Of a DNA stretch of 64,000 nt, positions 1-64,000 are shown one piece after another. Numbering within the stretch: position 1 is the stretch's first letter; each line of letters starts with the position of its first letter. The notes below the pieces were generated by a model that saw nothing but the letters and a program-made list of their open reading frames with translations, was not told the origin of the DNA and searched no databases. A program made the position numbers and the translations under genes. Origin of the DNA: Chrysomallon squamiferum. Its lineage: Eukaryota > Animalia > Mollusca. The stretch covers positions 22,878,001 to 22,942,000 of the forward strand of contig CM022670.1 in NCBI GenBank assembly GCA_012295275.1. Direction: 5' to 3'.

Positions 1-28
1 CAGGAGTTACGTTCTCATCTCAGAAAAG
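1..28 (+). CDS. SZT2: SZT2 exon, 5'-truncated by window (QELRSHLRK)
   Basis: Open frame ending AAA G|GTCAGG; its phase 1 matches the next exon (G+AC=Asp). Confidence 0.7.
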
Positions 29-2315
29 GTCAGGTTATGCATTTGTTGCAGCCATTTTCTCTTTTTTTTTTTTTTTTTTTTTTAAATAATTTATTGTGTT
101 TGTAGTAATATGAAAGTAAAAAAAAAGGTTTTTTTTCTATTTTGTTTATATTTTTTTTTTAAATAATTTATTATAGTACTATGAAATTAAAAAAAAGTGT
201 TTTAATACTGTTAAAACTATTAAACAATGAAATTAAAAATACAAAATAATAATAATAATAATTTACTTTTCTTATTGTTTAAAAAAATAATTTTGGGAAA
301 AGAAAATAATAAATCTTAATAATAAAACATCAAATATATATTTTTGGCTACACTTGTTTTAAAATTTATCTGTATAAAAGTTTATATTAGATAATAATTG
401 CAAATAGAAAGCTTTTAATATTTAAAAAAAAAAAAAAATATTTAAATGTTTTTTCAAATTACAGACACAGAAAGACTTTTCAGACTTCAACAACTTTACT
501 TTGCTTGGCTGAGGAAAAACAATTCACCAGTCTCTGTAAGTACAAATTCTCTTTTCTTTACAATGATTTAGCAATAACATTTTATTGTCATCTTTATAAC
601 GAACAATGATAGACCACCAAAATCAATAAAATAATAATTTGGAAATATAAGAAAGTGTATAGATAATTCACTGAAACCAACACAATTTTTTTGAAAATAT
701 TTGAATTGTACATATATTATTTTATTGCCATAATTTATAATGAACTGTGACTAGATTGTTCAAAACAACAACAAAATGATAAGTATAAAGTACCACAGGC
801 ACATTTTAAAGAGTTTGAGATTGTTTTTCTCGTTGCTGTTTTTACAGGAAGAGCATGTGCATCTGCTCAAACAGTCATCACGTTTGTTTCACTACTGCGT
901 GACTCCGCTGCTGTTCAGTCCGCAGTGGCGACAGAGAGTCATAGAGAAAACCATGGACTGCACACACCCCAAACACGACCCCGCGGTCACTGTGACTCCA
1001 CCCCCTGCAGAAAGTTCAAAATCTGTACGTTTAACTCTATTACCAAGACTTAATTTTCACTTTTATTTAATAAGAAACAAGACAATTTGGTAATAAAATT
1101 GTTAAATTGAAATTGATTCTGCAATTTAAATGAAATAAATTTTTGTAGTAAATAGAAGATTTTTATACAATTTTAATTAAAATGAAATATTTCTGTTTAA
1201 ATAGAATAGTTGTTTTTACAAATATTCTGATGATGTAGTATTATTTGACAGTTTATTTAATAAGTCACAGGAATGTTTAATATTAAAACTGTTAAATAAA
1301 ATTAAATAGTTCTATTTAAATAAAATAGTTTCTGTGGTAAATAATAAAATATTTTACAAACTTTTTGAAACCATAGTATCATTAGCACATTCATTTAGTT
1401 AGTTACAAGATTGTTTGATATTAAAACTTAAATATTTTGATTTAAATGACATTAGTTTTTGGTGATAAATAGTAAATTTTATAAGCATTCTGAAACCACA
1501 TTATAATCTGTCTTTGTGATGAACATGACTTCTATATCAGTTTCTCACAAAAGGAAAATTTTTAATTTAAAAAATCCTTTAGAATTGGAAAGGTTATCAC
1601 AAATTCCTTTAGTTATAAAATAAACATTAAAAAAAAAAAAAATTCATTTCTGCTGTTTATGAAAACTGTTTACAGTGTTGGTCAAAATAATACCTTTTTG
1701 GGGGGTACATGTAAGAATTAGTTGGGTTTTTTTTGTCCAGATTTGATCCTTCAGAAATAATTAAATCTGTAACTTGGTATAATAATTATGTATTTAATTA
1801 TGTCTTTATATTTATTTATCAGTGAACTGATTAAAAGTATTAAATTTATGTTCTAGTTAATAATTCTTTAAAAGTAGGTGTATGAAATTATGTTTTTGAA
1901 AAATGTATTTATTTAATGATTTGTTTTGTTGTTTTATTTTGAGGGGAGGGTTTTGTTGGTGGAGGATTTTAGGTATATAGGTATTTTTTTTTATTTTTTT
2001 TTTAAATTTTTTTTTTTAAAGTATTTTAAAAATTATTATTGTTGCTGTTACTGTTTAATGGTTATATATTTATTTATTTATTTTATTTTATTTTATTTTT
2101 TTTTTATTTTAATTTATTTTGGTTTTGGGGTTTTTTTCCTTTTGACATAGTTTATAATGTTTTTTGGTTTGTAATGTTTCAGTGGAGTCCAAAACTGACT
2201 ATACCAGTCATACACTCTCTTAGTGAAGTGAGTTCAGTGTTCACCACAATACTCACACCAGCTAATCTCCCATTTTGTTTTTGTTACAGTTATTTTTGTT
2301 ATTAAAATCATTTTA

Positions 2316-2356
<41 letters not shown>

Positions 2357-2595
2357 TCACTAATTATGTTATTTTGCAGTGTGTTTTTTTTATTTTTATA
2401 TAACATCTTTTGTGGTTAGTTTTGAATCTTTCAAATAACTAGTGATAGGTATGTGTTAGTAAATACTGCTAGTTCTTACAGATTTTATTTGGTACAGTTT
2501 TAATATTTATTTTTATTAATTAATTAATTATTTATATTTTATTTTTTAAGTTTTTTTAAAAGTTTTCATTATTTTTTGTTTATTATCTTATTATA

Positions 2596-2629
<34 letters not shown>

Positions 2630-2692
2630 TTTAAGTTTTCTTTTTTTAATAATTAATAATAATAACAATTAAAATTGTTTATTATTATTATT

Positions 2693-2736
<44 letters not shown>

Positions 2737-3434
2737 CATCATCATCATCATCATCATCATCATTATCATAACCACAAAAATATCAACAGTATTTAAATCA
2801 TTTTTGAAAAATAACAACAATACGCATGATCAGTATTATATCATTATTATTATAACAGCATGTTACCCAAATCAGTATTAGTGAAAGTTAACAATCAGTA
2901 CTCGTCTTAATGATAATTTGAGAGAATTTGAAATAACTGATGTTTAAAAAAACAAGTGATCACTGAGGACATTTGGACGTTATTTCAGCGTTCACGTCAC
3001 AGTTCTGGGGCCTCTGTTGCCAGTCTGCGAAATCGCCGCTCGGACAGTCAGGATCGCAGGAAGGCGTCCATCACACCTCAAGACTCGCCTGAAGTCCGAC
3101 ACAGGGCCAGTCAGGAAGATAACTGGCACATCGAGCTCCGCAGCAGTTTCATAAACCAGTATCGAAGTTACCTCGAAGTGCTCGGCTTCGTCGTCATCAC
3201 CATGCAAGAGGGGAGTCGCAAAAGGTAGATTTGCGTTCAGATGCAAAAAATTATTAATTTTTGATGTATGGTTGACTTGACTTGTCAGTTCAGATAGTCG
3301 TTGAAGGTGCAGAGAGAAATGTCTCATAAAATTATTCAAATGAATTGTTCTGAATACATGAAATATTTGTTTTCTTGTTTTAGATTTGTGTCCTTGTCTG
3401 CGTCTGTCTCTGCCTCGCCTCTCAGCCTCACCCT

Positions 3435-3508
<74 letters not shown>

Positions 3509-6500
3509 GTCTCTCAAGTTTTGTAATTTGTTAATTACAGATACAGTAACAGTAAATCAGTGTCGCCTACTGGAGTCCCTCTGATTGAGGACAAACCATC
3601 AATCAAATACTCTCTGCAGAAAACATTTACCAGTGGCATCATGTTTGTGGAGATTGGCTTCCGCGAGGAGTATTTCTGTATAAAGATGTTTGTTCTCACC
3701 TGTTCTCAGATTGGAATAACTGTCAACCAGCAGGTAACACTCTTTGACTTAGTAAAATAAATATTTTTATTTTTTATGCAAAAGATATGAATATTAAATA
3801 TTATATTACTATTTGTTATATTAAAGAATAGATACAACTCTTTTATTAAGTAATAAATTTAAAAACAAAACCAAAAAAACAATGTAAAAATTTTATTTTG
3901 AAAATCATTAGAAAATTACAGCGATTTCACATATTTTATATACTGTTTCACATAAGTAGCAATTTAAAAAATTTCAGAAGATGATAACAAAATTTAAAAA
4001 TTTAGATTAATAATGATGATTTTTTCTGGCCAGATGAACCTGCTGTTTGTGGACGAGTGTGAGAAATGCAAGGACCTCATCCACGTGCATTCGTTTGCTC
4101 ACGACTTTCACCTGCGCCTCATTCAGATGTACCTGCAGGGCCAGCACTGTGTTCTTAGTCCATGTTTTCACCTCACCCACTTTCTACAGGACTTCGCCCG
4201 AGTCTACCCCTACCCACCTGCCTACTCGAGGAACTGGCTACAGCAAGGTGACATCTATACATTTTTTTAAATATGTCTTGGTGGGGTTTTTTTGTTTTGA
4301 TTTTTGGGGGCTTTTTTGGAGGAGAATAGTACAAAATCTTATTAGTTATCCTCCAAATTTCATTTTTTTTTTTAAATATTACCTTCATGTTATAATGAAG
4401 TGAATTTTGTAACACAATGTGGGATTTTTTGTGTTTCTAGTTTTTTATTTTTTTTAGTATATATATAAATGTAAGGAAATTTTATAAGTTATTTAATGTT
4501 AATGTAAAGACATTTGCTTCAGTTAATTTATTTAGAGGATCTTTTCATGTGTAACGTTTATTTTAAAAGTTCAATAGTGTTTTATCCAAAACATTGCCAC
4601 CTTTATTAAAATTAATTTATTTTGAAGAAATGTCTTCATTCAGACAATTTTCATACTCATATAAATATATAAATTAGATCTGCAGCCTGTATATCAAATT
4701 TGCATAAACATTACATTCCAGAACACTCAATTTACTTTAATATCTCAAACATATCTTCTGTATAGCCTTAGCTAAACCTCCAAAAGAAATTCTGGTTTTT
4801 TTTTTTTTAAATAATAAAATAAGGAAAAAGGAAAGATATGAATATTTTACTTATTCTTAACAGATCATTGTTAAATAATTACTAAAATTTTTCTTGATAA
4901 AAACTAAAATAACCTCTGTATATTTTTACTAAGTATTTTGCAGCTTGAATTACAAATTATTATTTTCCACATGTTCTTGTTTCTTGTATATCAATACTCA
5001 GAACAAGAAATGCAGCTATATTTAAGCGTACAGTTAACTGTATTTTGAATTAAAGTTTTACTTGTGATTTCAGAAAGTATAACTGTTCCAGACCTGCCTT
5101 GTCCCAGTAATCAGCTGTATGACTACATGTTGAAACAGATGAAGCAGAGACACATGCGAGTCATAAGAATGGTGGCCTCTGTAGACGCAGACCTAGAGCC
5201 TGTAGGTTTTTCAAATAGTGTAGATAAAATTATAAACAGACCTAGAGCCTGTAGGTTTTTCATGTAAACTAGATAAAATTATAGACAGATCTAGAGCCTG
5301 TAGGTTTTTCTTGTTGTGTAGATAAAATTGTAGACAGACCTAGAGCCTGTAGGTTTTTCATGTAATGTAGATAAAATTATAGACAGATCTAGAGCCTGTA
5401 GGTTTTTCATGTAAACTAGATAAAATTATAGACAGATCTAGAGCCTGTAGGTTTTTCTTTGTGTGTAGATAAAATTATAGACAGACCTAGAGCCTGTAGG
5501 TTTTTCATGTAATGTAGATAAAATTATAAACAGATCTAGAGCCTGTAGGTTTTTCATGTAATGTAGATAAAATTATAGACATACCTAGAGCCTGTAGGTT
5601 TTTCAAATAGTGTAGATAAAATTATAGACAGATCTAGAGCCTGTAGGTTTTTCAAATAGTGTAGATCAAATTATAGACATACCTAGAGCCTGTAGGTTTT
5701 TCAAATAGTGTAGATCAAATTATACACAGACCTAGAGCCTGTAGGTTTTTCATGTAAACTAGATAAAATTATAGACAGATCTAGAGCCTGTAGGTGTTTA
5801 ATGTAAACTAGATAAAATTATAGACAGACCTAAAGCATGCAGGTGTTTCGTGTTGTGTAGATAAAATGATAAACAGACCTAGAGCCTGTAGGTTTTTCTT
5901 GTAATGTAGATAAAATCATACACAGACCTTGAGCCTGTAGGTGTTTCCTGTTATGTAGATAAAATTATACAGACCTAGAGCCTGTAGGTGTTTTATGTAA
6001 TGTAGATAAAATCATATAGTGTTGATATAATTATACACAGAGTCTGTATTTCATGTGGTAGAGATAAAATTATACACAAACATAGAGTTTCATGTAGTGT
6101 AGTTATTCAGCATTATAAACAAAATTCTAACCTTTCCAAACTATCTTTATTTGGTTAGGACTACATTTTTGTGAAAACTGACGAATATGCATTAGTGAGT
6201 CACAAAAAGCTGCAGAAAGAGCTCCAGCCAGAAAGGGATGCAACTCATGAAGACAAAGACGAGTATGATGTAGGTTTAGTCATTACTCACGACCTGCCTA
6301 GAAGTCTTCCCTCCAGTGAGAGTGATACCATGACACTGAGACTCAAGTACTTCATCATCCTCACTCGAAGTAGAGACTGCTTCCCCATGAAAACACTAGA
6401 GAAGAAACTCGGAGAATTCAGATCAGCACTGACCAGGACATCATCACAAGGTAGATGACAGGGAACTAAAACAGTTATATTTTTAAAATAATAATTAAAA

Positions 6501-9500
6501 ATTTGTTTCTTGTTTTCAAGAGGGGCCTAATGTTTTTATAAAATAAAAAAAATAAATGATTTTATTATTTTGCTTTTTTTTAAAAGTTTCTTTGGGCCTT
6601 AAAATTCTCAGTTAAATTGTTCTTATAATGCAGCAGAATTTAATAATTTAATTAATATATTTCTGATGTTATTTAGGTTCATCAGAAATAGCTGCTGCTG
6701 GAGATGATATTTCCAAACCAGTACCAGTGAAACAGCATCTGAGTGTGAGACAAGAAGATGTGAACTATCTAGGATTCTCCTGTGTCCACCAGGCACCAAT
6801 CTATGACATGGTACAGGAAGAGGTTCAGGCTGGAAGGTTCTTTTTTATTATTTATTTGCAGTTTGATATTTCTCAGGTGTCCAGATGTAGTATATCAATG
6901 TCTTGGTACAAGAGATATTATTTTCAAAATTAGCATATAGAATGAATATTATTTCAATGCAAATAAATAAATAAATTAAAAAAGATAATAATAATAAAAA
7001 TAAAAACAATAGTATTAATAATAAATAAATAAATAAAACGATAATAATTTAAAAAATAATAATAACAAAAAATACAAAATATAATAATAATAAATAAAAA
7101 CTGAAACATAAATATTTAATGTAATATAATCTGTTTTCAAATTAGGAAGTACTGAATTGTTTGATGCCAGTAGGTAATCTTGGGATTAACTGAGGTTTTA
7201 TTATAGAAACATTATCTCAATCCCATTTGTTAAAGATTGATTCTGAACCAATATTTCTTTCCTTAACTTCCAAAATACATTACCTCATCAGTGACAGAAA
7301 GCTATTTGATTTCTATTTCTTTATTATTATTATTTTTTAAACATTAGATCATGCTTTTAAATTACAATTTTCTATTTAGAAATATTTATTTTTATGACAT
7401 TTCAAATATAATTTAAAAATTTGACATTGGTGATGGTTACCTATTTGCTTTGATATTATTATTATTTTTTTTTTTTTTCACACAATCAATTATTAATTAG
7501 GTCTTTCATTTAATTAGTTATATTCTTCTCTGTGTTTCAGAGATAAAATTCAGCAGATGGTTCAGCTGTCGAGAGTGAAATGTTCACTTGACTACTTGTG
7601 GAAGAGAATGATGAGCAAGGATGGAGATGTTCGCAAAAAGAAACGCAGTGAGACTGAGGAGAGCAGAGACGGAGTATGTATTAATTTGCTCCACCTTCTA
7701 AAAATAAACCATTGATGATGATGATGATGATGATGATGTGATGATGGTTGGGTCTAACAAAATATTTCCATAAAGCTTTCTTAAAAACTTGTAAATTATA
7801 TTGCATGACATTTTTTTCATCTTAGGGTTGGTTTGGAAATGACTGGAAAAGATAAATATGAACAGATGATAATTTTCTGGCAACTGCTGGATTTATATCA
7901 GCCCTTCCTAAACACATGTCATGCCTATGTTGCTTAGGTTTCAGGATAATTCATTCTTTGATCTTGGGGTCAAAATTATTTCTAAAAATAATTATAAAGG
8001 ATATCTTGTTTTTAATTGTTTATGTAGGCTGCAATGTCATTTTGAATCGTGTTTGTTAATGTATTCATTCATTGTATGTATTTCTTGATATTCTGCAAAA
8101 GGAAAATAAATAAAAAAAACTTTAAAGTTTTAACATCCACTCCTGTGAACTTTTCATTACTTTAACAACATTACTTAACAATGTTTCAGAGTCTGAAGTG
8201 TCTAAGTTTCGAGGAATTTCAAGAGCTCCTGAAAATGGTGAATTTAACATCACTTGGGGATATAGACTTGGAACTTGTACCCTTTACTAATATGCCATTT
8301 AAATGGTACTGTAGCTTTCATGATGTACTGATGAGCCGTTATCCAGACACTCACAGATGTTTTAGCAGTACAGACAGTCAGCAGAAATACATTGTAAGTT
8401 ACAGTCAGCAGTTATACATTGTAAGTTACAGTCAGCAGTAATACATTGTAAGTTACAGTCAGCAGAAATACATTGTAAGTTACAGTCTGCAGAAATACAT
8501 TGTGAGTTACAGTCAGCAGTAATACATTGTAAGTTACAGTCAACAGAAATACATTGTAAGTTACAGTCAGCAGAGATACATTGTGAGTTACAGTCAGCAG
8601 AAATACACTGTAAGTTATAGTCATCAGAAATATACCGTATGTTATCATTAGCAGAAATACACTGTAAGTTACAGTCAGCAGAAATACACTGTAAGTTACA
8701 GTCAGCAGAAATACACTGTAAGTTACAGTCAGCAGAGATACATTGTGAGTTACAGTCAGCAGTAATACATTGTGAGTTACAGTCAGCAGTAATACATTGT
8801 GAGTTACAGTCTGCAGAAATACATTGTAAGTTACAGTCAGCAGAAATACACTGTAAGTTACAGTCATATGTACACTGTAAGTTACAGTCAGCAAAATACA
8901 TTGTAAGTTACAGTCAGCAGAAATACATTGTAAGTTACAGTCAGCAGTAATACATTGTAAGTTACAGTCAGCAGAGATACATTGTGAGTTACAGTCAGCA
9001 GTAATACATTGTGAGTTACAGTCAGCAGTAATACATTGTGAGTTACAGTCTGCAGAAATACATTGTTAGTTACAGTCAGCAGAAATACACTGTAAGTTAC
9101 AGTCAGCAGAAATACATTGTAAGTTACAGTCAGCAGAAATACACTGTAAGTTACAGTCTGCAGAAATACACTGTAAGTTACAGTCAGCAGAAATACACTG
9201 TAAGTTATCATTAGCAGAAATACATTGTAAGTCATAGTCATCAGAAATATACCGTATGTTATCATTAGCAGAAATACACTGTAAGTTACAGTCAGCAGAA
9301 ATACATTGTAAGTTACAGTCAGCAGAAATACACTGTAAGTTATAGTCATCAGAAATATACCGTCATTAACACTGTAAGTTACAGTCAGCAGAAATACACT
9401 GTAAGTTACAGTCAGCAGAAATAACTGTAAATAGTCATCATAAATATAAAGTCAGCATTAGCAGAAATACACTGTAAGTTACAGTCAGCAGAAATACACT

Positions 9501-11376
9501 GTAAGTTACAGTCAGCAGAAATACACTGTAAGTTACAGTCAGCAGAGATACATTGTGAGTTACAGTCAGCAGTAATACATTGTGAGTTACAGTCAGCAGT
9601 AATACATTGTGAGTTACAGTCTGCAGAAATACATTGTAAGTTACAGTCAGCAGAAATACACTGTAAGTTACAGTCAGCAGAGATACATTGTGAGTTACAG
9701 TCAGCAGTAATACATTGTGAGTTACAGTCAGCAGTAATACATTGTGAGTTACAGTCTGCAGAAATACACTGTAAGTTACAGTCAGCAGAAATACACTGTA
9801 AGTTACAGTCAGCAGAAATACACTGTAAGTTACAGTCAGCAGAAATACATTGTAAGTTACAGTCAGCAGAAATACACTGTAAGTTACAGTCAGCAGAAAT
9901 ACACTGTAAGTTATAGTCATCAGAAATATACCGTACAGAAATACACTGTAAGTTACAGTCAGCAGAAATACACTGTAAGTTATAGTCATCAGAAATATAC
10001 ATGTTATCATTAGCAGAAATACACTGTAAGTTACAGTCAGCAGAAATACACTGTAAGTTACAGTCAGCAGAAATACACTCTAAGTTACAGTCAGCAGAAA
10101 TACACTGTAAGTTATAGTCATCAGAAATATACCGTATGTTATCATTAGCAGAAATACACTGTAAGTTACAGTCAGCAGAAATACACTGTAAGTTACAGTC
10201 AGCAGAAATACACTGTAAGTTACAGTCAGCAGAAATACACTGTAAGTTATAGTCATCAGAAATATACCGTATGTTATCATTAGCAGAAATACACTGTAAG
10301 TTACAGTCAGCAGAAATACACTGTAAGTTACAGTCAGCAGAAATACACTGTAAGTTATAGTCATCAGAAATACACTGTAAGTTACAGTCAGCAGAAATAC
10401 ACTGTAAGTTACAGTCAGCAGAAATATACTGTATGTTATCATTAGCAGAAATACACTGTAAGTTACAGTCAACAGAAATACACTGTAAGTTACAGTCAGC
10501 AGAAATACACTGTAAGTTACAGTCAGCAGAAATACACTGTAAGTTACAGTCAGCAGAGATATACCGTATGTTATCATTAGCAGAAATACTGTTAGCACTT
10601 AATATCATGTAAATATATTGTACATCATAAGATACTTACCGTGCATTGTCAGATATTTGTTATAAATAATTCATGTAATTAATTTCAGCTTGTGCTAAAT
10701 CCTAACTATCTGGATATGTTCATGATGATGTCACTAGATTTCCGATTAGAGAAAGCTGTGAGTACTTAGTTTTAATGTTTTCATCACTAAACTGGAATCC
10801 CTGCAAAACACACATCTAGCCATAATTCAGAAAATAAAATTTATACTTGAAAATTGTAAAATCTCCTGTTTTCGATATGTTTAGAAACTTTTTAGTTAAT
10901 AAATAAACATTTTTTTACATTCAGATGCTTTATAGCTTTAAAATAACCAAACATTTTTTATATTTAATACCTTTTTATTTATTTTTTTATTTTAAGTCAT
11001 GTCAGTGGAAGAAAAATAATATTAAAATATGGCATAAATAAAATAAAATTTTTAAATATAAAAGATGTAATTAAACTTTTTTTGCTTGTTTCTGACTATT
11101 CAAAGAAATCATGTATATAGAGATTATGTATATTTTTTTTATTAAATTTAAAAATATATTTTTTTATTAAAAGGCAGGAATGAATATTCAGTATGACTTT
11201 CTTAAAGCTTTAAAAATAAATTAAATTAAATTACTATATATTTTTATTTTAACATTGATTTCTTTATCCAATAATGTTTTTTCACCTAGTATTTATTCAT
11301 CTTCTTATATTTTAATTTATTTATTTTAATTTATTTATATATATATATATATATTTATTTATTTATTTATTTCTTT

Positions 11377-11407
<31 letters not shown>

Positions 11408-11615
11408 TTTTTATTTTTATTTATTTTATTTTTTTGGTGATTTCTTAAAATGTTGTATTGTGTTATTTCAGGAGCTGAGTATGGTTTTACGCGAACCTCT
11501 GCTGAATCAGGAACACACTCCACAGAATCCAAATCTTCCAGTTCTGAGCATGCAGAATCACATTGAGAGTTTTGTCAATGCCTGCGTGTTCCACACCTGG
11601 TCATCCATGTTGTAA
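1..11615 (+). CDS. SZT2: SZT2 (KICSTOR complex scaffold), 3' portion; spliced CDS join(<1..28,465..535,848..1024,2989..3224,3541..3733,4034..4247,5074..5201,6159..6450,6677..6836,7541..7673,8190..8393,10689..10757,11472..11615)
   Basis: All 13 exons have GT..AG boundaries, and intron phases (1,0,0,2,0,1,0,1,2,0,0,0) join into one open frame ending at TAA 11613-11615. Motifs recalled from the SZT2 C-terminal region are present: [36 protein letters not shown], and the terminal FVNACVFHTWSSML. Confidence 0.9.
465..535 (+). CDS. SZT2: SZT2 exon (DTERLFRLQQLYFAWLRKNNSPVS)
   Basis: Acceptor ttacag at 463-464, donor TCT|GTAAGT, phase 1 to 0. Confidence 0.85.
848..1024 (+). CDS. SZT2: SZT2 exon ([23 protein letters not shown]...ESSKS)
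   Basis: Acceptor tttttacag, donor TCT|GTACGT, 59 codons, GC content raised relative to flanks. Confidence 0.9.
1195..1500. repeat. old diverged ~130-bp tandem duplication in an SZT2 intron
   Basis: ttttacaaa...tgttt(a/g)atattaaaact recurs at ~1215 and ~1352, with a third partial copy at ~1477. Confidence 0.6.
2183..2227 (+). CDS. SZT2: candidate symmetric 45-nt cassette exon of SZT2 (WSPKLTIPVIHSLSE)
   Basis: Acceptor tgtttcag, donor GAA|GTGAGT, 15 codons, no stop, phase 0-0 inside a phase-0 intron. Confidence 0.55.
2693..2769. repeat. (ATG)14-(ATC)n compound microsatellite forming a perfect 56-bp palindrome (2708-2763)
   Basis: Read directly; the centre GATC is at 2734-2737. Confidence 0.95.
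2989..3224 (+). CDS. SZT2: SZT2 exon (RSRHSSGASVAS...EGSRK)
   Basis: Acceptor tatttcag, donor AG|GTAGAT, phase 0 to 2. Confidence 0.9.
3437..3504. repeat. (CT)n microsatellite upstream of an SZT2 acceptor
   Basis: Read directly. Confidence 0.95.
3541..3733 (+). CDS. SZT2: SZT2 exon (YSNSKSVSPT...GITVNQQ)
   Basis: Acceptor ttacag, donor CAG|GTAACA, phase 2 to 0. Confidence 0.9.
4034..4247 (+). CDS. SZT2: SZT2 exon ([28 protein letters not shown]...NWLQQ)
   Basis: Acceptor ctggccag, donor G|GTGACA, contains the HVHSF.DFHLR motif. Confidence 0.92.
5074..5201 (+). CDS. SZT2: SZT2 exon (ESITVPDLP...VDADLEP)
   Basis: Acceptor atttcag, donor CCT|GTAGGT (the first donor of the 49-bp array), phase 1 to 0. 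Confidence 0.88.
5181..6015 (+). repeat. 49-bp minisatellite, ~17 copies, each containing the SZT2 exon end and donor (agacctagagcct|gtaggt)
   Basis: CTAG anchors at 5193, 5242, 5291, 5340 ... 5975 show a 49-bp period. Degenerate copies trail to ~6100. Confidence 0.95.
6159..6450 (+). CDS. SZT2: SZT2 exon (DYIFVKTDEYALV...RTSSQ)
   Basis: Acceptor ttggttag, donor AAG|GTAGAT, phase 0 to 1. Confidence 0.9.
6677..6836 (+). CDS. SZT2: SZT2 exon (GSSEIAAAG...EEVQAG)
   Basis: Acceptor atttag. The weak donor AAG|GTTCTT gives the phase 2 the next exon requires. Confidence 0.8.
7541..7673 (+). CDS. SZT2: SZT2 exon (DKIQQMVQLSRVKCSLDYLWKRM...SRDG)
   Basis: Strong polypyrimidine tract with tttcag acceptor, donor GGA|GTATGT. 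Confidence 0.88.
8190..8393 (+). CDS. SZT2: SZT2 exon (SLKCLSFEEFQELL...DSQQKYI)
   Basis: Acceptor gtttcag, donor ATT|GTAAGT (the first donor of the 27-bp array), 68 codons. Confidence 0.88.
8374..10597 (+). repeat. 27-bp minisatellite, ~80 copies (acagtcagcagaaatacaYt|gtaagtt), each containing the SZT2 exon end and donor
   Basis: The unit is visible directly, and a 9-aa periodicity appears in all translated frames (ISADCNLQC, VSYSQQKYT). Confidence 0.97.
10689..10757 (+). CDS. SZT2: SZT2 exon (LVLNPNYLDMFMMMSLDFRLEKA)
   Basis: Acceptor atttcag, donor GCT|GTGAGT, 23 codons. Confidence 0.88.
11472..11615 (+). CDS. SZT2: SZT2 terminal coding exon (ELSMVLREP...FVNACVFHTWSSML*)
   Basis: Acceptor atttcag, stop TAA. 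The C-terminus resembles the recalled vertebrate SZT2 ending (FVN..CF.LW..LL). Confidence 0.9.
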   Translation, partial: ELSMVLREPLLNQEHTPQNPNLPVLSMQNHIESFVNACVFHTWSSML

Positions 11616-12306
11616 ACTGTCTCGTACAAAACTAATGTGCAATATTATTTAACACTTTGCAAAGTGGTGCCTGGATTTTTCAACCTGTATGGATCATTCC
11701 ATCAGTCAAACTCCCTTTGTTTTTCTAACACTTTATTTATTCTGTTAAATTGACTGTGTTTACAGTTTGTTCACTTTTGTTGTTATATCTTTTGGTTTCC
11801 TAATAGTTTCTATATTCGTAATTCATAGATTTTTAAATTTGAGTCTTTGGTCAAAACCATTTTGCTTACAAATGTTCAGTTTAATACTGAAGTTAAGATG
11901 AATTCAGCATTTTGTTTTTCACAATGTATCAAAATTTTTAATTTAAAAAAAAATGTATTACTAGGTTTGTTGTATATATTTTTTTTCTTTAATATTGTTA
12001 TTTTTATTTTGTGTTTGTAAGATAAAAAACATGTATTAATATATTGACTGGTACTTTTAATATGATGAACAATATTACACTTTTTTTCAATGTTCCCAAG
12101 ATGTGGATCATGTGACATTTCCATTGTTTTGCTTTTATTTGTACTTACTGTTACCTTTGTTTTGTTGTTATGCTGGCACCTGAAGCTTATCCATTTTGAT
12201 TTCTGAAATATTTTAGCTTAGGAATGCCAATGTTCCAAAGATAAATAGATTTTTTTTTTTTCACTATCATTTGCTGTATTAACTTTATTATTATTATTAT
12301 TATTTA

Positions 12307-12346
<40 letters not shown>

Positions 12347-14816
12347 TTTAGATGGATTTTTATTTTATTTTTGCCATTTATTTTAGACTTCTTTCTTTTT
12401 GCCCTTTTGCTCATAAATCATGTAAAAATTAAAACTGTATATTTTTGAAGTTTAAGCTTGTTTACTGTAAATAATGTGACTATACTACATGTCTTTGTTT
12501 TTCTAAACATCACAACTTGTTCTGAAATATAGACCTGAATCTTCTGTATTTCATGTACAATAATGACATTTCAAATATTTGTAAAAATGATAAATACATG
12601 TTTTAATTAATATTTTAGCCAATAGAAATTTGTTAGCGATAACATATAGTTTGAATGTATCAAGTGCCATGTATATGCAATAGTATTTACATATTCTGTA
12701 ATAATTGGTACTAAGCATATAATAGTTATATATCAGCATACTGTTCTTTCAAACATGAATATTGTTGATAAATTACTTACATATAAACATTTATAAATGT
12801 ATGCAAACTATATAGCTATACTATTTAAGGTTATTGTTATAACACAATTTTTTGTTTTGATGAGATTAACAAGAATAATACTTATTTCAGCATTTCTGTT
12901 TAATAATCATTTAAAATGATATTTCATGATTTCCTATTGAATTGGGACATTTGTAAATTTCTAAGCCTAACAAACACAAATTAAATTTGATAAGTTGTGA
13001 TTGCTCATTATGTTTGTATTTACAATGTGTGTTTGAAAAAAAAAAAAAATTAGTGGTCACAAATATATCATGTGGAAGTCAAAAATATGTTGATTTGTAG
13101 CACCATTTTGTACAGTTTGGATGTGATGAAATTTTGTAATATTTTTATAACAACACTGAATGTTTCATTTGTTCTGTATTGTGATAGTGTTTTCTGGTCA
13201 ATGAATTATTCTGTGACAAACAATTATTCTAGAGTATCTAGAAAACATTTTAGAAAAGTGTTTTAGAAAGGTAAAAGTAAAATTAGTACTGGCACTCAAA
13301 ATTTCATCTTGGAACAATAACTGTAATTTTCCCCTCCTCAGTGTTAAAGATCTTGTAACAAAAAAAAAAAAAAAAAAAAAAAAGATTGTTTCTATCTTTA
13401 TTCCAACAAACATTATGTCTCATAATGTTCTCCAGTTTTTCAATCAAAAACATTAAAAAAAATATTTGAGTAAATGATGACTTTCACAATTTTATACATA
13501 AAAGCTTGAAAATGCACAGATGTCAAAGTATTTAACATACACAGATATTGCTTATTTTTCCTCAGTTTCATCCCATCCTGAAATCGGACTTAGAAGCCCA
13601 CCTCAAAAATTGTACAGCATTTTCTCTGAATATTTAAAAATGATATAAATTGCATAATTATCATCTGATTTATATAATTATAATAGCATTTAATTTAGAA
13701 TGAAAAGACCAGTGTAAAGAGATGTCACAAGACTTTCCTCAAACCAGAAAGCTGGTTGGGGATGTGGGCTATAAGGAGGGGTTCGAATGACTGAGTTCAG
13801 TTTACCTGATACAAGATACGTTTCACTTTGCAAGCCTCTTATAACAGAGCAATATGCTTATACAGCTAATTTCATTTTTTTATATAAAGGATATTATCAA
13901 GTTCTTGAGGAGTATCCAGTACTTGAGGAGTATCAAGTTTTCACATCTGTTTGATGTTTGCTTCTGACAACTTTCAACTATCTGCCAGTTTATCAGGTCC
14001 TCATCAAAAAGCTTTTTCTGTTAATTTGCTTCATATTGATTATTTTATTATTTCTAATTTTGTTTTTTAAATTGTAACAAAACCTTTAATGAAAAAATAT
14101 GCAATTATTCACCAGAATAAACTGAATTGTGGGCTAAAAACTAGCTCAGTAACTTATTTTAACATGATCTGTGATGCCATCTGAATAATCTTCATATCTC
14201 TTAGAAAATGCAGAAATTGCTGTTTTCAAAAAATAAGCAGAGTCTAGGATATTTTATCAAAATAAAATAAAAAATATGTGTTTAAAACTCCAAAACAAAA
14301 TTTTGTTTGAATAAATTAATTGCTGTTATAAGGTTTAAACATTTAAAAAAAAGAGATCTACTTATTATGTAACTTAAATCAGTTTGCTGTAAAGTTATTA
14401 GATAATAAAAATGTTAAATTTGACTGATGACTTTTATTCATTTAATTGTTATAAAATAAATTTTATATGATTAATCCAGATATTTATTTTCAGCTTATAA
14501 GCAGGGTGCATTTAGAATAATTTTTCTGATTTATTCTGGTTTGTCAGATTAGTTGAAAAAAAAGGTGTAGCTGTCTGTAAAGTTCTTTCATTGTGAGTTT
14601 TCAAGAGCTGATTAATATAATCCAAATAAAACAGATTTTCCCAGTGTGAGACTTTTGTCATATTTGTTCCTATGCTGGTATTTAGTATCATCATTTTAGT
14701 TATACTTGTGATAGTTTCAGGCAGTCTGTTATGTCTTTAAATAATAGCAATAATAATAAAACTAATGCAGTAATATTGTTCAGTTAGGCTTGCAATCTTG
14801 AAATGCATTGAATAAG

Positions 14817-14852
<36 letters not shown>

Positions 14853-17800
14853 TAAATAGGCATTTTCTGTTGAAGACAATTTAATAATTTAGGATAGTTG
14901 AAATTAGAAAAAAAAAAATTAAAAAAATTATGTTTGCCAGAAATGGCAAATCAGCACAAGCAAACAGAAGAGATAATTAGTTACCTGTATGGAAGTTTAA
15001 ATTTACAAAGAGAGAGAAAAAAAGTTAGACTGATTATTAATTAAGCAGTTTTGTTTAATAGCATTACTGAATAAATTCATTTTAAATCTCTTTTTCATCT
15101 GTTATCATATTAAACATAAAAAAGTACAACATCCTGTATGGAATTACATCCTAGATGACAGGATCTAGCAGCCCAAAAAGAGATACATCTTTAAAGTAAA
15201 ATTCTTTATATTTCCAAGTTGTTATTGTATTACTTTAGATGATTGCCCTTGATAAAATGGAATAGTAAAATAAAACTTAAAAAACATTTCAATGTTGCTA
15301 TTTTAAACCTTTAAGTCATGACATTGTGTATTTTTCTCACAGAAGAAACTTTAGAGCAAATAAGCCTGATTTATTGTTGAATACAGAAAGATACACTGGC
15401 CTACATTTTTAAACTATAGTCTTCTCTTGTTATCCTTCATTATTAATAGAGATTGGATGGCAAAAAACAAATGAAACATATGAAGAATGTTTTCTAATTA
15501 TTTCAGAAGATGCACTTTAATTAAGATACTGGGCAGTTCTGTTAAGTATATTTAATTTATTTGTCAACAGTAGTGTTTGAGATTCACCTCAAAATCACTT
15601 AAAACCAGATTTGAAAATAATTCAGATATTTAGTGAAATAGTTATTTGTATTTCTCTTATTTTTCTTGCGTTATTCAATTAAATAGCACCAAAAAAATTT
15701 TTTTAATCCGACATTTGTTTTGAGTTATAAATAAAAATATACTGATTTCATTTGTCTTATCTAGGGCTGCATGTAAAACAGAATAATGTAAAGAAGTAAA
15801 AATGAAAGAAAACTGAACTTGTATATATATATCTGTGTTTATTGCTTGAGACATATGAAAAGGTAGTATTACAACATATAAAATACAGTTAATCTGAATA
15901 AATGCACTCGCTAATGTAGCCTGTTATCATACCGCAGAACTGATTTATTGTAAATAATTTATTTTTTAATTTATCAAAAATCTAAATATAATTAAAGATG
16001 TCTATAATATTAAAATGAGTACTATGAAGTAATTAAAACAAAATTTAGATAAATATAAAATACTGAGTTGATTAGCCATTTTTCCGAAAATCAGGGTATG
16101 TTTAATTAATATTTTCAAAAACTTGGATTAAAATAATATATAAAAGATTTGTTATAAAGTTAATTTTGAAATTAAAATCCTTTAGTGTATAAAATTTAAT
16201 AATATATACAAGTATATAATATTAAATAAATATAGGAAATGAAGCAACCATACCACTGCTGTATAGATAGATATAAAGACTTGCTGAAAAATGTCAAATT
16301 AAAAAATAAAATAAATCCAGCTGTTTAATAGCATAGGAGATGACCAAGTTTTCGTGTCAGTGACTTAGTAACAAAACAAAAAGTCATAACTGATAATGAA
16401 ATTAACTACAAACAATCTATTAATTTTTTAGAAACATTTATGTTCAGTGGCATGACAACATTTTTATTCATTCTGCAGTCGGAAATTTCTGAACTTACAT
16501 TTTATTGTTCTGTGTAATCCATTAATATTCCATCTGCAAGATGAATAGGTATTAAAATGCCATACTAATTTATAATATATTTGTAAATAATATCTGAATA
16601 TATCATTGCACTTATATATACATATATAAGTATAGGTAGAATATATATTTACATATCTGTCTGTACAGTTTTAAATAAGGCACTCACAAGTTATAAAATA
16701 TTTAATTAGTCTAAATTGAGCTTTCTCTGGTGTTGGAGACTGACTGAACAAAGGAATGCTTGGTGTGTTTTATTTTTTAGGAATAAAATGATATTCACTT
16801 GACCTACAGCTAATTAAACTTTCAGACAAAATAAAAAGCTAATAATAAATAAATAATAAAACAATACCACACTGGGCCGGAATCCTTTGTATAGCTCTGT
16901 GTGCATGTCACTGTAGAAACACTTTGTTCAATTTTTAATGGCATACCTTTGTTCTTTGTTGTCATACACACTGGATAAACTCAACAAATGCTTCCTGGCA
17001 AAGAGGTGCTTGTCATCAACAAACACGTATATGCTTTGACATAAAGTTATCACAAACAATAGTACATGATCTACAGCACAACCTTTAACTGTCTTCTTAT
17101 TATGAACCAATATTACAAATAAAAAAATATACAAATACATTTACACATACACTTTTTGTACAACATTTTTTTTTTTTTTTTTTTTTTTTAATGACTGCAA
17201 CAGGAAACTATTACATGCAGATAGGGAATGAATCTAAAATAAAAATTTTCACTTTCATTTTTTTTTTTTTTTTTACTTTTTTTAAAAGTGATGCAACCAC
17301 AAGTTGACAATGTTTATGTTTCATCTTAATCTTGAACAACAGTCCAAATATTCTCAAAGATAAAAATTAAAAAAAGTTTTGTATATATATATATATGCTT
17401 TGAATAGATGCAGGCTTTTCAAAAGGGATTAACAATTTTTACACAGTATAGATTTTTAATGTTTTTTGTGTGATTTTCAGACAACATTTTCAGTTAAACT
17501 TAAACGATATTAGAATGGAATTTCAATAATTAATGCAATGCCCTACCATGTATATTAGAAAAATAATTCCATTAAAAGTATTTCATTAAAGTTTTAAATG
17601 TTATAAAGTTTTAATCCGTGTTATTTGTATAATTATAAACAGTAATCAGTGGTGTTCTTCTCATTAATGAAAAATCATCTTTTAACAGTTAGTTCTTGAA
17701 TAATTGTTAAAAAAAAAAAAAAAAAAAAAAACCCACGCAATTCATTAATTAAGTATATTTCTGTTTAGAACCAAAATCAATGCACCTATTTACAGTAACA

Positions 17801-19347
17801 GAATCCACATCAGGATACGTCTTCATATATTTCTTTCTTCTAAATATAATGGTTTATTTTGTTAAATGAAAATATTTGGTATACATGCTAATGTACAGCA
17901 AGTATTGGTTTTACCTTGTAACAACTTTTACATAAAGATATATACATATAACAAAATTATTTTGTTGTCCTCTGCATGCAAAACAAATATTAAAAATAAC
18001 AAATTCAAATGCTAAATACAAAATTTTTGTTAATTCAATCACTTGCATAGTTATTAATCATCTCTCTAATTTAAAAAAAAAAGAAAAGAAAAAAAGAAGA
18101 ATGAAAGAAGAAAAAAACAAAAACAAAAAGAAGAAAATGAGAAAGGAAAAATGTTATAATTTTAAAACACAAAAAAATCTTAACACTTTGTCTGGTAAGA
18201 AGGTTGTTGTTAGTGTAATTTTAACATTGTACAGTTAATGGTAATTTACATATAACATATCTATATACAACAGGATTATATATTACAATCCTTTGATATA
18301 TATTAATTTTATAAATTACCAAATTTAATTCCCCATAATTTTTTTTTTTTTTTAAATTAATTTAATGCTCTTTTCATTTTGCATATCAAAACTTAATAAA
18401 TGTACAAACTATTCTACATATGAACAGTAACAAATTTAACAAAATTCTAATTTCAGAATAATTTAGTAATTTTTATTTTATAATATCTATTTTTCTTCAC
18501 ATGTATTTATACGTACATTTTTAAATACTGGCACTGTTTAACACTGATCAGATCATTAACTTTTTAAATTAATATTACAAAACTGTAACCATAAACAAAC
18601 AAACAAAAAAATGGCAATCTTGATAACAAATTTATATACTGATTATAATGCTGTGCCATAACAAACCAAAACAAACTTCATTTGGTCAAATTTTATACAT
18701 TATAATAAATGAATTTTAAGCTTAAATTTGTAAAATATTAAGAGCTTTCTAGAAATAACATTTTTCATTGATGAAAAAAACAACAAAGTCAGACATTTTA
18801 TACACAAATAAGAATGTTTCTTGCAAAACACAAGAACTTTGTTAATATTCAGTAGAGTTTTGATATTGTCATTTGTTTCGGTATCTAACAAAATCAGTTT
18901 TAATAAACACAAAATATTTTATTGTTATTAGAAAACTATTTTTTGCTGAATATGATAATAATATTATAGTTTCAGGTATTACATTATTGTATTAGGATTT
19001 TAGGTAGATACAAAACAAGACACCAGTGTTACAAGCATGAACAGGTAAGTGCATGTAAATATGTATATGTGTGCATGCATATTAAATTTTATCCAAAATA
19101 CAGTTTGATCATTGTAACCGTTATTATCAAATCAGAAATTATTAGTTTAAAATCTGAATATGCTCTAAAACGTAGATCATGACTGAATTAATGGTAAAAT
19201 GTAAGAAAAAAAAAAAAAAAAGGAAAAAAAAGAATTATGCTTAAAAAAATTGTTCTAACTCAGATCACATTTTTGTGTTTTGAACATGGTGAGGAAGGAA
19301 TGATTCTGTAGTAACACTGACTAGTGTCCAGGCAGCCAGTTCTGGTG

Positions 19348-19486
19348 TCACTTGTTGCACATCTGTTCCCACTGAGCTGCAAGATTCACTCTCTTTGGCG
19401 TCAAACGTTCACTTTCAGCCTCACCATTCTCGCTCGTCTCCTTTGGACTTTCGTTTTCTGCTGGGTTCGGTCGGCAGTGTAATTTT
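19348..19486 (-). CDS. terminal exon of MISP/AKAP2-like gene (KLHCRPNP...KRVNLAAQWEQMCNK*)
   Basis: Acceptor ttcttcag in phase 2 matches the upstream exon, stop TGA at 19350-19348. LAAQWE resembles the recalled AKAP2/MISP terminal LALRWE motif. Confidence 0.82.
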
Positions 19487-22400
19487 CTGAAGAACAAATG
19501 TTTAGTTTAGTGTTTTCAGTAAAGTACCACAGCAACTGACATCATATAAATAGAAAAACTGTCTGGATATAAGCATGATCGTAATAAGCGTTTTTCAATT
19601 TTTTATTATGTTACTTTGTTCAGGAAAATATTATTAGTGTGTGATTCAGTTGTTGTACATTAATTGCAGTATCTACAACACTGGAAAATTTGCCCTGGTT
19701 TTCATATAATGGCTTATTTTACATTTGCCCCTTTGCTAGTGAATTAGTTTTATAAAGTATCTTAAAATCAGCTCTTTATATGGCTATTCTTGTTAACTTT
19801 AAAAGCATTGTTGGATGATGCATACCATTTGTTTTCAGTCAAAAGTTTTGAAATCTTTAAACTTTATTTACACAAAAAAACAAAAACAAGGATGAATTCC
19901 AAATTTGTAGCTCATTGGCAAAACATTTTAAATATTGTTAGAAATAGAATTTTATGTTTTAATAATTATGATTTTCACCCAGTGTTATATAAGACTACTG
20001 TTGCTTGGTTTAAATATGGTTCTGCTACTGCTCAGTAATATCCAAGGACTTCTAGTGAAATACATTTTACAGTATCTATAGAAGTGAAAAATAAAACAAG
20101 ACTGTTATCTTTAAGTTGTTATGACCAAAAAAAAAAAATATAATCAGCTTTTAAACTGGTAAATACAAGTACTTATTTTCCAACAAGATAATTCCAAGTC
20201 ATTTATTTATTATCGTTTTATGGATAATGGTGAATAATAAAATGCCAAATGATAAACACATTTTGAGTTTATATACTAAAGGAAAACATTTCTGCATTAC
20301 ACAATTTGATAAACAATATCTCTGACAACTGATTTTATGTTGTACCAAATTAATTTTGAAAGAAAAAATAATTCTGTGATAATTCTGTGCCCATATGTTT
20401 ACAAATTTTCATCTAATTATTAAAGAAATGCAGAAGGAAATACAAAATTATTTTAAGACATCAGTATCTTCATGTACAGTTCTGACTGTCATATATAGTT
20501 TTAATAGATGTTAGCATGAACATAATAAATCTATAACAACCCTGCACATTTCTGAAGTTGTAATATTTCTTCATCCTTTTTTCCTTGTTAGACATGACTC
20601 ACAATATATATGTACTGACACAAATGCAGATTAATGAAAGTAAATAACCTGATTTTACTACAGTTATACAGTTGAATAATAAAAGCTTTAAACAAGATTA
20701 ACAGACATTTTAATAAACTAATTAAAAACCAACCAATTTCAAAGAAAAAAGAATTATCATTTTCAGTTCAAATTAAAACACAAATATATAAATCTTTTCT
20801 TTCCTTCTTTTTTTTTTTTTTTTTTTTTGTCACTGATGATTACTAGGTTTTGAACACAAAAATTTCCTTCCAGCACATCAGGTAATTAATCATGGAGTAG
20901 AGTGTCAAGTGAACTCTGTTTTCTTGTTCACACAACCCCTAACACATCTGAGTAATGACACCACGTAGACAAAGTTATTTCATGTTTAAACATAATAATA
21001 ATTAAAAAAAAGCAAGTTCATCTGTCACTGAAAACTGAGTTTGATAACAACAAAAAGAAATTCTTCAAATAACTTCAAATAAGATGTTTTTAAAATGACA
21101 ATGTCAAATTTAACGAGCCTGCAACCTGTCTACGAGCTGTGTATAATTTGAAACTGTTTGAAACGTGACAATGAAAACAATGGTGTTCTAGTGTACTTTT
21201 CAGTCACTATAATCTCTTTTGTTCTGTTATTACATTACAGGTACTGTGTATTGTAATGAATAGCTTAGTTTAAAAAAAAATCAGGCCTTGTTCTTTCTTG
21301 TACTAAGGTTTTCAGATAAAAAAAAATTATGTCTATAATAATTTAATGACCTTTCCTATTTACCTTCACAGTAGGTCTCTGCATCTTAGTTTTCATTCAT
21401 ACTGCTTGGTTTATTCAGTAGCAGTGAACAACAACAAGAAGACATTTTTTTTTTTTTTTTTTAAAGATAACAAGAAAGCACTTGTAAGAAGCAAACACAG
21501 CTATTTTAGAAGGGTACATGCACTGTTTGTTTTTTTTTGCGTTTTTTTTTCATTTTTTTAATTCAAGGCTAAAGAAGTCAAAATTATCATGACACAGTAA
21601 CAAATTTTGTGTCTCTTTTTAAAAAAAAAATGATGTGGCAATCATTAAACACCTCATTCTTTAGTTTCTGCTTTAAAACTGTTTATTCAGTATTGTATTA
21701 CTTCATTTTTCATCTGTAATGCAAATATTTTCATTCAAGCCCTGACTATTAGCAATCAGAAACTGACATGTTTATGGTTTGAACTCACTGCACAGTTTTA
21801 GACAGTAAATTATAAAATGTTGTAATAAAATTACATAGCTATGTATATGTGTACTATTTGCCAAATACATAAACATAAATTAGAGAGAGACACTGTCATT
21901 AAAACTGACTGGATAGTTTTAGGTAGTGTTACACAAGTTACTGGACAAGTGTGTACAAAAGGCACACAAGGTGTAAAGTCACAAATAATTGGTTTGGCTA
22001 AAAATTCACTACCAGTACATATCGACAAGCAGCACTTCAGTGTTATGTACGTGTGCTGTACATCCATAAAGGAACTTTTTCTTTTTTTAACATTCTACAG
22101 ATAAGAAAATATTTCAACTCTACAGCATGTCTGTTTGAAAAAATAATATGCATAACAAAGGAAAACACCAAAAATAAAAATATCCTTCACAAAAAAAAAA
22201 AGAGAAAAAGAGAAAAGGAACAATTTTTGTTTCTTCTAACAAATGTGTCAAACAAATAACAGATGTTTCACAAAATTAATGGTAAAGACAAACACCTTTT
22301 ACCAGAATAAATGTTGAATTTCCCAAGCTCTATTAGTTTATAATACAAAAGTATTTGTTAAATAAAAACAAAAGAGACAAGCCCACACATTTGAACAGTC

Positions 22401-25400
22401 TCTTTTTCCATCCATTCTACGTAACATTTTAAAACTGTTTTGATGTTTAACTGAAATAATGACTTAGTAATAAACAGGATTCAAACTATTTATTACTAAA
22501 GAAGAAATTATTTTAATGATCATTTCTGTATTATATTCTTGATCATTACAGAATACAAGTTTTAAAAAACAGCTATTAATAAACAATGTAACTTGCATTT
22601 AATATTACTGTGGTTTTATACTGCTTGTATTCATAAAATATACAGTTTCAAACCAGAGATCAACAATGGTAATTATCTGATTAGTATAATGTGAAACTGT
22701 TTTTGTTTATTTAGTATTGTAATTGAAGATTATTTGTCTAATTTACAGTATAATGTCCGCATTTATACACCATTTTGTACTACCGAACAAAAAAAAAATA
22801 TATATTTATTTTTAATTTTAAAATATTGAAGTTTCTAAGTTTACAGAAATAATTTTATAATTTTGACTAAAACTCACCTCAGTTCATCCTCTCTTTCTCT
22901 CATCTCTCTCAGTTCTCTCTCAATTTTGGACTCGGCTGTTTGGTGCGACTCTCTGTAAGAAAACGTCGTACTGCCAGACCCAGCAATAACACTCCGCCTT
23001 GCTGGGGCTACCAGATCTGGGGTGTGCGTCCCAGCTGTCTGACTTGCATTGGAACTCGTGTCTGAAGCTGCCTCTCGTCTTCTGTTCTGTCAGAAGAGCT
23101 TGCAGTGGCACTTCGTCTCGTTACAAAGTTTCTCTTAACACTGCCACTGGTTTTGTTCTCTCCAATAACAGAAACGTACTTTAAAGGTTCGATGTGCTCT
23201 TCCGAGGTGGTAATAATTTTACCTTCCTTTCTCAAGTCCAGCTCTCTCTGCTTTTGCGCAATGATTTCATGTTGGAGCCTGCTGGAAGCAAAGCGACGCA
23301 TGGCACTCGGTGCAGCAACATTGTGTCTTGGAAAAGTCTGGACTGTGCCTGTGCTTGGTGATTCAGGCTCCTTGGGAGGTGATTTTGGCAGTGGCAGTTC
23401 AGGTAGGCCCTTTGATCTCCTAAATTCATTCTCACGCTCTCTTGCCAAACGAATTTCACGTTCAATTGGTGTTTCTTCTGATATCTCAATATTGAAGCTG
23501 TTTGGAGGTGATTCTGACTTCATTCCACTGTCAGACTCAGATTTTAAGGTGCTGTGACTAGAGTCCAATGAATGTTCTGACTCACGTCGATTCTTGTGCT
23601 GAACAAATGGTGAGACATCTCTCTGCCATGTTCCTGTTTTAACAGAAGGAACTGGAATGTGTTTCTTTTCAGTTTCTGGCTTTGGAACATCAGCTTCTTT
23701 CTTTGGAGCTACTGAACTCTGGCTTGCTGAAGCTGGAGTTACTGCATTTCCTTTACTCAACATTTGCCTTTGTCTTTGAAGTTCTTCTTCTCTTTCACGT
23801 AATTCTCTCAGTTCTTTAGCAATACGACTTTCACCTTCATGCTGATATCCTTGTATTGCTGATTCATAAGAAATATCTTTTGATTCATTGTGATTTATGT
23901 CATTCTGCACCTCACCATCAGCTTCATCGAAAACTTCCTCCTTTTCTTTGGGAGCATCTTTGGAATTATTTGCTGATATTTTAAGTTGTCTTATTCTTGC
24001 TATTTCTTCTTCTCTCTCCCTCTGAAGTCTGATTTCCTTTTCTATAATACTTTCACGTGGGTTTTCTGGTTCTTCTATAGAATTCTGCTGAATACAAGAC
24101 AAAAGATTAGTATATATAGTAATCATAACAACACTAACAAACTGAAAACAAATACAGATCATTCATAACTGCCAAATACAGTTAAATCATGGTTACAACA
24201 AGATACTACTTAGTTTTAACACATTACCTTTCAATAAATATTTCTGTAGATGCTTTAATTCATAATAACGTTAGATAAAACACTGCATTTAGAAAAAGAA
24301 AGCATCTTTCTTCTCGTTTAAACTGATAATGGCTGAAAGGAAAGACAAGTTATATCTCTAACTATTAAGCTGTGTCACAGACTGCTAAAACTCTGTCAAC
24401 AGCAATCAATGAATATTTACCAAACAAAAATAATGATCTGTATGAACCCCTGTGTCTTTTTCCCTGCTGCAATTTAACACAATCCTCATTTAACAATGAA
24501 GAGGAGAAACAATTTGTTGAGCTGAGTAATGTCTTTGTATCCAGCCAGGAGGTGCAAACATTAAATTACAGGTGATTCTTTTGTTTTACAAACTAGAATT
24601 TATCACTTTTGCTAGTCTTTCTTTACTGAAGCGTAAAATAAAAATCCACTATAATAGTAATACTGAAATTAGGCTTTTAAATGTATTGTGTATTAATAAA
24701 ATAGCACATATGTTGCTATTTAGAAAACTAAATGAATACATGAAATATTAAACCATTTTTCTGAAGCTTCTAATTTTTTGCTTGTAAATAATCAGTGTTG
24801 AATTTGACAACAGAAAACAAATGATTATATATATATTATAACAGAAGTACAATAACAGTCTATTCCTATATCATTGTCCTTAAACAATTAAAACCTTTAG
24901 CTAAGCACTCCTAACATTTAGGATTATCTATGAATTTAGAGTTTTCTAACCTGACAAACATTTAGGATTATCTGCCTATGAATTTAGTGTTTTCTAACCT
25001 GACAGACAACATTTAGGATTATCTGTCTATGAATTTAGTGTTTTCTAACCTGACAAACAACATTTAGGATTATCTGTCTATGAATTTAGTATTTTCTAAC
25101 CTTACAACAACATTTATCAATGTTACCATTTTAAACCTTTATAAACATATACAATAATAAAATAAAACTATTTAATAAATAAATATAAAATAATGAAAAT
25201 GTTATTACCTCTTCAGCAACTTCTTCTACAACTTCTCTGCTGACAGCTCGTTCTCTTTCTTCTTGTTCTCTCAGCTCTTCCTGAATCATAGACTCTCTCT
25301 TCCGCAGCTCAGAGCCCCTGTCTGCCTCTGTCATTTCATGGTAATTTGGCTTAAAGTTTTCGTCATCCTCATTTGACTGAAATATTCCTATGTCCACTTT

Positions 25401-26275
25401 CCCTTTCGGTTTAAGAATTTGTTCTCTCTCCATTTGCTCTTTTTTAATCATCTCTTCTCTCTCCAATGCTAGGCGTATTTCGCGCTCAATAGCACTTTCA
25501 TTTTCGGTGTCGGCCATGTCTGATATTCCGTTTGATTGTTCAGTTACCACTGGTGCTGGCTTGGGAGGAGGAGACTTGCTTGGAAGTTTCACCTCCCAGT
25601 GACGGACACTTCCAGACTTGGTTGTTTTCACTGGACTTTGTTCTTTTTCAGTAACCGGTGTCAGAATAGTCTCCCACTGTTTGCGCGTTGATTCCAGATT
25701 TGCTATGGATTCTCGATTCACTTCTGGTGTCGTGTTTTTCTCCTGTATTACATTTTTACTATACAAGGCTATCTTGTCCACGGCCTGGAAGCTAACATCA
25801 GGAGGTTTCTTAGGATCTTCAATTAGTTCCCAGTGATGAGTGGAAGGACTAACCTCTGATGTAACATTCTCATCAGCTGAATCTACGAAAACAGAATTTA
25901 GAAGACTCATTATTTAGTACTTTATGTTTAAATATTTTTTATCATGGAAACATCTACATTAGCTACGTTTGAACTGTGGTCTGTGTTTCAATTTAATGGC
26001 TGTTGAGATTATCTGTCAACAGTATAGCATTCCTGACTGTAGTGCATTACAAAAATGTAAGCAGAGGTGAAACTGGAACAATAACAGCACGGTGAAAGCT
26101 GCAACAAATGACTAAATTTACATGTAATCATCAGAGTTAATATTATAAATGCATTACTGTTACCATACATGTGTAATAACTTTGATGAAGAAAGAGAGAG
26201 AGAAAGAAAGAAATGAATCTGTATATGAGGTTATAATCTTCCCTTCTGATTTTAACAGTAAATTCAAATTAGAAT

Positions 26276-26307
<32 letters not shown>

Positions 26308-27039
26308 TGATAACCAACCATATAAAAATTCTTCTATATTTGTGTTAATTTTTCTCATTATTGTTGCATAAATGATGGAGTAGAGAGAAAAAATATATTG
26401 AAAAATACAACTATCCTTGTAGAAAGAAAATTCTGCAAAATGCTCAATCACTGATTAATAGTAATCCATACTTGTTGCACCCATGTTCATCATTAAGTTT
26501 TAACAAAATAACACAGAGAGAGAGAGAGAAGTAACAAAACTTACAATTCAACTTTTTCAGAAGGTTGCCAATGACAGAGAATGAAGGTGAAATCTGGAGC
26601 TTGTATAGCTTGACAGATTATCTTTCAAACGACTATCCAATCACCTGCATGTCTATCTGACCTGAAACCCACTTGGCTTAGATAAGCTTACCACATTGTT
26701 CAGTGACATCAAGAACTGAGATGTAAGGTTTTGATATATTTGACTTGAACTCAACTGATGAACCCTCTGATGCTTTCTGCAAAGCCCTAAAGGTTGATTT
26801 TATAGCTTATGTTTTTTGACTTTGAAGTCATGCCAAGCTGAAAGTCAAGTGGCAATGAAGGCACAGAATTAAAACTGGTTGTTGAAGATTTCTCAGTTAT
26901 TGAAATTAAATGAAACTTAGAGGTAAAGTCTCAAGCAGAAAATCAGTCAGAAAATTTAATGAAATATTTCTGTGTCTACTTTTAACATCTATAGCTATAA
27001 ATATATAACCGTTGGTTAATGTGTATATGAGAGAGCAAG

Positions 27040-27097
<58 letters not shown>

Positions 27098-29586
27098 ACT
27101 ATTGGTATATACAATACAAATTTATATTTTATTCAAAGAAAAATAAGTGTAAGTATGAAAGAGGAAAATACATAACATGCACACACATACATCTATATCT
27201 ATATCTACATCTGTATATATTACATTTTATATGGTTTTATCATATTTTGTTTCCAACCAGTGCTCCTTGATTTATTCATTATTGTATTTCAAGCTAATGA
27301 GTAGGTGTATATGAAAAATCCCTTGATGCTAACCAGTAACAGCAGCTCATAGACTGACAGGCTTTTTCTCACATCATTAAAACTATTAATATAAAAATCA
27401 TTAAACATCGTTTATTTCTGTTCAACATTAACCTATTACATGTTAACAACAAAGGCTCTTAGACTCCTGTCTTACTTGTTCAAAATCATCTCTTTACTGA
27501 GAGGAATGATGGATGCCATATTAAACACACTGTGTTTCAGGTAAACGTTAGTCTGGCAAGTTTAAAAACAACCTTTCCATTTATTCAGGTTTTGTTTGCC
27601 AAGGACAAACTTTTAATCCAAAGTAAATATAACTCTTCACCCCAGAGACTAACATAAGATAATTTTCAATACAAACAATACACCTAAAATAAAATAAAAT
27701 AAAATAAAATAAAATAAAATAAAATAAAATAAAATGAAATGAAATGAAATGAAATGAAATGAAATGAAACAAAACAAATGAGTAAGTAAATAATATGTAT
27801 ATATATATATAAAAATATATGTGTCTGTGTACATATGTGTGTGTGTAAATGAAATAAAACTGAACTAATTTTACAGTCTCTAAGGGAAATATAAAACTCT
27901 GGGAATACAGAGTATTAATGGATTATAATATTACTGCAGCTTTGTGTGTTTTGTTACGTCACTAGGCCATTAACTTTGAAGTATTCAGATGCATATATCT
28001 TCACTCACTGATGTCTGGGCGTATTTATATCCCAGGACTGTCTTACAATGTCATAGCTGCACAAGTGACAATAATAAAATGTATCTAATGACTCATTCAG
28101 CAAAAATGTTTCTCCACTGAGGCTGAAGATTAAAAAAATCATTTAAAAACAGACTGTGATAAACTTAACTATAAACATGCTAATCAAGATGAGAAAACCA
28201 GATATAGGATTGTTCAGTTAAGCAGATTCTGGTTTTAATATTATTATTATCATCATCATTATTATCATCATCATTATCATTGTTATTCATTCATCATCAT
28301 CATTTTTTTTCATTATTATTATTATTATTTTTTTTTTATTAATTATTATTTTTTTAATTTCTGCAATAAGTTATTTTCATTACTCATGTTAAAACTATTC
28401 AGATTTTCATTAACAGTATTAGAGACACAAAACACAAACATTTTTAATTTTAATCTCTAGTGGACTCAGTCCAAATCTGAGCTTTCTTCTGAAACAAATT
28501 CAAAACAAGATGACTTTGCAATAAGCTACTGATATTGTTTATAAATATTTGTCATTACTGTTGATATTTAATTGTCTAGTTTTACAGTTATTTAGATAGA
28601 TGTAATATTTATTGTTTATTGTATCTACTTTTATATAAAGAAAATAATTTATAATAATAATAATGATGATGATGATGATAATGATGACGATAATAATAAC
28701 TATTATATCTCTGTCATTAATTTGTAACAATTCATTTGATGTCATTCTGATAAATATCAGACTTTATCATCAGTTTTTATCTGTATTTATATTTTATTTA
28801 GTTTAGCAGGGCGTAATGTTATAATTTTTTCTGCTGACATTTGAACTGTAGATTTAATAAACATTAAGTCAAAACAATAGCAATAAATAACTAAATAACT
28901 AAATATTATTATTACTACTCCCAATAATAATTAATACAACAGAAATGAAACAATATAAGAAATGAAACAAAACAGATACCTTTCCAAGCTGAAATGTATG
29001 TCCACAGAAGTGATATCGAAGTGATAACTGGTATGAAAGTTGATAACTGGTATCAAAGTGAAAACAGTGTGCAAACAGTTTTATCAGCAAGGAGATTACA
29101 CTGATGATTGTTTAATGAGCACATCAACAAAAATAGCTCATCATGTAGGTAATCTTTGAAGCGGCCTCATCTAAACAACTTTAATAATTCATTACAAACA
29201 GTCCCCTTGTCCTGAATGGCAGAAAAGTAAGGTGAAGTAAGTGTAAGAATAAGATTGGCCGTTAATATTTAATGGCTTGCATCTCAGGTAGAACTGTCAA
29301 AACGGAACAATGATCAAAATACCCTAAATATCTTACCTTTAACCAGGTATAAATGATTTTTCAACAACAACAACAACAACAAAAAAAACCTTAAAAGATT
29401 AATATTTTTTTTTACTAATTTTGTGGTCTCCAAATTATTTTCACATGCAGAAAATAATTCATTATTTTAAAAAATGGTTTTGGGCATTTTAATGAAACAT
29501 TGTAACAGACAAAGGTTTTCAGACAGAAAAAACTCAGTATTATTTTGTTTATGCACAACATATTTTTTTATATCATTTGAATCATC

Positions 29587-29626
<40 letters not shown>

Positions 29627-32600
29627 TATTATAGAATAATAATATTAATTATAATAATAATAGTAATAATAATAATAATTTTTTGTTTTTCCTGTCTCAA
29701 CAGACTACACTTCTAAACTAATGTGAAACCTGACTCACCCAGGTTGGGCGGGGTAGCCGTTGTGGGCTTCAGAATGAGAACAGCCCGAGAAGAAAAGGTC
29801 TCCATATCTCCAGTGACTTTGCCACAATCAGTCAATGTATTCAGAAAGTTCTTTTGTGAAGGAACAGCTCTTCATGTGTGGAGAGCATTTGTGTTTGACA
29901 CAATGTAAAGGTTTGTGCTGCAATGGTCAACAGGTTGACCAACAGGCAAACATGAACACATAGTCCAGTATTCAAACTCAGGTTTCTTTGCCAGCAGCAG
30001 GCTTACTTAGTCACAGGGCAGGGAAGTCATGAGTACAACATAACTGTGTGTCCAGGTAAAAGTGCAGTTAATTCAAACATGTAGAGGCCAAACCTTAAGA
30101 GCTTGTGATAAAAGAAACAAAAGTATGACTCGTGAATGAAACAGCAGGTGGGGAACACAGTAATTTCTGAAGATGATGCTGTTATATCTTTTGAATATTT
30201 TCAAAAGATGGTCCATTAACACACTTTTCTTCCCAGCAAACAGAAAGAATATGGTTACACAAGTTTTGGCTATCTGTGCAGCATGATGTTAAGCATATAC
30301 AGAAATAACATTTTCCAATCTGAATAAAAATATCACAGTTAAAAATATTGGAAAGAAATCTATAACATGTTTTTTTTTTTTTTGAAATAAGATGCTTGCC
30401 ACACTTGTAAAAGATTAGTATTTATGATTCAGCTTATTTTGATTATCCAGTTTAGAAATTTTGATAAATAAAGTGAGTAGCAGACGTTTCTTGAGACTGG
30501 TATGTGGTGCCTGCACTGTCTAACATGAACTACTGGCCAGATTCACGTTTTTATGGAATCTACTATAAAAACAAAAAAAAATGAAACTGGAAAGAAAAAT
30601 CATTACGTAACAAATTTCTGTCAAGTCCAGCTCTGTTACAATAAAAGATTTTTCAGGATTGCATTAACTTCCAGCAGATTAACTTCAGCAAAGTGACAAA
30701 AACCTGTTGAAACCTTCAGGTAAATACAACAGTGTGTTAACTGACAACTGGCTTATCCCTTTATCCAGAAGAATTTGTTCAGCTGTTTATTGTGGCTCTA
30801 AGCCTAGCCTCAGGTATAGCCCTATTACAACCCAGTTCCATAATGCAAACAAATAAATGTAAGTCACTTGTTGCAATGCCAAGTTAAAACAATCCTTCAT
30901 AAAAACTGAGTGACATATAACGAACACACAAAATATTTTAATTAAAGATATGAAATTCTTGAAATAACAAAAAATAAAACCTGAATTAGGGAAAAATAGA
31001 AGAAGAAAAAACAAAATGTATGAATAAAGATATTTATTGAAACAAAGATATGCAAATTAAATTGTACTCATCAAACAGGGTAGAATGAATATTTTCTTTT
31101 TCAAATTCTGCTTTTGTTTTATTTCACCTATATACAGCAAAAATTAATTCAAAGGTAGGTATATTGTAGTCGTTACAATATTACATATTTCAACATTATG
31201 GGTGCTCTAAGTAACTTTGATGTAAGTAAACCAGCTTTATTGATTATTTAACTCACCCAGACATAAAGTAAAATGAAACTCAAGTGTTAAATGTACCTGA
31301 AGGAGTTTTACCTAGCAGTGAGTCAATACATTATTTCTTTATGAGTAGGATTTATTAGCTTAGGTCTCATAGCACATTCATCTGAAGACAATATCTGTAG
31401 TTTAATAACAAAATTAAGTCTTTTCATTTTTTTCTAATTACTTTACCTCAATAACTCAATTTTCAAAATACAATAACTGAAGATCCAACATTCGAAAAGC
31501 CAATTATATTTACAGCATTTGAGAAAAAAAATGCAACAATTATGAATAAAAGAAAGACATGACTAAATGTGCATCCAACTTGATAATGATTTTCATTTCA
31601 GTCCATTAAAATTAAGTAATAATTACATACTTTGATCATTAGTTTCTCCTCTCATGTAGCTAAATTTTATCATATTTAGTGTAAATATTCTGCCTAATCA
31701 GTGGGATGGATATGAATGTTGTTTCCTGTCAACAGACCCAGACATAAAGGAAAGACAGAAAGGGAAAATGGATTCATTAGTTTTATTACATCATATACAC
31801 CAAGCCAATCCTTGCTGAACTTGATTTATATGGCTGTCACCCACAAAAGGAATCTTCTCAAATACACTCCCATGTTTCATATTTACTCAAGGCTGTCCTG
31901 TTTTGGCCTGTGTCACACAGTTATGTGGCTTATAAAAGATCCTGTATTGGCAAGTTAAACACAGAGTTTAATATATCTTGAATGGGCCGTCCTCTTGTGA
32001 AAGGCTTTTCATTAAACATGTGTACATTGTACTGCAGCAGAGTTGCACTACAAGTTCTTAACAACACACCACCTGCATCACATCCTAGTTCTGGCAAACA
32101 TTTAACAAACATTTTGAAAAGACTGTAACTATAGTATGTGAATGGAGGTGAAAAATATATTTTTTAATCATTTTTATTTATCTGGAAAAATGTAACATCA
32201 GGTCATCTGTAAATAAAGGCTAAGCTATGTTGAATATGTGATGCAATAAATCATGCAATATTTTGTTCAAGCATGAAATAGAGATTAAAGCAATAAATTA
32301 CAATAAAATATTTCTGCTATGGCAACATGTGTCATAGTCTTAATCAGAATTTTTTAAAGATTCATAAGTGTTTGATTATTCAGGAAAAAAGAAATGTAAA
32401 ATAAATTGGGCTTAAACACCTGATGAAAAAAACAACAACAAAAAACCCCACCAAAATAAAAACAACAATAATAATAAATACATATTCATTATAGGGTTAG
32501 TCTGTTTAAATGAATAATTTTCTATAGTAAATCATAAAAAAATTGCATGAATGTAAATTATATTTCAAACAGATTCCCAAGTGATAATGTGGTAAAGATC

Positions 32601-35600
32601 TCTCAGTTTTCAATCAATCACTGGCATCATTTCTAGGATTAGTCATTTTTCAATATCACATATTTAAACAAAGATAACAAGCTTTTGGTCTGTATTTCAT
32701 GTGTGAAATGAAACTCAGAATATAACAGTCATTAGACAGATCATTTTTCTACAGTTAACTAAAAGGGTTCAGATTAAATCAGTGGTTTCCAAAGTTTTGA
32801 GGGTCACTGCATTCTTCATATGCAGACCCCCTACTCCCTTCTGCAAAGAATTCTGATTTGCAGTGCAAACTTAGATGGAAGAAACAGCAAATCAATGATC
32901 TTTCCTCTGAAATGCCCATTGCCAATTTCTATATTGTTTTTTCTTTTCTAGATAACAGCTAAAAACTGAAATATCTGTAATATTTCCATATGCAGTAAGG
33001 CTTAGAATAAAAACATTTTGTAACTAAAACTAAAATGAAAAGTCCTTTTCTGAGACAAATTAACCATATAATTAACTGTACAAAGGTTTCACCTTTTTTT
33101 TTTTTTGAATTGTACATGTGACCAAAATACACTACAGTACAGTGCACATTTCCTGAATAAAAAGAATAAAAAAGCAAACATTATACTGCAGTATTTATCT
33201 GATTTTAAAGTTATTATGATACTGGTGTCATATTTTCATCAGGGTTGCCTCAGGTAACTAAACTTCTGGTTATTATTAAGCAAGGCAGAAACTGTGATAT
33301 GCTGTTTGTGTTTGGTCATGCATAATTTAGTCAACTGATTTAATTTACCTGTTATATATTAAATATTCATTTATATGTTTGTAAATATTTTGGGTCTCAT
33401 TTAAAAATGTCTGCATGATACTGTAGTCAGGTTATAGTGCACAAGAAATATAGATTAAAAATATGTTTTTTAAACTGGAACTTTAAAAATGTATTAATCA
33501 AATATCCCATTTATCAAACAACTCCAAATTTTTTGTATTTTAAAATAAAAATAATAATATTGTAAAAAAATTATTATCGAGTTTGACAAAAAAAAAAAAG
33601 ATTCATTTTGGATTATAAAAAATACATTTTTCAGTCAGGTAATAAGAAACTTGCAATGAATTAATAAACTAAGATCGATTTTAACGATATAGAAAATCTA
33701 TGGATGTGTTATCAATCTAAAATGTGAGTTCAGTTTTGAATTAGAAAACCAGTGTTCACATAATTTGATAATAGTCATATAATTGATCTTCTTCTAAATT
33801 ACAAGTATTAAATGTCTAAACACATAATTTATTACACATTTTTAAGCAAAAAATTTATTTATGGATTTTTAAATTTCCTTTTTCCGTTTAGAAATTCATT
33901 TTAAAATAGATTATTTTGTGAGGGTTGATGTTGTATGGGTGGATTCGACTGAATAACGATGTAAATATGTATTTAATCGGATTAGATGTGGGTGTTGTTC
34001 ATTTATAACATTTATTAACGGAAATGCTTTCTTCTGGATCTCCCTTTAACTCATGACTCACAGCAGATTAAAATACATACAAAAACAGAAATATTCAACA
34101 GGTGTAACATTTGAAAACGACACAAAAACAAAATATTAAAAAAAACCCCAAAATTAATTAAAAAATAAACTGGTAATATCACAGCGTATATTCACAAATA
34201 CTTTTTTTGTTTTACTAACCTATTATTTCTAGTAACTGCTGAAAATTAAATCCATGAATGTTTGTTTTATGCATTTGCTGGCTTTGTGTCAACAAAAATG
34301 TCATGCTTCTCTGTACTCTACTGGAAAGCTTTCAAGTTTCTACACGTTCAGTTTACCTGCATACCCTTTTCTGGGACAGTTTAGATAAAGAAAATCAATA
34401 ACGACCCATATCTACATATTACAAAAACCTGCAATGGCTAATGTGTTAACATATAAATAAAACGTGTACATTTTATAACATAACCACAACAGAACACTCA
34501 CCTTCGAATGGTTTACCAGGTGTCACTTTAATCCAGATAGGCATGCTATAAGTTTATATATGTGTGTGTGTTCATATATATTTATGCCCATGAACAGGTC
34601 AGGTTTTTGTGTATGGATCGATATTATGCCATTATTTTCTTGAATCCTGTCTGTGCATACCACAGCAGCTGGTACATTTACCTGAATCAGTGTCACTGTC
34701 GAATTGATTAGTTTCAGGTATACACATACATACACACACACATATATTTCTTGAAGGATACTATCTCCATTTACTTTCTCAGTTATTCACACAGTCCTTT
34801 TCCAGTTATTAATAATTTATATATATTTTTCACCAAAAACAACACTGATGAAATGAAACTGTTTCTGAGTTCAGACTTACACAATGTTTATTTATACAGG
34901 TCACACAAGCTGTGTGTTAAAATCATGTACCCAACTAAAATCAGTCCAAACACATGTCAGTGTCTTGATAACACACACTTTGGTAAATTTCCAAACATTT
35001 CTGTCCACACACACTTGTCGATAGAACTTGCTGATATCAGGTAAGTTGGGGCGATTATCATAAAATACTGGTTAGATGATCACCTGCTTCACCTGCACAG
35101 TGTGTTGAACTATTTATCATACTCCAGTGAAATAAAATTAATTTTGAGTCACTCCTTTCTGTTAGTTCACTTACATTCTCTCTGAAGCAGCTTGAATAAA
35201 CTGATGTTATGTGAATTTATAATTATACCTACATGTATAATCTCCACTTAACTGTTATGTCACTAATGTACTAAGCATGTATATAGACCACAAACATTAT
35301 GTTTCTAATCATTCTGAGATCTAACCTCGGCAACTCTAGATCACTGGTATTATAATTACTTAAATATTAAGTAAAAAGATACGGCTAACCAGGAGCCTTC
35401 TTGTCCCAAATTTGACTCAATTCAAGTCCTGTTGAACACTCAGAGGCTCTATTTGCTCCTACACCCAAGAAAAATTCACTGCATTCTAAAACTTTTTTTT
35501 TTTTTTTTTTTCTTTTTTTTTTTTTTTTTCTCTCTTCTATTCTACAGCCTGCCTCTAAACATGCAAACATTTGCCCAGATGCAGGGTGAAAAAGATACTG

Positions 35601-36119
35601 ACAGCAGCTTGGAAACAATGCATGAAGTATGATTAGTGGAGAAGTTTATCTCAAACAATTACCAATGTAAGTATTGATTACACTGTTAGTAGAGAAACAG
35701 TTCCATGTCATTTAGTATTCACTTCAAAACAATTATCTCAACAGTGTCAAGTGTTTTAGTGGAAAATATCATTAGCTTTTATATTTTTTTTTGTTACAAC
35801 TAATTATAAAATCAATTAGTTAAAAAATAATAAAATGATAAACAACATCAGTATCAGTTTTCAATAAAAAAAATATAGATATAATGCTATAATATTCTTT
35901 ATTCTCTATAATCTAAAGTAGTTTCATTTATTATTTGAACCAAATATTTTATTTTCAGAGAAAAGAATTATAAATCATTCTTTAAAATGAATGTATATAA
36001 TAATAATAATAAAAACAATAACAACTATAATCATAATAATATTAATAATAATAATAATTTCTAATAATAACAATAATAATAAAAATAACAATAATAAAAA
36101 TAATAATAATAACAACAAC

Positions 36120-36154
<35 letters not shown>

Positions 36155-38345
36155 TAACAATAACAATAATAATAATATTCAGTTAAGAAAACACGGTGAA
36201 ACAAACAACATATTGAACTTACAATTGTTCTCCGACTTAATAAAATACTGTCTTATTTGTTAAGTTACCAACTACTCAACATAAGGACCCAAGATCACAA
36301 ACTAATGACATTTTTAAATACTTTAAAACCTTCAGCAGTATGGATAATTCAATAAAAAAAAAAAAAAAAAAAAAAAAAAATTGTACACGCAATATGACCG
36401 TAAGATAATTTCTATGAAGTCACTGCTGCAGGCACAGATGCATAAATGAGTAATATTTCAAAACTTAACCACATTCATGTTAAACGTAAAATCAATGCAT
36501 GAAAAGATTGGAGATATCCACATGTTTCACACTAACACAGCACTTACATGGTTGTGAAAGACTCATTCCAATCTGTGACAGCAATACACTGTAATTTACT
36601 GTGATTCTGACAAATGAAGTTTTAAAACTGCAGAGTCATTGAAAAAAACAACTAAACAACACAACAAATCAGTTTTCTCTGACAAAAAAAAAAAAAAAAA
36701 AAACAAAAAAAAAAAAAAAAAAAACAGTAAATAAAATAAAAAAATAATTCCATCATAGAACAACACATCATTTATTTAAAACAAAAACTTCATCAGGTTA
36801 AAACATACTCACCCAAATTGATTGATTCTTTTGTGTTAAATAAAACCTACTAGTTGAGAATGTCGTGTGTTTTTAACCAGATTTAGACTTCAGAGAATTT
36901 GATACATCTCTGACACATGTACCGGAGCAGAGACACAAAGTTTCTGAGAACTTGCTAAGACACGCACTCAGAGGAACACCTTGAAAAACACACTTGTGAT
37001 CACCAACCTCACAAACTGGTGACATTATTCACTAACCACAATAATTTTCATTTTTCTATATCACTCCGGTGTAGTGGTGGGTGGGGTTTGAGGAGAGGGT
37101 CGCTTTGGGTTTTTTAATTTAAATACATTAAGAAGAATTATAAAATAATTTGTAAAATTGTTTTTTTTTTTAAAGCAATATGTTGCATTTCGATTTTTGT
37201 TGTTAGTATAGATTATGGTAAAGGTCACGCATTTAATGGTTTGGCCAATAGTTCAAAGTCTTTCATGTAAAGAAATGGAGCGAGACAATCTTCATGCCTT
37301 AAACAAAATCAACATACAGTCTGAAGGGGCAGTGGGGTCAGTAAATTTGTAGGTACAAACAAAGAAGATGAAAACAGCATTGAAATAACAACAGATTTTT
37401 GGAATGTAAGTCATTCTGAAAAAGTGCATACACACACACACACACACAAGGAAGCTTACAGCAAAATAAAAACCCTTCAAGATGAAAACTATATATATAT
37501 ATATATTTATATACATACACTAATCTAACTTAAAACAAAGTCTGTAAACCCCAAAATTATAAATTACCATTGATTCTCTGTACTGGCTATTTTCACAGAA
37601 ACTACTGCACTCAATATTAATACATTATAAACCTTTTTTATGTGCAAACATTTTTGCAAAGCAAAAACTTACAAATTAATAAATTATTTTCAGATTATAA
37701 AATTAAAACAACAATTTTTTTCAGTTAAATACCTGATTTCATAAAAAAAAAAAATCAGTTCACACTTGGTGAACTCGTCACTTACCTGAGAGGTGAAAAT
37801 CACAAGTTTACCTGTCAGAACTAACATTGAAATGAAGTATGCAACAGCCCGTACTAATCTTAACGCTTGAAGGAATCTACATTGTGATATGCTCCATCTA
37901 GGTCTGTTATGTGTCACCCACCCAAACAAACATACCTCTGTCAGCCCTCTTAGAATATACACCTTCATCATGAAGTTTCTATATTTAGCTTTGTCATGTA
38001 TGAAACATTATCACTTTTTTACTGCTAATCACAGAATCATTTGTAACTTATTTATTTCATGTCATGCTAAACTCACTGCATTGTATTGTTCTTGGATCTA
38101 TTTATATATATATATATTTTTTTTTTTTTTGTAATTAAAAGTATTTAGATAATACTAAATAGATACCTATGCATTAACACGTGGATGAAAATTTAGTAAA
38201 TATAGTGAATGAATATTTATATATTTGTTTATAATTATTTATCACTGTTTCATTATTATTTAATTTACAAAAACAGTATAGGTAATTTGTAAAACCTAAA
38301 TTACAGAATTACAAAACTCAATATATTATATACTTTACTGATTTA

Positions 38346-38396
<51 letters not shown>

Positions 38397-39468
38397 AATA
38401 ATAATAATAATAATAAAACACCACTATTTTCTGCTGACAGAAATATTTACAGATAGTGAAGGATTAAAACAGTAATTTTTACAGCTTCTGCTTTGAAAAC
38501 TGTTTCAAAACCCATTTCATTTGTATAATTTTCCAGCTTTGATAAAAATTAAAAAACAATAAAAATAACAAATTTAAAATTGAATGTAGAAAGAAGTCTA
38601 GACATCATCATATGTCACACGATATCAAACCACAGAAACTGCGCCATTGATGTTAATTCTCGTTATAGAATATTATAGAAAATCATTTTTTCGTAAACCT
38701 ACCTCAAAGATCATTTCTGTCTTCAAAACATTTTAATCGAGTTGCAGGTTTGATCACGTATTTCAGTAAAACAAAATTAAAAAAATGTATTCCTTAGAAA
38801 TTTTCCATTGCGAGAAACACTTTAGTTTAAATCGAAATTGTTGGCATAATCACAACTGCATTTAGAAAAGGTGTTTTTTTTTTCTTTTTTTCTTTTTTTT
38901 TTTTTACAGATGAGTTTTGACACATTACATAAATTTCGTCTTTATTTATCCATCAAAACCTATCTAGGTCTTCCTGTGAAATCTTCAAACAGACATGGTT
39001 GGTGTTTGGATGTAAACATGGTTAACATGGTGACAGTCAAACATGTTAAAGTGTCAGCAGTGAACTTTAATGTATCTCATCATCAAAGGACCCATTGTGC
39101 AACGGAACATAACATGAAGAGTTATTGTTCATTTGTTTGCTCAGTGCATTCACGTTAAAAAATACTGACAGGTATCAATACTGCAACGATTATATTGAAA
39201 TGAAAGTCTTTAATGATTTCAGATCAGTATTCATATTAAAAATCTTTGTCAATAACATGCACTCTTAGCATTTTACTAGTAAATGAAATCTAGTCAAAAT
39301 CCAAGCATTCTGGGGTTTTTTTCGACTCAGATTTTACGTTTAATGTGATAAAGTGTTATTTATTGTAATTTTTAAATTTATTTATTTATTGATTTTACAC
39401 TTTTATTTATTTATTATGTTCTGCTAACACCACTTAGAGAATCATATAAACACACACACACACACAAA

Positions 39469-39521
<53 letters not shown>

Positions 39522-42500
39522 TTATTAAATGAGCAAATTTAATTGGAGCTTACATCTGCAATCTTGTTATTTTAATTTTACCTTCTGGCAATTACTTTAT
39601 TATAGGAAATGAAAGAGTACGTCTACAGCTAACGGCTGTATTTTTATACATAGATCAATAAGTCTGTGTTATGAAAGTTAAAGTGATTTTCTAAAATAGT
39701 AGACTTTTTTTTCTTTTTTTGCTGCAATAAACAGTATTTCTTCTATTTATAAGAAAACAAAATGACAAAATTCCTTACAAAAATAACATTCAGTTTATAA
39801 CATACTTCAGACTGAAACTAGCAGTTGAGTTGGAAAATATTTATTTTATAAACCTAATTAATTATTTTATTAATTTTAATTTTATTAAAAGATAAATAGT
39901 AAATCAAATGCAATAAAGATTTATGATTATCAATGGCAAATATAATCTAAATTTAATTAATTTATTCAGATTTTGCCATAAAATGGCTGATATGTTCATT
40001 ATGGATGGGAAATTTCAATATGTCAAAAATATTTTGCATAAAGTATTACGTTCCAGATTTTGGACTGTTGGTAAAAAATTGTCAAAGGGATAATTATTAG
40101 ACCTTTGTTCTTCATCAAAGTATGATGAACCAAACAGAACAGACTTGATGTAACTGGAAATGGAATTGGCTGAAGATTCCTGCATTATTTTTTATATTGA
40201 CACACATAATTATGAGCTTTACCTTTATATTATGCACACAGACAAACAAACATATACACATTTTTTTTTTAAAAAAGGATACATGTTTTCTGGCAACTCA
40301 GTTTATGTAGTTAATTTAAACAAGCAGTAAACTACATTAAAATTATTTAGTCAGTGATAGGACCTCCTTTCAGACAAAATATTATCAGCAAATACTGGAG
40401 TTACTTCAAGATTTCAGAGTGAGAAATAATAAGTATACATTAAAATTGTAACACAGTTAATGTAAATATTTCATCCTGAACTTGTTTTCAAATCCAAAGA
40501 AAGAAACAAGCAATGAAATCAAGGAATTTTCAAGACATCTTCAATGACATTAAATGATAGTAAATGTGAAGTGTTCCTAATATCAACAATTTCATGTGTT
40601 GACTTATTATACCTCTAAAGATCTGAATCATTTCAAAAGTTGTTTTAATTTTTTTTTTTTATTATTCAAAGAAAGAAGAGAAATACAGAGCTAAGAAATA
40701 TTTAAAAAACTAAAGAAAATATAAAAAAGAGAAGATAATGAAGAAGAAAGAAAAAAGAAAGTAAACACAATTTATAAAAGAGAAATATTTTTTAAAATAA
40801 AATTGAATGAAAAATTACAGATATCAAATTGTTAAGTTTTGAAAATAAAGAAGAGAAAAAAAAATCAAACAATAAAGTAAAAAAAACAAATATTATATTA
40901 CCATAAATATTGCCTGTATTAAATAAAAAATGAATGACAATAATAAATTTTTTATTTATTATGTTTATACATACTTAATATAAAAATTTAATATCTTTCT
41001 GTCACCTACTAAATGAGTTTATTATATTTTTTCTTTCTTAAAATTTCACTGTTGAAGAAAAGAAACATGAACACAGTGAACACAAGAACAGTTTGCTTGA
41101 TGATGTCACTGTAAAAGAGATAAATTACTTACTACAATCCACTTCTGGTGTCTCGTGCCAGTGACTTGGAGTTAGTATCGAACGCGTCTCTCTTTCTCAT
41201 TGTGGCCTGCGAGATCACTGCTCTCCTTTCCATCTCCAGTTCTTGCAACCTTTCTTGATTGAAATCATCTGGGCTTGATGCCTCACGCTTTACCACAAAA
41301 TTTGGTTTCTGAACAATGTCAGCAAACTGCCTGGCTTTACCGAGCAGTTCTTCAGAATCATATATCTTCCCCTTGGGAGATGTCATTCCATCTGAAGGAC
41401 TTCTTGGAGACGAGCTATTTGAAGCAACAAACTCAGCTTTGGTCGACCTTGGCTCATTGTCAACTGTATCTGCCTTACTGTTGCTGTCATACAAATTTAA
41501 ACTCAAATCTGATTTTTTATCATGAAGTGTTTGTTTATAGCTTGAGTTGTCAGAGTTCTCTCCCTTAGCCTCTTTTAAACTGTTATATGAAACAAGGTGA
41601 ATTCCTTCAGCTTGATTATCCGGAGAAGTGGGTAAGCTTGACACAATGACACCACTGTCACCTGTGAGAATAATAATTTCATGTGATTAATAATTAACAG
41701 TGTCATAAAGATGTCATGCATTTGTATTTCATACATTAAAAACACAACAGATTTTGTAAATAATAATAAAAATTAGAGTTTTAAAAACATTTAAAAATAT
41801 GTTACAAATATGGCTCTGTTGTAAAGTAACTGTGATAAACAATTTAAATAAAAATGTATTACTGGTATGCATTTTCATATTTTTAAAAATTAATTAGATA
41901 TTTAATGAATTACATACCTGAGAATCTTTCATTTGGAGAAAATGTAGCACTAAAACTTGATTCATCTTCGGAAGGCAGTGAAATCTGGTCGTCTGGTGAT
42001 TCAGTCACCGATGACTTGATTTCTCCAAAACCAACATCAGATGAGCTTTCTTTTTTCTCATCACCAACCTTGCTGATACCAGAAGATAATTTGTCCAAGC
42101 CAAAGAAATCTGCTCTCATCTCTGCAACAGTTTTATTCTGGGATTCCATCATGGAATCACTCTGAATGTCACCAGTAGATTTCGTTGTTATTTTGCTACT
42201 CTGCTCATCACCGCAATCTTCTCTGTTTTCATCTGCAGCAATCTGGCCATCAGGTTTTAGTAATGGTGGAGGAGCAGATGCAGGCAAAGGTGGGGGCTCC
42301 GAGTTACCAGATTCTATACTTGCAACTGAAATATTGTCTGGCTGTGGATTTAATTCAGCCAACAGATCTAGCTTTACTGCTTCTCCAACTAAAGGCTTTG
42401 ATGGTGAAGACAGTTTCAAATCTTCCTTAACACTAATGGAAGGAACAGAAGGAACCAAGTCTTCTGATAAATCCATCTTAATTTCTGTAGTATTTACTGG

Positions 42501-45308
42501 TTTTTCGTCTTCTTTCTTGCTCTGGGGAGGACGAGGGGCTGCAGTTTTCTTTGTGCTCTTTGATTTCACTGGTTGTTGTACTGGTTGTTGTACTTCAGAA
42601 ATAACTGTTGTTTGTTTATCTACTTTTAATTCAGTGCTTTCATCTGGAACATTCAATTTAGGTTCAGGCATTATCACTGTTCCTTTATTTTCTTGAGTCT
42701 GAAATTGTGCTTGGCTTGCCTTAAAAAAGGACAGTTCTGTTTGCCTGAGATTATCTCTGGATTCCTGTGTACTTGGAAAAATAATGGGATGCTTTATAAC
42801 AACAGTTTCTTCAATTACTGTCACAACTTCGTCAGCACTACTGAAGTCTGACTCAATAACATGTTTCTGTTTCAAAAGCTTTGTTTCTTTGCTTTTTCTT
42901 TTAACCAGTTCTATTTTAACATCCTTTGGTTGTTTTACTATCTTGACTGGAGAAATGTCTTCTGTGGGAGATATATTTGTTGTTGGGATTTCTTCTAACT
43001 GTTTATCACTTTGCTGATAGGATTTAACTCTGTCAGTAGAACTTTCAGTTTTCTCTGATGGTTTACTTTCTTTGACTAATAGCTGTATTTCACCTTTATT
43101 GTTGTTAATGGGTTTTTCAGAGTTTGGTGAATTTTTAAAATCCGAATCACTTTTCTGGACCAAAGACTGTTGTTCTGACTCTGAAGAAACAGTCTCAGTA
43201 TTTACACAAGTCTGTTCTTTAAAACTGTCAGTGTCATTAAACAATGGCGATGCTCTCAGAGCTGCAAACACTTCAGACTCTAGCGAGGAAGAAAGAATCC
43301 CCGAATCCTTGCTACTGTTTTTGGAATCAGATGTTTCAACAAAGTTAGTGGGGTTATCTTTTTCTAAGCTTCTTTTTCTTTCTAATGATGCCCTTCTGGT
43401 TGATGAGGTGGGTTTAGAATTGGTAGAACTAGCTTTTAAACTGACTGGAGATACTGGGCTTACAGGACTGCTAACACTGTCTCTTGGAGAAGTCTTTTCC
43501 GAAGATTCTCTGCGTTTTTTCAGCCTTGGAGGTGGCTTAGGTAGATCCTTGCTTGCTTGATTAGGTTCAGTTTTCAAACTGATTTCAACACTGTTCTGAC
43601 CAACTTTCACATTTTTAACTGCAGTAGTTGACTGATCTGGTGTGAATTCAGAATGCAACTGTTCATTATGTAATTTTGGAGAGACAGGTGGAGGACTGTT
43701 ACTTGAAATAGATTTATTTGACACTTGTTCAGAAGATAATTCTTCATCAGATAATACCGCTTTAGGAGATACTGGAGGGGCAGGTGCTCTGGTCTTTTTC
43801 AGGGACGCGTAACGAGGTGATGTACATTCAGGTGATGATGCAGCAGGTTCTGATGACTTCTGATTATTTAATAATATTTCTGATAATGACTCCGATAATG
43901 ACTCTGATAATGATGATGTTTTTGTTGATTGTCCTTTCAAAGATTTTCCCTCAGATGTTTTCTTTTCTGCAAGTGGTGATCTTTTGTAAACTTTATCAGA
44001 AGTTTTTTCTGAAGAAGTTCTCAAAAACCTACTTGGTCTTTCAGGAGGACTGAGTTTCTCTGGTGAAGATTCTTGTTTTGTGACTGATTTGTGATCAGCT
44101 TTTGAACTTGATTTGTGATCAGATTTTGTATCTGATTTATGATCAGCTTTTATATCTGTTTGATGATCAGATTTTGAACTTGACTTATGTTCAGATTTTG
44201 AACTTGATTTATGATCAGTTTTTGTGTCTGACTTGAGTTCAGATTTTGAACTTGACTTGTGATCAGTTTTTGTATCTGACTTGAGTTCAGATTTTGAACT
44301 TGACTTGTGATCAGTTTTTGTGTCTGTCTTGAGTTCAGATTTTGGACTTGAGCCGTGTTCTAAATGAAGTGACCTCCTGTTCTGTCTGTACTCTCTGGCA
44401 GCTCGCGTGGCCTCGTCGTCTGTTTTGATGTGGTAGCTGCGGCGTTTCACACCTTCGCTCAACTCAGCCTTTCGACGACTGTGTCGAACCCGTTCTGTTC
44501 TCAACTCTTCCTCCTTACTTCGTTTCCTCGCTGAGTAGTCCTCAGGGTTTTTCTGGAAAGAAAACATGGACATCAGAATAATATACTTTAAAATATACAG
44601 TGGTTTATCTTCAAAAAAAAAGGAATAGATGATTTCTCATATTTAATGTAGGCAGGGTTTGCTCATTATTTCAAGCAAATGAAGAATGTTTTTGGTCATT
44701 ATCATTGGGATTTTTTTTTGTTAACAGTTCATGAAACAATCTGATAAAATCCTTTCTAATTGCATTGATTTGTATATTTATATATTTCATATAAATTAAT
44801 TATTATTACTGTACAATTAAAAAAATACAAAAAAAAAGCCACAATAGAATGGCAATGGCTTTCAATACCCAGTATTTTCATTATGGGATTTGGTAAATTT
44901 TGCACAAATCAAACAGTTTTGGCTGTATTAAATTCAGTAGCACGTCAGATTACTGTTGTGTAATCTACTAACTATGCCCAGGTAACAAAGTGAAGCCCAC
45001 CTAATGCTGATGACAATCATTCTGCCTCCAAGACATATTCTAAGTAACAAGATATCAAGGCCAGCTCTTAGCAAAGATCTTTTCAAGCAGAATAGATAAG
45101 ATTATGTAGCTTGCCGAATTGAAAGGATCAGTTTAGCACAACAAGCCTATTTAAGCATTATGAGATTCTGTGTTCAAATTCGTTTAACCAGACATTTCAA
45201 TACCACATCCATGGTTCTTCACCAGACATTAAGTACTGAGTTTATAAAACAACAAGAAAAAGAAACAAACAAACAACAACAATAAAATAATAATAATAAT
45301 AATAATAA

Positions 45309-45339
<31 letters not shown>

Positions 45340-48000
45340 AAGAAGAAGAAGAAGAAGAAGAAGAAGAAGAAGAAGAAGAAGAAGAAGAATAAATAAATAA
45401 ATAAACAAATAAATAAATAAAATTAAATTAAATTAAATTAAATTAAAAAACAATACATGTATAAACACTTAGATTATTCCATCTGATCTGCTAAAGAAAA
45501 ATAGTTTAGTACACACTGCTTTGTAGAAAATATTCTGAATGAAAATGTCCACTATTGTCCACATATGAGATATTTTACTTCTAAAAGTATGAAATGTGAT
45601 GAACATACAATAATAATAGTAGTAGTAGCATGTTCCTAAAAACATAAAATTTAAAAAAAAAAAAAAAAAATAAAAATAAGAATTGTAAATAAATCAATGA
45701 AATACATTAAAGACTTCTGAGATATTATTTCACAAGGACACCATTAAAAAAAAAAAAAAAAAAAAAAAAAATTAAAAAACGAAATAAAATAATATTAAAT
45801 AAATAAAGGGAAAAAATAATTGATTAATTAAAATTAATAATAATAAAATGAAAAAAATTAATAATAATAAAATTTAGTTTTAAAATGAATTCTGAACATA
45901 TTTTTGTTTTTTAGGGGAAAAAAATTGTAAATAAATCAAAAAAACATTAAACATATTTGAGAAATTATTTAAAAAAAATAAAATAAAATAAAATAAAACT
46001 AAATAAATAAATAAATAAAGGGGAAAAAATTAATTAAAAACTGAATAATAATAATAATAAAAAAATAATATAATTAAATCAATGAAACATGTTAAAGATA
46101 TCTGAGAAAATATTTCACAAGGACAAAAAAAAAAAAAAAAAAAAAAAATAATAATAATATTAATAAAAAAAATAAATAAATAAATAAAAATAAATAAAGT
46201 AAAAATACAAAATGGAATTCTTAACATAATTTTGTTTCAGGATTTGTAAGATAATTGTGGTCAAAACCTCAAGAGTTGTATATTTATTGCCTCCAGCTAA
46301 CATTCTCGTAGTTACCATCTTAGCTGACAGCAAGTGATAATTTGTATTTATCTACAAAGAAACTTCTGAAATGATGTCAGTCACACAAAACAAAGAGTCA
46401 ACAATAAACGTCAAGCCTTGCTGTTTATTTTTTATTTCTTCCAGTGATGGAAAATAATAACTCCAGTGTAACAGCAAGAAAATTATACACACCCTAAACA
46501 GCATTTCTATCTTCCTTAAAATAAGAAATAATACACTTTGGTTTACATACAAGGAAGTGTTCGGTTTTGAGTGAGTAAAACATATCAGGTTCTTAAATAA
46601 CACCAGTAGCAATTGGGTATCCTCCCTTTTTTTACACATCCCATTTGTTTTCACTTTACTTTATATTCAGCACTGTGTGTATATTAGTGGAATAATCTCA
46701 TAATAAGTCAAATGAACAGAAAGAACTGAATACAGCTATTAAGTTAATATATTTATTTTCCAAGTGATTGAGATGATAATGCATAATTATAAGTCAAGAA
46801 TGTATATGATAGGTAGCAATTCTTTCAGTTGGTTGTTCTTCTCTATAAATTCTGTGTGAACTAGTGTATTTGTGTGTATGTAAATGTGTGTGTGTGTATG
46901 TGTGTGTGTGTGTGTGTACATGTGTGCATGTGTGTATGTGTTCACCTATTTGAAGACACCATAATTAAATTATATTTTTCATTATCAAAAAAAAATAAAT
47001 CACATACCATAAATCAGTCAAGAAAATCAATTATTAATGGAACAAAGATACTTTTTATTGATATTTTTAAAAATCAGTAAATCACAAAATCTATCTAAAT
47101 GAAACTGAAAAGGTCAAATACACAGACCTTTTCATTCTTTATTCTGTATATTACTTGCTGAAGAAAAATAATGTAGTTTGGTAAAATATCAAATTATTAA
47201 AATATTTGTGACAGTTACAGAAGTTTGTCTTAATTTAAAATAATGAAAATCCTTAACAAGAAACTTGTTTTTTCAAGTAGACTATCTCTTATTTGCTTGC
47301 TTCCAGAAGAAAAGAAAAAAATGTCAACACTGAATTAAAGATTCTAAGATTAACATAATAACAATAAAAAATATTGATTTTCACACTTTATATGAACTCA
47401 TCTTTTTATATATGTACAATTATTTATTCCCTTTTTCTTACAGATAATTTTATCAAAGAGAATTTCCTATGATAATATACCTTTAGGATACAATTACTTT
47501 TCAGCTGAACCTAAAATCTAACTTCAACTTATGTTTTTAAATGTTGTAATCTTTTAAAAAAATAATATTTAATCTTTCAACTATACCTTAAATTATGTGA
47601 ATTTGAAATGTTGAAATAATAAAATACAAAAAATAAAGTTTTAACTTCACTATACTCACACCGTTAGTCAGTTAATTCACTTGTGTGTGTCCTTGCTACA
47701 AAAGAAATACACCCAAGAGGATGTGCTACATCACAACCTGGTTGTAACTCCATCCATGCATTTGCACATCTTATATCTTTGACCTCTAGACTTGGATTTC
47801 TAAAACATTTAGATGTCACGAAGGTGATTGAGATTTTAAAACACATAACTCATCTGAAATTTTATCCAAGCTGTCTTTTTGGACTTCCTTTTTAAGTAAA
47901 AAAAAAATTTCAATTTTTTCTATGGATTAGACAGTTCAATAATTGATTTTAACAACATTTATTTGCAACTTACCTTAAGAGCACGCAATCCTTTTAACAT
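19348..48000 (-). CDS. MISP/AKAP2 (PALM2-AKAP2, AKAP2_C-domain) family protein, long isoform; exons 48000..47974, 44552..41918, 41661..41133, 25882..25209, 24087..22878 (with frameshift), 19486..19348
   Basis: Motifs recalled from MISP/AKAP2 occur in the family order: ELEMERRAVISQATMRK, ESIANLESTRKQW, ETPIEREIRLARERENEFRRSKGL, SRLQHEIIAQKQRELDLRKEG, SKIERELREMREREDELR, and C-terminal KRVNLAAQWEQ. The exons have canonical GT/AG ends. One phase junction (41133 to 25882) is unresolved. Confidence 0.7.
22878..24087 (-). CDS. MISP/AKAP2-like exon carrying four further EREIR/ERELR-type repeats; contains an apparent frameshift near 23075
   Basis: NAGNAG acceptor ttcag|cag. The first frame is open to 23008. 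A second frame resumes as EAASDTSS...ESKIERELREMREREDEL up to donor AG|GTGAGT. Confidence 0.85.
24914..25116. repeat. intronic ~50-bp tandem repeat, 4 copies (aacatttaggattatctgtctatgaatttagtgttttctaacctgacaaac)
   Basis: Direct visual alignment of units starting near 24914, 24957, 25008 and 25059. Confidence 0.92.
25209..25882 (-). CDS. MISP/AKAP2-like exon (DSADENV...SAIEREIRLALEREE...EVAEE)
   Basis: Acceptor ttctgttttcgtag (phase 1), donor GAG|GTAATA (phase 0), stop-free. Confidence 0.9.
27043..27096. repeat. (TG)n microsatellite
   Basis: Read directly. Confidence 0.95.
27686..27778. repeat. compound pentanucleotide repeat (AAAAT)n(GAAAT)n
   Basis: Read directly. Confidence 0.9.
29739..29805 (-). 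CDS. candidate alternative first exon (METFSSRAVLILKPTTATPPNL)
   Basis: gatATGG in strong Kozak context, 22 codons plus G, donor TGG|GTGAGT in phase 1, locally GC-rich. Confidence 0.65.
34502..34544 (-). CDS. candidate alternative first (or linker) exon (MPIWIKVTPGKPFE)
   Basis: ATG at 34544, 14 codons plus G, strong donor AAG|GTGAGT. Phase 1 matches the acceptor at 25882. Confidence 0.5.
35998..36177. repeat. (AAT/AAC)n low-complexity trinucleotide tract
   Basis: Read directly. Confidence 0.9.
38346..38414. repeat. (GAT)n(AAT)n microsatellite
   Basis: Read directly. Confidence 0.9.
39450..39520. repeat. (AC)n microsatellite
   Basis: Read directly. Confidence 0.95.
41133..41661 (-). CDS. 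MISP/AKAP2-like exon (GDSGVIVSSLPTSP...ELEMERRAVISQATMRKR...RSGL)
   Basis: Acceptor ttctcacag in phase 1 matches the upstream exon. Donor TA|GTAAGT is phase 2. Confidence 0.85.
41918..44552 (-). CDS. 2635-nt exon encoding an S/K/E/P-rich disordered region of the MISP/AKAP2-like protein
   Basis: Stop-free 878-codon frame, acceptor ttctttccag, donor CAG|GTATGT, phase 0 to 1. Confidence 0.9.
44075..44345 (-). repeat. coding 48-bp tandem repeat (SELKSDTKTDHKSSSK x3) with degenerate shorter HKS/DHK units
   Basis: Near-identical DNA units and a 16-aa periodicity in the 887-aa ORF. Confidence 0.9.
45286..45446. repeat. (AAT)n(AAG)n(AAAT)n(AAATT)n compound microsatellite
   Basis: Read directly. 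Confidence 0.92.
45681..46238. repeat. diverged local duplication (three partial copies of aaatcaatgaaa..ttaaaga..ctgaga..tatttcacaaggaca followed by poly-A)
   Basis: Similar blocks at ~45681, ~45922 and ~46076. Confidence 0.75.
47974..48000 (-). CDS. candidate first coding exon of MISP/AKAP2-like gene (MLKGLRALK)
   Basis: ATG at 48000, nine codons, perfect donor AAG|GTAAGT. Phase 0 matches the acceptor at 44552. Confidence 0.6.
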
Positions 48001-50496
48001 TCTGGACAAAATGTTTTTTGAAAACTGACAAACATTAAGTATTATCTTCTCTGATACATCCAAAGCAGAAATATCAGCTGCTGAAAACTACACATGACCT
48101 AAATTTATATTCTTCCTTGAAAAGCATCATTCCTTTTCTGTATGTTGTTGATATATCAGGAAATGTTTGTAACATTTTCCATATTAATAACAAAAATCAA
48201 AGTGCTTGAGCAAGAAAATCAGTGCAGGATGAACCAGATGTTACCCATTCTTTAAAACTGTCCCTGAGTCTGTTCTCCTTGTTTACTCTTGAGAAAATGA
48301 AATAATAATGAAATCCCTGAAGTGTGTCAAGTCCGCATAGCTCCACTAATATGCATGACCTAGCTACAATGACTGGGAGTCCATGAAACAGAGATAATAG
48401 TGTGCCATACCATTGTAATCATCTTTAACACAGAAAGTACACCGATCATGGAAAAGAGCAGCAGTAATGTACAGGTGTTCACATTATCATACATTAATCA
48501 TTATGAAAAAAAACAAAAAAGAAAACAAAAAAAGAGACAAGATATGAGCTACCTGTATGAGGGTGTAATGTAATTGTTTTTTTTTTTGACAGAGGGTAAA
48601 TACTGTTAAAGAGCAGAGGTGACACGGACATTTGTCTCATGCTTCAGTGACTTTAATTTCCTTTCATTTGGTTCAGTGAACCGTATAGATGTTGACGGCT
48701 CAGTGGTTTTACATATGTGATCAGTATTTTGAAACAAACGCAGATATGACATTAGAACCAGAAATGTTTTGGTTACGTTGTTTTACATCAGTAAGTGTAA
48801 CAGATGACATAAAGAGAAGATGTGCTGATGGTACTGATGCAGCTGTTTGAAGCTGCTCAAGTACAGCTGCTCACAAATGCATAATTAGTCCACGAACATG
48901 TCTGATTCTACTCTCTCATTCACTAAAATTCAAAATATTCATGCACTAAATAAGTGAATGTGCCATCCAATGTCGTTTACTTTTTAACTGCATTCCTCAC
49001 AACCATACAAATATGTTAAATATTTACTATGATAACATTCCTTCTTTCTGACTTGAAAGCAGAACTTCGTATTAATGAAAACAATCTACTACTATAAGGC
49101 CAAAGGCAACCATTACTTTTTCTGTTATAAATTGTTTACAAAACTATTAGAAAACTTCAAAAATAGAAATCCATTTTTGTGTATGAATGTTACTGAACGA
49201 TTCATTGCAAACTGAAATCTAGAAATATTTTGTCACAGTTAAATTATTTTATTTTCTGTCTCAAACTAAAAAAACTAAATTATTTTCAATAATAAGAATT
49301 TAAAATACTAAATACTGTAATTCATTTTGCAAGCTTATGTTTAAAAACAAAATTAAAACATAAGAGGGTTTTTTTTCACAAAGTTTCACTCAAATATATA
49401 TGATGTTTTTCTGTTCTTTTCTCAACATATGCAGTTTTATTTTATTTTGGGTCACCTAAACAAGTGAAAATAATATCCTGTTACAGATAATAACTGCAAA
49501 TAATTTATACTGAACAAAGACATACAAAACATTTACACCTCTATTTGTTATGTTTTATTGATGTAAAATGAAAACTGGTACAATCTTGTCTTCTTTAACA
49601 TTATTTATTACTGAAGAGTTCAAACATAATGGATCAACTGTCAGTGAAATGACATGACATTATGTAAGTCATAATTTAATTAAATTTTATGTCACGGTAT
49701 GCTGTATTACCTCATAAAGTGTTCTGAATTTGTGTCAGCCAAGCTGAACTTTATTTATACTCAGGCTGTGGTTTGCATTCATACAAAATTTAATATAACA
49801 ACTGTAACAAGACTGGATTTACAATAATGTAGATAATAATAAAAATATATACCATTCATCAATAAATCAGTCAGAGAATTTGAAAAAAATTTCATGATTA
49901 GATTACAGAAAATAGAAAGTTTTCTAAAGACACCAGCTTCCTTAGAGTTAAATAATTTATAAAACTTATGAATGCTTGACAGAAAAATGGTAGGTAATGG
50001 TTTTTTTAGATTCTTAAAAACATACATGTAAATATTTAATGAAACTCATCTCCGTTATCTATTTTCTAATTGTATACCTTTTCCATCTTCCTGTTTCAAC
50101 AGGAAGATTTAGATTTGAAAGTCTAAACTGTAACAAAAGGCTGAAATATGTCTTGAATGTGACAGTATTTTTAAATAGTTTATAATTTGAAGTTTTGGGT
50201 GAGTTATCAACAAAAGAGTACCAATATTATAAACAGTTATCTATAAGCCTTATGTTAATGCATGATTTTAATAACCACTAGTGATTCCATTATACTTTGA
50301 TAATCACATATATGTACAGCCAACATCAGTGAGGATAATATCTGTTTGTGATTGAAAATGTTATTGTTAACATCATTCAATAATAGTCTGTGTGCTAGTA
50401 ATGATAACTTAGATTGCTTTCTTGCAGTCCAGTATGTAATCATTTTTACTTTTACATTAATATATGACAATGTCCTTGTGTTTGCATCTGAATATC

Positions 50497-50531
<35 letters not shown>

Positions 50532-50756
50532 CTGTAAAGAATTAGATCAAACTCAGGTGAACAAGGGAAATGTTGCCTGGAATGTATGAGGATCAGCTAT
50601 GTTTTGTCAGGACTGTCTCACTGAACTGTTTCGTCCCCTCGTGAGCAGTCCTCAGTGGATTGATGAAATACTACAAGGAGATTCTGGCCTTTGCAAATAT
50701 TTGAACTCAGATTGGGTGACAGGTGCCGACTTGCTGAAATACTTCAGTTTTCTTAC

Positions 50757-50771
50757 CTTCACTTGATTCAT
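50757..50771 (-). CDS. candidate alternative first coding exon (MNQVK)
   Basis: gagATG, five codons, donor AAG|GTAAGA, phase 0. Confidence 0.3.
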
Positions 50772-53700
50772 CTCACTCTATACTTAGTACTTGACATAAG
50801 ATAACTTAGCTTGATAAATGTGGGTTTTTTGTTTGCATAGGCTTCTGAAAAATCAGTACATGATAAAAACAAGAAAGTAAGAATAATCTCTAGAATTGCT
50901 GTAACATACCTTTACAGATAACTGTTCTAGTTTTGTAAGATGTCAGACTCTAGCTGATTGCAGGATATACATGTTTTTGTGTGTCTTATTACAGGTACAT
51001 GTTAATTATTTAAAATGTTTTATCTGTAAGCACACAATGTTAATTTTACTCTGTATCATGAAAAAAGGCTGTATCAGTCTTAATCAATTAAATGAAATTA
51101 ATTAACAATAAGCCTTTAACTGAAGGTTTAGATTCTTGTCATTCATTTCATCTATCAATGTTTAATCCCAGGAATTTCTCAAAAACATTTTGAATGGCTG
51201 TAATTTTTCTTTCAACATTCAATAGACTACAAATATTGAGTTTTTAAAAAAAGTAAAGGATTTCATGAACGAAAAAAAATAAAATTAGAGCACGTTATAT
51301 TTCAGTGTTACAAAAATGGTCCTACCTGTTCCATCTCCACTGGTGTAAGAAAAACAAGAATAATTGATAGTTACCTGTCACAAATTGGACAAGTCGGCTG
51401 TACTGAACTCCAAGCCTATAAAACAAGTACAGCCCAGTGCAAGACACTGGCAGTTTGCTTTCTACTGAGAAACCAATGTATCAGACTATTAAAAACTGCA
51501 AAAATTATTAATTCAGTTCTTAATTTCCTTTTTGTCTTTTTTTGTGTATGATTTGCAACTTGATCAGACATAGATTAATGGATTAAACAAGTAATTACTA
51601 AATATAAATCTTTTATAAAGCTATTATTATCAGAAATAAAAACTGGCTACCATTAAATGAAATCATTTTTTCAAATTATAATTTACATCAGTGCTATAAC
51701 TGGCAATGAATTAATTTTATTCCTTTATTTCTCACACATATTTTATAATTTGCTGATTCTGTGTACACCTTTTATATGTTAATTTAAGAATAAAACAATA
51801 AAAGGAATCAGTGAAAAGTAAAAGCATTAACTGCATATTTTTTTTTTATCTCTTACATAATTTTCTGCCTTTTTAAAAACAAAAATTATTTATTTAAGAA
51901 AAGTCAATAAAATTAATGGCAGACCTATTATAATGAATGGTCTGTTAAAAGATCTTAACATAAATCCATTACAAAGATTTTCCTTTATCTTGAATACCCC
52001 CCAAATTATAAATTATCTTCTGTTTTTTTGGTTTAATTAATTGTATTTTCTTTATTTATTTCATTTTTGTCACATATTTCTGAACTAACTAAATGGCTGC
52101 AGGTTGGCAAAGTCACAATATTAACTTGTGTTTATGTGTCAGGTTGGGCAATGCAAGCAGGTACCAGGCTTCCATAACTTTTCTGAAGTCAAAACAGATC
52201 AGTTACTGTCCAGGTGTCAGATATACCCACAGATAGCAACTTTACAAATCTCACAATACACATAACAATGGAACCCAGTAACAAAAATTTTAAAACTGAC
52301 CCCATTTTAAAAAAAAATATAAAACTTTCAGCAACAGGTATGTCGTATTACTTTACTCAGAGTTTATCTTATTATATTTCTTAAACAGACTCTCTCTGCT
52401 CAAAGGTTTATTTCTATAAATAAATGAATGAATAAATAAATAAATAAATAAACAAATAAACAAATAAACATAATATTGGACAAGAATTAAAATAGAAATT
52501 CTGACAATAAAAATGTTTATATACATGCAACTTATCTGTTTATCTGTGTTTAAAAGTTAATTTTCGGAAGTAAACAAAGTAATAAAAACAATAAAATAAA
52601 TTAATAGTAATAATAATAATAATAATAAAATAATAAAATATTAAACAACATAAAATCTGTGAAATATAAAATTTTGTTGGAATCAGGAACAAAAAGGCAA
52701 GAATCTTATTTGGTATTTTTATCACTTTTGTTGAATAATTTACAAATGAATTACTTTTATATAGTTTTTAAATTAAATTTCATATTTATTAACTTTTAAG
52801 TCTCTTTATCTGCTGAAAATGATTTTAGAATCATGGAACCAAAATGTTTGTAACAATAACTGGTTTAATCTGACTTCATATTCTCTTCATTTATGACAAT
52901 ATCCAGAATGATGCAACAAGGTAAACCAGTTTGAATACTACATCTTGATATAAGCAATATCAGTATACTTTTTCACGACACAGTGAAATCATTCGCCAAC
53001 AAACCAAACACTCATTTTCTTCTGCATGTTAGTAGTTTTTGATGTCTCACATATAAAACTAATCCTTTAATAAATAAGGCAGTTATTTGTTTAGCAATCT
53101 TAACATGGATAATTACCAACCAGCTAATATACTTTCTTCAGAAAAGCTCATGTGTTCTTTTACATACAGAGCTGTATGGAGCTCAATTGTCAATGGAATG
53201 TGGTTTGGAATGTAACCCTGAAATATTCTACTGACAGATTAATAATCTTGCTAAGTCAATAGACATACAGACATTTTTTTTCAAAAGTATGTTTGAAATT
53301 TAAAAGATACAAATTTTAAAGCACACTGAAATGTCAAAACTGGAACTGAGAGAGAAACTTGTAGTAAAAGGATTTCAGTTAAAATACAAAATGGGTACTC
53401 TCTCTCTCTCTCTCTCTTTTTTGTGTGTGTGTATGTAAGTGTATGTATGTATTTAGGTGTATATGTGTGTGTCTGTGTGTCTGTGTGTGTGTCTGTCTGT
53501 CTGTCATAAATATAAGATTTAATTCTAAAACCTTTTGTTTCTTTGAGTAATAAGTGTCCAGATTTTTTATCTGTGGAATATTTATGTTCATGTCAGTTTG
53601 GATTTTCTAGGTAAACAAATGCCTAAAGGTATTGTTACACTATTCACAATAATAAAAGAACCAAACATGCATGAAAACAGCCGAAAAAGGACAATGAAAA

Positions 53701-56700
53701 AAGCATTCGCTTACTTTGATACTGAAACTATATATTATAAAACGTGCTAAATGAAAATAAACAAGATACATTATGTTATTTCTGGGCTGGGTAAATGAAA
53801 CTATTGAAATAATAGTGACAGTTTAAAATCTGTTATATTTTTAAAAGTGAATTTGATTTTTTATCAACAAATTAATTTAAAAATCAACATGCAATAGCAT
53901 AAATACATTATACCAACAATACATAACATCGAAAACAAGATGAATTTTGCAAATAGTCACACTTTGAAATATATTTCCAGTACGAATTCCAGCAAAATTA
54001 ATCTTTTATTTCTCTTGTATAACATATTCTTCAATATATATATATCAATACAAAATGTTTAATCTATCAGAGATATTTTAAATCGACTATCAGAACACTT
54101 TCTAGGATATTATATAATTCCAACAGCAACAATATGTCTGAATTTATATATTTATCTATTATGCATACCTGTAACAGATACTTGAAATCAGGACTTTTCT
54201 TCCTGGCAGGCAGAATGTCTTATCAGTGAATGTTAATAATACATGTAAAGAGACTGGTACTGGAAATTGACAATGCTACTCGAGTTTAATGAGCTGCTAC
54301 ATACAACTACCATAAACATTGTGGATTTAACCCCTCAATTCAGTGAGCTCACTCAGCATTAAGAATGTCAAATGCAGAATTTGATAGGCTATACTAAGAT
54401 AAAAACTTCACTGTCCATGTCCTTTAATACTTTGTGAAGCAGATATTTTCGTGTTTGCAAACAAAATAAAAGGACAGTATTGTTTGCTTATAAAAGGTTA
54501 TAAAAAAAAAAAAAAATGGAAATTGAAAATATATTATTTAATTTGTTTGTGTTGAAAATGACTTTTAAAAAAAAAAAGAAGAAAAATTATGTAAAGTTAT
54601 TTATAAATGGATCTATAAATGTAACTTAATATATTCAAGATGGAAATCAGATAAGTTGTAAGCCAGTTTTATTAGTTTATCATAACTGTGTAATTACACA
54701 TGCATGGGTAATTGTTGATTCATTCAAAACGGGCATTAAAATAACAGATATTTATATCAGTGAATCCTTAACTGTTTTTCAAATCCAAATTAAAAATTTA
54801 TCAACAATAATAAATAAGCTGTTAAATATAGTAAAAAAAATATACAGACATTTTAAATTTGTATTTATTTATTTATTTATTTATTTATTTTTGTTTATCA
54901 TTTGTCTGAGGTGGGGTTTGGCAGAGTATTTTTCATAGAAAAAAAAAAATGCAGTATCCTGAAAAAATGAGAAAACTAATAATAGAAATTTTCTATCATT
55001 TGCTATGAAAAGTAAACAGTTTTGTATTATTAAACATAGTTGATTAAACTATATTTTAAGAAGTAAAAAATTTTTAATATGAATCTTCCTAATAAAAATG
55101 AAAACTTGACATTAATTATAACATTTAAACAATAAATGATAAAAAAAAGAAATTTGTGTTAAAAATTAATAAAACATATACAATTAAAAAATAATGATAA
55201 AATCCATACAAGAAAAAACAGAATAAAAAGAGAAGGGAAAACTATAATGAACATATATTTAAACAAACTTTCAAACCTATTTTTCTATCACAATGTTATT
55301 TAAACAGAAAATTAGTTTTAAAAAAACAACAAAAAACCTCCCAAAAACAAAACAAATCACAACAAATAAAAAGCCTATCCAAATTTTTTTTTAAATGCAA
55401 CCTCCCTAAATCCCTCTAAAAAAAACCCCAGTTAATCACAAAAATCAAGAAATATATTTCAAACAGCAGATAATTGATTAAAATTAAACTTGAAGTCTAG
55501 CATGAACATTTTAAATGATCAACCTATCAATATCATGACCATAAACTGTAACAAACACAGGCTGACATTCAGCTTTTTGACATTTATATACTTCATTGTT
55601 CTCAAATTGATGGATTCCTGCGATATGCTGCTATTATGAGTGGGCAGACATAAATCAAACAAGTAACTGCTGAGCAATGACAAATAGGTTTGACATAAAC
55701 CACACTCCATTCAGAACACACAGTACACCACAGCCCAAATAATTATTAGGGAGAAGACGTTTTCACACAAAGGTTGCCTCTGTAAATTACCTGAAACAAA
55801 ACCTGACATTCCACATCCACAGCTACATCTAATAACCATATTTATGAAGTGAGAAATTATAGTGAACAATGTCCAGAGTAAAAATATGAAGAAGACTTTA
55901 TATATTTAAAATTCAGTATGTTTCGTTATTAAAGAAATCGTAAGATATAATATTGGGTAAATGGAATGTGTACTGGATCTGTACCTAAAAGACACATTTT
56001 CGTTTATTACTCTGATAAAATGAAAAATATTACAAACTGTCTCAAAATATAAAATATGTATTTTATCAAGTTTGCCATTACCTAAGATGTAAAAATTTTC
56101 TTATGGTCTGCTAATCAGATAGATTTTTAATTTTTTAAAATTTTGAGGATAGGTAAGATAAACTAGAAATATTTTTAGTGACAACGCCCTCCCAAACACA
56201 ACAACATTATTTTTCACCTTCACATTTTGATGTAAATATTCTAAATCTAATAGCTTGTTCATAATATTTAATCTAAATAAACAATCTCCATGACAACAGA
56301 TCCTGTTACATTCACAGCTATTGACACTTCCATTTCACTCATTCAAAATGGTTAACTGTTCTTAAAAATGAAATTCACAAAACAAAACAAAACAAAGTAA
56401 AAATAAATAACAAATGGAGAATAGTTTGTCTTTAAACAAAAGAGGAATGTGTAAAGAGAAAAGCAGACATGCAAAATTTAAACGATATAAAAAAAAAATG
56501 TAAGAACAATTTTTAATTTAAATATATATATTTAGAACAAAATATCATGTAAAAGAAATAAAAAGTTTTATAACAAATTTTTCTCTGTAAGCATGCTGTT
56601 TTCCTGACTACTGCACGCTAATTCGAACACATTAAGTTTTCACACAGTGGGAGACTAGTTCAACAGGTGTCAATATACATTGATTTTGCTTTTCACCACA

Positions 56701-59034
56701 ACAATTCACATCTAAACACTGAATGTACGCTGAAACTGGAGCATGCTCCCAGCATTCTGTTACAGCAGATGATGTGCAAGGCATTTCAATGCATAAAAGC
56801 AGAAGCTTAGTGTAACATATTATTATTACAGGCATTATTGTTATTATTACTTTCTGAAACACAGAACATTAGAATTTTAAAAGTAGTATATGAAGTTGAA
56901 GTATAAATTTAATCATTAACCAACATCTGAAATGAATAAACAATCCTATGCCTGTGTTATATTATTAGTACATTTGAAGGTTTAATTAATTATTTTTTAA
57001 TCCAGACAAATGCTTAAGCACATTGATTAGATTTCTGGTTTTTATGACTATGCAAAACGTATTTTGTGTCCAGCAACATCTATAACTGAAACTGATAAAC
57101 TACAATCAACATACCTGAAACTTTCCTATTTTCACATGTTTTTATGACAATCTTGGCATCCAGTACTGAATAACTAAGATCCAGTGCATGGTAACACTGC
57201 GTGTCGACTAACTCGTGAATTTCAAACTAAGTTGTTCATGTCCACACACCATTGTTTCAGATGAAAGGTCTAAAACTTTGGCAAACATAAATGAGAAAAA
57301 AGCAAAAATGCGTCCCGATTGCCAACTCAAACACACGAGACTCGGCACCTAGCATGGACGAATGTCTTGTGCCAGCTGCAGAATCAATGGATACACATTG
57401 ATCATGTCATAAAGAGCCCGAAACATCTGCTGCAGACCGAATGCCAACATTATGTTTACATGCAAATTGTTTTATGATTGTTACATTGATGAATGTTCGC
57501 TTTTCTTTGCATTTTCAATTTCATGCAGGATACAGCTTGTTATTATGTTTGAGAAAAGCATGTCAATAATTATTATAATATTTGGAATTTTTTCGTTCTT
57601 TGAAGAAAAAGGTTCATGAAATATCTTCAAGTTTTGCAATAATTAAATTGTTACATCATTTGTTTAAACAGAGCATGTGAGATAAATATAAGAATTAGTC
57701 ATCTGATTTTCAAATTTACTATGTTTAATTAACATCTTTTACTTATAATGAAAAAATTTAAATAGTAAAACTGTAAGAAAATATGAAATATAGTTATTAT
57801 TCTTTATTCTTTGTTTAATAACAGTATGATAGTTTTGCTGTTAAACACAAAAATAACTGTAACACAGGATGAATCAACAGTATTTTGCTCAGTCTTTTCA
57901 GTGTATTATAACTGCACAGTAACATTTGATGTAATATCTGTGTGTATGCAATATTAAAACCATCATTTAGTTAAAATTCACTTAAATTCCAAAATGTATC
58001 TTTCTACCAAACAAATAAAATGATCAACAATTATTTACAAAAAAACATCTAAACCCTGCACCTCAGAAATTTTCTTATTTAGGTCAAAGAAGAAAGTTTT
58101 AAAACAAATTACTAATATTACACATCATGAAAGAGAAAGTTGATTAAAGCACTAAAACATGATAAACCACAAATGTTTAATGACAAACCCTGCACAAAAC
58201 AAAAATATCAGCTATTTCCATGGTGATGATAAACCAGAAATTATAACCATAGAATAGATATTTAATAATACCTCAGCACCAATTTACAACAGCTATTAGA
58301 TGTCATCAGCAAATGAACAATTAATTTTGAGTATACATTTAAACACAGTGTAAATGAGGAAAATACAACAAAGACAATAATAACAATAATTATTATTTTT
58401 TAAATATACAGTAAACTAAAGGTTAACAATAGAGAGAATGTATTATACTGACAGTATTTTTATTTCTTATTATTAGGATTGTTACTTTTTTCTTCTTTAA
58501 AAAAAAAAGAAAAAAGTAGAGAATAGATTAAATAATTATTTAAATATAATATTAATTACAACTGATAAATAAGTTATTTTAATGTTTATTCAAAAATACT
58601 GTGTAAAGAAAAAATAACTATATTTCAAAGATTATAATTAATACAATAATCTGTGACAAAAGATATGCAACAAATGTTTTGACAATTGAAATATTCCTGT
58701 TACATATTTGCCTATCAAATAAATACATGTACTAATTACATGTATTTTTTTAGCTTTCGTCTGATATAATAAGTTACCTTCTGTTTCATTTTGAAAACAG
58801 TTTACCTGTCTGTCCAGAGCCAGTCACAGCTACAGTGCTCATAGGGCAACAGGTTGTCAGGAAAAAGCACAAAAAGCTGATGGCAAATGCTTGCCCCACA
58901 CTGAGAAACGATCTGACATGTCAGTGGCCATAAACATGACTGCCAAGACTTCAAATGGTGCTTACATGAGCAGCATTGACACAGAGATGAAGGATGCCCA
59001 TTAATCAACTTCAGTGGTTGTGAGGAACTCAGTC

Positions 59035-59040
59035 TTTATT
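59035..59040 (-). terminator. candidate polyadenylation signal AATAAA of the unidentified gene
   Basis: First minus-strand AATAAA, ~190 nt after the predicted stop at 59226. Confidence 0.35.
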
Positions 59041-59225
59041 CAACAAGAACATTGCGTAAGCAGAAACCTTCCACAATTCAAAATCACCTCAAACCGTGAT
59101 GTTGAATAACATCTTTCATAACATTTCATCTACTGTACACTTCATGAATATTTTTTCTTTGATATTATTTCAGCAGTTATATTTACAACGTATCATCATT
59201 AAGACAACATCCAGTCTAACTATCG

Positions 59226-62060
59226 TCATTTTACATACAACTGTAAAAAGCTTTCTTTTGGTTTTTTCCTTTTCATATATGTAAATAAAATGAAGTTGGG
59301 ACTGAAGAGGTTATTAAAACTTCACAGATTATAGAATATTCTATTTTTCTACTTTGTTGCTATCCAAAATACAAAACAAATACTGCCATACTTACAAAAA
59401 CTAGCCTGTCTCCTTCCATGTTCAGTTTTGTCATTTCATTTTTGAGGTCTATCAGTTTTCTCTCCAAGTCTGAAAAACTGTTGTCCTCAGAATGACCAGA
59501 CCAGCTTAAACACAACAATGGGTCCTCTTCTACTGGCCTGACTGATGGAAATAACAATACAAACAAATTTCAGAGTTGTTTTGTATACGTATTTGATAAA
59601 AAAGAAAAAAAACACACCACTTTTTTCCTACAAGTAATACAAATAAAGTGAAGGTTATGTGTATTCTGCAAATTAGGTTATTTATTAACATGCAAAAACA
59701 GTTATAGTATATAAAAAAAAAAGAAAAAAAGGAAAATAAGATAAAAATAAAATGAACATAAATAATGTATTTGTGAAAATGTGAAAAATTAAAAAGAAAA
59801 ATTAAAAAATGTTTGAAACAGATGTTGATTAATTAACTGAATAATTTTTAGTGACTAGGCTCATACATTTTAAAATAAATTTCTGTTGATAATTTCAAAA
59901 AATCTTAATAAAACCCTGTGTTTAATCAGTTGAGTACAGATATATGGAGAGACTGAAAACCAGACAAGAATGATCACTGCTTGGAGAAGGTCCTAATAAC
60001 AACGATTGCTTTCTGAGAGTTGAAAATTACTTTCTTTTTTAACCATTGGTAAAAGGGAACATGACTCTGCAATATACACAGACCTGGAGCAGTTGTGAAT
60101 ATCGGGTCTTCTTCTTCAGACATTGCACTAGAAGTTGCCTTGGATTTACAGAAAGACTCAATAAATGTATCACCGAAATCTTTCACTGAGACTATTACTG
60201 CATCAGGGATAGTAGCAGTCTTTCCATGGTTTCTCTCAAAGAGATCACACTCTGGAAATAAAACACAGCCGGAGGTTTCTCGGATCAAGAGAGCAGACTG
60301 GTCAAAAGGGTTGAATATAAACGGAATAAAAATGTCTGATGAAACTAGATCTTCCAGCAGTTTGGCATTTTCTGAAAAAACATAAAATAATTTTTTTAAA
60401 ACATGTCTCAGACCTAATTTCTGTTGTCTTGGTGCAATCAGATTACTAAAATACTTCTGTAAATTATAAACAGTGTGATATTTCTGACAGTTATTATGTA
60501 TAACCAATGTATATATATATATTTTTTTTTTATTGTGTTTGGATTGCAGCTTGATTATATAAATACCTTTTTTTATAACAGATACTTCAAAGAGAACAGT
60601 TTTGAAAGTGTTTGATGCCAAAAACATATATCTCTTGAGCATTTGACATATGCTCTCTGAAGAACTATTACTAGAACACAACTATTTGAACTACCTATAC
60701 ATGTTTTTATGTGCAATAAACCATTGTCACATAATATAACAAAAAGTTTCATTTTCACTTTGGGTTGATTCACTTGCAAACACTTTCATGTTAACATGTT
60801 TTTACAACTACAACAGCAATGTCAGGAACTGAAGTAACTGGCTGCATGTAACTTTGAGGAATGAAATTCAAAAATTTAAATTCAAGTACTTTTTACAGCT
60901 TTAATCAAATAGGAATCCCTGCGTGGGCAAACTGAAATAATTATTTTACAACGGGAATCAATCTGTATCCCATCTGTTGGTTCAAGCATGTTTATCATGG
61001 ACATGACTGTTAATAATGCATGACTGAAGGAAATGTGGAAATGGTAACCTTGTTACACTTTAAACTAACAAATAATCTTAAAAAGACAAAAAATAAATTA
61101 AAATCTAAAGGACAGTATATTATATTCTATTTTAAGGCAGCAAATGCAGTGTACTTTTTCTATTTAAAATTCTGTTGAAGATTATAAATATAAAATTTTG
61201 CTAACTAAATAAAAGGTGACAGTTCAGTCATAATGTCATAAATAAAAAAATATAATGAAAATCAATGATTTAAAATAAAATTGTAAAACTAATAAATAAA
61301 TAAATAAATAATAATACCAACAAATATGTATTTTATCTTAAGAAACATGTTTCTGCTCTCTGAAATTAATTAACTTTATTTTTGTTTGTTTGATTACGAA
61401 AATTACAAAAATAACACAGTCTATGAAGTATATTTGCATTCACCGGCAAGACTTTCATCTTTAAGTTTTAGTCATCTTAAGATTGTATATAACATTAAAA
61501 ATGTTATTAATATAAATTTTTCTGTCAACAGTTATACATTTAATATTAGAAATAAAATTTAATAATGAATATTGTAATTCAAAAACACATGCTTATAAAA
61601 GAACTGAATTCATTTTCTTGATTTTTCTACATAACAGTAGTCTATTTTAAACATATAAATTCTCAGAAATGGCAACATCAATAATAATAAAGAAAGAAAG
61701 AAAAAGCCTGTTTTAATATACAAGATTGTCAGTTAAAATGTCAGTTCATAACTGTTTTAATAATTTAACAGAAACAGAAATAACTTACATCTAAAAGTGA
61801 AACACTGATATAAAATTAAGTGTAATTTCCACTATGAAACAGAAACTTTGCAACATATACAAGTTTTACAGAACATTAACTGTATTTAAAATGTTTAAGG
61901 ATCGGAAAAATGGGTTAAAACTATCATAAATATAAGTATAAGATTAAACCATAAACAAATCATACACACATCTACAAGTGTAAAATTCAGCAAATAGATT
62001 TTGCTCCTTTATTCTATATTAAAAAAAAAATAATAATAATTATAAAAATAAAAACGAAAA

Positions 62061-62097
<37 letters not shown>

Positions 62098-63814
62098 TAA
62101 AAAAAAAATAAAAAAAAAAAATAAATAAATAAATAAATACATAAATATAGCAAAAAACACACAAAAACAACACTAACCTTTCCTTTGCTCATAAAGTTGA
62201 TGAAATGGATCAGGCTCTTTTGTTGCTTTGGTGTGAATTGCCCTTAACCTCTGAGTAAACGAAGTAATGAAAGAAAGTTTAGAACAGTAAATAACAAAAT
62301 ATACCCAGCATTACCACAGAGAAAAAGTAGTGTTTAATAAATTATAGTATAAAAACTGGAATTAAAACCTTCGTAAAAAGACCATTTTATTAGAATTTAG
62401 ATACTGTCATAAGTGAAAGAAATACAAATTTTTAAATAACAAATTTTAATAAATACATTTTCTTACATAATTTTATAAATAATAAAAGTAATTTTTTTTA
62501 TAACTATTTTACACACACATATTCAATTATATTAAAAAAAAGCAACTTTCAAATTAACAATTTTATAAAAATGAATGCATCTAAACTTATTTTAAAAGAC
62601 ATCCTCAAACTTTATAATTTGAAATAATTAAATTTACAAACTTTTATACTAAATTATTGATATATAAAAAAATAAGGAGAAAAAAAAATGAGAAATAAAT
62701 TATAAAACAATTGAATATATGTATAAAACATTTTTTACCTTGTTCAGTTTATCTGTTTCCTTCTTTATAAACCGAATATCATCGCTCAACTTCTGTTCTT
62801 CCAAAATAGTCTTCACAGTTTCCTGTCGCACTTTTTCATGTTCCTTCTGTAACCTGATGTAATTACTTAGAAAGGTTATTTAACTATCATAACAGATCAC
62901 TAACAAAAAAATAACTATTTTTTTATTCAGATGACAGACAAAATGCAGTTCTGCCATTATAAACAAGCTTTAAAATGTTTAATACAAGTTTTTATAATAA
63001 AAAAATAAAGATAAACAAATTAACCCTAAAGAAAGTTTGAAGTAGATAAATATATTAACATAAGCGCTGATAAAATGAAGATAATTTTTTTTTTCAATGA
63101 CATAAAAAATACAGTTCTGCCATTTTAAGCAAGCTTAAAAATGCCTAATACAAGTTTTTATAAGAAATATAAAAAAAAATTAATGATAAACAAATTAACC
63201 CTGAAGTTTGAAGTAGATAAATATATTAACATAATTGTAATCAATAAATACCATAAATCAAAGAAAGTAATCAAGTGACAGCCAAACTGCACTAGAACTT
63301 ATTGATCTGATCATTAACTTTCCTCATTTTTGTTGTGTTTATAGATTCCAGGATATTTACATGAAGAAATTCTTACCAGTTAGTGTCAAATGTTCTTTGA
63401 CCTTTTGTTGTAAAATAGCAACCATTATAGTTTATAACAATACTTGATAAAACAATTTTCTGTAACCTTGAGTGTTTATAACAAAAATTCCTATATCATG
63501 TCTTAAGTAGTAATTAAAATCATCAGTTTATGAAGCACTGGTTTACAGTATTGCATTGTTTGAATTGATATGCTAAGTCTATGCTATATAAATATTAAAC
63601 CATTAAACAATTACATGCACAACACAGAAAATCTTTTAAAGCAAAGAGGAAAACACTGTCTTACCTGTATGCTATTTCTTCCTGTTTTTCTATTTCAGAT
63701 TTTTCTTCAATGAGCCTAACTTGAAATTCTTCAGGTGATAGAGATGGGTTGACAGCTTTTTATACTGAAAGAGTAATTTTCATTGATAATGAAGATGTAC
63801 TATGACAAATATAT
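59226..63814 (-). CDS. 3' part of an unidentified gene with a coiled-coil region and a globular C-terminal part; exons ~63764/63814..63665, 62853..62739, 62250..62178, 60371..~60044, 59537..59396, 59240..59226
   Basis: AG/GT-bounded exons join in phase: ...EEIAYR|LQKEHEKVRQ...KLNK|RLRAIHTK...EQRK|ENAKLLEDLV...FYQW|PVEEDPLLCLSW...RLVF|LYVK*. The donor at 60044 and the 5'-most exon boundary are uncertain. Confidence 0.7.
59396..59537 (-). CDS. exon of unidentified gene (PVEEDPLLCLSWSGHS...EGDRLVF)
   Basis: Acceptor tccatcagtcag, donor TTT|GTAAGT. Confidence 0.75.
60044..60371 (-). CDS. exon of unidentified gene (ENAKLLEDLVSSDIFIPFIFNPFD...VPFYQW)
   Basis: Acceptor tttttcag in phase 1, long open frame. 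The 3' boundary is uncertain (TG|GTTAAA at 60044 or CA|GTGATC near 59978). Confidence 0.75.
62178..62250 (-). CDS. exon of unidentified coiled-coil gene (RLRAIHTKATKEPDPFHQLYEQRK)
   Basis: Acceptor ttactcag, donor AAG|GTTAGT, phase 0 to 1. Confidence 0.78.
62739..62853 (-). CDS. exon of unidentified coiled-coil gene (LQKEHEKVRQETVKTILEEQKLSDDIRFIKKETDKLNK)
   Basis: Acceptor catcag, donor AAG|GTAAAA, phase 2 to 0, heptad-like charged sequence. Confidence 0.8.
62931..63233. repeat. two-copy ~167-bp intronic tandem duplication
   Basis: 62931-63063 aligns with 63097-63233 (cagttctgccatt...aatacaagtttttataa...gtttgaagtagataaatatattaacataa). Confidence 0.9.
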
Positions 63815-64000
63815 CTGAAAGGTTAAAAAAATAATTATATGTTAAATTTAATCTCTTCACCTGATTGTAGTCTGTTTTTGTTTTTATTACATTTTTTTTT
63901 TACTGTTACTGAATTTTCTAAAGTTTTTAATAACAGAATGTTGGGAATTTAATATAATTTTATCTTTGATACTACTTTATTTCATATTTTATTATCAAAA

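What the first reader, a model, noticed from the sequence alone, without database searches (positions are those of the whole stretch)
5181..10597. Two independent 'splice-donor minisatellites' in one gene
Seen: two tandem arrays of unrelated sequence and period (49 bp and 27 bp) both begin inside an SZT2 exon. In both, the unit spans the exon/intron junction, so the real donor is followed by ~16 and ~80 intact copies of itself with exonic context. Each array fills most of its intron. Inference: two junction-anchored arrays within 3 kb suggest a mechanism, such as a mutational bias at 5' splice sites (R-loop or hairpin-triggered slippage) or selection for donor arrays acting as U1 snRNP platforms or decoys. 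Established: U1 binding at cryptic donors suppresses premature polyadenylation and promotes nuclear retention.
Basis: partly seen in the sequence, partly recalled or inferred. Interest (0 to 1): 0.8.

Follow-up and report, generated by a model that had tools for sequence, protein, structure and literature searches.

The report
Two repeated splice donors in SZT2
In an animal (likely mollusc) SZT2 gene, the ends of two exons, splice signal included, are repeated 17 and 82 times into the next introns, yet the assembled RNA uses only the first signal each time, so these are likely harmless repeats of a kind already known from human and lancelet genes.

Summary
A 49-bp array (5188-6016, 17 copies) and an unrelated 27-bp array (8374-10589, 82 units) begin 14 and 20 bases inside SZT2 exons and fill 85% and 96% of their introns. 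Spliced RNA contigs from two runs of one study use the first donor at both sites; four DNA runs of three studies hold the 27-bp array. The exon parts encode conserved SZT2 residues, so the arrays grew from the junctions. This is the known class of boundary-spanning minisatellites (human F7, CBS, 6-16, LMNB2, PDGF; lancelet 'mirages'); two in one gene is described for lancelet PGBD5. The scan has noted it in at least nine other genomes. The proposed mechanisms got no support: no excess hairpin, no extra conservation of donor letters, no link to poly(A) signals. No genome was held, so genome-wide enrichment is untested. One unselected hint remains: of two other-species SZT2 loci, one has its own 101-bp donor-spanning repeat (1 of 10 donors). 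Verdict: new member of a known kind, likely neutral.

The parts
5074..5201 (+). SZT2 coding exon; its last 14 bases begin array 1
   Evidence: RNA contigs of X8 and X9 carry this exon end directly before 6159
5188..6016 (+). Array 1: 17 copies of a 49-bp unit (14 exon + 35 intron bases); 16 of 17 keep CCT|GTAGGT
5202..5207 (+). Used splice donor 1 (first copy), phase 0
6017..6110 (+). Two decayed units at the far end of array 1 (62-66% to consensus, donor lost)
6159..6450 (+). SZT2 exon after the array-1 intron
6677..6836 (+). SZT2 exon; its donor has no array (control; next intron has 11 AATAAA)
7541..7673 (+). SZT2 exon; its donor has no array (control)
8190..8393 (+). SZT2 coding exon; its last 20 bases begin array 2
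8374..10589 (+). Array 2: 82 units of 27 bp (20 exon + 7 intron bases), 70 GTRAGT sites, recurring multi-unit blocks; copy 2 would add 9 codons in frame, copy 3 holds an in-frame TAA
8394..8399 (+). Used splice donor 2 (first copy), phase 0
10689..10757 (+). SZT2 exon after the array-2 intron
   Evidence: its first 30 bases are the loose end behind 8393 in both RNA runs
11472..11612 (+). Last coding exon of SZT2, ending at TAA
   Evidence: aligns with the C-termini of P0004, P0007, P0009

Best explanation
Each array is a run of copies of its own exon end and splice donor that likely arose by a local duplication across the junction and likely grew by ordinary minisatellite turnover; the assembled RNA uses only the first donor, so the protein is unchanged and the arrays are likely tolerated passengers. 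Shown: arrays, junctions, first-donor use in contigs, coding origin of the exon parts, multi-unit blocks and decayed far ends. Inferred: birth by slippage or unequal exchange, growth by unequal crossover or conversion, the 5'-most donor winning as in human F7, and removal of mis-spliced RNA by nonsense-mediated decay (every tested later donor except copy 2 of array 2 brings a stop). Two in one gene is then a coincidence in a repeat-rich genome, noticed because the window was selected.
For: First-copy donors in 2 of 2 RNA runs at both sites, with no RNA record running past 8420 (7 and 2 records laid). Exon parts align with orthologues: VDADLEP with VDPEIEN, VDTDIDS, VDPDIDS; DSQQKYI with DGLVQYI, DGQTQYI. 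Same intron positions, 655 and about 390 bp long, without arrays in L002. Recurring four-unit blocks and decayed 3' ends. No excess conservation of donor letters, no excess folding. Use of array-1 copies 2-6 or array-2 copies 3-8 meets a stop. Precedent: F7 minigenes show the most upstream of identical donors is chosen (PMC1557585, abstract, introduction passages and Discussion read); lancelet mirages do not disturb splicing (PMC3087553, PMC3902484 passages).
Against: Two of three non-coding minisatellites in the window sit on donors (P about 2e-4 to 8e-4 before selection). An unselected locus of another species has a third donor-spanning repeat in the same gene (1 of 10 donors; P about 0.01-0.10 under assumed array densities). 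In array 1 the exon part plus donor carries 5 derived alleles over 20 columns against 18 over 29 intron columns, mostly in one 8-base patch. The RNA evidence is contigs from one study, which drop rare isoforms; in human 6-16 and CBS the next copies are used. The F7 result is from mammalian cells.
Confidence: 0.72

Rival explanations
1. Arrays are born or kept more often at exon-intron junctions than elsewhere, by a mutational bias tied to transcription or splicing, or because a coding first copy cannot decay and keeps seeding the array. They would still be functionless, but the pattern would be non-random.
For: 2 of 9 SZT2 donors tested in the window; a third case at a neighbouring SZT2 donor in L001, found by protein likeness alone; published cases in human and lancelet genes; array starts are crisp at the exon and decayed at the far end.
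Against: No hairpin excess at any of the three units; units are AT-rich with little G skew, unlike typical R-loop sequence (own knowledge); 0 of 8 donors in L002 and 0 of 10 acceptors in the window; the window's third minisatellite starts 92 bp inside its intron; selection of the window; an unchecked scan note (e1-7908399) reports no excess over random placement in another invertebrate genome.
Confidence: 0.2
2. The arrays are kept by selection as U1 snRNP platforms or decoys that guard against early polyadenylation or hold the pre-mRNA in the nucleus.
For: 70 GTRAGT sites in one intron. U1 and 5' splice-site motifs are linked to nuclear retention and telescripting in print (search listing and abstract starts only: PMC9074902, PMC4380460, PMC13322065). 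Array 2 is present in four DNA runs of three studies.
Against: Donor letters are not more conserved than their neighbours; the sites match the U1 consensus at only 5-6 of 9 positions and are predicted to be mostly paired (median unpaired 0.16 against 0.35-0.65 for 7 control donors); array introns hold no AATAAA or ATTAAA while array-free introns hold up to 11 AATAAA; both sit in the last six introns of a long gene; absent in L002.
Confidence: 0.04
3. Array 2 supplies a minor in-frame isoform: donor copy 2 adds nine residues (VSYSQQLYI) to SZT2, and copies from 3 on feed decay.
For: 27-bp unit, phase 0, copy 2 open; second and third copies are used in human 6-16 and CBS.
Against: No such contig among 9 RNA records laid; the insertion would fall in a conserved, gap-poor stretch.
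Confidence: 0.03
4. The arrays are assembly artefacts, or an inserted mobile or satellite repeat that overlaps the exon by chance.
For: No read spanning either whole array was seen, so copy numbers are unverified.
Against: Units differ in patterned ways; four DNA runs show flank contigs stopping at 8403 and collapsed unit contigs at 17-32 times flank depth; the exon parts encode conserved SZT2 residues; units occur nowhere else in the window.
Confidence: 0.01

Closest known systems
Human F7 intron 7 37-bp VNTR (Borensztajn et al. 2006, PMC1557585; abstract, introduction passages, Discussion read)
   Same: First unit spans a real donor; identical donors follow; only the most upstream is used.
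   Different: F7 has 5-9 copies and 4 exon bases per unit; here 17 and 82 copies with 14 and 20 exon bases, two arrays in one gene, invertebrate; no minigene test here.
Human 6-16 intron 2, CBS intron 13, LMNB2 and PDGF intron 4 minisatellites (as summarised in PMC1557585; original papers not seen)
   Same: Donor-spanning units; the LMNB2 repeat covers most of its intron (title in the reference list); only the real donor used in LMNB2 and PDGF.
   Different: 6-16 and CBS also use the next two copies; no such use seen here, but only contigs were available.
Lancelet 'mirage' minisatellites: Adh3, globins BflGb6/BflGb9, troponin C, PGBD5 (PMC3087553 and PMC3902484, passages; the Adh3 paper itself was not held)
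   Same: Tandem copies of exon-intron boundaries, both 5' and 3', with normal splicing, length variation and concerted turnover; PGBD5 has two (60 and 108 bp) in one gene.
   Different: Described in lancelets, not in molluscs in the papers I found; here both are donor-side and array 2 is longer in copy number than the cases quoted.
Internal tandem repeats at exon-intron boundaries in human segmental duplications (De Grassi and Ciccarelli 2009, PMC2812944, passages)
   Same: Variable tandem repeats at exon-intron boundaries.
   Different: There they form new introns or alternative splicing in young paralogues; here the intron positions are old (shared with L002) and the mRNA is unchanged.

Membership tests
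Boundary-spanning minisatellite (F7-type, 'mirage') | Head-to-tail array of a minisatellite-sized unit | tested here: met
   49 bp x 17 and 27 bp x 81.6
Boundary-spanning minisatellite (F7-type, 'mirage') | First unit spans a real exon-intron boundary | tested here: met
   RNA contigs join 5201 to 6159 and 8393 to 10689; frame and orthologue alignment
Boundary-spanning minisatellite (F7-type, 'mirage') | Splice site repeated in most copies | tested here: met
   16 of 17 units; 70 GTRAGT in 82 units
Boundary-spanning minisatellite (F7-type, 'mirage') | Normal mRNA is made from the authentic site | tested here: met
   2 of 2 RNA runs, one study, contigs only; rare use of later copies cannot be excluded
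Boundary-spanning minisatellite (F7-type, 'mirage') | Length polymorphism or instability | tested here: inconclusive
   One X1 contig has 28 extra repeat letters after 6011; 8 of 8 short unit variants from run contigs are absent from the window's array 2; no allele lengths measured
Boundary-spanning minisatellite (F7-type, 'mirage') | Concerted turnover with decayed array edge | tested here: met
   Recurring four-unit blocks and decayed 3' units
Selected U1 platform or decoy element | Donor motif conserved above neighbouring letters | tested here: not met
   Fisher P 0.38 and 1.0; low power, copies not independent
Selected U1 platform or decoy element | Lies where cryptic poly(A) signals need cover | tested here: not met
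   0 AATAAA/ATTAAA in both array introns; 0-11 AATAAA in the 7 others
Selected U1 platform or decoy element | Conserved at the orthologous intron | tested here: inconclusive
   Absent in one distant, bivalve-like locus; no close relative could be read at these introns
Selected U1 platform or decoy element | U1 binds the copies and loss changes RNA fate | not testable with these tools
   Needs cross-linking and minigenes
Hairpin-triggered repeat expansion | Seed unit folds better than chance and than control donors | tested here: not met
   z -1.2 to +0.9 at the real donors; first units 15-61% of shuffled-unit arrays fold as well; only the array-1 consensus as RNA reached 0.023, 1 of 8 tests
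Genome-wide bias of arrays to donors | Excess over a position-shuffled null, donors above acceptors | not testable with these tools
   No genome held

The most novel reading that the evidence does not exclude
Exon-intron junctions are hot spots for minisatellite birth or survival in molluscs: SZT2 carries three independent donor-spanning arrays at neighbouring introns in two lineages (two here, one in L001), so a measurable share of intron length would come from copied exon ends, and these arrays would be a natural genome-wide test of first-come donor choice outside mammals.
Probability: 0.2. Interest if true: 0.6.

Novelty: new member of a known kind. Interest (0 to 1): 0.22.

Why it matters
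As it stands it is a clean invertebrate example that up to about 70 near-identical donors can follow the real one without changing the main mRNA, which fits first-come donor choice. It is also a caution for annotation and read mapping. It would matter more if a genome-wide count showed arrays enriched at junctions: that would link splicing or coding constraint to where repeats are born, a question I did not find answered in the paper searches (the library lacks most subscription papers, and no supplements were read).

Tried and rejected
Whole-genome test: no genome held. Pfam named none of 10 SZT2 exons (one weak EF-hand hit, E 0.02). First metagenome scan with the array-2 exon found nothing; the second, with an alignment, gave 2 loci. 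Related organism B (runs X10, X11, one sample): four SZT2 exon pieces laid at 83-93% identity, but nothing laid on 8190-8420, neither exon nor unit, so this says nothing on whether it has the array. Repeat-only RNA contigs (X8 depth 6.3, X9 depth 2.1) and intron pieces at depth 4 in X8 may be pre-mRNA or DNA carry-over; contigs show no level. Alternative donor 1 at 5181 (TCT|GTAGAC, also phase 0), which would leave array 1 wholly intronic: rejected by the RNA loose end and the alignment. Multi-unit folding z-scores near -3 were rejected as an effect of periodicity by the shuffled-unit control. Structure hiding only the later donors: rejected, the real donors are predicted as paired as the copies (0.22 and 0.19 unpaired). 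Polarity of divergence along the arrays: no trend (rho 0.08 and 0.12), though exon-type ATT falls from 21 of 37 to 8 of 37 units in array 2. The 51-bp array as a third junction array: rejected, it starts 92 bp into its intron. The Adh3 mirage paper was not held; PMC10078293 and bioRxiv 10.64898/2026.09.22.753313 (passages) had nothing on junction-spanning units. Paper searches returned nothing. Scan look-ups returned nothing.

Full report
What is there. The first 11.6 kb of the window hold the 3' end of SZT2. Ten exons between 2989 and 11612 have GT/AG ends and splice into one stop-free frame of 590 codons that aligns end to end with three stored homologues at 36-47% identity. One exon matches human KICSTOR SZT2 in the PDB at E 6e-16; the two named database relatives are oyster and Dreissena SZT2-like proteins. 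I call the animal a likely mollusc on that basis; 'snail' comes only from unchecked scan notes. TRF finds a 49-bp array at 5188-6016 (17 copies) and a 27-bp array at 8374-10589 (81.6 copies). They start 14 and 20 bases before the donors at 5202 and 8394 and cover 85% and 96% of their introns. Array 1 keeps CCT|GTAGGT in 16 of 17 units. Array 2 has 70 GTRAGT and 6 GTATGT sites; 14 of its 74 full-length units carry the real donor's exact 9-mer. The units share only the letters around the donor and occur nowhere else in the window.

Which donor is used. In two RNA runs (two samples, one study) a long contig skips three introns with GT..AG ends, carries the unique exon end up to 5201 before 6159, and goes from 8393 straight into the exon at 10689. 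No RNA record ran past the end of the laid stretch at 8420, as a contig using copy 2 of array 2 would (7 and 2 records laid; 12 loose ends were not shown). These are contigs, which drop rare forms, so minor use of later copies is not excluded. If used, copy 2 of array 2 would add nine residues in frame; copies 3-8 meet a TAA in unit 3, and copies 2-6 of array 1 all meet stops.

Are the arrays real. Four DNA runs from three studies have flank contigs that stop at 8403, where the repeat begins to branch, and collapsed unit contigs at 17-32 times the flank depth (depth is not a copy number, and one run may be the source of the assembly). Two runs show the far end of array 1 looping back by one unit, and one contig joins it to unique flank with 28 extra repeat letters. 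Eight short unit variants seen in run contigs are absent from the window's array 2, which hints at variation between individuals. Full lengths were not read.

Where they came from. The exon parts of the units encode residues that align with other species (VDADLEP with VDPEIEN, VDTDIDS, VDPDIDS; DSQQKYI with DGLVQYI, DGQTQYI), so the repeats grew out of the junctions and did not invade them. Locus L002, closest to the Dreissena protein among six compared, has both introns at the same positions, 655 and about 390 bp long, with no array at any of its 8 donors. Array 2 shows recurring four-unit blocks, and both arrays decay at the far end, as expected of ordinary minisatellite turnover.

Hairpin trigger: the two donors fold no better than shuffles or than seven control donors; against arrays of shuffled units, the first units are unremarkable and 1 of 8 tests reached 0.05 (array-1 consensus as RNA, 0.023). 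The units are AT-rich with little G skew, which does not resemble R-loop-prone sequence (own knowledge). Selection for U1 sites: donor positions vary as often as other positions (P 0.38 and 1.0, low power); against this reading of neutrality, the exon-plus-donor part of array 1 does carry fewer variants (5 over 20 columns) than its intron part (18 over 29), mostly from one patch. The array introns have no AATAAA or ATTAAA, while array-free introns have up to 11 AATAAA.

Chance. The window has three non-coding minisatellites by my reading; two lie on donors and the third starts 92 bp into an intron of the next gene. With 13-25 donors assumed, P is about 2e-4 to 8e-4, or about 50-190 windows among 250,000 if all were like this. 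The pair cannot show enrichment because it was picked for the pattern. One unselected result points the other way: L001, the other locus returned by protein likeness, has a 101-bp repeat (2.4 copies to the contig end, 99% alike) whose unit starts 10 bases before the donor orthologous to window 4248. That donor is predicted from homology and phase, not from RNA. It makes 1 of 10 donors in two loci; P is about 0.01-0.10 under assumed array densities. This is a hint, not a test.

What is known. PMC1557585 (abstract, introduction passages, Discussion) describes the F7 37-bp VNTR and lists 6-16, CBS, LMNB2 and PDGF; minigenes showed later donors are functional but the most upstream is chosen. PMC3087553 and PMC3902484 (passages) describe lancelet 'mirages' on both 5' and 3' boundaries with normal splicing, and two in PGBD5. 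The finding meets five of six features of this class; length polymorphism is inconclusive. The scan has 13 donor-type notes in at least 9 genomes, including mussels, and 49 notes matching acceptor words; these are unchecked leads. I found no genome-wide donor-versus-acceptor count in print, within a library that lacks most subscription papers.

Verdict. Real, RNA-supported, and a new member of a known kind. Most likely (0.72) two tolerated local expansions that leave the mRNA unchanged because the first donor wins. A junction bias in repeat birth or survival stays open (0.2); a selected U1 platform is unlikely (0.04). Interest 0.22; 0.6 if the junction bias proved true.

Noticed in passing
L001:2277-2521: Another species' SZT2 (bivalve-like) has a 101-bp tandem repeat, 2.4 copies to the contig end, spanning the donor orthologous to window 4248.
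   Followed up: yes
window 24913-25116: 51-bp x 4 minisatellite in an intron of the minus-strand gene, starting 92 bp after the donor at 25208; each unit holds an AG|GT motif; one weak match near 48000.
   Followed up: partly
window 19351-44636 (minus): Large low-complexity gene with weak AKAP2_C matches (E 6.5e-5 and 1.7e-4, below the Pfam cut-off) and a coding 24-bp repeat at 44085-44351; PALM2-AKAP2-like by that match only.
   Followed up: partly
window about 23010-23090 (minus): The long reading frame stops at 23011 while a second frame carries on to an AKAP2_C-like stretch and a donor near 22877: a frameshift, either an assembly indel or real.
   Followed up: no
window 6460-6600 and 7350-7450: Short AT-rich intron stretches attract many unrelated contigs in all runs, including organism B: likely small dispersed repeats.
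   Followed up: no
window 4034-4247; L001:1561, L002:249: This exon is split by an extra intron in both bivalve-like loci but not in the window: an intron gain or loss.
   Followed up: no
window 7752-8403: Run X5 has a haplotype with 27 differences in 652 bases next to array 2 and still holds the array.
   Followed up: no
window 58789-63820 (minus): Several short exon-like stretches of another gene or of the 5' part of the minus-strand gene; no Pfam family above cut-off.
   Followed up: no
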